Assembly (NCBI GenBank): GCA_024704765.1
Contig: JAKMXF010000277.1
Coordinates: 372,001-436,000 of the forward strand
Origin: Oopsacas minuta
Lineage: Eukaryota; Animalia; Porifera
Length of the DNA stretch: 64,000 nt
Direction of reading: 5' to 3'
Shown here: piece by piece, positions 1-64,000 of the stretch
How positions within the stretch are numbered: position 1 is the stretch's first letter
Layout of the letters: each line of letters opens with the position of its first letter
The notes under the pieces: model-generated
Seen by the model: the letters and a program-made list of their open reading frames with translations, nothing else
The model's database searches: none
What the model was told of the DNA's origin: nothing
Translations under genes and position numbers: made by a program

Positions 1-1162
1 TAATTACAGCCCTAAGTCGTGAAGGAACCGCCTCTACTGCCATTCGCATGGTTTCCTGGGGGATTTCATTCCAAGCACATATTATTGATCGCTTCAGGGC
101 CTCCAAATTTTTATGGGATTTACAACAAGCCTTTGTTTGTAATATAGACCAAACTGAGAAGTCTAGAGGGTTAAGGTCCGGACTAGATGGGGGCCATTCC
201 TGTTTGGAAATAAAGTCAGGAATTTCGGAGTGAAGCCAGCTTTGAGTGGTATTTGCTGTATGAGCAGGGGCACCGTCTTGTTGGAACAAAAAGGGTTCAT
301 TGTTAAACATCGACTTGCTAAGATCTTTGACTATAGGCTTTAGAACAAGTTTTTGGTAAGTTTGAGCATTTATTTTTACCCCAGTTGGGATGAAAACTAT
401 TGGAGTCCGGCCAAGTGAAGATATTCCAGCCCAAACCATGACAGAACATGGTTTCTGTACTCTTTTTACATATCTGTACTCCTCAGGGATGGTAAACGCT
501 GTAGGAGCAATATTCTGTCGTTTTGTTGATTATAAGCTTCCTCTATCGTAAATAATTTCTCATCTGAGAACAAGACGGGATCAAGACCTTGGATAGCGAA
601 CCGGTCAATGAGACCTTTGCTTCTCTTCAGCCTCTTCTCCTTCATTACCTTTGAAAGACAGTGTACTTTACGTTTTTTAAATGAGGATAAACCCAGGTCT
701 CTTTTGACAATTCTTTGGAGGGAAGAACGAGATACCTTGAGCTCTGCAGCCATTTTTCTCACGGATCGACTGGGATTTCGCCATACACGACCTCTTACGA
801 TCTTCCTCATCCTTGTTGTCGTTACAGATGCGGGACGACCAGATCTGGGCTTGTCAGAGACGCTGCCAGTATCTTTATACCTATTGATGGTACGGTACAC
901 AAACTTTCGCCTCGTTTTAGGAATATTGAGAATTTTCAAAATTTCACTTTGATCTTTCCCTTTTCGATATAATTCGATAATTGTCAACCTTTCCGTTTCC
1001 ATCGAGGAATTTGTCTAGCTAAAACTATGAGATGTTAAGATGAACAGTTTAGAATACTTATAAGACTATATAGAAGCTTGAAACGCAAAACCAATTACCT
1101 AGCTTTACCATAAAATCTATGGTTATGTATTAAAGTATGGGACAGAACTTATGGGCCACCTG
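1..1162 (-). mobile_element. Tc1/mariner DD37D (maT) transposon, one frameshift, cut by the window edge
   Basis: ORF 466-1002 gives the HTH region and FSDEK. After a 1-nt shift near 505 my translation continues QDGAPAH...WPPSSPDLNPLD, with 37 residues between the 2nd and 3rd catalytic Asp. Terminus CAGGTGGCCCATAAGTTCTG at 1162 is flanked by TA (1163-1164) and resembles the TIR of the element at 34155. Confidence 0.93.
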
Positions 1163-1235
1163 TACAGATAAGCATTAAAGAATACGTATCAAGTAAGAGC
1201 ATCATGAATAGCAGAAAATATTCAGATTATATGTG

Positions 1236-1581
1236 TTAACAACAATGACAAAAACTGATGTGTATCCTGCCGCTAACGGAAGAGCCTGGATTTAAGAGAA
1301 TCCGTTTATCATGCGTAATATCACCAGTGTTGCTATTCTCCTCGTTTTCAAATAAATTCCTTTTGATATCACAACAATGGTTAAAAAGGCTTGCTCTACA
1401 TTAATAGCACACTTAGCACTTGTCTCTATGAAGTTAATCTTCATTTCATCAGCAAACTCTTTAGCTGTAGAGTAGTCTACTATCTTCTGACTTGTCATAT
1501 CACATTTATTGCCTACCAACAACTTACATGCATTTGGAATGCAGTAAGTTTCAATTTCCTGTAGCCATTGCTTAAAATTAC
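1236..1581 (-). pseudogene. Orphan exon 2 of Rab1-like GTPase, frameshifted
   Basis: AG acceptor at 1582-1583, LLVGNKCD and ETSAK motifs, 1-nt deletion after FLTIV versus the 22228-22574 copy, homologous ...HISFCHCC stop at 1236. No exon 1 directly upstream. Confidence 0.85.
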
Positions 1582-1596
1582 CTAGAAATTTGATTT

Positions 1597-1757
1597 CTGG
1601 ATGCCAAAACTCGTCTCGTACCACTTTTCGCAGGCAAATCTGGTCGGGACAGATCACTTTTAGTTGCTAAAACAAGTATCTGATTATTTTTAGCCAGCTA
1701 AAACTGGTCACCGCCACTTTTTGGGAACCAAAACCTGTCCAGGTAAAATTTTGGGCT
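1597..1757. repeat. Hairpin minisatellite, about 5 units of ~30 bp (TTTTNG-N3/4-CNAAAA-CTGGTC-like)
   Basis: Units such as ttttagttgctaaaa and ttttagccagctaaaactggtc; near-identical copy at 22590-22755. Confidence 0.65.
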
Positions 1758-1944
1758 ATCTAGAAATTATAACTATGTGTTAATTATGCACCATTTAATC
1801 TGTTCAATAAATCAAATTTCTATCAAATTTCTATATCTCTATAAGGCATAGTCTCCTGAAGGAACAAGAAAACGATTCAAGAAAATACCAATAATCATGC
1901 TTTCAAAAGAATGCTGATAGTATATCCATAGAAAAAGTATAAGA

Positions 1945-2609
1945 TGAATGTATTGAGAATTCAGAAGGCAGAATTATCTGACACAGAATTTGTATTTCAA
2001 ACTTCATGGCTGGACAAATTATCTTTTCTTGATTTCGGTTACAATAGTATTAATTCATTTACCAGTGATATTTTCTCTGATTATACTCAATTGAAGAGAT
2101 TAATATTACATTCAAACCCCATTAATGTTATCAACAGAACAAACTTTGTAGACCAAAATTGTAAAGGAAGAATGTAGGGAAATGATTGAAGTTCCATTAA
2201 TCATTTGAAATGTTTCAAGATTAGGAAGCAAGGCAAGTAGTGATGTCGATACTATGTGATTGTTAGAGTATAATATATAACTTGTTATTTGATTTAATTG
2301 ACGCAAAGCATAAATTTCCAACTGATAATCTGACAAGTGTGATAGGATGTCAACAGTATTGATTCGATCTGTTACATTTATAAAGAGTTTGACTATATAC
2401 CATCTCTGGATAGTCAGTCCATTTAAATCAGATGTATGCACTTCTATCCTACATGTTCTGGAACCTCCAACATCATTCAGGTAGCAGAATGGCATAAATA
2501 AATCACTTGACTCAGTAGGACAGTTTATCCAACAGAATATCTCAACTACAATCAAATACACAACGAACAAACTAACACACACAACGATACTCGTAGCAAT
2601 AGCTTTCAC
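1945..2609 (-). pseudogene. Type II secreted-LRR gene remnant: 5' part (-, 2609-2155) fused to an inverted internal LRR piece (+, 1945-2150)
   Basis: ORF 2112-2609 has the family signal peptide and CWINCPTES...PFCYLND; ORF 1944-2177 (+) encodes LSFLDFGYNSI / LKRLILHSNPI repeats; the pieces converge at about 2150. Confidence 0.85.
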
Positions 2610-3220
2610 TGTTGAAATCTCAATGTGAACTGTAGAAAGTAATTATGTGTATATTATTGTGCTATTTCTATATGTGGACTGGATTCTACCATGTGCTATT
2701 TTGTTATAATTATTATATGTGATGAATTTTGGGAAGAATTAGTGAAATAATTACATATAGGTATGTCATTAAATGTATTATCTCTCCACCTTATACAGAA
2801 CACAGTATAACTCGGATAGTTACAGTCTTTTATAGATGCAAAAATCTGATCCGTGAGGCCCACGAGAGTTGGCCGTGAGATTGGGCACCTCTTGTGTCAC
2901 TCGATGGTTCATAAGTCTCAGATGAGTTATATGGATCATCAATTGTGATCTATGGTCCACTAAAGTAGAAACAGCTCACTACCCTACGGGATATATATGC
3001 ACTTCGCGCCTCGTAATTCACAGTAGTACTTTATCTATGAGTATTGGGCATTTAACAGTATTGCATATTTCACTGAAGTATCTATGTTTTGTCTGTAATA
3101 TTGAAGAGATAAATTCACATACAATATATGTAAATGATTCTTCACTCAATTTATTCTCATATTACATAATACTACCACAATTAGTGTCTATATATCGCTA
3201 ATGTATATGGAGAAATACCT

Positions 3221-3228
3221 TATAAATA
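3221..3228 (+). promoter_or_regulatory. Candidate TATA box (TATAAATA) of LRR copy A
   Basis: About 58 nt upstream of the ATG at 3286; same spacing at 19420-19427 (copy B, minus); also at 27307-27314; TACAAATA at 24217-24224 (copy D). Confidence 0.5.
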
Positions 3229-3285
3229 GGGATATCACTATAGCTAATATATATTGAATATTTGAATTGAAGCAAGATATTAACA

Positions 3286-4763
3286 ATGAAAAGTATAGCT
3301 AGTAGTATCTTAGTATGTGTTGGATTGTTTGTTGTGTATTTGATAGTAGTTGAGGCTGTCTGTTGGATAAATTGCCCAACTGAATCAATTGGCTCATTAG
3401 AGCCCTTCTGTTACCTGAATGATGATGGAAGTTCTAGGCGTTGTTGGATTTTAGTGTATACATTTGAGTTAAATGGACTGACTAATGATTGGACTAAAAT
3501 GAAGCTCGTTATAAATGTAACAGATCGTATCAACTATATTGGGATCTATTCACGCTTGTCAGATTATCAGTTAGAAATAAATGCTTATCGTCAATTTAAT
3601 AATATATTATCTTTCGTATCACGTGATAATAATCACATAGTATCACTATCTTTACTTGCCTCGCTTCCAAATCTTGTACAATTTCATATGTACGATGGAA
3701 ACTTCTATCATTTTCCTATATTTTCACTTTTCAACAAACAACTATCTCGTCTCCATCTATATTCTTTCGGGATTCGATCAAATGTCCCAGTAATTAGAGG
3801 CAGGTTTGTGAGTGAATTACCTAATCTAGAATATGTTTACCTCGATTCTATGAATATGTTAGTGGCAACTGAAAATATATTCTCAGGTCTCACTGCTCTT
3901 ACTAGATTGTATATTAGGAATTTGCAACTAAGAAATCCAATCAGAACACTATCTCCACTCGTTAGGCTGAAAGAATTGAATATTCATTACGCAGGTTTAT
4001 CTGAAATAGATTTTCTAAAGCAAAGTCCCTCGCTATACCAGTTAACCAGGATTAGTTTCTGGAATAATACTATTCAGTCATTTAACAGTGATATCTTCTC
4101 TGATTATACTCAATTAGAGAGTCTAGGATTGCGCGTAAACTCCATTACTATTGTAAACAGAACAAACTTTACTAAATTGTCCAATCTAGGTGAAATAAGT
4201 CATGATAACAATCAAATATCAACAGTTCCTGAAGACACTTTCAGAGATATGCCTCAACTTCGAATAGTTAAATTATCTGACAATCCAATCACAACTATTT
4301 CTAGCAAAGTATTCGAGCATCTGTCTAACATTGGAACAGTGCATTTTTGAACAACCCATTTCATTGTGACTGTAGGTTAGAATGGATGTCAATTGTATCT
4401 CAGAAATACGATATATGTTTCGGAAATCCATCCTGCAATACTCCACAAGAACATAGAGGTAAATCAGTATTGTTACCATCTCTCTACACAAACTGTACTA
4501 GAGAGCTATCTTATCAGTGTTTCAACAAATCAGTTAAATGTCCAAGAGGTTCTTACTGTCAGGATACACTACATAGCTATGAGTGTGTGTGTGAAGGAAA
4601 AGGAGTAGGTTTTTCCACCTCACTTAACAGCTGTATTGACTATGAGAAACTCATACAAACAACAAAACCGTTATGTGGAGAATATGTATTGGATACTAAT
4701 GGCCATTCGAACTGCATTCTATCAACCAACTCGTCCAGTACAACCTGTAACGGAAGCAGATAA
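3286..4763 (+). pseudogene. Type I secreted LRR-LRRCT-EGF protein, copy A (1-nt frameshift just before LRRCT)
   Basis: ORF 3286-4350 (signal peptide, about 10 LRRs) continues in ORF 4347-4763 (NNPFHCDC LRRCT, CFNKSVKCPRGSYC...C EGF-like). gtgcatttttgaac here versus gtatatttatcgaac in copy D. Confidence 0.88.
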
Positions 4764-7653
4764 AACTCCTACTAGTCTTCTTCTTATATAACTAGTACTT
4801 CTTCCCCTTAATCATACTTATTGTTACTATTTTATTGTTAGTTTTAGAGCTAATCAGTTCTGGTGCAATCCATTGAGTATTGATAGACTTGAATTACTAT
4901 AAGTATGATGCACGATGTGCTGATCGAGATTGGATGAATAGTTTCCTGCAAGGTATTTCAAGATTATTTGTTCGTTATTTGCTGTATATTAAGTATATAT
5001 ATTTGTTCATTATTATTCAAAATGTTAGTATTCATCAAATATTGTGGCATTTTCTCTTTTCGCCAAATATTCCATAAATATACTCAATATTACTTTGATG
5101 GAAAGTTGACCGGGCACTTCTGAACCAAAGTCAGTAGAAATGTTACTAAAGAGTATAATAAGAGAATTTGTATGCATTGGGCATAATTGCCCCAACCATG
5201 GCAGAGGATGCTAACCTATTTATGTCTTATCCCTACACGGAGCACAAATGTTCCATGGACATTGGTCAAAATCCCTGTAAACTCTAAAACGTTTTTCTGG
5301 CTCGCTGAGCTCGCTCAAAAACATTACAGCGTTTATTATACCACCTCCTGAGGCAATATCTAGAAATGTAACATTTGGTTGATCATTATTGAAGATAAAT
5401 TCCTAAACAAAAGAAACTTTAACTACTTTCGCAGAGCTGGTATTAACCAGACCACTTCAAGATCCGTGCTGCCGCGCCTGTACAATACGAATATACAAAA
5501 TATCCATTAGGATTAGTCCTGGTAAAGTAGGTCCCTGTACGCATTTTCTAGGATCCTAGGAAGTAGGTTCCCGTTAGATACTGTAAGCCACAGTTCGATT
5601 TTCAGTCTGAACAAGATGAGTCACAGAGGCAATATCTTAAATTTAGTAAGAAATCACCTAAATGAAAAATGTAGGAAATCTTAAAATTGGGTGAATATGG
5701 CAGAAATGTGCACTTGGTAGGTCCTCTGGCCCGCCCTAAATTTCCGGGAGCCCGGGTGGTTTACGATATCTATGCTGAGAAATGAGAACAATAAGTCAAC
5801 CATTTTATTACTGAGCCACGATATCCTATGTAAAATTGAATACAATTTAGCAATATACTCAAAATACTATCTCCACCTGTTAGGCTGAAGGCATTAATAT
5901 TGACAGGTATTTTGCGCTATTTTCTACAACAAATACGCAATTGCAACTCTCTGAGAGCTTTTCCTTTGAGAGATCAGCAATATTAAATATCGGTAGTGTT
6001 ACTGTCAATTATACTCGATATAATGTTGTTCATGATGTTGCAAGAAGACTTCAAACTCTCAACTCAACTGCAATCATATTAGGGCTAACTAAAGATAGTT
6101 TCGCTCTCACTAGTGAATTTGATAATCGAACTTATACCATTACACATGCTCAATATATTAGCGAGCCGTTTTATTTTGCCTATTATACTATAGTATAGTG
6201 GCCCAGTATTGAATGGTTGGCTATACTATTTTGTTTTTCTCCGAGAAAGCCCTGCAGCCAAAACTGGATAGAATTAAGGTGATATATGGTGTGAGAACTA
6301 TTGAAGATATTCGTCGGATGTGCTTCTCCCCTTGCTAATCAATCGGACACCAGGTGCCACTATTTCACACTGGTCAAACTTTTGTCTGGCCTGTAGCAAA
6401 AAATTATGAAAGGAAAGGTGCTATATTTTCACACTTTCGAAAGAGAAAATTCTACACCTTCATACTCTTCTAAAATTTTACATATTGGTTATAGTTTTTG
6501 CTGAAAGTAAATGAAAAATATTCATTCTATAGCACTATGTCATTGGTAATAATTCTATTGTTATTAGATGTAAATATTTATTAGTTTGGATTCATTGAAT
6601 ATCCAAGTTTAAATAATTGATTTTATGACTCATCATCTCTCAAGAATAATATTAATCTGGATATTTATACAAATACTTATCTAATCAAATGAATACAATG
6701 GTTCAATCAGATCGTAAAACTTATTTGAAGATATTTCCATCTTCAATCATTCCTAAACATCCTATAGCACTCATGGAAGAGAAAGTCTAACTACTCAATC
6801 TTACCTGCCAGCCGTGCAGGGATTTTGCCCATTGGTAGTTCTGTATAGGCGTACAGGGAGTTAGTACAAATGTACTAGGATTTATGGTTGAGACTAATTG
6901 TGAGTCTAATAATACATATACATGTACATTTAGTTATGCAAATTAAGTTCTTACTCAACAGTACAAGGATTCACTGAACAGTCTGTGATTCATAACCCTT
7001 TTGGTTGAAACAAGATTCCATACGTTATTGAGGAAACATATTCATTGTAATTGGCATGAACTGTTCCGTATCAAACCTGATTCGGACAGACAAAATCCCA
7101 CAGTACACAAAATATATGTTAGCATGTAGTGTAATTGATCTTTGGTGTAAGACTACGGAACTCAGCGAGCCAGGAACATTTTTGGGGTTGAAAAATGGGG
7201 CTCTGTACATGGATATGACACAAATAGGTTAACATTCTCTGCCATGGTTGGGGAAATTATGCCCAATGAATACACATTCTGTGATTATACTCTTTAGTAA
7301 CATTTCTGCTGATTTTGGTTCAGAAGTACCCCAGTCAACTTTCCATCAAAATTGTAGTAAGTATATACATGTAATATTTGACGAAAAGAGAAAATGCCAC
7401 ATAAATTTGATGAATAACTGACATTTTGAATAACAATGAACAAATATATACTTAATTGACCACAAATAACGAACAAATAATCTTGAAATACCTTGCAGGA
7501 AACTATTCATCCAATCTCGATCAGCACATCGTGCATCATACTTATAGTAATTCAAGTCTATCAATACTCAATAGTTTGCACCAGAACTGATTAGCTCTAA
7601 AACTAACAATAAAATGTGTAACAACAAGTATGATTAAGGGAAAGAAGTACTAG

Positions 7654-8067
7654 TTACATAGGAGGAAGACTAGAAGGAGTTTTATCTGCTTCCGTTACAG
7701 GTTGTACTGGACAACTTATACTGGATAACTTGGTTGATGGAATGCAGTTCGAATAACCATTAGTATCCAACACGAATTCCTCACAGTTGGCTACTTCTAT
7801 GAGTTTCTCATAGTCAATGCAGCTGTTAAGTGAGCTGGAGAAAATTACTCCTTTTCCTTCACACACACACACTCATAGCTATGTAGTGTATCCTGACAGT
7901 AAGAACCGACAATCGGTAGAACCTTCATCATCATTCAGGTAACAGAAGGGCTCTAATGAACCAATTGACTCAGTTGGGCAATTTATCCAACAGACAGCCT
8001 CAACTACTATCAAATACACAACAAACAATCCAACACATGCTAAGATACTACTAGCTATACTCTTCAT
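7654..8067 (-). pseudogene. Type I LRR copy C with the whole LRR solenoid and LRRCT deleted
   Basis: Signal peptide and N-cap to ...GSTDCR join directly to GSYCQDTLHSYECV at about 7907 (GG microhomology), out of frame; tail ...CPVQPVTEADKTPSSLPPM retained. Confidence 0.85.
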
Positions 8068-8837
8068 TGTTGATATCTTGCTTCAATTATTTATATTATA
8101 TTATGAATATAGTATTTTAAATTCACAATGGATAATTATAAATATGTATTTCTCCGATTGTATAACCTTTGAGTAATCAAAGAAGATTGTTCCAAACAGC
8201 AAAAGGCGATAATTCAATACCCTGATTCCGAATTTTACGCTCTGAATTTGTACCTATCAAATTTCCTCCAGTATTGCCTTCTATTAATATTATTTAGTCA
8301 ATCAATAATTACTGCAAACAAGTTGAACTTTATATGGACTGGATGTTCATAGCAAATTGTAAATATATTGTTTGATGGATTTATTTCCTCGCTCCGCTCG
8401 GAAAATATAAAATTGCAACCTGTGTGAGCAGCTTAGTCTATTCAATATAGTTTTGATGGACCATGAAAAATATACAATGAGCGATAATAGCAGCTCTGGC
8501 TCTGTACCGGCAAACAAACGTTTGTCTGATAATCTCTGCAATTGAAGGACCTGTTATTCTGGGGAAAATATTTCTGCTGTAACCTCAAAATATATATAAT
8601 AATGTTTATAATAAGGCAAAAAACTCCCTTGCATCAAGAAACTTTTAAATTTCGCTCTGCTTGAGTTATCATAGTAAAAATATTAAGATACAGATCAGTT
8701 ACTTCATTTTAATGAAATCAAAAGAATATGGAATGACAAAAATGAAACAATAGTGGATTTTGAGGTAGATTTCCTCAGAAAGAATACATACATATTAAAT
8801 ACAATTCGTGACATTGAATATTAACTATAATTGCCAG

Positions 8838-11800
8838 ACTCAATTCAATTAATTGGAGAGAACACAACAACCAAAACGATAGATCTAGCATTCCATGTAA
8901 AACGACCTTGGAATCGTAGAGGTACCTTTGATGAGTATTTAATTGAATGTAAGGGTGATCTCGGAGAAGTTCAAGTGGTCTCAATCAGAAATGAAGGTCC
9001 TAAAGCTATGAATCTTATAGCTAATTGGTATCTTGATTTCACTAATGTGATTAATTTCCAAACAATGTCAGAACTGACATTCTCATTCTATCATTGGATA
9101 GGAGAAGGAGATCATTTCAGTAATCCAGCTGATAGTAGTGAGTAATTGTGATAAGATATAATGTATTAAGGTATTTTCTGTCAGAAATGTTCCTTTAGGT
9201 GTAGGGAATAGTGCCAACAATTGGTCAAGTTATTGGACTACTATCCTACTACGTATTATTCCTGTTTAACCAAATGAAAGCATTAGTTTGTATATCGAAA
9301 CACTGATATATGAAGCCCTTCAAACGTTACTTAACGCAAAATTCCCTAATCTTTGAACCTCCCCTCCCTGTGTCACGCTTTTTCACTTTGGAATACAAAA
9401 AGATTGGGGATGTCACACTTCGCATACCACCCGCTTCCCTTGTAGCGTTAAGTAATGTACGAAATTACAAGCAGAAATACAGCCAAACCTGCTTAAGCGT
9501 TATACAGAAGTGGCCTCTGTATAACGGTGTGGTTGGTTATGATTAGGCTGATAATCTCATATAATGTAAAATAGTGAATGAGGAATTCAAAACAGGTGAA
9601 TTTTGTTTCAAGTTGATCCAATATTCGCAAACTGTTACTGAAAATGATAGCGCAAGTCAAACAGGAAATTTCAACGTAGCACTCGATGAATTCCTCGAGT
9701 TTGAATAATATATAGTTTTCAAACATTTCTTACGAATTCAATTCCTCCATATCAACAGTTCAAAGTCTTCCTTTTTAAGCTCAATAATTTGTAATATTTC
9801 AACTTTTCCACATGCATGCATTGTACAATGACACGGTGAGCATTCAAATTTTCCAATTGAATAAGATTTAAAAAATTATATTACACTTGGTGAATTTAGA
9901 AATCTGTATTCAATACGGAGCGATGTTACGATCACATACAAAGAGTCAATTATAGCCGGTGAGTATAGCTAGGTAAAAGGCCAACTTCTCTATAGCGGCC
10001 ATCTGTATAGGACGACCACTTTTGACCACTGTAATTGGATAAATGGTACATATATACACTGCCCTCAATTCTAGGTACTATCAATCAGATTGAACATTAT
10101 CCAAACCTAATGAAGCAGAGAATAACACAAATAGAAGATAGAAAGAAAGTGTATATCTGGCAAACATTTCCAGATATTGGTCTGCCCTCTGCAATTGATG
10201 AAAATTTCTATGTTCCAAAGGATGAGGAATTTGAAAAAGCAAAAATTCAAGATAGTAAATCAAATAAATTTATGGGAATGGTATTCGGTCTAAGAAGTGA
10301 CGTAACTAATATCGTAAAGATAAAACTTTCAGGTAACTATGTATGTTCAGTTCATACAACCTAATCACTTTCATTATGAAGACTTACTACACATAAATAT
10401 TAGGATCACTTTGCTGGAGGTCAGTAAATATATCGTTAATTTTGAGTGACAACATGTGAATAATTCTCAGGAAAGTGCTCTCATAATTGCCGAAGATAAC
10501 CTGTATGCACGCTCGTATATGAATACTAATCACCATATATACCGCGCTAAGTTGATTTTCAACTTCTGGATGAAGAATACTTAACAATAGTTATGTTGTT
10601 TTTTTCCAGATCTTTTTGACACAACTATTCGGAATGACCAACCATTGAGAAGCCTACGCAGGGCTGAAAAAGTTGCAAATTCCATGATGGATGTAAGAAT
10701 TCATCAACACATGGAAATCCTGACTTAGATGATACAATACTCTACGCTTGTGAGGCAAACCGTTGGATAAGTGACATCGAGTTTGGAAGGCAATTGTTGA
10801 ATGGAGTTAATTGTGTATTAGTTACTTTGTGTACTGAATTACCAGACAACTTCCCAGTGAAAAATGAGATGGTGTGTAATAGTTTGTGTAGAGGACTGAC
10901 TTTGGAAGAGGAGATGAAGGTAAAAACGCGCTTATCATAATGACTAGTATTTTTGCTGAGCAATGAATTATGTGAATTAACGATCTACCAAAAGATGATG
11001 ATAATTACGTCATATTTTCTCTCGTGTATGAACTATTTTTCATGACTTGAGCTTGAACGAGCCAGGTTCACAAATATCGCAGTATGCTTCTAGTGTTTTT
11101 ACATATTTCCTTTGTACAATTTGTCTAGGATCACAACATATACTTTTGTGACTTGAGTGAGATAATGGATGGATTACAGTGTAAGGAAGGAACTCACTGT
11201 GCTGCTCCGATCTGTCTCCTCTATGTAACGCCTGCTAACGTGACCATTCCTATTGCAATACTGCTGAAGAGAATACCTGGTGATGATAATCCTATTTTCT
11301 TACCATCAGAAAATTGGTTAGACTGGTTAATGGCGAAGATGTATTTTGCTAGTGCAAGCACTCAGGTGATTTATTGATTCTAGTTGTGTATTACTGAATA
11401 ATGCTGTTTAGTCATGTATGGCTACATTAGGGCGAGATTAATAGTCGACAATCTGAAAATTTTAATGGAATGTAGCATTGAGCAGTGTTGAGTGATTTCG
11501 TCCATTCAATTGATATCTGAAAACCTATGAAATGATATGAATTATAAAGTATACAAAAATTTGAATCTCAATACATTTGTTTGTAAATGTGTAATACATA
11601 CGTGTATTATCCATATCCCGCGACACCTCTTGTAACGCTACTGAGAACTTCCGAAGTGGGACTTCTCAATTTAGTATGCTTCCAAAATATGGATGCAATA
11701 AGGATCTGTTTCTATGATCGGTTGTTTGGTGGAATATTATTGGACATCAATTGTATATTAATCTTAACTTTTATAGCATCAGCAAGTCGCAACTCACTTC

Positions 11801-13080
11801 GTAATGTGTCATACTGCGATGGAAGCATATGGAGTTGCTACAATGAGGACTCTACCAGATTGTCATCCTGTGTATAAACTACTCAGACCTGCATTCCGTT
11901 ACACAATCTCTATAAATGTTGTGGGTAGGAAAACGCTCGCCAATCCTGGTGGAATAATGGACAAATTGTTCTCAATTGGTGGTGAAGATGACAGATCTGG
12001 GAAAAACGAGCTGATTGTTAGAACTAACGAGAAATATAATGTACACTGGAGTAACATTAAGCGTAATTTGAGAGAGAGACGTGTTGATAACTCTGATAAA
12101 CTACCAAACTATTACTACAGAGATGATGGAGTTAGAATCTGGGATGCAATGGAATGTTTTGTTAGATCTATGCTAGGCCTGTTCTACACAGATGATACAG
12201 AAGTTGAGAATGATAGCGAGCTTAGAGATTGGACTAATGAGATACATAGTTATGCATTTCCAGCATTCCATGGCGCAATACAGGGTCGTGGGTTCCCTCA
12301 ACAAATTCTGACAAAAAATGAATTGGTAGAATATTGTACACTCATAATGTTCACTGGTTCAGTACAACATTCTGCTGTCAACTTCGGTCAGTTGCAGATG
12401 TATGGATTCGTACTAAATTCTCCAACGACTATCAGAGTACCACTTCCTACACAGAAGGGATCATTCATGAAAAATGACATCTTGAGAGCTCTACCGACAA
12501 TGACTACTGTAGTATTGGCTGCAATAACTGTGAATACACTTTCATATCACAGTATTGATGAGGTAAATAATGATAATCATTCTGTAGTAAAATGTAGTTT
12601 ACATGAACATGGATACAAGAAAACTATTGTTGTATGTAGCTAAAATTTAGTTTTGAAATGTCCAAAGTGTGAATTTCAAGTCTCCCATCCGGTAAATACT
12701 TTCAAGTTTTTCATTCAAATTGAGGCATGTCTATATTTGTGTAGACCAGTGCCTAATGAATACAATACAAAGTAGGCTGCTCCTTATTGTACTGTCGATC
12801 ACTAGAGGTTTGTATGTATAATTGTCGCTTTCATTTGTTTTTTATGAATTTATCTATTCTCATATTTATAATATTCGTTTACTTATTTTCTTGTGTAAAA
12901 ATATATCTCGGAGGTTATCCAACGATGTGGTTTACAGGGGACAAAGAGAGAGCTTGTGTAACAGATTACCAAGAAGCTCTAGCTGTTATCAATGCTGATA
13001 TAATTGAGAGGAACAAGAAACTAGAAATACCGTACAAATATATCATGCCACAGCGTTGTCCTAACAGCATTACCATCTAA
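8838..13080 (+). CDS. PLAT-domain animal-type lipoxygenase, multi-exon, possibly disrupted; first exon not resolved
   Basis: Exons about 8838-9137 (PLAT), 10075-10332, 10610-10919, 11129-11365, 11777-12562, ~12901-13080. Motifs: W..D.EFGRQLLNG.N, WLMAK, HFVMCH iron ligands, QHSAVNFGQ, C-terminal PNSITI. The 10610-10919 exon is out of phase and the last exon lacks an in-phase AG. Confidence 0.88.
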
Positions 13081-13879
13081 TGATGTGAATTACTATTTCT
13101 TGTGTGTGCTCTTTCTATTAGTATTAGAATCAGTTGTCTGTCTCTAGAATGTAATTCCTTGTATTCGAAATTCCTTGAATAATTTGTAATTCAATCTATG
13201 ATTTGTATTTAAAATCATAATTTACTGACATCCAAATGTTATCACAAAGTTCAAATTTGCAGTAAATTTCGATGGAAGTATATTTGAGGTGTTAAGTGAT
13301 AAGAAATTCGTAATTTGTTATAAATCTGAGATTGTTGTACAATTGATTATTACATAATCAGGATATTCCTGCGTTAACGTTACCGCTTTTCTTAAATCTG
13401 TTACAGAATTATGCAAAAAAAGTACCAAAAAGTATCGTAAAGAATTGAGCTGTAAATATCCAAATTATGTCTAGAAAACATCAAGCCAGATCAAGCTATA
13501 GTCCTAGACGTAGCCAGGGCTGAAAATCTAAACAGGAAACATATATTTTAACTACACAGCAGAAGACAACTGGCTACTTTTGGACACCTAAATTTGACTT
13601 CACCATAATACTAAAGTATATCCTGGGTGGTATGGGGTAAGCTTTGACCACCCAGGCTCAGACTCATGAGGCAATGACGGTGTAAAATTTCCAGGGGGCA
13701 GGACGAGGAACGAGGTGTTTCCATGGGTTTAGAAGGGATGTCCAGTGTCGGATCTCTCAATTCTAATTGGATATAATCATACAGCTGTAACTAGAGGTTT
13801 GGGTGAGCTGTAAGATTTCCAGTGGAGTCGGGGCCTAGCCCCTGGACAACAAGCTAAAACTGCTACCACGTAATTATCT

Positions 13880-14195
13880 TTCTACTATCAAGTAGGTTCG
13901 AATCTTGAAAAAATTTCTCATAACTGCGAAATACACATTTGGTTTGGAATATTTCCGATTGACTTTGTGCTTTGCGTATATGAGTTAGATGGATGCATAT
14001 GCTCAGGGTAATACTCGAAAATAATACTTAGGTCCGTAGATCAATACGTACAAGAGATATTCCTATTATTAGGCGAGATTAAATAATATTGAGGGTAGAT
14101 GCGAGCCGAAATTACAGTTATCAATTTGAGTCAAGGAGGCATACCAGGGCACGAGTTTACCAGGGGGGCATTGCGACCCCATGGCGATGTCCCTG
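13880..14195 (+). repeat. Dispersed non-autonomous element (~320 bp)
   Basis: Aligns by eye to 57765-58117 (direct) and to 51800-51990 plus 52270-52345 (reverse); ends ggcga(t/c)gtcc(c)tg. Confidence 0.7.
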
Positions 14196-15238
14196 ATTGT
14201 AATGGATTCCTTATATCAGGAAAACCTAGGAAGCTAGGAAATTCTAATTAGCAATTAATAAGATGATAAATAACTCAGGCCTTATCTCTATAGTTAACTA
14301 TTTCATTCGAGTTCATCACTCGCACTTTACTCCTTTCTCTCACTAACCTAAATTATTACCGGCTCTCGGACACATTGCTTTGGGCCCCCAACTGACCCCG
14401 AGCCCTGGTAATTTGGTGCCAGACTCCCCTCTCTTGTGGGTCCTGCGTATATTGTATAATGGTAGTAAATTTTAACACCCAGTACTCAAGTTTAAATCTC
14501 ACTTTGACAGGAGTGTCTTGAAATTTATAGATGAAAATTGGAATAAGTGTGCCGCAGTTCGAAAAGGTCGAGAAATACTGCAGTATACTATCGTATAGCC
14601 CTCACAGGAAAATATCAGAGAAATTTACTACACACACTTGTGTATAGTACGTTTTCTCGTGGATGCGTTCCAACTAAGAGTTGCCTGTTGCAGCGGCGCC
14701 AAAAGAGGATGGCTAGGGTGGGTTTTACCCATTCTGATTGTTCATTGCGGAGATAAATGTTGGTTGTCACTTGTCAAGTACCCTATTTGTGTTTTCTAAA
14801 TATAAGTGTTATAATTTAATTAGTATTATCTATTGAGGTCATGTGGCAACTGTTATCGAATATAACTAGAGCACTTACATTGGTTTCTTTGAGCATTCAT
14901 ATTTATACTTGTAGATAATTATTCATAGTTGTAATAAGTTTTGTCTCAGGTTCGAAATTCTATTAGAAATTTAATTGAGCAGAGGGAATCAACTTTCGCA
15001 ATTCCAGAAATATAGAAAACTTCTTGCATATTAAGACATGTTAGTATCATTTATATTATAGATTAGATTTGTTAGTAAACACAATAAATTGTATCCAAAA
15101 TTCGCTAAATATTTGAGGTTTACATGTGTTTAACCCACCCTGGCCAAATTGAGTTCTGGCGCCTATGGCCTGTTGTATAGTCAGTAAAGTAAGTAAATGC
15201 AAGATATATTATAAATCTAAAAATTGCTACAAACTTAC

Positions 15239-15519
15239 TGAAAGAATCCTGATCAGTCACGTCATACACTATATTAACTCCTTGTACTCCTCTAAAGACT
15301 AAATGTAGAGTAGTCCTGAACCTGCCATATAAAGATGTATCAAATATCTGTATCTTAATAACTTAACTCACTTAACTCTGTGCATTCTAATGTCCGCTAC
15401 AATAATCATTCGATAGTTGTCATCATATAGTTCTTCAAAACAGTGAAGGAGACTTAATTTTCCAACACATGGTCCCCGATTATGTTAAGTCTGATTTCGT
15501 AGTCATATTCTGCATTCAA
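15239..15519 (-). pseudogene. Degenerate exon 1 of type-B Rab1-like gene, no adjacent exon 2
   Basis: Homologous to 28784-29069 with the same ttca|GTAAGT donor; start reads TTG, P-loop is frameshifted, internal stops. Confidence 0.8.
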
Positions 15520-16273
15520 TTTGACTTAACCTAATCATAAGAGCTAATTCCAAATACCGCATTTGAATCGCTCGGTATGAATTGTAATTAAATAATACGC
15601 GCACCAATGTTCCTAAATTGCATTCTAGGGCAATGAACTATCACGGCACAACTGGTCCGGCTATATGGAAGGTCTCTTACCGGAAGTGCATTTATTTATT
15701 AGGCTTAAAATTTATTTATAGACACAAATAACTCAGTGGTAGTTTAGTGGGCGCCAATTCTGATCCTGAAAGATCGTTCTGCAATGGCTAATTCAGTTAT
15801 AGTACCTACGCCAACTGGCCCGGTATAACAGCCGAGATTATACCCCGTATGAAGTGGGCAAGCTCAGAACATAACCTCAGAGCGGTATGACCTGGGTTAT
15901 TCCAGAATGTACCCGAATATATTTTAGGGTTGCTACAGCGGGCCGCACCAGTTATGGTAAGTGCGGAAGAGTAAAAGCATGAGAGAATCCGAAATACTTA
16001 TAGATGAATGAAATTTTCAAAGAAATAAAATTCTACATAATTTCTGATTTCACAAACTAATAAATACAAAATTAACCATAAAAATGAGAAAATACTCACA
16101 CAAACTGTAATTTAATGACATACCTATATGTAATTATTTCTCTAATTCTTCCCAAATTAATCCCATATAATAATTCTCACAAAATAGCACATGGTATAAT
16201 CCAGTGCATATATAGAAATAGCACAATAATATACACAGAATTACTTTCTACAGTTCACATTGAGATTTCAACA

Positions 16274-17075
16274 ATGAAAGGTATTGCTAGGAATATCGTT
16301 GTGTGTGTTCGTCTGTTTGTTGTCTATTTGATAGTAGTTGAGGCAGTTTGTTGGATAAACTGTCCTACTGAATCACGTGATTTATTAGTGCCCTTCTGCT
16401 ACCTGAATGATGATGGAGGTTCCAGAACATGTAGGATAGAAGTGCATACATCTGATTTAAATGGACTGACTATCCAGAGATGGCATATAGTCAAACTCTT
16501 TATACATGTAACAGATCGAATCATTACTGTTAACATCTTTATCACACTTGTCAGATTATCAGTTGGAAATTTATGCTTTGCGTCAATTAAATCAAATAAC
16601 AAGTTATATATTATACTCTAACAATCACATAGTATCGACATCACTACTTGCCTTATTTCCTAATCTTGAAACATTTCAAATGATTAATGGAAACTTCCAT
16701 CATTTCCCTACATTCTTTCTTTACAATTTTGGGGAACAAGGTTTGCTCTGTTGATAACATTAATAGTGTTTGAATGTAATATTAATCTCTTCAATTGAGT
16801 ATAATCAGATAAAATATCACACTGGTAAATGAATTAATACTATTGTAACCGAAATCAAGAAAAGATAACTGGTACAGCAATGGAGTTTGAAATACAAATT
16901 CTATGTCAGAAAAGTCTGCCTCCTGAATACTTAATGCCTTCAGCCTAACAGGTGGAGATAGTGTCTTGAGTATATTGCTAAATTGCAAATTATTAGTATC
17001 CAAACTAGTCAGGGCAGTGAGACCTGAGAATATAATATTAAAGGTTGCTAGTTCGCTCACAAAGCACCCCTGCAC
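16274..17075 (+). pseudogene. Type II LRR remnant: 5' part (+, 16274-16730) and inverted internal LRR piece (-, 16735-17075)
   Basis: ORFs 16115-16621 and 16548-16754 (frameshift between them) and 16791-17075 on the opposite strand. Confidence 0.85.
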
Positions 17076-17755
17076 AATCTGTGTTTCGTAACTAATACTC
17101 TGTACTGGTTTTACAAGATTCCATACGTTATTGAGGAAACATATTCATTGTAGTTAGCTTGAAATGTTCAGTCCCAACCTGATTCGGACGGACAAGACTC
17201 CCATTGTGCACAGATTATATGTTAGTATGTAATGTAATTTATCTTTAGCGTAAGACTAGGAGCGCAGCGAGGCAGGAAAATTGTTGAGTGTAAAAATTAG
17301 GGGCTCTGTACATGGATAAGACACAATTAGGTTAGCAATATCTGCTTGGTTGGCAGTTATGCCCAATGAATACAGATTCTGTGATTATACTCTTAAGTAA
17401 CATTTCTGCGGACTTTAGTTCAGAAGTGCCCAGGTCAATTATAAATCAAAGTATTATTGAGTATATTATATGCAAATATTTGACGAAAAGAGAAAATGCA
17501 ACATATTTTTGATGAATAACTATCATTTTGAATAACAATAAACAAATATATACTTAATTGACCACAAATAACGAACAAATAATCTTGAAATACCTTGCAA
17601 GGAAACTATTCATCCAATCTCGATCAGCACATCGTGCATCATACTTATAGTAATTCAAGTCTATCAATACTCAATGGTTTGCACCAAAACTGATTAGTTC
17701 TAAAACTAACAATAAAATAGTAACAATAAGTATGATTAAGGGGAAGAAGTATTAG

Positions 17756-19362
17756 TTATCTAGGAGGAAGACTAGCAGGAGTTTTATCTGCTTCTGTTAC
17801 AGGTTGTGCTGGAGATGTTTGTATTGGACATGTTTGTACTGGACAAGTTTGTACTGGACAAGTTTGTATTGGACACGTTTGTACTGGACAAGTTGGTGCA
17901 TGGGTAGTAACGACATTGGTTGATGGATTGCAGTTCGAATGACCATTAGTATCCAATACATAGTCTCCACATAACGGTTTTGTTGTTTGTATGAGTTTCT
18001 CATAGTCAATACAACTATTAAGTGAGGTGGAGAAAACTACTCCTTTTCCTTCACACACACACACTCATAGCTATGTAGTGTATCCTGACAGTAAGAACCT
18101 CTTGGACATTTAACTGATTTGTTGAAACACTGATAAGATTGCTCTCTAGTACAGGTTGTGTAGAGAGATGGTAACAATACTGATTTACCTTTATGTTCTG
18201 GTGGAGTATTGCAGGATGGATTTTGGAAATATATATCGTATTTCTGACTTACAATTGACATCCATTCTAACCTACAGTCACAATGAAATGGGTTGTTGGA
18301 TAAATATATTGTTTCAATGTTAGACAGATGCTCGAATACTTTGCTAGAAATAGTTGTGATTGGATTTTGATATAAATCCACTAATAGAAGTTGAGTCATA
18401 TCTCTGAATGTGTCTTCAGGAACTGTTGTTATTCGATTGTAAGCAATCTCTAGATTCTCCACATTGCCCAATTTAGTAAAGTTTGTTCTGTGTATAATAG
18501 TAATGGAGTTTGAAGACAATCCTAGACTCTCTAATTGAGTATAATCAGAGAATATTTCACTGTTAAATGAGTGAATATTATTATTCCAGAAATTAATACT
18601 GGTTAACTGGTATAGCGAGGGAGTTTGCTTTAGAAAATCTATTTCAGATAAACCTGCGTAAAGAATACTCAATTTTTTCAGCCTAACGAGTGGGGATAGT
18701 GTTCTTATTGGATTTCTTAGTTGCAAATTGATAGTATACAATCTAGTAAGAGCAGTGAGACCTGAGAATATATTTTCAGTTACCACTAACCTATACATAG
18801 AAACGAGGTAGAGAGTTTCTAGATTAGGTAATTCACTCACAAAGCTGCTTTCAATTACTTTGACATTTGATCGAACCCCAAAAGATAATAGAGCGAGAAG
18901 AGTTAGTTGTTTGTTGAAAAGTGAAAATATAGGAAAATGATTGAAGTTTCCATTGTACATATCAAAGTGTACAAGATTAGGAAGCGAGGTAAGTAAAGAT
19001 AGTGATACTATGTGATTATTAGAAAAGGATTTGAAAGTTGATATATTATTGAATTGACGATAAGCATTTATTTCTAACTGATAATATAACAAGTGTGAAT
19101 GGATCTGAATAGTATTGATACGATCTGTTACATTTATAACGAGCTTGATTCGATTCCAATTATTAGTCAGTCCATGTAACTCAGATGTATACACTTCAAT
19201 CCGACAATCCGTAGCATCCCCATCATCATTCAGGTAACAGAAGGGCTCTAATGAACCAATTGACTCATTTGGACAATTTATCCAGCAGACAGCCTCAACT
19301 ACTATCAAATACACAACAAACAATCCAACACATACTAAGATACTACTAGCTATACTCTTCAT
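17756..19362 (-). CDS. Type I secreted LRR-LRRCT-EGF protein, copy B; +2 slip in the (GT)n run truncates the EGF and tail
   Basis: 441-aa ORF 18037-19362; homologous frame resumes in 17756-18064. GT run is 13 nt (18052-18064) versus 11 nt in copies A and D. Confidence 0.9.
17817..17891 (-). repeat. 15-bp coding tandem repeat x5 encoding CP(V/I)QT
   Basis: gtttgta(c/t)tggaca(a/t/c) units read directly; one degenerate unit at 17802-17816. Confidence 0.9.
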
Positions 19363-19965
19363 TGTTGATATCTTGCTTTAGATCAAATACTCAATATATA
19401 CTAGCTATAGTGATATCCCTATTTATAAGGTATTTCTCCATATACTTTGGAGATATTTAGACACTAATTGTGGTAGTATTATGTAATATGAGAATAGATT
19501 GAGTGAAGAATCGTTTACATATATTGTATGTGAATTTATCTCTTCAATATTACAGGCAAAACATAGACAATTCAGTGGAATATGCATTACAGGTAAATAC
19601 CCAATGCTCATAATTTATCAGCTGTGATTGTATCTCGAGGCGCGAAGTGCATGTATATCCCGTAGCGTAGAGAGCTGTTTCTACTTAAGTGGGCCATAGA
19701 TCACAATTGGTGATCCATATAACTCATCTGAGAATTATGAACCATCGAGCGACCCCAGAGATGCCCACTCTCGCGGCCTACCCACGTGAGTCTCACGCGT
19801 CAAATTTTTGTATCCAAATAAGACTGTAATTATCCGAGTTATACTGTATTCAGTATAAGGTAGAGAGATAATACATTTAATATATACACAATTACATATA
19901 AACATTTAGGAATACTTATCTAGTAAACTACATCATTAATACCCAGTATATTCAGATTATTTAAG

Positions 19966-21565
19966 TTAACAACAACGACAACAATTAGTGCTTCTTGTAC
20001 CATGAAAGGATCTTGGATTTAAGAGAATCAGTTTATCATGGGTAATATCACCAGTATTGTACCTCTCCTCGTTTTCAAATAAATTCCTTTTAATATCACA
20101 AACAATGGTCAAAAAGGCTTGCTCTACATTAATAGCACACTTTGCACTTGTCTCTATGAAGTTAATCTTCATTTCATCAGCAAACTCTTTAGCTGTAGAG
20201 TAGTCTACTATCTTCTGACTTGTCATATCACATTTATTGCCTACCAACAACTTACATGCATTTGGAATGCAGTAAGTTTCAATTTCCTGTAGCCATCGCT
20301 TAATATTACCTAGAAATTTGAAAAATACTCAATTGAAAATACATTAAACAATAAATTCAAGGATAATACATTCATTATTCAAACTTTTCCAAACTATTGG
20401 AGACTGAAAAGTATATTATTCAATCACAACTAACAAACTTAATGGTATATAAGATTTTCCAAAAAGGAAGCCTTTGGCCAGTGCTGCCAAGTGAATTCAG
20501 AAAATCATTGAGATTGACAAAAAAATTTACGCAGAAACCAAATTCTTTACGGAGCATTTATAATTCCTTATTGAGCCTAACAGGTCTTAATTTACTTTTA
20601 CAAATGCCATTAGCTAACAACTTTTATTATTAATCATTAATATATGTAGATATATGCACGCTTTCGCGTTTGTAAACAATAAATTTTAATCACTATCAGC
20701 ATGCAACAAACTATCAAACTACTATTGTATATGGTCGTACATACTTTGAGAAAATAACTCACACATTTTCGAGGTAGGTACAAACGTTGAGGAATTTTGA
20801 ATATTGACCTTTATCGTTAGCAAAAGTATTACACGTACAGGTAATTCGATAGAAATATATAGAAATAAGTCTTCATACGTAGATACGTAGATAACAGTCA
20901 AATTTACATAGTCTACGTAAATTACGGAGATTTGCAGCACTTCCTTTGCCTGACACGAAGTGTTAGAAAGCGCGCACCGCAAGCAAGCGAAGTGGCTTGT
21001 TATTCTAGAATAGGAAATTTCCTATCGCCGATAAATCGATAAATTAGTGTCAACAAGTGTCAAATCTAACTTGAATTTTTCCAAATATTACAAGATCTGT
21101 TCCCAAACATCTTAGTAACGGAGGAATGTATGAACTTTCATTATATCAACATTTACCATATTCCTAGACAAAATGGACAAATCGAAGACTCATTCTGCTT
21201 AGTTAATGATAACAGGCTATGATTCATATTGTAGTAACATAGAGCACATTATTGTTTGCCACAAACTTACTGAAAGTATCTTGATCAGTGACGTCATACA
21301 CCATCATGATACCATGCGCACCTCTGAAAGATCTTTTCAATACACCCAGAGAATTCCCGAACCTCAAAGAAATGAATGTATCCCATATCTGTAGCTTGAT
21401 AGTTTTACCATCTACATTAACAGTGTGGAATCTAAAGTCCACAGGACACAGTCTAAAGTACTCAGTGTATGAATCTTCCACAAACCTTAAAAGGAGATTG
21501 GACTTTCCGACTCTTGAATCACCGACTATGAGAAGTTTGAATAGGTAGTCACAGTCTACACTCAT
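19966..21565 (-). CDS. Divergent Rab1-like GTPase, type A, copy 1 (212 aa; exons 21271-21565 and 19966-20309)
   Basis: Phase-1 GT-AG intron, open frame. G1 GDSRVGKS, G3 WDTFIS, G4 NKCD, G5 ETSAK, C-terminal CCRCC; Rab1-like YLFKLL and RGAHGI motifs. Confidence 0.9.
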
Positions 21566-22227
21566 ATTGACCTGAACAAAAAATGGCTTCGCTATAATCC
21601 ATGATGGTTTATTAGACGCAAAATACAACAATAATTTCGGGAATCAGGGCTGGATTTGGTTATGCTAGGCCTGGGTGCAGGGTTGTTTAATTTAAATCAA
21701 AATCCGAGTTTTATCAAAATATCTTATTAAAATTCAATATTTTGATGTTTTTATTATTTTCTCAAGCTGATTATGTCCATTCTGATATTATTATGTATAC
21801 CTATCGAAAATCTATTCATTTGTACAGTCAGGATCGCTTATTGTGACCCCTTCATAATGACTTGGCTTAATACAAATCTTATGTAAGCCGAAGAATTGGG
21901 AATTGAGGGGGTTGTTCATATTAAGCCGGATGGTTCAGTCAGCTACCATACAAAATCCGATTAAAATCAAAAAATCCGATTTTTTTGATTTTGTTAAAAA
22001 AATCATGATTTTTATCAACCCTGCCTGGGTGTATAGATTGATGAAACTATCAAAAAAGTATTCTACATTATTTAGGAAGTCACATACTCAGATAACAAAA
22101 TTAAATACTAAATTGATATACATAATCATATGAAAACTCCTGAAATTTGATATATACAGATAAGTATTAAAGAATACATATCAAGTAAGAGCATCATGAA
22201 TAGCACAAAATATTCAGATTATATACG

Positions 22228-22574
22228 TTAACAACAATGACAAAAACTGATGTGTATCCTGCCGCTAACGGAAGAGCCTGGATTTAAGAGAATCCGTTTT
22301 TCATGCGTAATATCACCAGTATTGCTATTCTCCTCGTTTTCAAATAAATTCCTTTTAATATCACAAACAATGGTCAAAAAGGCTTGCTCTACATTAATAG
22401 CACACTTTGCACTTGTCTCTATGAAGTTAATCTTCATTTCATCAGCAAACTCTTTAGCTGTAGAGTAGTCTACTATCTTCTGACTTGTCATATCACATTT
22501 ATTGCCTGCCAACAACTTGCATGCATTTGGAATGCAGTAAGTTTCAATTTCCTGTAGCCATTGCTTAACATTAC
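22228..22574 (-). other. Intact orphan Rab exon 2 (tail ...HISFCHCC) with no adjacent exon 1
   Basis: AG acceptor at 22575-22576, open frame to the stop; upstream intron replaced by the hairpin repeat and LRR remnant. Confidence 0.8.
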
Positions 22575-22589
22575 CTAGAAATTTGATTT

Positions 22590-22755
22590 CTGGCTGCCAA
22601 AAAACTGGTCCCGCACCATTTTTGCAGGCAAATCTGGTCGGGACAGATCACTTTTAGTTGCTAAAACAAGTATCTGATTATTTTTAGCCAGCTAAAACTG
22701 GTCACCGCCACTTTTTGGGAACCAAAACCTGTCCAGGTAAAATTTTGGGCTATCT
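22590..22755. repeat. Hairpin minisatellite, second copy
   Basis: Near-identical to 1597-1757. Confidence 0.65.
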
Positions 22756-22939
22756 AGAAATTATAACTATGTGTTAATTATGCACCATTTAATCTGTTCA
22801 ATTAAATAAAATTTCTATCGAATTTCTATATCTCTATAAGACATAGTCTCCTGAAGGAACAAGAAAACGATTCAAGGAAATACCATTAATCATGCTTTCA
22901 AAAGAATCCTGATAGTATATCCATAGAAAAAGTATAAGA

Positions 22940-23606
22940 TGAATGTATTAAGAATTCAGAAGGCAGAATTATCTGACATAGAATTTGTATTTCAAACTTC
23001 ATGGCTGGATAAGTTGTTTTTCTTGATTTCAGTTACAATAGTATTAATTCATTTCCCAGTGTGATATTTTCTCTGTTTATACTCAATTGAAGAGATTAAT
23101 ATTACATTCAAACCCCATTAATGTTATCAACAGAACAAACTTTGTAGACCAAAATTGTAAAGAAAGAATGTAGGGAAATGATTGAAGTTCCATTAATCAT
23201 TTGAAATGTTTCAAGATTAGGAAGCAAGGCAAGTAGTGATGTCGATACTATGTGATTGTTAGAGTATAATATATAACTTGTTATTTGATTTAATTGACGA
23301 AAAGCATAAATTTCCAACTGATAATCTGACAGGTGTGATAAAGATGTTAACAGTAATGATTCGATCTGTTACATGTATAAAGAGTTTGAATATATACCAT
23401 CTCTGGATAGTCAGTCCATGTAAATCAGATGTATGCACTTCTATCCTACATGTTCTAGAACCTCCATCATCATTCAGGTAGCAGAAGGGCACTAATAAAT
23501 CACGTGATTCAGTAGGACAGTTTATCCAACAAACTGCCTCAACTACTATCAAATAGACAACAAACAGACGAACACACACAACGATATTCCTAGCAATACC
23601 TTTCAT
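22940..23606 (-). pseudogene. Type II LRR remnant, third copy, two frameshifts, same inversion junction
   Basis: ORFs 23259-23606 and 23108-23317 plus the inverted piece 22940-23150. Confidence 0.85.
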
Positions 23607-24281
23607 TGTTGAAATCTCGATGTAAACTATAGAAAGTAATTCTGTGTATATTATTGTGCTATTTCTATATATGCACTGGATTATACCATGTGCTATTTTG
23701 TGAGAATTATTATATGGGATTAATTTGGGAAGAATTAGAGAAATAATTACATATAGGTATGTCGTTAAATGTATTATCTCTCTACCTTATACAAAATACA
23801 GTATAACTCGGATAGTTACAGTCTTATATAGATACAAAAAACTGATCCATGAGACTCAAGTGAGTAGGCCGTGAGATTGGGCATCTCTGGTGTCACTCGA
23901 TGGTTCATAATTCTCAGATGAGTTATATGGATCACCAATTGTGATCTATGGTCCACTAAAGTAGAAACAGCTCACTACCCTACGGGATATACATGCACTT
24001 CGCGCCTCGTAATTCACAGTAGTACTTTATCTATGAGTATTGGGCATTTAACAGTAATGCGTATTTCACTGAAGTATCTATGTTTTGTCTGTAATATTGA
24101 AGAGATAAATTCACATACAATATATGTAAATGATTCTTCACTCAATTTATTCTCATATTACATAATACTACCACAATTAGTGTCTATATATCGCTAATGT
24201 ATATCGAGAAATACATTACAAATAGGGATATCACTATAGCTAATATATATTGACTATTTGAATTAAAGCAAGATATCAACA

Positions 24282-25670
24282 ATGAAGAGTATAGCTAGTA
24301 ATATCTTAGTATGTGTTGGATTGCTTGTTGTGTATTTGATAGTAGTTGAGGCTGTTTGCTCGATAAATTGTCCAAATGAGTCAATTGGTTCATTAGAGCC
24401 CTTCTGTTACCTGAATGATGATGGAGGTTCTAGGCTTTGTGAGATTTACGTGGATACATCTGAGTTAAATGGACTGACTAATCGAAATTGGACTAAAATC
24501 AAGCTAGTTATAAATGTAACAGATCGCATCAATACTATTGAGATCCGTTCAGATTTGTCAGATTATCAGTTGGAAATAAATGCTTATCGTCAATTCAATA
24601 ATATATCAACTTTCCAATCAGGTTATAATAATCACATAGTATCACTATCTGTACTTACCTCGCTTCCTAATCTTGTACACTTTCATATGTACTATGGAAA
24701 CTTCTATCATTTTCCTGCATTTTCACTTTTCAACAAACAACTTACTTATCTCAAACTAAATTATTTCGGGATTCGATCAAATGTCAAATTTATTAGAAGG
24801 AGCTTTGTGAATGAATTACCAAATCTAGAATATCTCTACCTCTATTTTATGAATATATTAGTGGCAACTGAAAATATATTCTCAGGTCTCACTGCTCTTA
24901 CTGGTTTAAATACTGAAAATTTGCAACTAACAAATCCAATCATGACACTATCTCCACTTGTTCGGCTGAAAGCATTGAGTATTGGTTACTCAGGTTTATC
25001 TGAAATAGACTTTCTAAAGCAAACTCCCTCGCTATACCAGTTAACCAGTATTGATTTCTCGATGAATAATATTCAGTTATTTAACAGTGATGTCTTCTCT
25101 GATTATACTCAATTAGAGCGTCTAGATTTGCACTCAAACTCCATTACTATTATAAACAGAACAAACGTTAATAAATTGTCCAATCTGGATTTTCTAAATC
25201 TTGGTTACAATCAAATATCAACAGTTCCTGAAGACTCATTCAGAGATATGCCTCAACTTATAATAGTTATTTTGTATTTCAATTCAATCACAACTATTTC
25301 TAGCAAAGTATTCGAGCATCTGTCTAAGATTGAAGCAGTATATTTATCGAACAATCCATTTCATTGTGACTGTAGGTTAGAATGGATGTCAATTGTAAGT
25401 CAGAAATACTATATAGATTTCCACAATCCATCCTGCAATACTCCACCAGAACATAAAGGTAAATCGGTATTGTTACCATCTCTCTACACAAACTGTACTA
25501 GAGAGCTATCTTATCAGTGTTTCAGTAAATCAGTTAAATGTCCAAGAGGTTCTTACTGTCAGGATACACTACATAGCTATGAGTGTGTGTGTGAAGGAAA
25601 AGGAGTTGTTTTCTCCAGATCACTTAACAGCTGTATTGACTATGAGAAACTCATACAGACACAAGTATAA
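24282..25670 (+). CDS. Type I secreted LRR-LRRCT-EGF protein, copy D (462 aa; the only copy with all domains in one frame)
   Basis: Single ORF: hydrophobic signal, Cys N-cap, about 10 xLxxLxLxxN repeats, NPFHCDC LRRCT, 6-Cys EGF-like region; no TM segment. Confidence 0.93.
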   Translation: MKSIASNILVCVGLLVVYLIVVEAVCSINCPNESIGSLEPFCYLNDDGGSRLCEIYVDTSELNGLTNRNWTKIKLVINVTDRINTIEIRSDLSDYQLEINAYRQFNNISTFQSGYNNHIVSLSVLTSLPNLVHFHMYYGNFYHFPAFSLFNKQLTYLKLNYFGIRSNVKFIRRSFVNELPNLEYLYLYFMNILVATENIFSGLTALTGLNTENLQLTNPIMTLSPLVRLKALSIGYSGLSEIDFLKQTPSLYQLTSIDFSMNNIQLFNSDVFSDYTQLERLDLHSNSITIINRTNVNKLSNLDFLNLGYNQISTVPEDSFRDMPQLIIVILYFNSITTISSKVFEHLSKIEAVYLSNNPFHCDCRLEWMSIVSQKYYIDFHNPSCNTPPEHKGKSVLLPSLYTNCTRELSYQCFSKSVKCPRGSYCQDTLHSYECVCEGKGVVFSRSLNSCIDYEKLIQTQV

Positions 25671-27289
25671 CCTGTAACAGAAGCAGATAAACCTCCTGCC
25701 AGTCTTCCTCCTATATAACTAGTACTTTTTCCCCTTAATCATACTTATTGTTACCATTTTATTGTTAGTTTTAGAGCTAATCAGTTCTGGTGCAATCCAT
25801 TGAGTGTTGATAGACTTGAATTACTATAAGTATGATGCACGATGTGCTGATCGAGATTAGATGAATAGTTTCCTGCAAGGTATTTCAAGATTATTTGTTC
25901 GTTATTTGTGTTGAATTAAGTATATATTTGTTTATTGTTATTCAAAATGTTAGTTATTCGTCAAATATTTGTGGAATTTTCTCTTTTCTTCAAATATTTG
26001 CATAAATATAGTCAATACAATTTGAATGGGAAATTGTCCGTGACACATCTGAACCAAAGTCTGCAGAAATGTTACTTAAGAGTATAATCACAGAATGTGT
26101 ATTCATCGGGCATAACTGCCAACCAAGTAGAGAATGCTAACCTATTTGTGCCATATCCGTGTACAGAGCGCCCATTTTTACATCCTAACAATTTTCCTGG
26201 CTCGCTGAGCTCCCTAGTATTTCACCAAATACTAATTACACTACATACTAACATACATTTTGTGCACAGTGGGAGTTTTGCCTGTTCGAATAGGGTTTGG
26301 GACGGGACATTTCAAGATAATTTCAATGAATATAGTTCCTCAATAATGTATGGAATCTTGTAAAACCAGTACAGAGTATTAGTTACCAAACACAGATTGT
26401 ACAGAGCGCTTTGTGAGTGAGTTAGCAACCTTGAATATAATATTCTCAGGTCTCACTGCTCTGACTAGTTTGGATACGAATAATTTGCAATTTAGCAATA
26501 TACTCAAAATACTATCTCCACCTGTTAGGCTGAAGGCATTAATATTTACAGGTATTTTGCGCTATTTTCTACAATAAATGCGCAATTGTAACTCTCTGAG
26601 AGCTTTTCCTTTGAGAGATCAGCAATAGTAAATATCGGTAGTAGTATTGTCAATTATACTCGATATAATGTTGTTCATGATGTTGCAAGACTTCAAACTC
26701 TCAACTCAACTGCAATCATATTAGGGCTAACTAAAGATAGTTTCGCTCCCACTAGTGAATTTGATAATCGAACTTATACCATTACAGATGCTCAATGTAG
26801 TAGCGAGCCGTTTTACTGTGCCGATTACACTATAGTATAGTGACCCAGTATTGAATGGTTGGCTATACTATTTTGTTTTTCTCCGAGAAAGCCCTGCAGC
26901 CAAACTGGATAGAATTAAGGTGATATATGGTATGAGAACTATTGAAGATATTCGTCGGATGTGCTTCTCCCCTTTGCTAATCAATCGGACACCTAGTGCC
27001 ACTATTTCACACTGGTCAAACTTTTGTCTGGCCTGTAGCAAAAAATTATGAAAGGAAAGGTGCCCAAATTTTCACACTTTTGAAAGAGAAAAATTCTACA
27101 ACTGCATACTCTTCTAAAATTTTATATATTGGTTATAGTTTTTGCTGAAAGTAAATGAAAAATATTCATTTTATAGCACTATGTCATCAGGAATAATTCT
27201 ATTGTTATTAGATGGTAATATATATTAGTTTGGATTCATTGAATATCCAAGTTTAACAATAGCTTTAATTCAAATATTTAATTGATATT

Positions 27290-27790
27290 AGCTATAGTGA
27301 TATCCCTATTTATAAGGTATTTCTCCATATACTTTAGAGATATTTATACACTAATTGTGGTAGTATTATGTAAATGAGAATAAATTGAGTGAAGAATCAT
27401 TTCCATATATTGTATGTGAATTTATCTCTTCAATATTACAGACAAAACATAGATACTTCAGTGAAATACGCATTACTGTTAAATGCCCAATACTCATAAA
27501 TTTTCCGTTGTTATTGTATTTTGAGGCGCGAATTGCATGTATATCCCGTAGCGTAGCGAGTTGTTTCTACTTAAGTGGACCATGATCACAATTAGTGATT
27601 CATATAACTTATCTGAGAATTATGAACCATCGAGGGATCCTAGAGATGCCCACTCTCACGGATCAGATTTTTGTATCCATATAAGACTGTAACTATCCGA
27701 GTTATACTGTATTTTGTATAAGGTAGAGAGATAATACATTTAATATATACATAATTACACATAGACATTTTGGTATACTTATCTAGTAAA
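27290..27790 (-). promoter_or_regulatory. Orphan copy of the LRR upstream region without its CDS
   Basis: Matches 19400-19960 including TATAAATA, and lies next to a Rab 3' end in the same way. Confidence 0.6.
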
Positions 27791-27828
27791 CTACATCATT
27801 AATACCCAAAATATCCAGATTATTTAAG

Positions 27829-29069
27829 TTAACAACAACGACAACAATTAGTGTTTCTTGTACCATGAAAGGAACTTGGATTTAAGAGAATCCGTTTATC
27901 ATGGGTAATATCACCAGTATTGTACCTCTCCTCGTTTTCAAATAAATTCCTTTTAATATCACAAACAATGGTCAAAAAGGCTTGCTCTACATTAATAGCA
28001 CACTTTGCACTTGTCTCTATGAAGTTAATCTTCATTTCATCTGCAAACTCTTTAGCTGTAGAGTAGTCTACTATCTTCTGACTTGTCATATCACATTTAT
28101 TGCCTACCAACAACTTGGGGACATTAGGACTGCAGTAAGCTTCAATTTCCTGTAGCCATCGCTTAACATTACCTAGAAATTTGATAAAACATTTGTTATT
28201 ACTTATAATTAATTCCTGGACATTGTCATAGGTATTTATCTGTTATCAGTTAAACACCTTGACATTTATTTCAATAAATCGAAAACGAGCGGGCTCTGCT
28301 TGCAAACTTTCGTGTATTAAATAAATATCTGTGAAATGGAAATTCAAAAACTTGTAATCGCAAAATGCGGATTCAGCAAACTCCGTTACTTCTATCTTTC
28401 TTTAAGAGAAAGTCTCTACGTAAATCTTGAGATTTCGGTTGTTTATGTTTATTCAAAGAATTCCACATATGATTAATTAAAGTGGGAGAGAATCGGATTT
28501 TAGTCACGTTTTATTGAATTCCACTTATTTTCCAGATAAACAAGATAAACTCTGTATTCTGTTAGATCTGGATTTACGAGATTTAGGCTATTTACTTTAG
28601 AAAAAATTCATTTCCGAGGCCAAAATCTCAGACCAAAAATGTATACCTATGTTTGCTAATTTTCATGCTAATTGGAATGCTAGATTTTGCACGGCCGCGC
28701 TGACGGACAGACGTACGTCACATTGTCCATGCTATTTGGGCATCTCCCTATAGGAGCTGTAATAAAAATTACTACAAACTTACTGAAAGAATTCTGATCA
28801 GTCACGTCATACACTATAATAACACCACGCACTCCTCTAAAGAGTATATATAGAGTAGCCTTGAACCTGCCATATAAAGATGCATCAAATATCTGTAGCT
28901 TAATAACTTTACTATCTAAATTAACTCTGTGCGTTCTGATGTCCACTGTAATAGTCATCTGATAGTTCTCATCATATGGTTCTTCTACAAAACTGTGAAG
29001 GAGACTTGACTTCCCAACACCTGGATCCCCGATTATGATAAGTCTGTATATGTCAAAATCCACACTCAT
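27829..29069 (-). CDS. Divergent Rab1-like GTPase, type B (209 aa; exons 28784-29069 and 27829-28172)
   Basis: Open spliced frame. G1 GDPGVGKS, G3 FDASLY, NKCD, ETSAK, CCRCC. Confidence 0.88.
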
Positions 29070-30206
29070 TTTAACCTAATTAAGTTTTTCTAATCATAAG
29101 TGCTAATGTTAACAAGCGCATTTAACTTGAAGTGTTCTACCTTATCTAGTGTTAATTACGAAATACGACCATCCTAATTCTCTAGATTGCGCTCTAGATC
29201 TGACATTGAACATGAAATTTTGTATAGATGAGATTATCAAGGAAAATTAGAAGTAAATTTGACATCTTTTCTGATTTCACATACTCATAAAGAAATCAAA
29301 ATCCATGCCGACAGTAAATTACAAACTGTCCGACGGCTGAGTCCATTATTTTTATTTGTTTAGTGGCAATATTCATTGGAGGCACTTTATGTTTGGGTAT
29401 TAATCTTTGTTTCATATTGCCTCAATGAATAATGCAACTTAACAAATCTAATTAAAGAACTACTAAGCTGTCGGAAAGATTGTAATTTTAGATCTTCTGC
29501 TAGCTACGCTCGCAATTAATTCTCAAATTACATAAATACTTTGCATATGTCAATTTTTACATTTTTGCTTCATCATCATCACTCCACTATGATTACGTCA
29601 TTGTTATGATGGCCAATGTGTCAGTCCTGATACCTACTACACTTCATCAATTGGAAGTATTACTCTAATTGCTATCGTTGTAAAGTTTTCTGCGTATCAA
29701 ATTTTATGTTGTGTATGACGTAATGGAAATGATGTCTATAGTGTCGATAATTATTTTTTCATATTCTACGACTGTGTATTACCTTTATTGAATTACATCA
29801 ATACCATAGTATACTGTTTATGCCTTCCTACTGTGATTTTGCTTTCTAGTATTCTATTATCCCAAAACCTAATACCACTCCTATAGGATAATTATATAGT
29901 GGCACAAAAGTGGCAGTGTGTCAGATAAAATATGGTTTACCGAGGTGCACACCGCACGCTAATTGTTCATCTATCCTGAAAATTTCAGCCCTGAATCTAT
30001 AATAGTTTTGGCTGTGCGCCAGCGATGGATATAGAAAAAAGGTACAGTAAATAACTACAATAAATTGGAATATATAATCACAACAACTGCAATTACATAG
30101 AGACGTATATACAGTATATACACACTCATTAATGAATAATAATGTATCTAATAAAGGGATTATTATTATTATTATTAAAATATCTTAAAATATCCAGGTT
30201 ATATTG

Positions 30207-31819
30207 TTAACAACAACGACAACAATACGTGTTCCTCTTATCACCAATGTGAGAATCTGGATCTATTATAACCCTGTTATTGTGCATAATATCACCAGTA
30301 TTGTACCTCTCCGCGTTTTCAAATAAATTCCTTTTAATATCACAAACAATGGTCAAAAAGGCTTGCTCTACATTAATAGCACACTTTGCACTTGTCTCTA
30401 TGAAGTTAATCTTCATTTCATCAGCAAACTCTTTAGCTGTAGAGTAGTCTATTATCTTCTGACTTGTCATATCACATTTATTGCCTACCAACAACTTACA
30501 TGCATTTGGAATGCAGTAAGTTTCAATTTCCTGTAGCCATTGCTTAATATTACCTAGAAATTTGATAAAATACTCAATTGAAAATACATTAAACAATAAA
30601 TTCAAGGATAATACATTCATTATTCAAACTTCTCCAAACTATTGGAGACTGAAAAGTATATTATTCAATCACAACTAACAAACCTAATGGTGTATAAGAT
30701 TTTCCAAAAGGAAGCCTTTGGCCAGTGCTGCCAAGTGAATTCAGAAAATTATTGAGATTGACAAAAAAATTTACGTAGAAACCAAATTCTTTACGGAGCA
30801 TTTATAATTCCTTATTGAGCCTAACAGGTCGTAATTTACTTTTACAAATGCCATTAGCTAACAACTTTTATTAATAATCATTAATATATGTAGATATATG
30901 CACGCTTTCGCGTTTGTAAACAATAAATTATAATCACTATCAGCATGCAACAAACTATCAAACTACTATTGTATATGGTCGTACATACTTTGAGAAAATA
31001 ACTCGCACATTTTCGAGGTAGGTACAAACGTTGAGGAATTTTGAATATTGACCTTTATCGTTAGCAAAAGTATTACACGTACAGGTAATTCGATAGAAAT
31101 ATATAGAAATAAGTCTTCATACGTAGATACGTAGATACGTAGATAACAGTCAAATTTACATAGTCTACATAAATTACGGAGATTTGGCAGCACTTCTTTT
31201 GGCTGACACGAAGTGTTAGAAAGCGCGCACCGCAAGCAAGCGAAGTGGCTTGTTATTCTAGAATAGGAAATTTCCTATCGCCGATAAATCGATAAATTAG
31301 TGTCAACAAGTGTCAAATCTAACTTGAATTTTTCCAAATATTACAAGATCTGTTCCCAAACATTTTAGTAACGGAGGAATGTACGAACTTTCATTATATC
31401 AACATTTACCATATTCCTAGACAAAAATGGACAAATCGAAGACTCATTCTGCTTAGTTAATAACAACAGGCTATGATTCATATCGTAGTAACTTAGAGCA
31501 CATTATTGTTTGCCACAAACTTACTGAAAGTATCTTGATCAGTGACGTCATACACCATCATGATACCATGCGCACCTCTGAAATATCCTTTAAATGCACC
31601 CAGAGATTTCCCGAACCTGAAAGAAATGAATGTAGCCCATATCTGTAGCTTGATAGTTTTACCATCTACATTAACAGTGTGGACTCTAAAGTCCACAGGA
31701 CGCAGTCTAAAGTACTCAGTGTATGAATCTTCCACAAACCGTAGAAGGAGATTGGACTTTCCGACTCTTGAATCACCGACTATGAGAAGTTTGAATAGGT
31801 AGTCATAATTTACACTCAT
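30207..31819 (-). CDS. Divergent Rab1-like GTPase, type A, copy 2 (213 aa; exons 31525-31819 and 30207-30553)
   Basis: Direct duplicate of 19960-21660. G3 region reads WATFIS (Asp lost); distinct hypervariable tail ending CCRCC. Confidence 0.9.
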
Positions 31820-32128
31820 ATTGACCTGAACAAAAAATGGCTTCGCTATTATCCCTGATGGTTTTATTAGACGCGAAATACAACAATAATTTCGGGAATC
31901 AGGGCTGGATTAGGTTATGCCAGGCCTGGGTGTATAGATTAATGAAACTATCAAAAAAGTATTCTACATTATTTAGGAAGTCACATACTCAGAAAACAAA
32001 ATTAAATACTAAATTGATATACATAATCATATGAAAACTCCTGAAATTTGATATATACAGACAAGTATTAAAGAATACTTATCAAGTAAGAGCATCATGA
32101 ATAGCACAAAATATTCAGATTATATACG

Positions 32129-32471
32129 TTAACAACAATGACAAAAACTGATGTGTATCCTGCCGCTAACGGAAGAGCTTGGATTTAAGAGAATCCGTTT
32201 TTCATGCGTAATATCACCAGTATTGTACCTCTCCTCGTTTTCAAATAAATTTCCTTTTAATATCACAAACAATGGTTAAAAAGGCTTGCTCTACATTAAT
32301 AGCACACTTAGCACTTGTCTCTATGAAGTTAATCTTCATTTCATCAGCAAACTCTTTAGCTGTAGAGTAGTCTACTATCTTCTGACTTGTCATATCACAT
32401 TTATTACCTACCAACAACTTAGGTATATTAGGACTGCAGTTCAATTTCCTGGAGTCATTGCTGAATATTAC
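32129..32471 (-). pseudogene. Orphan Rab exon 2, frameshifted
   Basis: Duplicate of the 22228 region with an extra base near 32250 and a deletion near 32440. Confidence 0.83.
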
Positions 32472-34154
32472 CTAGAAAGTGAATTAATAAAATTCGGAAT
32501 AATCTCGATTCAATGAATTATTGGATAAATTATTCAGTGCTCTACTATCCATATATAATGGTGATAGAGTAAAAGCTCGCATACCGAGGCTATTTGGTGT
32601 CATTTCAAAAGCACCCCAGTTTTACATAGAATAAAACTAAAGTTATTGTAAGGTGGTGGTTAGGTGACCGCCCCGGTTTGGGAGGTTCCCCAGTTTGGGT
32701 GTGCACGGTTTGCGAGCTTCTACTGTAGAAAATGATACGTACCGTTTGGACAAATATTCTTATGATATTGGTGGGCATAATAAAATAATTCTAATATTGA
32801 CAATGATAAATAGAAGGCCCAATGGGTCATCGATCCCAATTAATCATCTACTGATGTATGTACATAATTGATTGAAGAAAACATGGATACCCAAAGGCGG
32901 ATTTACAATCGAACTTCTGAGATCTAAACCTCCCAAATCCGGATTTATTTTAACTTCTTGAAGTATGCTTAATTGATATCTAAGGAGTCTGACTGAATGG
33001 TGGAAAATTGTTGGAAAAATTTCTGCATTGCACAGTATAAAATGCGCCAAAGTCGTAATATCCGATGTGATTTGGATGCATCAGGCATGAAAAAGTGCCG
33101 ATATCTAGCTAATCGTTGTACCCGAAGTATGGTGTGTAAAAAATACTGCTGGAGATTTCTGAGCTAGAGAAAAGTGTCGTTATCAGCGATTTGTCGCCAA
33201 AACCGATGTAGTTCATTCCGAAGTATATTGTACGTAGAATATCGGAAGAATAGATTAATTCGGAATAAAGGCTCACGAGTCACGACGCATATTAAACTAA
33301 ACCTGGAGAATCGCTAACAAATCAGCAGTGTTGGAGAGTGAGAAATTAATTAAAACATTTAAGTAACAATGGAAAATTCGTCTAATCGGGGGAAATAGAT
33401 TAAATCGGGATAATACAGTGCAACCTTAAAGTGGGGTCTCTATAAGCGGGACAATTTTGGTCCACCTTTATTCATTTCCATAGAAACGAACATCTATAAT
33501 CGTGGAATGGAGAATGGGGATTACTTTATAGGAAATATGCTTCTATAAGTTGCGAATTCTAGGATAAATTTTCTTGAATAATAATCAATCTTTGTGTTAA
33601 ATTTGGGAAAAAAAATATATTTATCGCTATGAATTGAAATTCTTTGATTTCTCAGAAGAAAATTTCTTACAATATTATATTCAACTAACAACCTTAGAGC
33701 ATATTATAATAATCTAATATCATTGAAAACAGTCGTTGGAGGAAGTGGCTATACATATTGACCCATATATCTCTCGTTCAAGGACATCTACTTTTGAATG
33801 TATAAATGAGAAATGGGGGTTATCAGGAGATTCGCCGGCTCTATTTCATCCACTTAAAGAGGTTCTACCATATATCTCCAGATGGCCCTGCGTCTGGAGG
33901 CGAGATAAATGAAATGAAATAGGAAGAACCCCAAGAAGTTGGAGGGTTGGACAGTATGCATTTGAATTGCTAGGCATGCCATAATGATTAAGTCACTAAG
34001 ATATAACATGCCAATCATAGGCGGTGTGTATTTACGAGGTGCAGCTAACCTGACTACTCTAGTCGTGATATGAAACGCAAGAAATCGTTTGGAATAGCTA
34101 AAAATCGAGATTTAAATCACATATTTGATTCAGCATAGTGAAATTTAGATAATA

Positions 34155-35464
34155 CAGGGTGGCTCCAAAGTTCTGATACAAACCATTTTGTCTATAATAT
34201 TTATTCAGCATGACCTACATTATTGATTCTCTATATATAATTAATACATACTATTAGGAAGAGATTGCCTAGTCATTTATTCAATATAACCACCCTTTTT
34301 GGAAATGACAGCCCTGAGTCTGTTCGGGAATCCTTCTACTGCAGCACGCAGAGTTTCTTGGGGTATCTTCTCCCATTCTCGACACAAGGAAATCTTTAGA
34401 GCTAACTGTGTTGTGTGACACAGAACAAGCCTTGTTTTCCAAGATAGACCATACAGAATAGTCCATGGGATTTAAATCGGGACTTTATGGTGGCCATTCA
34501 TCCTTATGTATAAAATTGGGAATATTGTGCTTCAGCCAATCTTGGGTCGTATTGGCCGTATGGGTGGGAGCACCATCTTGTTGGAAGACAAATTGCTGTC
34601 CAGAAAACATGGTCTGGCTCAGACCTTTTACCACAGGCTTTAACACAAGCTCTTGGTATGTTTTGGCATTGATTTTCACTCCTGGGGGGATGAAAATCAG
34701 TGGTGTCCGACCAACAGCAGAGACCCCAGCCCAAACCATCACCGACTGTGGTTTCTTCATCCGACTGATATATCTGAACTTATCAGGGATCGCTGAAACT
34801 GAGGTCGAGATGACTCTGTCGTTTTGGCTATTTGTAGCCTCTTCAATGGTGAAAATTTTCTCATCTGAGAAAATGGTATTTTCGAGAACTCCAATAGCGT
34901 GTAGAGCAAGTAGGCTCTTGCTCCGGGACACTCTCTTTTCTTTCACCGACCCAGATAGGAATTGTACCTTTTTGCGTTTAAAAGAGCGCATTCCTAGGTC
35001 CCTTTTGACAACCTTTTGTATTGCTCGGCGAGATATATTGAGCTCCAAGGCCATTTACCTCATCGAACGGTGTGGGTTCCGCCGAATCCGTTCTCGCACC
35101 ACTTTCTTGAGAGCTGAGGTCGTTACAGAGCATGGACGACCAGATCTCGGCTTGTCTACAGTGTCCCCAGTTTCCTTATATCGATTTATCGTCCTGTAGA
35201 TAAATGCCCTACGTCCTTTTGCAATATTCAGCAGTTTCAAAATTTCTGATGGACTTTTCCCCGCCATATGCAACTCAATAATTGCTGACCTCTCAGATTC
35301 CATGGTCAATCACAATTTTTTTCGAAATAGAATACACCAAATTGAAATAATATTTGGTAGGAAGCGTATAAGGTATGTCATAGAAGAGCAAACCATTGAG
35401 AATACTTCCTGATAATGGTTGTATATTAATCATGATTTTGTATCAGAACTTTGGAGCCACCCTG
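34155..35464 (-). mobile_element. Full-length (1310 bp) DD37D/maT transposon, inactivated
   Basis: Perfect 28-bp TIRs CAGGGTGGCTCCAAAGTTCTGATACAAA with TA on both sides. Transposase 35309-34277 has in-frame TAA at 35055 and 34485 and a late frameshift; FSDEK, QDGAP and SPDLNPMD spaced D37D. Confidence 0.97.
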
Positions 35465-35930
35465 TAAATACTAAAAACTAGATTTAAATTTGGCAAATCT
35501 ATTCTGTGAGATTTGCTTAAATCAGTACATTTAGCTTGTTTACTAAATGGATGGCAGGGCTAATAGGGTGTCTCCAGATTATATTCTAGTCTAGATAATA
35601 TCAAATTACACTTGTTAGTACAGCTCTTATAGAAAGATACCCTAATGGCAGAGTTGATTTACGACGCTCATTCGTTTGTTCAATTGTAGCCGTGGCTGGT
35701 GCGAAATCTAGGAATATGATTAAAACCAAAATCGGTTCTTATATATACATTGTGGTTTGATTTGTACCTGGGGTATGATATTCACACATTATTGATGATT
35801 AATAATATCTTCACAACTTTATGTGAAAAATCAATAGCACGCAAGAGTGTGGTGAGTAAATATTGAATTAAGAAAGCTAGGAGTAAATAGGAAGAGTTAG
35901 GGAAAATAAGAACTTAAGATTCTAATCTTG

Positions 35931-36391
35931 TCAAACATTGCTTTTCTGCAGATGTCTCCTTATACAGAATGTCGCAATAATAGCAACAACAAAGATTGCG
36001 GCAATAACAAGCAGCAAAAATACGATGACTACTATCAGAACGCTTTCTTGAGCAGAAAAGTCAAATGAAGCACTTTGGAAGAATGTTGTTGGATCAGTGA
36101 TTTCTGGAAGTGTTAAATAGTGAGAGGCACTTGCAGAATATGTTTCTGTAGAATATGCGAACTGTAGATCCACGCGAATAGTATAGTTGAAGTTGAGAGT
36201 TAATCCTTTAATGTTGAAGAATAGCTTCTCAGTGGTACCAGCGAAATATTCAACATCTTCGTATCCGTAGTATATTGAGAATTTCTCATCAGAGAGGGGA
36301 GTCTGCTCCGCTAACAAACCCCAGGTAACCAGGATGGAAGTGTCACTAGATGTCACAGCTTTTAGATTAGTTATTGCTTGTGAGTAGGTTG
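35931..36391 (-). CDS. Receptor terminal exon: FN3 domain, TM helix, tail RRHLQKSNV
   Basis: NL.A...S.TSILVTW and GL..NFNYTIRV FN3 pattern; VLIVVIVFLLLVIAAIFVVAIIATFCI followed by RRH. Confidence 0.88.
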
Positions 36392-39300
36392 CTAGGGAGA
36401 ACAGAAAACAATTTAAGTTTTGGTACATATTAACTGATTAAATGATTACTTTAACAGTACTCACGAGAAAGAGAGAGTTGGATTTGAATAGCCAGCCTCT
36501 GTTCATTGTACCAATCTGTCACATAGAACTTGTATACTCCTACATCTGAATCATCAAAGGATAAGAAAGTAATTGAATTGTCAGATATATGAGTGTCATC
36601 AGGTCTCTGCCATTTCCCAACAAGATTAACTGTCATAACTACATTCTGTGTCTGAACGATGATAAAAGCTGTGTTTCCGTCAATAGTGAGTGATTCGAAT
36701 GTTTGTACTGTCCCCGTGTCCACGCTTATGACAGGTGGTCCTGTGAAGTGATATGAAATGTAATATCATGGCATGGATTGAAAATAAAAGTGGATAGGTT
36801 ATGCCTAATTACACAGAACAAACCTTGCATAGAGATTTCAGCACTCAGAATGTTCTCACTCGAAGTTTGATCTAGACATACCATTAGATAGGTGTCTGTG
36901 TATTTGAGCAGATTTCCTACTTCAAATACATCTAAGGGATTCTTAAAAATAGTAAAGGAGTCATTCTTCATCCAAACGAGTTCAGAAGATGAGATGGAGT
37001 TGTCAGGTGTGTGACAGAATAGAAATATATCATTATCTACTCCGAGGGTGTATTGGTATGATTCAGATGTCTCGATTACTAAAATGAAAATATTGAAATT
37101 TAGCAGAAACGGGATATCTTCATAAACTTTGTAAGAAAATTATCCGGTTTCTACTGTAGAAATACACAAAGCAATGAATTCAGAAATATGTAACCTTGTA
37201 TGAGAGTTGTATCCAGAACAGCTACAGTGTATGTATTGCTGATACTGTCTGGTTGTTGTGTCACTTCACAGCTGTAGTAACCTGGATAGTTTATGTCCAC
37301 TGACAAAACACTAGCTCCGTCAGCATCAATTGCATCAGTTCTACCAGCACAAATACCAGCTAGATCTCTGTAACTCCAGGCAACTACTCCATTCAAACAG
37401 TAGAGATCTGTGTTTGCAGTCAAAATAGAATTAGTTGATAATGGTCCATATGTTGTTGAATCAATCTTCTCTCCAAATTGATTCACTAAATATGATAGTG
37501 AAGATTAGAATACTTGTTTAGTTAATGTATTTCAATTACAAGGTCAGAAATAATACCTGTGAGATCGATCTGAATAGCAAGCCTATCCACATTATCCAAA
37601 TCAGTAACATAGAACTTGTACAACCCCTGATCAGATAGTTGAAATGTGGAGAATGTCATTGAGCTTCCTGTGAACCACGAGTAATCTGGTAGACGCCATC
37701 TCCCGACTAGATTAACAGATAGAGCTACATTCTGTGAAAGTAAGTCAAGATAAGCTTTATTGGGGTCTTCAGGGAGTAGAGGGTAGGATACCACAGATCC
37801 TGCGTTCAATGTTATGACAGGTGGGCCTGTTGATAGGAATAGAATAATTTCAATACTGATACTAATGATATAAATCTAATACACAAACCTTGAATGAGGA
37901 TTTGTACATTGAATATTGGAGTATCATCCAAGGCATCTAAACATTCCATTGTATGGGTGTTTCCGTCGTCGGGAATGTCTGCAATGTTTAGAGGGTTCTG
38001 TTTCCTCTCACTGGTATCCAACTCTCTCCAACCGATCTCTCCAAAGGGAACAGAGTTGTCAGGTTTGTGACAGAATAGGAAAGCAATATCTCTGTCTATC
38101 GTGGCAGTGTAAGTTAATGACTGTGCAGCCTCAACGACTGAAGAATAGAAAATATGAGAATTGCAAATATGAAAGCTCTGCAATTTGAATTTGAATATAC
38201 AACTACAGTGTAACCTCGTTAATAGTTAGCTCAAAAAAGGTCAAAATTTGTTCGCATTATCCGGAGTTCGTATTAACCAAAGTAATACCAATTGACTAAC
38301 TATTGTAGAGACCTGATTTGTGTAACTAATTGTTTGTCTTGTCCGGAAATTCGCATTCCACTGTATGTCTAAATATAACACATTAATGTTGCATACCTTT
38401 GTACACTTCTGTATCCATGACTGCAATTGAATACGTCTTACTGACACCATTTTCAGTTACATAACAGCTGTAGTAGCCTACTTTGTCTGTAGTCACGAGT
38501 AACGAACTAAACCCAGTGAAGAAATCAGTTTCAGCTGATTGGGATGTGTTCACACCTTCTAGATCTTCATACTTCCAGATTACCTCAGGAATATCTATCA
38601 CATCTGTTATGCAATATAGAGTAGTATTGGTAGTCAGCACTGAGAGATCTTCCAAATTGTTGTATTCTCTTAGAGCAATCTCTTCGCCAAATGGATACAC
38701 TAGAATATCATAGCTAACAATCAAATGATTGAATGACATTAGTCTCCTATATAGTATTCGATAGTTAACCATGGATAGTAGATTTGATTTCGTATCTGAT
38801 AAGAAATCTCCCCCTCCGACCCAGCTACGAGTGTCTCAAAATGACCTTAAACAATATCCAAGCAAATAAAGTATATATGTGGACCATTTTCTTCAAAATA
38901 ATCCTGTTATACCTGTAAGCTGGATCTGAATAGCTAGTGTTTCTATGCTCTCCCAATTAATAACATAGAATTTGTATATTCCCTGATCTGATATCTCAAA
39001 AGCTGAGAATGTTATGGAGTTATCTTCAACAAATGTTCCATTTGGTTTCTGCCATCTACCAGCTAGAACAGTTGCTAGAATTACATTCTTTGTAAGAAGA
39101 TTAATACTAGCTGTGTTGTCACCAGGAGTAAGAGAAGAATAACTCTCAACTGTTCCTGTGTCCAGGGTGATTTCGGGAGGACCTTGTTTGAAAAGAAAAA
39201 ATGAGCATAAGCATAGTGTATCTATTTAATCCCTAACGACAGAATAACCCAGATATATACTTCTACTCAGTATTCTAATGTTATTCTAATCAACAAACCT

Positions 39301-42300
39301 TGAAACAATATGTCAACAACGAGAATAGTATAAAGCGCGTCATTATTAAAGCATTCCAAAGTTTGCTTTCCATCAACAGTTGCACTTAATCCACCAACGT
39401 CAAAAAGATCTCTAGTACCTACCTGGGTATTAAAGCTGTACCAATAATAGGAAGAGCGTAGAACACTGTTATCAGGTTTGTTACAAAGCAGAGATGTATC
39501 AGTTCTGTCAATACCCTTTGTATAAGTGAAAGAATTCGTATCTTCAATTACTAAAGTATAATTCTCGTTAAAACGAAGTGCTCAGGACCACAGTTTCATT
39601 TCGTTATAAGCGAGTAATTTCAATAACTTTCAAGATATAGGGGGGAAAGAATCACTTCGTTATAACGGGAGTTTACTATATTTATTAAAAATGGAATTCG
39701 CGATTCAAGTCACAATAAGCTCACCAGTAACAAGTGATGGATTCTGCAAACTAAATAAATAGCTTCTGGTTATCGCCATAAACGTAACCTGACATTCATA
39801 GTATCCTGGTTCATTTGTTTGTACTGATAGTATACTAATTCCTGGGTTAGGATCAGTTGTAGGAGATTTGGCCATTCTAGGTTGATTACTAGGATAGTAG
39901 AACCAATTTACCGGGGCTGAAGCTTGTTCCTCTGTTATGCAGTAAATCATTCTATTAGCAAGTAAGAGAGAGTTGTCTTCTAAGGCGATGTATGTATTTG
40001 AATCAATCTTCTCTCCAAATGGATAAACTAAATATTTATAGAAAATATCAACTTTTCCAAAATAATACAAACAAGGTGAGGATCGGTGAAATCTGACATT
40101 TGTATATTATCTATTTTGAAGAGGTACAATTTGCAATCAAACCACGCGAATTGGCTTGTGACTCTATTTGCTAATGAAAATATACGTAGTATTGCAATCA
40201 CATACCTGTTAGTATTATCTGCATAGCTAGCGTTTCTTCATTATCCCAGTTCATTATATAGAACTTGTATAAACCTTGATGAGTTGTATCAAAAGTTTGG
40301 AATATTATTGAATTGTCTCCCACAAATGTGTCATCTGGTCTCTGCCATCTACCAGGAGTATCCACATGCATACCTACGTTTTCTACCATTAGGTTAACAA
40401 ATGCTCTGTTGATATCAGGAGATAGTAGCTCGTAGTAGGACGTAGTTCATTCGTCCAGTATTATGACAGGTGGTCCTGTAGACAACAGTATATTTTAGTT
40501 AATTCAGTAAATATAATGTCATTAGCATTCCATGAATCTTTACAATATACTCTAATCATATATTATCGGCGAATATACCTAGTGTTCGCTTATTTACGAA
40601 TGTAATTTTGCGTGAACTTCCTTTGCAAATACCGCAACTTGCGATAATAGCAAGTACAATAGACTGGGCTTACAACCGCTCCTTTTTGCTCCACTGACGA
40701 CAGCAGGGGGGCCACATGATTTCTAAATTTGTATTGCAGTCTATGGGATGGTCCAGGTATCAGTGTATAAAGCAATTAAATGGAACAAACCTCTAATAAG
40801 GAGATCAAAATAGTGTAACGATTGTCCATCAGTGATAGAAGTACACTCAAATTGACGATTCATTCCAATATTGGGTAAATTGTTTATTTCTAATGGATTA
40901 GTTACTTCTTCACTTGTGGTAGGATCTGTCATACCAGTCTCGGAAAAAGCTACCATACTATTGTAACAGAATAGGAAAATATTGTCTGCATCTACTCCAA
41001 TAGTGTATGTATATGTTTCTCCATCCACTTCAGCTAGATAATTGTAATTCATAATTTATGTATTTAAGTTCAGAAATGTCGGACAGTTGGAAAGTATGAA
41101 AAACATAAAGATAAACAAACTACACAGCATAAATTGTGCAAACAATAATATTTACTTGTATATATTGATGTGTTAAGAATTGCTACAGTATAAGTATATC
41201 CGCCATCTTCATTCACTTCACAGCTGTAGTATCCAGGTTCATCTATGCCTACTGTTAACAAACTAATCCCAGTCTCTAGCTCAGTATCAGCTTCTAGATT
41301 ACTAATTGTGCCATCTAGACTCACGTATCTCCACGTTACAAATGGATTGCTAGATCCATCTAAGCAATATAGAGTTGTACTAGTTGTAATGATAGAATTG
41401 TGTTCGATGCCTTCATAAATATTTGCAGATAATTGCTGTCCAAATCGATACACTAAAAATTCGTCGATCATTTATAGCATATTTAGATTGCATTAGTTTA
41501 CATATATTGATCATAAATAACACAAACCTTTTAATGTCAGGGAAGCAACAAGGCGTCCAGTGTTCTCCACATCAGTGACCAGAAAAGAATATACATATCC
41601 ATCAGAAAGTTCAAATGTTGGGAAAATAATAGAGCTACCATCTCCAACAGGTTCATCATCTTGGTTTGTCCATCTACCAACTAAATTAGAACTTAGGACT
41701 ACATCTGTGGCTCTATAGTTAATGCTATATTCATTTCCTATTATAACATCAGTTTGAGTATCTCCAACATCAAGGGTTACTTCAACTGGACCTGAAATTT
41801 GGTATTTACTCAAAACAAGTATAAAAAGATAGATAAAATAATTATCCAGCGATCATCGTTAGAAATTTGATAGGAATTTGAATATAAACAAATTCGATGA
41901 CCAAACAAGTAACAAATCTATATTATTATATCTCAATTGTTGTTTGTTTGTCCGTTGTCAAGGAAAGGATTTACGGTATGTAATTTTGAAATTGTCGCAT
42001 AACTATGTATTTATCGTGTTTATCAAGGAAGTAAATAGAATTCAATAAAACTTCACTAAATATATCAAACATGCTGAATCCGATTTTCACACTTTTCGAT
42101 TAATCATACGTAAATTTATTGTTGTTGCTTTATGAATAGCAAACAAAATAACAAATTAGCAAAATCTCAAAATATAAGTACAGGCTTGCTACAAAGGGAG
42201 TTGATCTTACAAAATAATTCAATAAGATATTTGCCATATACGTATATTTGTGAATTACATTGTTCTCAATATATTAATATTATAATACTCAAAGGGGCCG

Positions 42301-45300
42301 TCAATTTGGTGAATAATGGATATCTCGAGGCGTAATGAGCAGAGTTCATCGCAAAGCGATGAACCAAAGGCTCGTAAATATAAAATTTGTAGGCATGCTG
42401 AGCACTTTTGCAAGTACTTTCATGTAATTATATTTAACAAACCTTGAAGTATGAGATCTATATTCAATATTGTTACATTGGCACGTGAATCCAAACATTC
42501 CATTATTCTTCTTTCCCCATCTATCTGTAGATTTGATATTTGTAGAGGATTAGGATAGATATTATTTGTACCTAATTCTCTCCAAAAGATGTTCTCAAAA
42601 GGCACTGAATTGTCAGCTTGATGACAGAATACATATCTAGGTTCAGTATCTATATCTTTTGTGAATGTATAAAATTGTGAAGCCGAAATAACTGCAAGAA
42701 ATACAAAAAAGTTTCAAGAAATATTACTTAAGTTGTTAAATTATATATTAGATATACAAATATAATTACAGTAGACTCTCCATTATCACAAATCTGCTTA
42801 ACGGGGGTCATTTCGTGACGGACGGGATCGCGGAACTAGGCCATATTCCCCGATAAACTGTAAAAAATGATGTTGGGGTGCTCTATTAACAGTTAAAAGC
42901 AATTTAACACTAGCTATTGGGGGCTTTTTCTGGCCAAGAGTGACCCGATTAACGGGTGGTTAATAAGTGGAATTCACCGTAATTACATCGAATTTATATA
43001 TTTAGAAAACCTGAAATTTCATTCGAGGTTTCATGAAACGCAGCTGCAGTGTATGTGTTGATAATATCACCGTTTTTGGTCACAGAACATTCAAAGAAAC
43101 CCTCATCGTAACTTGTCAAGGAAATTGTATTGATTGTTGTTGTGATTACAAGTCGTCTCATTCTCAGCGACTCAATCATCCCTGCAAAGTTAATTCTTAC
43201 CCAGCTTGCAGTTGTATCAAGTTCACCCCAGCAGTATAGATCGTCATTTAAGGATACTATTGAATTGTCATCCAGAGGTATATAATTGGGACCACTTTGT
43301 ATTCCGAATGGATACACTAATGAATATAGAGGTCAGGTATCATACTGGGGGAAAGCATAGATACAAGAGCTTTCACATCCAAAAGGAAAAGTGAAATCCT
43401 GTATCAAATCTTGCATATACAGTAACTCTGTCTAATCAGATTATCCGAACCTAATTAATCCCAATACGAACAGGGTTATACAACCTTTGGAAAATGTTCT
43501 AAAATGTTCAAAAAGTGCTAATTATATCCAATTCTACTGTGGCACATACATAATATTATATTACACATGTTGGAAGCCTTTTCATCGATGGTACAACTTA
43601 TGAAAATTTTACACCTATATCCTAAGTATTATTTCAATCATAGCATGCTATGCTTCAATGTATTCGCTAATCTGAACGAATTATTTAGCTATTGGAACAG
43701 TGCTGTTCGGATTAGCTGTATTATACAATAGATTTGAGTTAAAAAGAGTATTTCTTCATAAAAGGAACAAACCTAATATTTCGATCAGATATGCTAATTT
43801 TTGCTTTTTATTCCAATTAACCACATAATATGAGAACAATCCAGCATTATTTTCATCAATTAGATTTAATGCTAGTGGATTCGAATTTCCTGAACGGCCA
43901 GCAGGAGTGATCCAATCCAGCAATGGATTTTGTAGATTGATGGCAAGAAGTAAGTCATCCTGGTATCTAACATATACTGTATTGACTTTTGGAGGAAGGA
44001 GAGGGTAGCTTTCTCCATAAATTGTAACTACAGGTCTACCTGTGAATACACAAAAATATAATTCATATGGATATCATGTGTTAAATGTTGTATTATGGAG
44101 AACAGGGAACAACTGTGCCGACCATACATTAGTATAGTGGTTTTGTATTAGCTTGAAGGATGGTCATTTTAGTAAAGCTCTCATATGGAGATGCCACATG
44201 GAAGATATGCGACGTCCATACGTCCGGCCATCAGTGCGGTTGTGCTAAATCTAGCAGCAGATTATCAAGAAAATTGGTACACATATACATTTGGGTTGGA
44301 GATTTGCACCTCGGGTATGAATGTTTGATAAAATGAAATTTCACACCTTTCAGGTGATTAATCAATCGTATTTTCACAACTTTCTAAGTAAAATAATACA
44401 AAAAACAATACACTCATTGGAGAAGGTAAGTTTTCAATCACTTTTTCATGAATCCGAAATAACCTTCCTACAAATTAACAAAAAACTATACTATACTACA
44501 GCTATATAAAGAAATCTCTATGAGAAATACTGTGGAGTTATTCAAGTAACATTACCTTGTATAGTCAGATCTACAGCAAATAGTGCTATATCAGTGCTAG
44601 TATCAACACACTCTATCTGGTAGCTGTTTATAGGAAGGCTAGTAACATCCAGAGGATTTGGCAGGTAAACAGATGCACTTTGTCTCCAGCCAATATTTTC
44701 AAAAGCTATTGAGTGGTTAAAACTGTGGCAGAATAATGAGATATCTTCTCTGTCTATCCCGTGTGTGTACGTATAAGTATCTTCAACTGAAATTACTATA
44801 GAAAACATAAGAGATATTTTAGTGCTAGATTTTCAGAATGTGGAGATTAGTAGAGTGCCAGAAATCTCAAGTGGCGGTGACCAATTGAGAAGCACAGCCA
44901 TGCCTCAGACTGGATAGGAGAGGCTCAGGCCATTTGGCTATCTTCCTGAAAATGAGTACATATTATCAAACTATTGTGATGATTATTCGATGAAATTTCA
45001 ATTTTTGGAGGCCCCCTTAGAGCGTGAGGCCCTACTGGACCCCTCTCAGAGGACCTGAGTACAGGTATAAATACAACTACATACTTGTAGTGACAGATGG
45101 CTCCAGAAGTGCTGCAGTATACTTCTTCCGTTCTCCTCTGAACTGAGTAATTTCACAGCTGTAGTATCCTGGATTATTTATATCGATATACAATGAACTA
45201 GCCCCAGTGGTAGCATTTGTTGGAACATCATAAGTACTCATTGTCCCATCTAGACCGACATAGCTCCAGATAACCTGTGGAGTACCTAACTGCTCTGTAA

Positions 45301-48300
45301 TACAGTGTAGAGTAGTTGAAGCTGTCAGAATTGCATTGTCATACAAAGCTGTGTATCTGTTAGCTTCGATAAGTTTACCAAATTGACTCACTAAAGAAAA
45401 TGTTATAATTATAAAATATATAAATCAGATAAGACGTATTATCCGAGCTCCGCTGAATTTATACAACATTACCTTTATTTGTGCAGAAGTAACAATTGTT
45501 TTGAATACTACAATCGATAGTATTCCAACCAGTGTCAAGTAAAGCAGAACAATCAGCTGCACTCCTACGAGATCTAACGCGTTCGTTGGTTTCAACACTT
45601 CGACGATGATCCCCTGTAGCGAAGTTAATATATGTAACGCGACTATCATCAATCCAAGTAAATTGGTTTGCATGATCCAAACCTATCCAACAACGATCCA
45701 CATCATTAGTAAATAGACTTAACAACAAGCTATTCTCTTTACTAGAAGATATTGAAGCTAGATCTCCCCTATTTGCTTCACAACTTGATTGAGCATCATA
45801 CCAATCTATCCCATCACCATTGTATGCATATGTGAAACAATTTCCGTCATCAGATATTACGTCACATCCAAGTATTGGATCTAGAAAATTCTTAATTTAA
45901 TAATCTAAGCAATTTGCAAAGTATTCGTTTTCCTATAGGGAAGGTTCATAATTCCGTCCGCACGATTATCACATACAGTAAAGTCTCGTTTACCCACTTG
46001 GATATTGTTTTGAGTCATTTTGAGGCACTCCTCACTTTGATGAAGTGGGTAGTTACTATGAATTAGTGACTGCCTGCTTGGATGATATTCCAGGTAATTT
46101 GAGACACTCCTCCCCTGGTTGGAAGGGGCTCTATATAACCATAAAACGCATATTCGACAGTCGCAGTGTCTTCCCCAGGGCGTTTTGGCGTATCGGCCCG
46201 ATACGCCTTACTTTTGGAGGGTGTGAGTCCTTCAGAGAAATGGATATTGCCTGTGATATCCCATACAAATACTTCTGTGAAGGTGATAAGGACGTATGTA
46301 CAATATTTTCTCAAATTATGTAAAGTAATATGGTACTACTTATTACAATTTAGAAGGTCAAATTGCCAGCTTTATACTTCATTAGTTTAATATTGTATGA
46401 TAAAGGACTATAAAATTCTTTTTATGATATGGCTATAAATAAGCGAACCTACATCACTACAGGTAAATATAAATCAAAATATGACCACAGTACAAGGTGC
46501 TGCTACGCCTCAAGAAATCCTGGGGAGAACCCTGAGTCGAATAACGGTTTGGATTATATACCAGTTCCGTCAGTAATTATAGTATCAATTCGCATATTGC
46601 CCATATAGTATATACGATACGTAAGAGTAAATAAATAAGAATCCAAGAGGCACATTTCGGATACGAAGTGGTCGTAGGCCGCGGTGGGCAAATAGGCGAA
46701 GCTTGCTTGTTATTTATAATTTGTTTACCTGTATAGAGGATTGGAGCAAGAATCACAGTGAAAGTGGAATTTGGACCAGAATCAAGAATCACTTCACAGC
46801 TGTATGATCCTGGATTAGTTATGCTCACAGTCAATACACTCACTCCCTTGCTGGAACCTGTATCAGCAGGTATTGCTGTAGCTATACCATCAGCATCAAT
46901 ATATATCCATTCAAACTCTATTATGTCCTTAGTGCTTGCTACACAGTAAATGGTTTGAGTCTTTGTCAGTATGTGGTTGTTTCTTAACGCTTCAAGATGA
47001 ATTGTAGTGACATCATGTCCAAATGGATCCGCTAAACAATAACAGTAAGTTTAAGGGGAGTAGTGTGGGATTCGGTTTACTGGTTAACCAGATAACCGCC
47101 ATTATATGGAGTTACTGCTATCAGAAAAATATTCAGTTAACCGAACTATGTTGTTTCGTTTCGACAAATTTTATCATAGTTTCGAGGGTCTTAACAGGTA
47201 CAAATGATCAATTCACGTATTATGGTTGTAAGAATTTTGTACGATGTTAAAAATTAGGTTCATTTCCTCAAATTTCAATCAATTCGTCAGATAAAATCAC
47301 ATTGCGATTGCATAACAATAGCTATGGATGGTTTGGATATTCTCGATTTTAGTCAAAAGTCATCTTGTATAGGCCAGAAGTTCCCAAATTCTGGTCTGTC
47401 AAAATACATTATGCGCCCCCCGCCAATAATAATTAATAATTAGAATTATTGTTAGTTTATGTATTACGAATCTACAATATATCCGAATATCGACAATACT
47501 CATTTTATGGTTGTTTAGCATTCAAAACAAAACCTGATGGACTTAATTGTGTGTACAGTTGTATTGAAATATTGAATTTAGAATACCAAGGTGTGAGCAG
47601 ACCAATATCAATAAATATTCGAAATGTTCTGTAATTTTATTCGTTGGTTTCGAAATGAGATGATAATGCACACAGCTTCACGAATTGTTTTTTCAGGACT
47701 TTCTGAATTCGAATTATCATTATAGTATAAATTACCTAAATAGATTCCTGTCTCCAATAATGCTATTGTATATGTCCTAGGGATCCCATTATCTTGATGA
47801 ACGTTACAGCTGAAGTAACCCGGTCCCTCTAACTCAATATTCATCTTGCTAATACCGACACTATCAGTAGTGGGTGTAGATATATATTCCCTACTACCAT
47901 ATAGGTCATTCTGATCCAAATAATACCATTCCACTTGTTTCCCTTGCTCTGTGATACAAAATAGCTCTGAGTCTGAGGTTAGGATAGAATTGTCTTCCAA
48001 ACTTTCGTAAACGTTTCTTGTACGTCCAAATGGAGTTACTAAAATTAGCAAACTCGTATTACATATCATTCATGGGTGAAGAAAATGGTGAAACAGATCG
48101 AAATTTGGAGGAAAAAATCTGCACAGTTGGCAAAATTAGTTTTGTAAATATTGTACTGTTTGTAACTTAGTAAATTATGTCGGCACAGTCTGTAATTTGA
48201 TATGATTTGCATTGAAATTTCTTGTTAAGTATGTTTAAATATGAAATATTACAAATTTGCTATTTCCTAAACATAAAATTCTTTCTACCTTTTTCAAATA

Positions 48301-51300
48301 AATTACAAGTACTCTTGGAACATTCGAAAAAATCCAATAACAAATACATTCTTCTAACTGTATTTACGTATATATTTGTTATAAATATATTTAGAAGAAT
48401 TTCTTTCAAACTTTACCAGGAGAACTGCAGAAGAAGCATTGTTTATATTCACAACAATCTTCATTATACCAATAAGAGTCTGGAGTTATGTGTGCACAGT
48501 CATCGTCTTCAGATGTACTATCAGGTTGACCATAACCCCAATTTGTGTACGTTACTGCATTTCCATTCTCCCAAACATATGAATTTTCATTGTCTCTATC
48601 ATTAAATCCAATCCAGCAATCTCGGTAGGTTTGATCATCTGCAAGGCTGTACATAACAGTATTTTCATGGCTGGAAGATATGGAAGCTAGATCTTGGTCA
48701 TCGGCCGAACATATACGTTCTGCATTAAGCCAATTGATCTCTATATCAACTTCAATATGATTAAAACACTTTCCACTACTTGTTATTGCATCACATCCTT
48801 TTATATCTGGAATTTTAATATTTGGAGCTACAAAGGGAAATCAGATAAAATCTATTTAAAATCCATAATGTTCTGCGTATAACATGATAATTATTTGATG
48901 CCTAGTGCCGCATGCATTATGCCTTAGGCCAGGCCTTTGGGTTAAGGGTCGCATACACCATTTTCAGGCTTTCAGCGGACTGCAAAATTTCAACATTGTA
49001 TCCTATCCAGAGATGCGCCGGATATGAAAATTTCCCATCCGGCCGATAAGATATCCGGCTTCTAATTTTCCGGTTATCTGGCAGGATACCGGATACTTTT
49101 GTTAAATATTTGGGTACTCCACCTAGTTCAGTATATAGTGAAATATTATTTAGTAGTGCTGGAATTGTATTTGAAGAAAGGCGCAACAGATTGTTACATG
49201 AAAATGGAGAGCATTTATATGGGACAGATTTAGATGTGCTATTTTGAGTACAACTTTGAGTAATACATTTGAATAATTCATAATTCATGACCATATTTCA
49301 ATGAATTAGTCAACTTTGATGATCACTGATTATTATTATATAAATCCCTTATATAATGGTTACCTTTATGAATGCAAAAGAAACAAACATATTCGTAAGT
49401 ACAATCAGTATCGTACCAAGTTGCACCAGGATAATCAATTATTGTACAATCATGATTGGTATTGCCTGGTTGACCAGTGGCCCAATTTTCATATACAAGA
49501 GGGCTACCATCAATCCAGGTATATGTATTTGTATGATCATCGATGCTGTTAAGTCCAATCCAACATTCATCCTGATCGGTATTCAAGTAAGGGTTAATTT
49601 TACTATTTTCACTGGATGAAGATATAGTAGCTAGATCTCCCCCATTATTTTCACAAATTGTTTGCGCACCAGCCCAATTTATTCCATCAGATTCATAGTA
49701 GAATTTCACACAACTGCCATCATCAGTTAATACATCACAATCACTGTCGGAATCTAAAAATACACAGTAATTAATACGAACTAATTATAATAATAATAGA
49801 TACGGTCACAGGGGTAACTAGAGTCATTTTTGGGTGGACACTGGCCAGCCCAGATTCATCTCCACCATTGTATAAAAAGTATAGAGCGAGTGGGCAAGAA
49901 GTCATCTTCGCTCACCCTGACACGGGAGCCTATTTGCGGCAATGTATAACGTTCATAGGTCTTAAAGTTACTTAACGATTTTCGCATCGAGATACCTTTA
50001 CAGGTGTGCACACCAATTTTTGACCGATTACATCATGTTTTGTAATATTTACACACAATCTGAAACAGATTTTTCACAGTTTTAGACATCTTAATAAAAT
50101 TAATATATTTTGTTTGTCCAAATTCATGTCTCAATCTCAAATTATTCTGGCAAATTCTGAATTGACACCCAAGTGTAGGGCCTATAGGGAGATGCCCTAA
50201 TGGCATTGGAAGATGTGCGATGTCTGTATATCCGTCAGTCTGCGCTGCCATGTAGCAGTCCGATTCACATAAATTTGGTACACATATACATTTTAGGTCG
50301 GAGATTTGCATTTCTGGTATGAATATTTTATACCTTTCTATGTAAATTCAGAGCAAGCTTGAGGTTTGATAACGGTAACGGAAAAGTAACGGAGTAACGG
50401 TACGGACTAACTGACGATACTTTTGAAAGCATATAGCTGATAAGTGATAACTCATAAGTCTTAAAGGTGACGAAGTAACTCGGGAACGGTGACGGAAAAA
50501 GTAACGACCGTTACTATCTATGATTTATCGTATGAATAATCATATTTAAAACCTTTTTGTATATAATTCAAATGATGCTAGAATTTTCGTTTTAGCTAGT
50601 ATGTCAGGGGTCCTGAAATATTGATTAGATCCGGGAGCCCAAATTCAGCCTGGGCCTAGTGCATTGCTGTATTTCAGGGGACGTGACCCTTGAAAAGAAC
50701 ACAAAAACATGTAACCCTGAGCTGCACTACCAGTCTGTCGGTTAGACATTTATATTATTAATTATTAGGTAAACTCGGGATATAAAGAAGTGCTTGGAAT
50801 TCCGATTTCATTCTTTATAAGCGGTATTATAACGAGAGATTGTATACGAACTTAGTAATACTGGAGTTTACAATATTTCTATTAAGACATAGCACTCTTG
50901 GAAATGAGAAAATTGTTCCATTATCTTACTTCAGTTTCGGGTTGAATAATTTGCAATTAATGTATACGGGGAAATCAGAACCGGGATGAATTAAATAAAT
51001 CTCGGGATTGTGAGCCCTAATCTAGATTTCTGGAGACCGGTCGGACGGACATTGTCCATCGTCAATGCGCAACTAACTTTGGAGGATGATAAGTGGTTTC
51101 ATGCTACATTATTATACGTATTGATAATTTGCATATTGATAGTCTCAATTGTATCAAATGCAAACAATCGATGCGTATAATAATTGGTTATCTGGCGGAA
51201 CATAATCAACTTACCAGAATTCTGACAAATCATTCCGACATGGTCATCAGCACCACAAGGTATCCTAATGATCTCAGAACTTTTCCTGTGTCCACATTCA

Positions 51301-51532
51301 AGTATATTAGTCTCATCACCAATACAATTTACCTCGGCAATTCTGTAATTAGTATTTCGAGAATCATGTTGACTTGTGTTAACAAAAGTTGCCCAACGAT
51401 AGCCCAGTATCCGGCATATTACATCTCCATTATACTGCATCCAATCACGGCTACATACTGGCCCCCAATCACCTTCCACATAAGCTTCTAAAGTACCAAA
51501 GTTTGTATTAGTCAGTCGTATATCACCTTCAG
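35931..51532 (-). CDS. Giant type-I membrane receptor: SRCR-CTL-CTL-Ig-Ig-CTL-(IgX-IgZ-IgY)x6-FN3-TM; leader exon not found; one in-frame stop
   Basis: 25 exons. The 24 extracellular module exons have AG/GT ends, lengths divisible by 3 and phase 1-1; the terminal FN3/TM exon enters in phase 1. Summed coding length is about 7.5 kb. Confidence 0.88.
36465..45390 (-). CDS. Receptor Ig-like triplet array (18 exons)
   Basis: X: 45085-45390, 43011-43316, 41156-41452, 39725-40027, 38397-38699, 37195-37485. Z: 44556-44786, 42443-42691, 40791-41033, 39299-39550, 37889-38137, 36824-37078. Y: 43773-44039, 41528-41791, 40206-40475, 38913-39182, 37557-37826, 36465-36740. X has C..W..GYYSC; Z has LFC..W..EC (Trp absent in one copy); Y mostly has GRW..D.G.YKF without Cys. 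Confidence 0.8.
41940..42380 (+). repeat. Dispersed element with gtttgtttgtccg head (Helentron/HINE-like, tentative)
   Basis: Matches 54660-55070 and partly 54235-54400; ends in ...gcaaagcga(t/c)ga(a/g)ccaaaggctcgtaa. Confidence 0.55.
42769..42979. mobile_element. Degenerate TA-flanked MITE
   Basis: Ends CAGTAGACTCTCC and (revcomp) CGGTGAATTCCAC, TA on both sides. Confidence 0.4.
45473..45880 (-). CDS. Receptor exon: C-type lectin domain 3 with Arg-rich loop insert
   Basis: W.DAQSSC..GDLASI..CWIGL..W.D..C..CYFC pattern; 408 bp versus 390 bp for CTL1 and CTL2. Confidence 0.88.
46729..48038 (-). CDS. Receptor exons: two X-type Ig-like domains (47736-48038 and 46729-47031)
   Basis: Both 303 bp, phase 1-1, with FC/YC..W..PG(Y/S)(F/Y)SC. 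Confidence 0.8.
48417..49753 (-). CDS. Receptor exons: C-type lectin domains 1 (49364-49753) and 2 (48417-48806)
   Basis: Both 390 bp, CWIG motif; QPG in CTL1 and QPD in CTL2. Confidence 0.9.
50370..50520. mobile_element. hAT-like terminus with AACGG subterminal repeats
   Basis: Multiple (GT)AACGG motifs ending in accgttactatcta. Confidence 0.45.
51215..51532 (-). CDS. Receptor exon: SRCR domain
   Basis: IRL..G.LE.Y..G.WG.VC...W....DVICR.LGY..VNC.G.E..I.EC..C...DHVGMIC; 318 bp, phase 1-1. Confidence 0.9.
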
Positions 51533-53129
51533 CTGAAAAAAAATGAATATTAAATATATGTACTGTTTTCGAAGTTAACATCATATGTTCATAAAAATTA
51601 TGTTCTTTATACAGGGGAATCTCGTTATTAGGAACACCAAAGGATGGTTGTCATATCCAGAGTTCGTATCAACTGTCGAATTACAAATTCAATCCATTAG
51701 AAGGACTGTCACAAAAAGTTGATACCCCTCCTGCTTAGCATATACCCGAACCTCTTATAATCACTCCAAAAGCTGGTGATCACACAATATTTATGGTTTA
51801 TTGCAATATATGGGACGTCGATACGGGGGGGTATAGGGGGGCAATACCCCCTGAGAAATTCTCGTGCCCCGTTGGCTCAAATTGCAAACTGTAAAATTTC
51901 GGCTCAAATGGGACGCATCTTACCCTCAATATTATGTAATCCAAATACGTACCGAAGAATTATTTTAAATATTAGTATTACTATAATAAAATTTATCCAT
52001 CTGTTAATATACACATACACCCCAAGTGACCAGCCAAATGCTGGTTTGACCAGCGTTTGTAGCAATAACTTGTATTACGAAAGTGTAATTTTTGACTTAT
52101 CCTAGTAAATTATGCCTATTAGCCACTCAATGTTATTCTAGAGTCATATTTTTCATAGAGACCATTACCCTTAATGGTCTATATTTTCCAATAAACCGTA
52201 AAACGGTGTGATGTCCAGCATATAGAGATTTATTGGTGGGGTCTATGTATACACAAAGCAAAAGTCCATCGTAAATAATCCAAACCAAATGTGTATTACG
52301 CAGTTTTGAGAAATAGTTTCAAGATTCAAACCTACTTAAAAGTAGAAAGGTAACTAAAATGGTAGCAATTTTAGTTTGTTGTCTCTGGTAACTTCGTACC
52401 CACCCTGGTAAGTTATTTCCCCCCCCTAGGTGAAATCCTGACGACTTCCCTGGTAGTGATAATAGTTTCTATGAAAAAATTGGCTCCAACATAACATTGA
52501 GTGGTAAATTTACATAAATTTTGAATTCTGCTGTGTTATGAAGCAGTCATTTTGAGTTGTTGCCATGGTTTTGAGAAGGCTCAGGGAAGGCCTTCCTCTG
52601 TTTCAAGAAGCCCTCTCAGTTTTGTGGAAAATTACAAATCAAAATTAAAATCAACTCCTACTTAGAGCAAATTTATTCGAAAAAATCTTGTTTGACTAAA
52701 AATTCGAAAAAATTTCATTGAAATTCACGCATTTTGAGATTTAAAAACAAAAATTAGTAGCAATTTATTGATTTTTCAAGTTAAAATCATTTTTGGTGCC
52801 AAAATTCAATTTAAATTAAATATAGACAGTATTCTAGTGTGAATGAATGGAAAAATACGACGGATATTATCTCCTGTTTTCGAAATTTGAATCTATGAAT
52901 TGGCTCAGTTCCATTGACAAATATCAACAATAAAGTACTAATAATATTCTAACACAATGAAAATAGAATTTTGGCAGATATCGAAATTCAAGAAATAATG
53001 TCCCAATTAGTGGTATTTTATGTAAAAATCGGCCGATTTCATTTCAAATTTCTTTGGAAAAACATAGCAGACTTTTTCTCTGCATTTTCTATTAACAAAG
53101 TACTGCAGGGAGAATGTGTGATGTTATGA

Positions 53130-53250
53130 CTTCAAAAAGGTGGTAAAATCTCGTTTTAATGTAGGTGCGGGAATTTTTAAAACGAAGTGATAAAATTTAG
53201 TGTCCTTTTCATTACTAGCGTAAACTCCGACTGTAATCGGTTATCGTAAA
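53130..53250 (+). repeat. Dispersed ~120-bp repeat
   Basis: Aligns by eye to 60870-60980. Confidence 0.6.
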
Positions 53251-54659
53251 ATATATGATGTACAAATAATTGTACAAGCAAGAAATACATGCAGAGAGTG
53301 AAAATGTAAAAAATTTGGAAATATGTGGCAAATGTTGGAATATTGATAATAATGTCAGTATAATACTGTTTGTACACAATTGTATTTTGTTTTTGGTGTG
53401 TATACCTGTTTGATGCTATAATTCACAAAAGAAGGTATTATGAAAGTGCTCTGCGGTGTGTACAAGTACAAGGAAACATGATCTTAATCAGCATATATAA
53501 CAGCTTAAAAATACTAAAACAGAACATGTAAAGTAAGTTTCTGTAGAATGGATAAGAGTGATCTTTTGGAATCGCATCAGATCAATTATCATCTTACGAA
53601 AATATTTTATCAACACTTCCACAGAGTATGTACTTTCTAGGATATATCACGTGGTCAAAATTTACCAGATATCGATAAGATATTTTTGTGATGAGCTAGA
53701 TACTTATTGGAAGTTTGTGTATGTATCTAAGCAGCAAGACAGGCACAGAAAAGTTGGATTAAAGCAAATACTATACCCTATATACTAATATACATATCCT
53801 TGACATGCTCAAATCTTAGCCAGATTATGATATCTATCTGTGTCCGCAGAATTGGGTTATTGATAAATGACTGACATTAATAGCATTATTGTTCGCATTG
53901 AAACACTACGTATAGAAAGTTAAAGATGGTCACTAACTGGACAATGTAGATTCGTAAGTGATGCAAAGGAATACAATTGCTAGCAAACAGATTCGAACAA
54001 AAGAAACTTTTTACTATAACATTTGGTATAATCTGGATAGGAGCAACACATTTGAGATATTAGATGATTACACACATACAAAATTAGTTGGAGGACAAAT
54101 TGTCATTAATAGGGAGGACAAATTGTAAATTTCACACAACAATATGAATGACTCAATTATCCTAGCAAATGTATTAAAAGCTTACAATTATTGGAAATAT
54201 CTGTAACTTTGTAAAAGTAATTTCCATTTTTTTCTGTTTGTTTGTTTGTTTGTCCGTTGACCGTTGTCAAGAATGGATTAAGCAATGCTCCTTTGAATAT
54301 GAATATCAAAATTCTCGTGTTTACCAAGAAAGTAAACAGAATTCAATAAAACTTGATCAAATAGATTGAATATGCTGATTCTGATTTCACACTTTTTGAA
54401 TTAATCAATCATTCATATGCAAATTTTAAGTTGATTTTATGAAAACTAAGTAAACAAGAAATATTAATCTCATATTATACGAATGGACTTGCTCCCAAGT
54501 CCCAACGGCTATTCATGCGATAATTATAATTATGCTGAATCCGAATTTCGCATATTCAAGATTCTCAGGATAATTATTCGGAATCTCAACTATAGGATTT
54601 GAGGATAAAACATGAAATACAGTATGGGATTAAACTATATTATTAAATCTCAATTATTG

Positions 54660-55070
54660 TCTGTTTGTTTGTCCGTTGTCAAGGTAAGGATGTACGGTAT
54701 GTAATATTGAAATTGTAGATTTACGGTATGCAATTTTGAAATATACTTAACAGGCTTACTCACTCTAAACGGCTAACCAAGGGTAACTAAATAAGCTGAA
54801 TCAGGATTTCATATTTTCAAGTCTTTCATATGTACATATATTGTTGTTTTTATGAATAAATTTGCTCTAAACGGCTACACAGGGGCTTGATCTTATAATA
54901 TAATTCAATAATATATATGTCATATAGGTATAATTGTGAATTATATTGTTCTAAATATATCTATATTAAAATACTCAAAGGGGCCGTCAATTTGGAGAAT
55001 AATGGATACCTCGAGGTGCAATGCGCCGAATTCATCGCAAAGCGACGAGCCAAAGGCTCGTAATATAGAA
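54660..55070 (+). repeat. Second copy of the gtttgtttgtccg element
   Basis: Homologous to 41940-42380. Confidence 0.6.
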
Positions 55071-56977
55071 TATCATGCTAATCAATACAGCTTGGTATAC
55101 TATTTAGGCAAAGTTCTCAGACTAAGGAGCCCCAAATCAGTCCGGGCCTGGTGCAGTGCAGAGTTGTGCATTTGATTTCATTTTCATTTGATTTGATTTG
55201 GATTTGAATGAAATATCTATCAAATCCACAAGACTGTACACGGAGGGTCAGGGAAAGCACAAGGGGACTACGCCTTGTAAAAAATACATGAACAAATAAC
55301 CATGAGCTATACTACCAGTCTGTCGGCTGGACATTTTTTGGAGTACACACTGGATTGAATTTTGGAAACCTTTGGATTGTTTCGGGAATGAATTGATTAA
55401 AGCAGAGTTGTCAACCCTTTCCAATGTAACCAAAATCCGATTCAGCCGATTAGTATTATTGGAATCGTAATATATACATATATATTGACAATCGGTAATT
55501 CGATCTGATAATTCAATCGTTGAATTCAAAAATTTCAACTGAAGAAAATCTAAGCAATCCGAAAAAAACGTAGCAATCGAGACAATCAAAAATAGTTCAA
55601 TAGGAGAGGATTGGCAACCCTGAATAGGTTAGGTTTAAATCCTATGGAAATCCTGTGGGAAATTCTATGGGAATTCAAATGATAAATTATATGGCAATCA
55701 AAATTTCATTTCCACGGCAACTTTGCTATTTATTGACGTGAATCATTAGGAAAACACAGTAAATTATTGACACAAATTTACTTTATTCGTATTGTGAGAA
55801 GATAGTTAGTGTTTAATAATATACCTGGTGGACATGATTGTCCAGATGTCCCTTGAATAACCAAAATTAACAGCAGGGATAATAAAATACAAAATTTCAT
55901 TTCCCAGAAAAATCAAAGTTATCAGTACTAAAATGAGGTGAATTAGCATAAATTCAACTTCTTATATACCTGCATATGTAGCAGACCACTGCATTATTAA
56001 TTAAGCTATTATCACTCACAAACAAGAAACTAATACATTTATTAATAAATACTACCGATGTTAGACGTGTGAGATTAAAATTATAGATAGAATTATTTAG
56101 TATCTTCAGCATGGATATTTTCGTTTGGTTGATAATGTAAGACATAGTTGATAGAATGTTATATGTATTCAGACTCATATAATACTGTATAACATCATAA
56201 CTGATGTTATCAAACTTAGAGTACAAAATTTTGTCTAGTTGGTCAATAATATGTACTAGTGTGCAACAATTACAAGTTATCATAGATAGAACCGGTCAGC
56301 TTTTTAATGAACCAGCTGGTTGTTGCATTAAATCTTTTTCCATCATACTAGTATAATTTAAGTTAATAAAGAAATACATAGAAATAGTTACAAGTGTTAC
56401 AAGCCTATATTGAGTTAATTCTATCTCAAGAGTCTATCAATTAGTCATAGGTCAACCAGCCTTTCAACCCTGACCGTTTCCATCTCTGCTAGTCATATTA
56501 AATATTGGGTTTCCTACCGTTGGTTATCTGTCTTAATAAGGAGTATTGATGAAATGGACGCAGCTTCCTGGTTCCAGATAGTATACAGGCACTCAGGAAG
56601 CCAGCGGGGGTGTTGAAGGGCTAAGATCCCAATTATAAATATTCTTTTTCAATGAGCAATAAGTCTCCACTTTATGTAGTTGACTACGTTACTAAACAAA
56701 AGCGTAGCGGAGTATTATTATTTGAGGGAAAACAAATATTTAGGGGATACGCCATAGGCGTCCAGTTTGGATACCGGGGAGACTTCCCAGGTTTAGGGAT
56801 GAAGACCGTATTTTTGTAAAATTAACATAGAGATAGAGCAATTTTGCATTGTGGACCCCCAAGGTCTGATTTCGTTTGCTAAAACTTGGCTTCAATAGGT
56901 TACACAGATGTATTTTGAATATTCACATACAGTTCTACAAATGTTCTATGGCCATACTCATCAAGTAGGGAGTCTAC

Positions 56978-57293
56978 TAGAGTTCGCAACGGCCCCCACA
57001 CGAGGCATCCAAGCCCGAAGCCGACCCGGCCCGGCCAGACGCATACCTTAAAAATAGTTCAGATTAATTTCTAACATAGAATGAAAAATTGATTAATCAA
57101 ATCTAACAATCAGAAATTGTGATTGCTGAGAAATTGGAAAGATAATTTTAATTAACTAAAACAAAGAATTAAACCAAATTATTTCAAAATATAATCGGCG
57201 GTTTATTCGGAGCCCCAAGGTATGATCACGAAGCCCGCCCAGACAACCATAAGCCCAAACTGGCCACGGGCTCGGCCGAACTTGAGACCTCTA
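56978..57293. mobile_element. hAT-type MITE
   Basis: TIR TAGAGTTCGCAA / TAGAGGTCTCAA; 8-bp flanks GAGTCTAC / GAGACTAC (7 of 8 match); GCCCG-rich subterminal motifs. Confidence 0.65.
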
Positions 57294-57764
57294 GAGACTA
57301 CTGATAATATATTTGGGAGGTGGAGGTTCGCAGCCTTATTTATTATCACAAATGCGAAAATTGTCCTTATAAAATAATTAGCATTAGCTATCAGGTTTAG
57401 CGTGACGTCACATATATACGGACACTACTAGGGTATTATGTCCCTTCAAACCGCGACAAATGTTACGAATAAATACTAATATACTCCAAATACAATCTTC
57501 CTAGATATTTAATTCTCCAGAAATTGAAACTGATAGCTAATACAGCATATACAAGGAATGTAGGTTGTTATACTGAAACAAATTTACTTGCTGAAAGCCA
57601 TCTAACCAACATATCCGTAAATTTGTAAGACAATAGTCTCTTAGTAGATTAAAGAAAATGGGATTAGTTGTAGCTTTCAATTTCACCACTTGACACCTGA
57701 ATAATTAACGCACGAACTTGTATAAATACAGTTTGTAAATGAGACTAACCACATTAATTACCTT

Positions 57765-58117
57765 CTACTGTCACATAGGTTTGAATCTTGAAACAATTAC
57801 TCATAACTGCGTAATATACATTTGGTTTGGATTCTTTTCCGATTGACTATGTGGTTAGCGTATATGAATGAGATGGATACATTTGTGCAGGTAATAATCG
57901 AAAAATAATAGATAGGCCAGTAGATCAATATATGATATATCCTTGATATTTGGGTGAGATTACATAATTATAAGGGTAAGATTCTAGCCGAAATTTTACA
58001 GTTTGTAATTTGAGCCAAGGGGTTGCCCCGAGGCACGAAATTATACCAGGGGCGGCACGATATTTTGTCAAGGCGGTGGGGGCATTGCCCCCTTTACTCC
58101 CCGTGGCGACGTCCTGC
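57765..58117 (+). repeat. Copy of the 13880-14195 element
   Basis: Long shared blocks such as gaatcttgaaa..ctcataactgcg..catttggtttgga. Confidence 0.7.
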
Positions 58118-60576
58118 TAGTTATTTACATTGTCAATCTTAAAGGGATGGAATCATTCCTTAGAGATGTTGCTTGCTTGGAGCTGACTAAGCATCTTTTC
58201 ATATTTAGGGCGAGACGTATTACAAATCATCCGTAAAATAGGAAACATCTGATTATGAAATTCATTCATCTAGAATCATCCACTAACGTCTTTACTTATG
58301 TACATTTATTTTCTTCATTCTTTAAGTTCAATTTTGCATAACCTATAATCATAAGGACAGCATATGTATGTTTCTCGGCATTATGTATATGCATAATGCT
58401 GTGGCTGATCCAGGGCCTGCTCCCCATTTCACAGGCGCAACTAACGGTTTTTCATGACATGCTGGGGCCATGATAATGGCTGCTGCAGATAAGTTCAGAT
58501 ATTCAATAGAAAGTACAGATTAAATAAAATTCATTTCTAGCTCGCTTCGCTTCTTCGCGCTGCACCTATAGACACGAAATTTATTAATCATTCGCTAAAT
58601 GCATGAGCAAAAATAATGCGAGAGACATTTTACAGACAAATATAAGAGATACTACCAAGTTCATATACATTATGGTATCAACATTCCATTGGTCTGCATT
58701 ACATTTGAAATATTAAACCAGGCCCAGAGACTGACGTCGCGAACGGGCGATACGATCGGCTTTTCCGACCTCAGGGTACCTTGCCATAACTAAGGTGAGG
58801 CCTTCAGCGGCGCACCAAGGTTGTGATTCATGGTCGCGCGCAGTCGAGGACATTTTAATGTCTCCCATTAGTGATTACCAGACCGCATGTAATTTCATCG
58901 TTTACCAACAAATTCAACCATTTTGGCAAAGCACTTAGGTGACACGTAATAGCGAAGTGGCGGGCCGCCTAAACACGCACTACCATGGCTACGCCATGTG
59001 TGCTGATTTGCCATTTGAAATGCGACACCCTATTCTTAATTATTTCCCGAACTATTTACTTCATTTCACTCGTTACACAAAGGAGTGAATATGACATAAA
59101 TAGGTTGGGAGGTCTCCTCCACAGTGGCACCTCACCACTAGCACCCATAGAGACTGGGTGGTTGCGTGGTTGCATTGAGACGCCACCATATCGGAGACCA
59201 AAATGGGGGTAGGGGAAATTGAAAGTGTTCACACTATCTCAACTTAAAAGATAAGTTAGAGCAAAAGCCTTGACACGCTGAGCTGCCAAAGCGTACACTA
59301 TTGTCACCTGGGAATGAACGAAGTAGCTTGATTTTTCGAAGTATGCATAATAAGACAAAGCTATTATTCTTAGAAGACTAACAACTTGATCAGATAGAAA
59401 ATTAGGGTAGATCACTATATTTATACTAAATTGAATCAATGATCTTATCCTCCTACTTGCATAAACCTATTCAATAGTTCGTGATATTAGTAATTATTCT
59501 AATTTGATAAATTTCTAAAATTAGAATACATTCATATTATCATGATATCAGATGACATGATATTAGCATGTGCATTTACTATAGCTAGATTTGGTGAAAT
59601 ATGATTTTGTTTAAATCACATGAATTACTACTTTTTTGGAGAGAGATATTTGTCCAAATTTCTGTCCCTGTAGGCGCGCTGCATACTCATAGATAACAAC
59701 CTGTATTCTAAATATGTACTGTAGTTAAAAGCCAATTTGGCTATTTACTGTAATTAACAACAGGGTTATTTTTAGGGAGGCGCGGGGGGGTAGTAGCCCC
59801 CTTCCGTGTTTTTTCCTCATCTTAAAGTGCATCAGAATGACCCCCCTCCAAACAATCATAGGAAAAACACTGCAACAGACATTGGCTGTTAACATATTTT
59901 CGTTCACTATTTGAACTATAGTAGAGAAATTTACTTTGAATTAGTGGCAGGCTTGCTCCTGGATGTTGTCAGGATCTCTGACCAGTGTTTGGAAGCGCTG
60001 GACTATTTGAAGTGCGCTGCGCTTTGCTGCTCAGTACTAATTTAAATCTTCCACTACGCTTCCTGCACTGTAGTGCGGAGGTGGTTTGCTGTAACCAGCA
60101 CTGCGCTGGATCGGATTATTGACTTATTTATGTATGTATTTTAGATTTCAGCAATTTGCTCGAATTCCAGAGAAAATGATCACATTGATCCATGATAATT
60201 ATGTGTATCAGGGCATACACCCCAAGTGACCAGCATTTGTACCCAAAAGGTGAATCACGATAATTCATATTTCTACTATTTCGTTTTCATTGTATAAAAC
60301 ATCGATTCTTTCCAACTGCATCAGTCATATTTTTCTAGTAAACTACGTACGTATCATCATTACAGGCTAGATTATTATAGTAAACAATTTATGCAGTTGA
60401 TGACCAGCATTTTGAGTGTAAAAGGTTGGGATATATGGTTAGGGTAGTCTATACTAATTATGAATCTATGAGAATTTTGTATTTGTAATTACTATGAGTC
60501 TAGATATTGAGTCAGTTCTTGATAACGTAATGTTAAATTCTTATACCTGGGTAGGATCACTAGTGGAAAATTACTA

Positions 60577-60812
60577 CCGTAAATTGGGGCTACTCTGGCC
60601 CATTGGGCTTCTTTAGCACAAATATTAAAGTTCTCAAGAAATATCGAATTGATTCAGTAATAAACTTTAAAATGGCCAGGCAAATTCTAATCAAATATTC
60701 AAATATGCGTGGTCATTTTGAAGCTTATTACTGTAACACTTCGAGATTTCTTTGAGGACTTCAATATTTGGGCTAAAGCAAACCCAGTAGGTAAAATAGC
60801 CTCATTTTACGG
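60577..60812. mobile_element. TA-flanked MITE, copy 1
   Basis: Imperfect TIR CCGTAAA(T/A)TG(G/A)GGCTA, TA on both sides. Confidence 0.75.
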
Positions 60813-61699
60813 TATCTAACCAAATATGATTAACCGAATACTCCTGGGAAAATGTGTGAATTTATGACCTCCAAAGGTGCCAAAATCTCGTTTTTGGTGC
60901 GGGAATTGGTTAAAACAAAGTGGTAAGATTTTAGTGTTCCTTTTCATTACGAACGTAAACTTCAGCTGTGATCGGTTAAGCCAATCTAGGGTTTCAATCT
61001 GTGGCGTCGTGTGGCTTGAAATCTGGATGGGCACAAATTTAATCTAGCGTGTAACAAGTTCTGTATGAGGGTCTATGAGCGCTGTAAACAGTCAGTAGGG
61101 TCCAAGAGCGAAACTTATCGCAAGAAATAACGTTTGATTTGCAAGACCCTTGGAGTAATGATTTGGGAAGTCGGAGAATATCTTGTGGGGCCCAGGCCCC
61201 TCCAGGCACATATAGCACGACGCCACTGGTTTCATTATATATTACTAGATATACTAACGTAAACGCCCAAGTATAATTTTTAGCTATCCGTAATCATTAC
61301 TCAGTAGTATGACGCGGTAAAGTCAGACATTTCAAATTTCTCATAGGAAATTGATATATTTTCAGAATATGAACCCATATAATTGAGACTGTACTACGCA
61401 GTTAGAAGATATATTGTACTAGGGAGTGTGACCATATGCCACGATATACTAATATTTAGTCGAATCTCAAATGGCCACTAAGTTGAATGATTTTGGCTAC
61501 AAATTTCTGCCAAGGGAGTTGGGTAAGGAAATATCTTGAATACATTGAACATCATGAATATCCGCCACAATTGGTGACTATAACACCAAAACCGAGTGGG
61601 CAAAAAGGCACTTTAGGAGAAATAGGCATTTAGGTAGCCTCTTTCTGCTGGATCTATGCGAATAATAGCAAATCGATGCAATGAAATCGATTGAAAATA

Positions 61700-61916
61700 C
61701 CGTAAACTGGGGCTACTTTGGCCTACTGGGTTTGTTTAGCCCAAATATTGAAATTTGCTTACGTATCGAATAGATATTGTATTTGTATTCGAAATTGTCG
61801 ACCGATATTTCAAAATTCGTTAAAAATTTGGCAAGTCATTTTCAAGTATAATACTGAATCTAATCTAGTTTCTTTGAAACTTTGATATTTTGGGCTAAAG
61901 TAGCCCCAGTTTACGG
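61700..61916. mobile_element. TA-flanked MITE, copy 2 of the same family
   Basis: 20-bp perfect TIR CCGTAAACTGGGGCTACTTT; left flank TA, right flank TG. Confidence 0.82.
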
Positions 61917-63076
61917 TGCCAAAAGTATATTAAACCTTCAAAAATTCAACATGCGAAAGGATAAGCGCTAACTATACTATAAGTTATAACTTATTTAAGT
62001 AAATTTCGTCTAAAATATCGAAAAATATCGAAAAATATCGAGCTGTTAATTTTGGAATCGAATTCGTACTAGTGTTCGATTAACAAAGCTTGAGAAATGG
62101 CACATGTTTGACAACATGGTTCCCTATTTGCAAATCAGATGACGGCATTTCTCCTTGACAAAAGTTTGATGATATAGCTTAACTATCAATAATACATTTA
62201 TTCGAGACAAAATGTACAAATGTATATAATCAAAGTTATTAGAATTACCTATCAAATATAATATACTCGAAGTAATCCATGGTTAAATACCGTGAATAGG
62301 CCATATTTTCGTAGACTGTGGCAAATATGTATTAAAAAATGCTTGCACGTGTTTTTGGCAATATCCTCACATAGGATAGCCATTTTATTGTATACACCTG
62401 GGCATCAGTTTTAATCACCAAATTTATGGTCACGTACGTTCACTACAAATGATCGGATATTGTGGATGCGATTCTCGCGCCAAAAAGGATTGAAATCACG
62501 TTCAAGATAATTTTACGATCACATATAGGGAGATGCTTTATTACATGGGTCGGTATTTCCGTCCGCGCGGTCATGCAAAATCTACTAGTCCGATTGCCAT
62601 GAAAATTATTACACAACACTAGCCGTTTGATATACATGTAGGGGGTCTAGATTCGCAATTCTGTCTACCTAAAACGAACGAAAATATGATTGCGATCTTA
62701 CTTCCATTCGATCACTACTTATAAAATGATCGGCAATCATCCTCCGATCTTCAAAAATTTGTGTCGAGCGTGATCGAGCGATCAATGACCCCACGATATT
62801 ATACATTTAGTGACATGATATACGTTACAAATCTCACGATTCTATCGTGAGATGCGCAATTTAATATTAGTTTTGCATAAAAAGACCAGGGATTCAGTAG
62901 TATTAGTAGACCTGAGATCGTTGGGGATATTGTCAATGGCAATCCTCATGACAATCCAAAGATGGAGTATTTTAATAATATCTGCTATTATAAGAAAAAA
63001 GATTGAAGAGAATTAAATATCTGTACACAATTCTCAGAAAAACTCACAATTATAATTCTATCTTTATCATCTAGAG

Positions 63077-63308
63077 CAGGAGTCGGCAACCTTTTGAGCC
63101 TGCGGGCCAGATTGAGTCTTTCAGTGCATTGCGCGGGCCAAGCGATCACCACTATTCATTGAACGATGTACTGAATCATGCATTCACCATCAAGGATTAT
63201 CTTAGAAAAATAATATTCTAAAATTTTTGCTTCCAATTGATGAACAAATTGGAGTTCACAATATGGATGCTAAGGAGAGCGCCGCGGGCCGGAGGTTGCC
63301 GACCGCTG
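63077..63308. mobile_element. hAT (Charlie-type) MITE
   Basis: TIR CAG(GA/CG)GTCGGCAACCT and a perfect 8-bp TSD ATCTAGAG (63069-63076 and 63309-63316). Confidence 0.92.
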
Positions 63309-64000
63309 ATCTAGAGTATTCCAGCTGTTCAGAAATAGAGATTTGTGGATACATTCAAATTCAAAATTGAGAATATAAACAGAATTGGAACAATAATCCA
63401 GAGATAATAATATTATTAGACCTGTTTCGAAAGAAGAACCATAGAGATATCACTTGCTGTCATTCTCCTCTAGAAATGATATTCTTCTGTAAACTAGATC
63501 TTTGTTGAAAATGTGGGGAAAAGGATTTGATTCATCTAGGATAAATTATTTCTCTAATGAGTTTGATATCAAGAAGTTTTGAGAGAGTATCTTTACAAAA
63601 CTGAGACTTGTAACGAAGTTTTTCAGAAAGTATCGGAGTGCAGTTGTCACCACGATCCCAATTTTAAACATCTCCATTTGATTCATCGATTGTGAGACAC
63701 CAAGAATATTTAAACTCTAATTCTCCGTTTACATGTTGCCTGAGAAGTGATAATTATTAATTACGTAAATTTGGTATAATTTCGAACTTATTTCGTTGTT
63801 TCTCGTATACTGATAAAAGTATGCCCTCATGGGGAGGAATTATCCTCCTCATATTTACTTACTAAATTTTGCATTCTGTATAAATGCCGCAAATGACGCA
63901 AGCTAATGCCAGACAGATGATGGAGAGAACACTCTCCTGTTTTAAGGAGGTAACTGGACAAAGGACCAGGGTTGTCTTTACGTGGGTGGTGGATTAGCAG

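Follow-up and report, generated by a model that had tools for sequence, protein, structure and literature searches.

The window, a stretch of 64,000 nucleotides of contig JAKMXF010000277.1 (positions 372001-436000) from the glass sponge Oopsacas minuta, carries three long copies of a leucine-rich repeat (LRR) gene, here called A, B and D, together with truncated relatives. Two further long copies, E and F, lie outside the window, about 100 kb from A, B and D, and the same layout is common to all five. These five are the only long copies found in O. minuta, and a search restricted to the N-cap with F as the query returned no members besides A, B, D and E. Every string that an earlier note had quoted from A, B and D was located where it had been placed. 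The features, in window coordinates, are as follows.

1941-2620, minus strand: relic a, from a divergent lineage that is truncated, with signal peptide, N-cap and about four LRRs, and an LRR piece in inverted orientation
3066-3285, plus strand: 5' flank block of A, equivalent to that of D
3286-4791, plus strand: copy A, with signal peptide, N-cap, LRRs, LRRCT, EGF and a shortened stalk
7657-8088, minus strand: internally deleted copy in which the signal peptide and the first part of the N-cap run directly into the last part of the EGF and the stalk
16263-17051, plus strand: relic c, with an inverted LRR piece at 17051-16738
17756-19362, minus strand: copy B, full length including a stalk with six TCPxQ units
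17804-17894, minus strand: 15-bp tandem repeat, 6.1 copies, coding for the TCPxQ stalk units of copy B
19363-19582, minus strand: 5' flank block of B, equivalent to that of D
22940-23617, minus strand: relic d, head-to-head with D, within a 3.5-kb segmental duplication shared by A and D
24062-24281, plus strand: 5' flank of D with the TATAAATAGGG element, almost invariant in the alignment of the five copies
24282-25718, plus strand: copy D, with an unbroken signal peptide-to-EGF reading frame of 462 aa at 24282-25670
26407-26556, plus strand: isolated short LRR fragment, aligning to about residues 194-238 of D

Layout and integrity of the copies

Each long copy is a single exon encoding a signal peptide, a cysteine N-cap, about 14 LRRs, a C-terminal cap (LRRCT), an EGF-like module and a stalk. 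The earlier description of a single-exon protein running from signal peptide through LRRs and LRRCT to EGF, with no transmembrane (TM) segment, was right in exon count, order and the absence of a TM segment but overlooked the stalk after the EGF, which is Thr/Pro/Cys-rich and built from TCPxQ repeats. The number of these repeats varies among paralogs, and the protein ends in ...PVTEADKTPTSLPPI, without a hydrophobic tail. No hydrophobic window was found beyond residue 30 (maximum KD outside the signal peptide, 1.3), and a search for a TM segment, a GPI signal or an additional exon found none. Judged by its sequence, the protein looks secreted, with no membrane anchor.

How much of this architecture is recognized by domain models? 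Pfam LRR_8 matches with E=7.7e-30; the Pfam LRRNT and LRRCT models gave no score reaching the cut-off, and no Pfam model matches the four-cysteine N-cap (CWINCP...EPFCYLNDDG). The C-terminal cap CDC...C...C (residues 361-404) is unchanged in 30 homologues. The EGF-like cysteine pattern C412-C419-C425-C434-C436-C450 is conserved and its hairpins are predicted, with Pfam hEGF (E=0.035) and EGF_CA (E=0.37) both below cut-off. An AF2 model has a pLDDT of 84 overall and above 90 in the solenoid; its strands fall on motif positions 3-5, and its tail (482-519) is disordered. The signal peptide, tandem typical LRRs (LxxLxLxxNxL) and cysteine LRRCT cap place the family in the cysteine-capped extracellular LRR class.

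Of the long copies, F alone is fully intact, and it lies outside the window. Of the three copies on which the earlier note relied, two, A and B, are frameshifted as assembled. In copy A, a T-run after 4346 has lost 1 bp and the stalk has lost 23 bp near 4727-4733; the assembled reading frame terminates at 4348-4350. Copy B has one frameshift as assembled: within the EGF, a (GT)n run carries a surplus GT (18063-18064), which NCBI model P0003 masks with a short "intron". Public gene models at these loci are patched across frameshifts and are not to be trusted as they stand. D has no stalk, owing to a deletion after 25661, and its protein ends at a nonsense change, CAA>TAA at 25668-25670, 15 codons ahead of the ancestral end; the ancestral last 15 codons and stop persist downstream to 25718. 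Copy E has one frameshifting indel as assembled. The frameshifts of A, B and E sit in simple repeats and, once indels are bridged, no copy contains an in-frame stop save the 3'-terminal TAA of D. Since four of the five copies are damaged as assembled, A, B and E by frameshifts and D by truncation, some of the divergence described below could postdate inactivation.

The remaining matches are truncated relics, including relic c, which had been put forward as a probable further family copy, C. Relic a, in which the ATG has become GTG and frameshifts are present, lies head-to-head with copy A. Among themselves, relics a, c and d share 92-95% identity, against only about 76% with the long genes; they reach only the first four or so LRRs, are frameshifted and do not differ at the variable positions considered next.

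Diversification of the predicted concave face

Where do the long copies differ? Between repeats, A, B and D share stretches such as GLSEIDFLKQ.PSLYQLT and TTISSKVFEHLS, and the LRR strands read, in that order, LSRLHLYS/LTLLALLS/LTYLKLNY, LKELNIHY/LKKLSILY/LKALSIGY, LGEISHDN/VENLEIAY/LDFLNLGY and LRIVKLSD/LLLVDLYQ/LIIVILYF; the N-cap varies likewise (RRCWILVY/TDCRIEVY/RLCEIYVD). The near-identity between repeats and the differences at exposed x positions and in the N-cap, both reported earlier, are present and far beyond chance. Positions 2, 3, 5, 7 and 8 of LxxLxLxx were chosen a priori as x positions, 75 in all. Among the five copies, 60 of these 75 are variable, against 68 of the 230 other LRR sites (odds ratio 9.5, p=1e-14); in the LRRCT and EGF, the count is 15 of 95. 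Tyrosine makes up 13.9% of residues at x and 2.7% elsewhere, and serine 14.4% and 9.0%.

At the 75 x codons of the five copies, dN is 0.31-0.46 and dS 0.05-0.18. The earlier note had set dN/dS above 1 at concave sites in advance as the outcome on which its proposal depended, and this was obtained: pairwise dN/dS at x codons is 2.5-8.2 in all ten pairs (Fisher p 3e-5 to 0.015), and maximum-likelihood (GY94) omega is 5.3 at x codons, 0.67 at non-x LRR codons and 0.82 in the LRRCT and EGF. The likelihood-ratio test against omega=1 at x codons (2dlnL=30.8, p=3e-8) assumes a single tree, an assumption violated by recombination. Pairwise and likelihood estimates alike support positive diversification of the concave LRR face, targeted to particular positions. 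Taken over the whole gene, omega is about 1, and the O. minuta values at non-x codons, 0.4-1.0, suggest a degree of relaxation. The concave face is assigned here by LRR motif positions and the model's DSSP strands, not by solvent exposure; on that assignment, the analysis shows strong diversifying selection on the residues predicted to be exposed on the concave beta-sheet.

The omega ~5 signature on this face recurs in related species. In ENA assembly ERZ25766962, five tandem paralogs have x omega of 1.4-8.4 and non-x omega of 0.37-0.64; in ERZ25069837, two divergent pairs give 2.2-2.3 at x against 0.55. The single old pair in L005 (x omega 0.85 against 0.29) is saturated in dS (~0.6) and cannot speak to omega above 1.

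Exchange between paralogs and turnover of the family

LRR identity is star-like, 86-88% in every pair of the five copies, and identity in the promoter, 3'UTR and LRRCT/EGF is 94-98%. In the five-copy alignment, the 5' flank block is visibly better conserved than the LRR coding region, and the conserved 3'UTR starts right after the stop codon. These comparisons show that scaffold, LRRCT/EGF, promoter and 3'UTR are conserved or homogenized. The upstream flank makes A and D (94.5%) and E and F (96%) sister pairs; the downstream flank instead pairs A with F (92.5%). These conflicting flank relationships indicate sequence exchange between paralogs. All ten of the 2|3 splits of the five copies find support, and silent divergence between A and D is 11.8% in the LRRs against 4.3% in the flank (p=5e-5). 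Unequal crossing-over or gene conversion moves sequence between copies. The frameshifted copies and the relics are accounted for by birth-and-death turnover of the family.

Are the genes transcribed? The reads came from four runs of one sample, the kind of each unrecorded, in the form of Logan contigs. One run, X4, is RNA-like, containing a GT-AG joint in a neighbouring gene. At the 3' end of B it reaches a depth of 487-775, with 0 at intergenic positions 16500-17499, a signal that is not copy-specific because the paralog 3'UTRs are nearly identical; expression is suggested for the family only.

Candidate function and relation to other LRR systems

Taken as a whole, the best explanation, to which we assign a probability of about 0.72, is a lineage-specific family of glass sponges, made up of germline-encoded tandem duplicates whose products are secreted LRR proteins with a diversifying concave face, shaped by exchange and birth-and-death turnover and probably directed at fast-varying ligands. 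The concave face would bind these ligands, for example microbes or conspecific tissue; the cysteine-bearing stalk may link chains by disulfides or tether them to matrix; and the diversity would be inherited, not somatically made.

Could the pattern be no more than relaxed constraint in a decaying pseudogene cluster, with no functional diversification? The two indels of A, those of B and E, the deletion and nonsense codon of D, the many relics and the whole-gene omega near 1 all speak for decay. Decay would, however, give omega near 1 throughout, not 5.3 at x codons against 0.67 at other LRR codons, nor would it leave the LRRCT/EGF, promoter and 3'UTR better conserved than the LRR region. With the lack of in-frame stops once simple-repeat indels are bridged (D's terminal TAA excepted), and with a position-specific excess of this kind also present in intact paralogs of two other assemblies, we regard this explanation as very unlikely. 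Still harder to credit is somatic assembly or targeted diversification of the VLR (variable lymphocyte receptor) type, with flanking LRR fragments as donors. There are LRR fragments beside each long copy, the LRRs have diverged more at silent sites than the flanks have, and they form a mosaic; yet the germline genes are complete, without a non-coding spacer, and germline exchange among five paralogs accounts for the mosaicism. We rejected relics a, c and d as donor cassettes: alike among themselves, distant from the genes, frameshifted, confined to the first LRRs and invariant at x, they are near-identical remains of one truncated lineage, not a diverse library.

The same evolutionary pattern might instead serve a role outside defence, in allorecognition, in cell or syncytium adhesion, or in matrix or skeleton, driven by partner co-evolution or paralog specificity. 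By sequence and by fold, the family comes closest to LRR proteins of adhesion and guidance (LINGO-1, LRRTM2, NgR, FLRT, Slit, LGR4), and with five copies paralog specialization is as plausible as pathogen tracking. A membrane-tailed LRR-EGF family that adjoins copies E and F could supply the partner. Against such a role, sustained omega above 1 with high pseudogene turnover is commoner in conflict-driven families, and omega lies well above 1 here in several species, with many pseudogenes; the data themselves fit either role, and we hold this one possible, although unlikely. Within the favoured reading of a secreted, diversifying recognition family, a bolder version would make the proteins humoral opsonins or agglutinins, multimerized through the stalk, with binding-site diversity arising by inter-paralog gene conversion and selection. 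This seems doubtful, and if true it would mean that, at the base of the animals, something comparable to the VLRB antibodies of lampreys arose convergently and is encoded in the germline.

Does the family resemble VLRs in particular? With VLRB it shares an LRR horseshoe with a variable concave face, variable positions rich in Tyr and Ser, a Thr/Pro-rich stalk past the C-terminal cap, and cysteines near the C terminus through which multimers could form; VLRB itself multimerizes. Lamprey and hagfish VLRs, in contrast, have an incomplete germline gene completed by somatic assembly from many diverse LRR cassettes that flank it, whereas the sponge germline reading frames run complete from signal peptide to EGF and stalk, and the VLR stalk leads into a GPI signal or hydrophobic tail, whereas the sponge protein has the stalk only. 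VLR systems are further marked by clonal expression in lymphocyte-like cells and by dependence on AID/APOBEC-type deaminases. Unlike VLRB, the sponge family has about 14 LRRs and an EGF module; its germline repertoire is tiny, and the sequence similarity is no more than that of LRRs in general. Special structural closeness to VLRs was sought by Foldseek and Atlas search, which gave only generic extracellular LRR matches. Of the proposed VLR-like, antibody-like character, then, the concave-face variability stands; the germline genes are complete and five in number, and they lack both a cassette library and a tail of the GPI or hydrophobic kind. The sponge family leaves the origin of VLR-type adaptive immunity where it was.

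Sequence and fold matches are to generic extracellular LRR proteins such as LGR4, LINGO-1, NgR and LRRTM2 (PDB phmmer 1e-26 to 1e-17; Foldseek E ~1e-10). The best, Slit, the Nogo receptor, LINGO-1, LRRTM, LGR4/5 and ISLR2, have the LRRCT motif NPFHCDC...W in common with the sponge family, and Slit also places an EGF after its LRRs; ISLR2 is the name NCBI assigned to copy E. Identity to cysteine-capped animal LRR proteins is 20-30%, in the repeats only. The sponge family lacks Ig, FN3, 7TM and TM parts, and families of the Slit, NgR and LINGO-1 type are conserved, not hypervariable. Neither the TM nor the TIR part of a Toll-like receptor was found (Pfam), and the reading frame finishes after the stalk.

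In evolutionary mode, the closer parallel is with tandem LRR clusters under diversifying selection, such as plant Cf-4/Cf-9 and Xa21 and expanded invertebrate TLR or LRR-only families. Clusters of the Cf-4/Cf-9/Xa21 type share with the sponge family tandem paralogs with pseudogenes, dN/dS above 1 confined to the exposed residues of xxLxLxx, a conserved scaffold and paralog exchange. Both marks of R-gene-like evolution were found in the sponge genes, namely exposed-strand dN/dS above 1 with purifying selection on the scaffold, and exchange with birth-and-death turnover. The sponge family nevertheless belongs to another kingdom and another protein family, is apparently secreted, lacks a kinase, TIR or transmembrane part, carries an EGF and a Cys/Pro/Thr stalk and numbers only five copies in O. 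minuta.

A literature search for papers on a secreted LRR family in O. minuta found none, and the O. minuta genome paper contains no mention of LRR or leucine-rich proteins. Hexactinellid immunity and self-recognition are almost unexplored, and here, in a syncytial animal that branched off early, the family offers a concrete candidate, open to testing, for a recognition system that evolves quickly. Among invertebrate LRR-only proteins, an amphioxus VLR-like protein and a crab "VLR2" have been proposed as VLR analogues; those cases are reported to rest on structure or alternative splicing, the sponge case on paralog dN/dS (PMC4731796, PMC10045472).

Long copies and protein layout

These genes are best read as a small family in the germline, subject to birth and death and to diversifying selection, whose secreted LRR-EGF-stalk proteins probably recognise rapidly changing ligands. 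Members within the window were located by tblastn with copy D, whose contig coordinates are 396282-397670 of JAKMXF010000277.1, which puts the window at 372001-436000.

Family members in the window, and about 100 kb from A, B and D on the same contig (L001), with the state of the long copies as assembled
3286-4791, +: copy A; 1-bp deletion in the T-run after 4346, 23-bp deletion in the stalk
19362-17756, -: copy B; (GT)n run of the EGF lengthened by a surplus GT, 18063-18064
24282-25718, +: copy D; stalk deleted after 25661, CAA>TAA at 25668-25670, 15 codons ahead of the ancestral stop
L001:12378-13905: copy E; C-run close to the signal peptide lengthened by one C
L001:20852-22408: copy F; defect-free
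1941-2620: relic piece a
7657-8088: relic piece, an internally deleted copy read from 8088 to 7657
16263-17051: relic piece c
22940-23617: relic piece d
26407-26556: relic piece

A search limited to the family-specific N-cap found no O. minuta members beyond the five long copies, and the published genome paper (PMC10280926) does not discuss these LRR-EGF families.

Every copy is a single exon and begins with a hydrophobic signal, MKSIASSILVCVGLFVVYLIVVEA|VC, which strictly speaking could be a signal-anchor instead of a cleaved signal. There follow, in order, a four-Cys N-cap, about 14 LRR strands, an LRRCT with the motif NPFHCDCRLEWM, a six-Cys EGF-like module and a stalk (...TKPLCGEYVLD.NGHSNC.PSTNVVTTHAP(TCPxQ)n...PVTEADKTPTSLPPI-stop). 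The stalk is encoded by tandem 15-bp units, 6.1 of them in B and differing in number among the copies; a conserved 3'UTR begins directly after the stop codon. The single-exon SP-LRR-LRRCT-EGF layout proposed in the earlier note holds for all copies, except that the stalk past the EGF had been missed. In line with its statement that there is no TM segment, no hydrophobic window occurs past residue 30.

Pfam LRR_8 is matched at E=7.7e-30, and the Pfam EGF models score weakly. F was modelled with AlphaFold2 from 30 homologues; pLDDT is 84 overall and >90 along the solenoid, with beta-strands at motif positions 3-5 and a disordered tail at 482-519. The nearest proteins in sequence and fold (LGR4, LINGO-1, LRRC15, Slit2, NgR and LRRTM2) belong to the generic capped extracellular LRR class; neither type of search revealed any special closeness to VLRs.

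Diversity on the concave face

Where do the copies differ? We set 75 codons beforehand as x codons, namely positions 2, 3, 5, 7 and 8 of 15 LxxLxLxx strands, predicted to form the concave face. Variation among the five copies affects 60/75 x positions versus 68/230 other LRR positions (odds ratio 9.5, p=1e-14), and 15/95 positions in LRRCT+EGF; the earlier note had described such strand variation by eye for A, B and D. By the Nei-Gojobori method, dN at x codons is 0.31-0.46 and dS 0.05-0.18 over ten pairs, giving omega of 2.5-8.2 in 10/10 pairs, with Fisher p between 3e-5 and 0.015; over non-x LRR codons it is 0.4-1.0. The GY94 codon model returns omega of 5.3 for x, 0.67 for non-x and 0.82 for LRRCT+EGF, and holding omega at 1 for x codons is rejected (2dlnL=30.8, p=3e-8), so the dN/dS above 1 predicted for this face is found. 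Tyr makes up 13.9% of residues at x positions versus 2.7% elsewhere, and Ser 14.4% versus 9.0%.

Homologues of 35-52% identity were found by protein search solely in ENA metagenome-style assemblies, where they stand in tandem arrays. One array adjoins a CASP gene (L006:12092-13981) 82% identical to that of O. minuta, which makes these assemblies close relatives; we infer that they are glass sponges. Between the related assembly and O. minuta, LRR family members in L006 share 44-46% identity versus 82% for CASP, a rough measure of the family's faster evolution. Five paralogs in ERZ25766962 give omega of 1.4-8.4 at x and 0.37-0.64 at non-x codons. Two divergent pairs among three in ERZ25069837 give 2.2-2.3 and 0.55; the third, near-identical pair (k1-k2) gives about 1 at x from very few substitutions. 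The one old pair in ERZ25072730 (0.85 and 0.29) has saturated dS and says nothing on omega >1. Across 30 family members, entropy is maximal at motif positions 3, 5, 7 and 8 (p=1e-14).

Probable germline exchange and the comparison with VLRs

Copies A and D lie in a 3.5-kb segmental duplication whose non-coding flanks are 96-98% identical, the LRRs 84-90% and the LRRCT/EGF 97%. The LRR region is star-like, at 86-88% identity in all pairs of the five copies. Upstream flanks pair A with D (94.5%) and E with F (96%); downstream, A pairs with F (92.5%). Informative sites back all ten possible 2|3 splits, and the A+D split favoured by the flanks is backed by only 2/55. Silent divergence between A and D is 11.8% in the LRRs versus 4.3% in the flank (p=5e-5). 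This pattern fits germline exchange between paralogs, which would homogenise the flanks and C-terminal modules while selection would hold the LRR face different; a locally raised mutation rate may also play a part. In alignments, near-invariance in all copies extends over the last ~220 bp before the ATG, where a TATAAATAGGG element lies, and over the first ~200 bp past the stop codon.

Could the short pieces serve as a cassette library? Identity among pieces a, c and d is 92-95%, and to the genes ~76%; they break off after some four LRRs, have suffered frameshifts or loss of the ATG, and show no differences from one another at x positions. We reject such a library; judged by their sequence, the pieces are relics carried along with the duplication unit. 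The label "VLR-like" stands for the concave-face variation and the Thr/Pro stalk, to which the likeness is limited. By the features that define VLRs the O. minuta family fails: it shows no sign of somatic assembly, its genes run complete in the germline, and there is no GPI tail. Its mode of working is that of fast-evolving LRR recognition families.

Assembly, transcription and neighbouring genes

Two NCBI gene models conceal frameshifts: P0003 (copy B) lays a short artificial "intron" over (GT)n at 18053-18064, and P0002 (copy E) borrows an ankyrin-like first exon from 2 kb upstream (L001:10001-10336). Because the assembly combines PacBio and Illumina reads with pilon polishing (PMC10280926), the indels may be real, yet every one lies in simple repeats of multi-copy DNA. 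At 17599, in a T/C run of B's 3'UTR, one assembly base is missing from contigs of all four sequencing runs and likewise from the other four paralogs, reflecting either a polishing error or cross-mapped paralog contigs.

The four runs (X1-X4) come from a single sample, their kind unrecorded. In X1 and X3 coverage takes in spacers as well as genes, a DNA-like picture; X2 and X4 are patchy and look like RNA, X4 containing a GT-AG joint from 20305 to 21267 (minus strand) in a neighbouring Rab-like gene. X4 reaches a depth of 487-775 at the 3' end of B (17500-18099), against 0 in the intergenic stretch 16500-17499. Since paralog 3'UTRs are nearly identical, this depth is not assignable to a single copy and indicates no more than transcription of some member of the family.

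The spliced joint means that at least one Rab-like copy is transcribed. Six such segments (1163-1594, 19893-20321, 22155-22586, 27756-28185, 30179-30566 and 32056-32478), 85-92% identical, have been duplicated together with the LRR units. Next to E and F lies another LRR-EGF(_CA) family (L004:12790-14199(-), 14769-16181(+) and 20124-21407(-)); its proteins, 25-28% identical to F, each end in ...CSGVNKL and a hydrophobic tail resembling a GPI signal or TM, and could be related to the secreted family but membrane-bound. Between LRR units lies a 279-aa ORF, 11804-12643 (+), probably a fragment or a single exon, with a match to lipoxygenase in the C-terminal half of that protein (Pfam PF00305, E=1e-44). 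A Tc1/mariner-type HTH transposase-like ORF lies at 466-1002 (-), with a second copy, 66% identical, 34 kb off at 34424-35303.

Follow-up and report, generated by a model that had tools for sequence, protein, structure and literature searches.

The window analysed here, 64,000 nucleotides of Oopsacas minuta contig JAKMXF010000277.1 (assembly GCA_024704765.1), carries three intact two-exon genes derived from Rab1, termed A1, B and A2, all on the minus strand (Table 1). Their introns are phase-1, with the boundaries TTCA/GTAAGT ... TTTCTAG/GT. A fourth intact copy, A3, lies just outside the window, and orphan copies of exon 2 and a broken exon 1 are scattered among the genes. A Tc1/mariner insertion separates the orphan orph1 from A3, and upstream of orph22 exon 1 is absent. 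LRR receptor-like genes, a family that is duplicating alongside them, lie interspersed among the tandemly amplified Rab1-like copies.

Table 1 Features of the Rab1-derived cluster, in window coordinates unless otherwise given
Feature	Position	Strand	Description
Gene A1	19966-21565	minus	212 aa
A1 exon 1	21271-21565	minus	98 codons + 1 base; Pfam Ras 1.9e-20
A1 P-loop	21500-21523	minus	GDSRVGKS, in exon 1
A1 switch segment	21434-21460	minus	in exon 1
A1 degenerate G3	21368-21382	minus	DTFIS, in exon 1
A1 exon 2 with stop	19966-20309	minus	NKCD, ETSAK, B-type hypervariable tail, CCRCC
A1 intron	20310-21270	minus	961 nt; 98.1% identity to A2 intron
Gene B	27829-29069	minus	209 aa
B exon 1	28784-29069	minus	GDPGVGKS, YQMTITVDI (switch-I Thr kept), G3 DASLY
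B exon 2 with stop	27829-28172	minus	NKCD, ETSAK, CCRCC
B intron	28173-28783	minus	611 nt; spliced out in X4 contig
Gene A2	30207-31819	minus	213 aa
A2 exon 1	31525-31819	minus	G3 ATFIS; G3 Asp also gone
A2 exon 2 with stop	30207-30553	minus	A2/A3-type tail, CCRCC
A2 intron	30554-31524	minus	971 nt; spliced out in X4 contig
A3	L001:10001-11595		fourth intact copy, outside the window, 385 nt before it
orph1	~1236-1581	minus	orphan exon-2 copy upstream of A3; 1-nt deletion in core
orph22	22228-22571	minus	orphan exon-2 copy, open frame, third tail type; 663 nt upstream of A1
orph32	32129-32471	minus	orphan exon-2 copy, frameshifted (5-nt deletion + 1-nt insertion); 310 nt upstream of A2
Broken B-type exon 1 pseudogene	15234-15519	minus	no ATG; stop + frameshifts; GDPCVGKL, FDTSLYGRF
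Splice acceptor AG	31826-31827	minus	7-8 nt upstream of A2 ATG
Splice acceptor AG	21572-21573	minus	A1 equivalent of the A2 acceptor

The public annotation names the cluster genes as ordinary 'Rab-1A' or 'ORAB-1'. Exon 1 of B is identical to NCBI protein P0121, and NCBI model P0238 fuses A1 to orph22, so that A1 corresponds to P0238 residues 77-288 and its exon 2 is annotated only there. In the same annotation, the true O. minuta Rab1 is joined to a caspase-like gene. Mislabelled and fused models of this sort would mislead comparative surveys of Rabs based on this proteome.

We placed the copies within the GTPase superfamily by domain, structure and tree. Pfam PF00071 (Ras) matched both exons in all three window genes (E values of 1e-19 to 1e-22). 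Among solved structures, full-length B matched Rab1A best (7.5e-60), ahead of Rab8A (5e-41) and Rab35 (3e-38), and exon 1 also matched Rab1A (5e-30). An AF2 model of moderate confidence (mean pLDDT of 65.5, below 50 in switch I) retained the Rab order of secondary-structure elements, beta1-alpha5, and its best Foldseek match was Rab1b (4hlq), with a target-normalised TM-score of 0.81. In a Rab1 tree that took in no Rab35 or Rab8 sequences, A1, A2, A3 and B formed one clade (support 100/100), sister to the canonical Rab1 of O. minuta (97/90) within a hexactinellid Rab1 clade (100/100). This canonical gene, on contig JAKMXF010000111.1, is intact, contains all G motifs and has a phase-1 intron at the identical position. 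No relatives with the switch sequences of the cluster were found beyond O. minuta in a word search of 5.8 billion proteins or in JGI metagenomes. From the tree and the common intron position, we conclude that the cluster genes descend from the sponge's own Rab1 as lineage-specific paralogues, in keeping with the derivation and amplification proposed in a preliminary description of the locus.

The copies share with their direct ancestor, canonical Rab1/Ypt1, a two-exon structure, the fold and 52-60% identity, together with the P-loop, NKCD, ETSAK and a C-terminal Cys-Cys. The P-loop consensus GxxxxGK[ST] is present as GDSRVGKS in A1, A2 and A3, where Arg replaces the Gly equivalent to Ras G13, and as GDPGVGKS in B. 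G4 (NKCD) and G5 (ETSAK) occur in every intact copy, both within an exon-2 core that was probably gene-converted. A1, A2 and B end in CCRCC, a double-Cys geranylgeranylation motif from which prenylation is predicted; A3 lacks the CC tail and ends in NTYCF.

What the copies have lost are residues by which a GTPase switches. The G2 switch-I Thr is a ligand of Mg2+ and the gamma-phosphate, the G3 Gly senses the gamma-phosphate and the G3 Gln is catalytic. None of the copies has the G3 sequence DxxGQ: unlike canonical Rab1, which reads DTAGQ, they carry DTFIS (A1, A3), ATFIS (A2) or DASLY (B), with Gly and Gln gone throughout. In type A, the switch-I sequence YISTIGVDF of Rab1 has become YFRL[C/R/H]PVDF (YFRLCPVDF in A1, YFRLRPVDF in A2), where Leu stands in place of Thr and one residue is missing, and switch II has a 3-residue insertion relative to Rab1A; type B, reading YQMTITVDI, retains the Thr. 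Rabs are further marked by the RabF motifs IGVDF, KLQIW, RFRSIT, YYRGA and LVYDIT. The aligned stretches are PVDF, KLQIW, RFGNSLG, [SY]FRGA and VYDVT in type A, which keeps RabF2 (KLQIW) and RabF5 (VYDVT), and TVDI, KLQIF, RFKATL, LFRGV and VYDVT in type B. All the strings on which the preliminary description had relied for the three window genes (NKCD, ETSAK and the prenylation tail as retained, DTAGQ as lost, and in type A the missing switch-I Thr and the P-loop Arg) were recovered as it had read them.

One of four public runs, X4, was RNA-like, with depths of hundreds to thousands over exons and 3-30 over introns. Contigs from X4 skip exactly the B and A2 introns listed in Table 1, with GT..AG ends, and neither splice joint was found in runs X1-X3. 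In X4 the acceptor AG that precedes the A2 ATG is spliced to a leader that the local DNA does not encode, and the B transcript contig has a leader of ~690 nt upstream. This evidence consists of assembled contigs from a single run of unrecorded library type, and is not a measure of level, tissue or translation; RNA-seq from the same project is described in the O. minuta genome paper (PMC10280926). Since the X4 contigs remove exactly these two introns, we conclude that types A and B are both transcribed and correctly spliced. The preliminary description had named a lack of transcripts as a sign that would speak against its proposals; spliced transcripts of both types are present.

We then compared the two exons. 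Synonymous sites in the exon-2 core are as invariant as the protein it encodes (dS of 0-0.1, versus about 0.5 in exon 1 and the tail), and two frameshifted orphan copies carry the identical core. For these reasons the sameness of the core points to gene conversion or recent spread rather than to protein-level constraint, for which its near-invariance cannot serve as evidence. The earlier observation that change is concentrated in exon 1 beside a nearly invariant core is true, but exon 2 also has a highly variable C-terminal tail, of which there are three types. The copies probably arose in a birth-and-death cluster, by segmental duplication together with non-allelic recombination and gene conversion.

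An alternative reading is that the genes are expressed but functionless duplicates heading for pseudogenes, left as a neutral by-product of birth and death in a region prone to recombination. Change in the switches would then be simple decay, and transcription leaky, neighbour-driven or read-through. Several features fit this: whole-exon dN/dS among the young copies A1, A2 and A3 is about 1, although the numbers are small; the prenylation Cys pair has gone from A3 and the G3 Asp from A2; at least four broken or orphan fragments lie within 35 kb; the B transcript has its long upstream leader; and gene conversion explains the conservation of the exon-2 core. Some cluster members, to judge from A3, A2 and the many broken fragments, may indeed be dying. 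Other features argue against this reading. Between types A and B, dS is 0.55 and omega 0.6 (CI 0.33-1.15), and omega is 0.39 (CI 0.22-0.67) between canonical Rab1 and A1, compared with less than 0.07 between canonical Rab1 genes. Omega is about 0.8-0.95 within the switch regions; when these are excluded it falls to 0.22 for A and 0.55 for B. Reading frames, ATG and splice sites have survived a dS of about 0.55, each of the three indels preserves the frame, and the P-loop GxxxxGKS is intact in every intact copy and broken in the pseudogene. In a neutral simulation, exon 1 stayed stop-free with a chance of only 2-5% per lineage. We conclude that purifying selection still acts on the scaffold, in relaxed form.

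The switch regions behave differently from the scaffold. Exon 1 differs among A1, A2 and A3 by 13 nonsynonymous and 3 synonymous changes, and 10 of the 13 fall within the 31 switch codons (binomial p = 0.001), which bears out the earlier suggestion that amino-acid change is focused on the effector face. Codon 40, for example, encodes Cys, Arg and His across the three copies. No synonymous change was found in the switch codons, against 2.9 expected, a marginal deficit (P about 0.055). With the A-copy introns as the neutral yardstick, the nonsynonymous rate in the switches was 0.138 per site versus 0.026 in introns, 5.3 times as high (Fisher p = 7e-5). Relaxation cannot surpass the neutral rate, so relaxation alone is insufficient to account for this value, although part of the excess could come from gene conversion that homogenised introns and left older patches. 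The former switch surfaces are free to change and seem, in the young A copies, to be diversifying actively, and the pattern points to shifting protein partners rather than plain decay. Neutral dN/dS throughout, which the preliminary description had equated with decaying pseudogenes, is not what these genes show, given a scaffold omega of 0.2-0.55, maintained frames and switches that outpace introns. The functionless-duplicate reading is, on balance, possible but rather unlikely.

We favour, with moderate confidence, the interpretation that the copies are Rab1 paralogues that bind nucleotide but neither hydrolyse it nor switch, and whose interaction surfaces are diversifying. From their motifs we infer that they would bind guanine nucleotide, as the Rab fold, the P-loop Lys/Ser, NKxD, SAK and, in three of four copies, the CC motif are retained. 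Loss of the DxxGQ Gly and Gln, and in type A also of the switch-I Thr, would abolish gamma-phosphate sensing and GTP hydrolysis. The proteins would then act as constitutive, non-switching, membrane-anchored Rab1-like adaptors or competitors. The preliminary description had put forward dominant modulation of secretion as another possible role. REP and GDI normally touch the switch regions, so the predicted prenylation may fail.

A different role for the same surfaces, which we consider improbable, is that of decoys or sensors for Rab1-targeting microbial effectors, as the preliminary description proposed, or of guardees watched by the co-amplified LRR receptors. A diversifying switch face would here mimic Rab1 to trap or report effectors. 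Consistent with this, change outpaces the introns and is clustered on the face touched by effectors, GEFs and GAPs, and the tandem copies are interleaved with the LRR genes, although that linkage may be mere co-duplication. We know of no Rab1-targeting intracellular pathogen of O. minuta. Rab1 is an established target of bacterial effectors; those of Legionella modify it, in Rab1B numbering, at Ser76 (AnkX) and Tyr77 (SidM/DrrA) (PMC3398914). However, the Ser76 equivalent is substituted in all four copies and the Tyr77 equivalent is retained only in A2 and A3, which argues against decoys for these two chemistries, and the alteration of the switches, which have indels and lack G3, makes it doubtful that they could mimic native Rab1. 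We would give equally little credence to a broader version in which the cluster is an adaptive module, its prenylated non-switching Rab1 mimics, with former effector faces under diversifying selection and co-amplified with the LRR genes, serving as decoys or guardees that sense or soak up factors, of microbes or of selfish elements, directed against Rab1 machinery between ER and Golgi; if true, this would be small-GTPase decoy immunity in an animal. We also consider it improbable that the copies are working switches using non-canonical residues (for example P-loop Arg18) in catalysis or gamma-phosphate sensing, as specialised Rab1 isoforms for glass-sponge syncytial tissue: some atypical GTPases do cycle without the canonical Gln, G1, G4 and G5 are intact and type B keeps the switch-I Thr, but the G3 Gly, a gamma-phosphate contact, and Gln are missing from all copies, type A lacks the Thr and carries an indel in each switch, and switch residues vary among near-identical paralogues, which is unexpected of a conserved catalytic device.

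As probable non-switching Rab1 paralogues, the sponge copies have counterparts elsewhere in the superfamily. RGK proteins are classed as pseudoGTPases (bioRxiv 10.1101/2022.06.21.496996). As the sponge proteins are predicted to do, RGK proteins (Gem, Rad, Rem), Rnd and RhoH bind guanine nucleotide without hydrolysis or nucleotide-dependent switching, and they too have non-canonical G2/G3 and C-terminal membrane targeting. They are, however, ancient, conserved, single-copy members of the Ras/Rho branch with known partners, whereas the sponge copies belong to the Rab branch, are young and restricted to their lineage, have been amplified in tandem and continue to diversify. Class i pseudoGTPases such as the AAGAB N-terminal domain lack G motifs and do not bind nucleotide (PMC12490416). 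The AAGAB domain resembles the sponge proteins in its GTPase fold, lost catalysis and membrane-trafficking role through protein-protein interaction, but G1, G4 and G5 are intact in the sponge proteins. Relative to canonical Rab1, the cluster is multi-copy and mosaic and evolves at an omega of 0.4-0.6. Species-restricted bursts of Rab paralogues, some without consensus G motifs, are found in the very large repertoires of Entamoeba, Trichomonas and ciliates. In contrast to those expansions, the sponge cluster is small, recent and confined to Rab1, in an animal whose genome is compact, and its switch face outpaces introns.

To our knowledge, few natural Rabs have retained the nucleotide pocket and the lipid anchor while losing all gamma-phosphate sensors. 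The O. minuta cluster offers closely related versions that differ mainly at the former switch surfaces, and the genome also carries canonical Rab1 in intact form, which gives a comparison set for asking what a Rab does without switching and which contacts REP, GDI, GEFs and GAPs truly need. A switch face that changes faster than introns suggests shifting partners and, if confirmed, would indicate, for an early-branching animal, either conflict or rapid neofunctionalisation.

The window holds three intact two-exon genes derived from Rab1, A1 and A2 of type A and one of type B (B), and every motif quoted for them in a preliminary description made from the sequence alone was recovered in their translations. 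Each has a phase-1 intron with the junctions TTCA/GTAAGT ... TTTCTAG/GT. The three proteins share NKCD, ETSAK and a terminal CCRCC, and both exons match Pfam Ras. In alignment with human Rab1A, the type A P-loop reads GDSRVGKS in place of GDSGVGKS, switch I (TESYISTIGVDF) is altered, with its Thr gone and one residue deleted, and switch II has lost the Gly and Gln of the G3 motif (DxxGQ) and gained three inserted residues. Type B retains the switch-I Thr and has the P-loop GDPGVGKS and DASLY at G3. In the AF2 model of A1, with a mean pLDDT of 65.5 and values below 50 in switch I, strands and helices follow one another as in Rab, and the closest structures are Rab1b and Rab1a (target-normalised TM-score 0.81). 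The new switch II probably arose by substitutions and a 9-nt insertion; a compensated frameshift was rejected as its source, since the other two frames of canonical hexactinellid exon-1 DNA bore no resemblance to it by eye.

Features of the Rab1-derived cluster and its neighbours (window coordinates)
Feature	Coordinates	Strand	Remark
A1	exon 1 21565-21271, exon 2 20309-19966	minus	212 aa
B	exon 1 29069-28784, exon 2 28172-27829	minus	209 aa
A2	exon 1 31819-31525, exon 2 30553-30207	minus	213 aa
orph1, orphan exon 2	1236-1581		1-nt deletion
orph22, orphan exon 2	22228-22571		frame open
orph32, orphan exon 2	32129-32471		5-nt deletion and 1-nt insertion
B-type exon 1	15234-15519		broken
LRR receptor-like gene	17756-19362	minus	
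LRR receptor-like gene	24282-25670	plus	
LRR receptor-like gene	3286-4763	plus	
LRR gene fragments	2112-2609, 16115-17075, 23108-23606, 26413-26577		
Tc1/mariner-type transposase frame	466-1002	minus	
Tc1/mariner-type transposase frame	34485-35054	minus	
Lipoxygenase-like gene exons	8831-13080	plus	

The canonical Rab1 of O. minuta lies on a different contig (database protein P0241, residues 1–199), has all G motifs intact and carries its intron at the same position as the cluster genes. The annotation there (L004:3001-5290, JAKMXF010000111.1) merges it with the caspase-like (Peptidase_C14) gene downstream into a 377-aa protein; in the genome its frame closes with ..GKKKASCC and a stop codon. 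The same gene structure is seen in another hexactinellid-type canonical Rab1 (ENA assembly ERZ20067936, locus L002). In a maximum-likelihood tree, A1, A2, B and A3, a fourth intact copy outside the window, form one clade (support 100/100) that is sister to the canonical O. minuta Rab1 (97/90), both within the hexactinellid Rab1 clade (100/100). Among solved structures, B matched Rab1A at 7.5e-60, Rab8A at 5e-41 and Rab35 at 3e-38. Tree placement and the intron position in common with the host gene thus bear out the proposed derivation from Rab1, and both contradict a viral or transposon-borne Rab. Word searches of 5.8 billion proteins, which placed any A- or B-like protein ahead of canonical Rab1, found no A- or B-like switch sequences outside O. 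minuta, and a JGI metagenome scan for type-A relatives returned canonical-type Rab1 only, at ≤55% identity. Rab is unmentioned in the sponge genome papers searched, as are GTPases in the O. minuta genome paper (PMC10280926).

The type-A gene A3 lies 385 nt before the window start and corresponds to the database protein P0001; it ends in ..NTYCF, thus without a Cys-Cys tail. P0001, annotated 'ORAB-1', is the closest database match of A1 exon 1 (91% identity). Its contig, JAKMXF010000277.1 of GCA_024704765.1, agrees at every base with the start of the window where the two overlap, so the window belongs to the glass sponge O. minuta (Hexactinellida). A same-strand orphan exon 2 lies upstream of every type-A gene (orph22–A1, orph32–A2 and orph1–Tc1 insertion–A3), so the duplicated unit was orphan exon 2 plus A gene; no exon-1 remnants were detected upstream of the orphan copies at E < 1. 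The first of two transposase frames sits between orph1 and A3. Exon-2 tails fall into three types, those of A1/B, of A2/A3 and of the orphan copies. In A1, exon 1, the intron and the 5' part of exon 2 are A-type, the tail is B-type, and 500 nt of downstream flank match that of B at 91% identity; A and B introns are not alignable. With this A-type front joined to a B-type tail and downstream flank, A1 is an A/B mosaic formed by recombination or gene conversion. A1 and A2 were rejected as haplotype or assembly duplicates, as their flanks differ (500 nt upstream 59% identical, downstream 47%) and DNA contigs link A2 exon 1 to its own upstream sequence.

Interspersed among the Rab copies is a receptor-like family with signal peptides, LRRs (LRR_8) and a Cys-rich/EGF-like C-terminal part, which includes a 1.1-kb inverted repeat pair of 89% identity. 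The ~91%-identical region downstream of A1 and B contains sequence found upstream of an LRR gene, so the two families co-duplicate. Between Rab/LRR units there are also exons of a lipoxygenase-like gene, with PF00305 found in the overlapping locus L001.

Expression was assessed in four public sequencing runs, X1–X4, all from one 2023 study. No run on record is labelled RNA, and the RNA nature of X4 is deduced from its behaviour: exons are covered at depths of hundreds to thousands and introns at 3–30. The O. minuta genome paper reports RNA-seq within the same project (PMC10280926). Contigs of X4 skip exactly 28173–28783 (611 nt, the B intron) and 30554–31524 (971 nt, the A2 intron), each with GT..AG ends; these joints are absent from X1–X3, whose contigs cover the introns. 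Given this exact removal of both introns, types A and B are transcribed and spliced as modelled, and the lack of transcripts that would have spoken for decaying copies was not observed. Assembled contigs give no expression level and separate the paralogues incompletely. Over A2 exon 1 and its own upstream flank, X1 and X3 contigs carry K71N and N4D (31607 and 31810) and zero synonymous changes; the variant states equal those of A1 and A3, and at 31810 both reference and variant forms occur in X4. This suggests either allelic polymorphism or inter-paralogue conversion.

X4 contigs ending at the A2 acceptor (31828, minus strand, 7–8 nt before the ATG) run into non-local ...AAAAAACTTAC(AG), and those at the orph32 exon-2 acceptor (32473, minus strand) join the same sequence. 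The common sequence resembles a 5' leader, which may be added by spliced-leader trans-splicing; the glass sponge Aphrocallistes vastus is reported to have a leader of ~37 nt (PMC10282587). The putative leader AAAAAACTTACAG has no match within the window. A 1,469-nt X4 contig (window 28784–29758) with the B intron spliced extends past the B ATG by ~690 nt of upstream sequence and then enters sequence unlike the window; the contig has 25 differences from the window. This suggests a long 5' leader, or else that the contig comes from an allele of B or from another B paralogue. The NCBI model P0238 ('Rab-1A isoform X2', 288 aa) begins within orph22 and joins a donor in the orph22 tail to an acceptor that immediately precedes the A1 ATG; the join stems from read-through or operon-like transcription, or else is an artefact of annotation. 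No annotated protein for A2 was found among the database matches.

The near invariance of the exon-2 core, noted in the preliminary description, stands as an observation but not as protein constraint. About 165 nt are near-identical in all seven copies, two frameshifted orphans included, with dS of 0–0.1 in the core and about 0.5 in exon 1 and the tail. Purifying selection was rejected because synonymous sites are equally invariant and the frameshifted orphans carry the same core, a pattern that argues for concerted evolution by gene conversion and does not speak for protein-level constraint.

In exon 1, comparison of the canonical genes of O. minuta and the other hexactinellid gives dN 0.06, saturated dS and omega (dN/dS) < 0.07. 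Omega is 0.39 (CI 0.22–0.67) for canonical versus A1, 0.51 (CI 0.29–0.86) for canonical versus B and 0.6 (CI 0.33–1.15; dS 0.55) for A versus B. It is about 0.8–0.95 in the switch regions in most comparisons and 0.22 (A) and 0.55 (B) outside them, so evolution has not been neutral throughout. Under neutral simulation, exon 1 would stay stop-free after the observed number of differences with a 2–5% chance per lineage. Indels are all in frame, the intact genes retain the ATG and splice sites, and their P-loop, broken in the pseudogene exon 1, is kept. The intact copies are therefore not long-dead pseudogenes.

Introns of the young type-A copies differ by 1.4–2.0%, and their exon 1 by up to 4.8%. 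Exon 1 of A1, A2 and A3 has 13 nonsynonymous and 3 synonymous changes, and 10 of the 13 fall within 31 switch codons (binomial p = 0.001), in line with the earlier proposal that change is focused on exon 1, the effector face. At codon 40 each of the three copies encodes a different residue (Cys, Arg or His). The nonsynonymous rate in the switches is 0.138 per site versus 0.026 per site in introns, a 5.3-fold excess (Fisher p = 7e-5); the same codons have no synonymous changes versus 2.9 expected, a marginal deficit (P about 0.055). As relaxed constraint cannot outpace the neutral rate, this suggests that the former switch face is under diversifying selection. Gene conversion that homogenised introns while older patches persisted could account for part of the excess.

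Retention of the P-loop Lys/Ser, NKxD and SAK predicts that guanine nucleotide binding persists. Loss of the G3 Gly and Gln and, in type A, of the switch-I Thr would remove both γ-phosphate contacts and the catalytic residue, so that conformation is expected to be blind to GTP versus GDP; in type A, Arg at the G13-equivalent site would add bulk next to the phosphates. The expected product is Rab1-shaped and probably lipid-anchored, with a conformation that no longer reports nucleotide state. On Rab1B, AnkX modifies Ser76 and SidM/DrrA modifies Tyr77 (PMC3398914). The aligned residues are Arg (A1), Gly (A2, A3) and Ile (B) for Ser76, and Ser (A1), Tyr (A2, A3) and Leu (B) for Tyr77. With these replacements, the copies, as aligned, cannot be general decoys for AnkX or SidM/DrrA chemistries, as had been proposed. 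Given how quickly the switch face evolves, and given the linkage to amplified LRR receptor-like genes, a conflict-type role would be conceivable, but it is unsupported.

The closest functional analogues, judging by sequence, would be pseudoGTPases of the RGK type, which bind nucleotide without hydrolysing it and whose action does not depend on nucleotide state (bioRxiv 10.1101/2022.06.21.496996). AAGAB and other class i pseudoGTPases have no G motifs at all (PMC12490416), whereas the sponge copies retain G1, NKxD and SAK. We conclude that the cluster is real, Rab1-derived, lineage-restricted and expressed, and that its members are, on their motif content, best described as a new Rab1-derived form of the pseudoGTPase theme.
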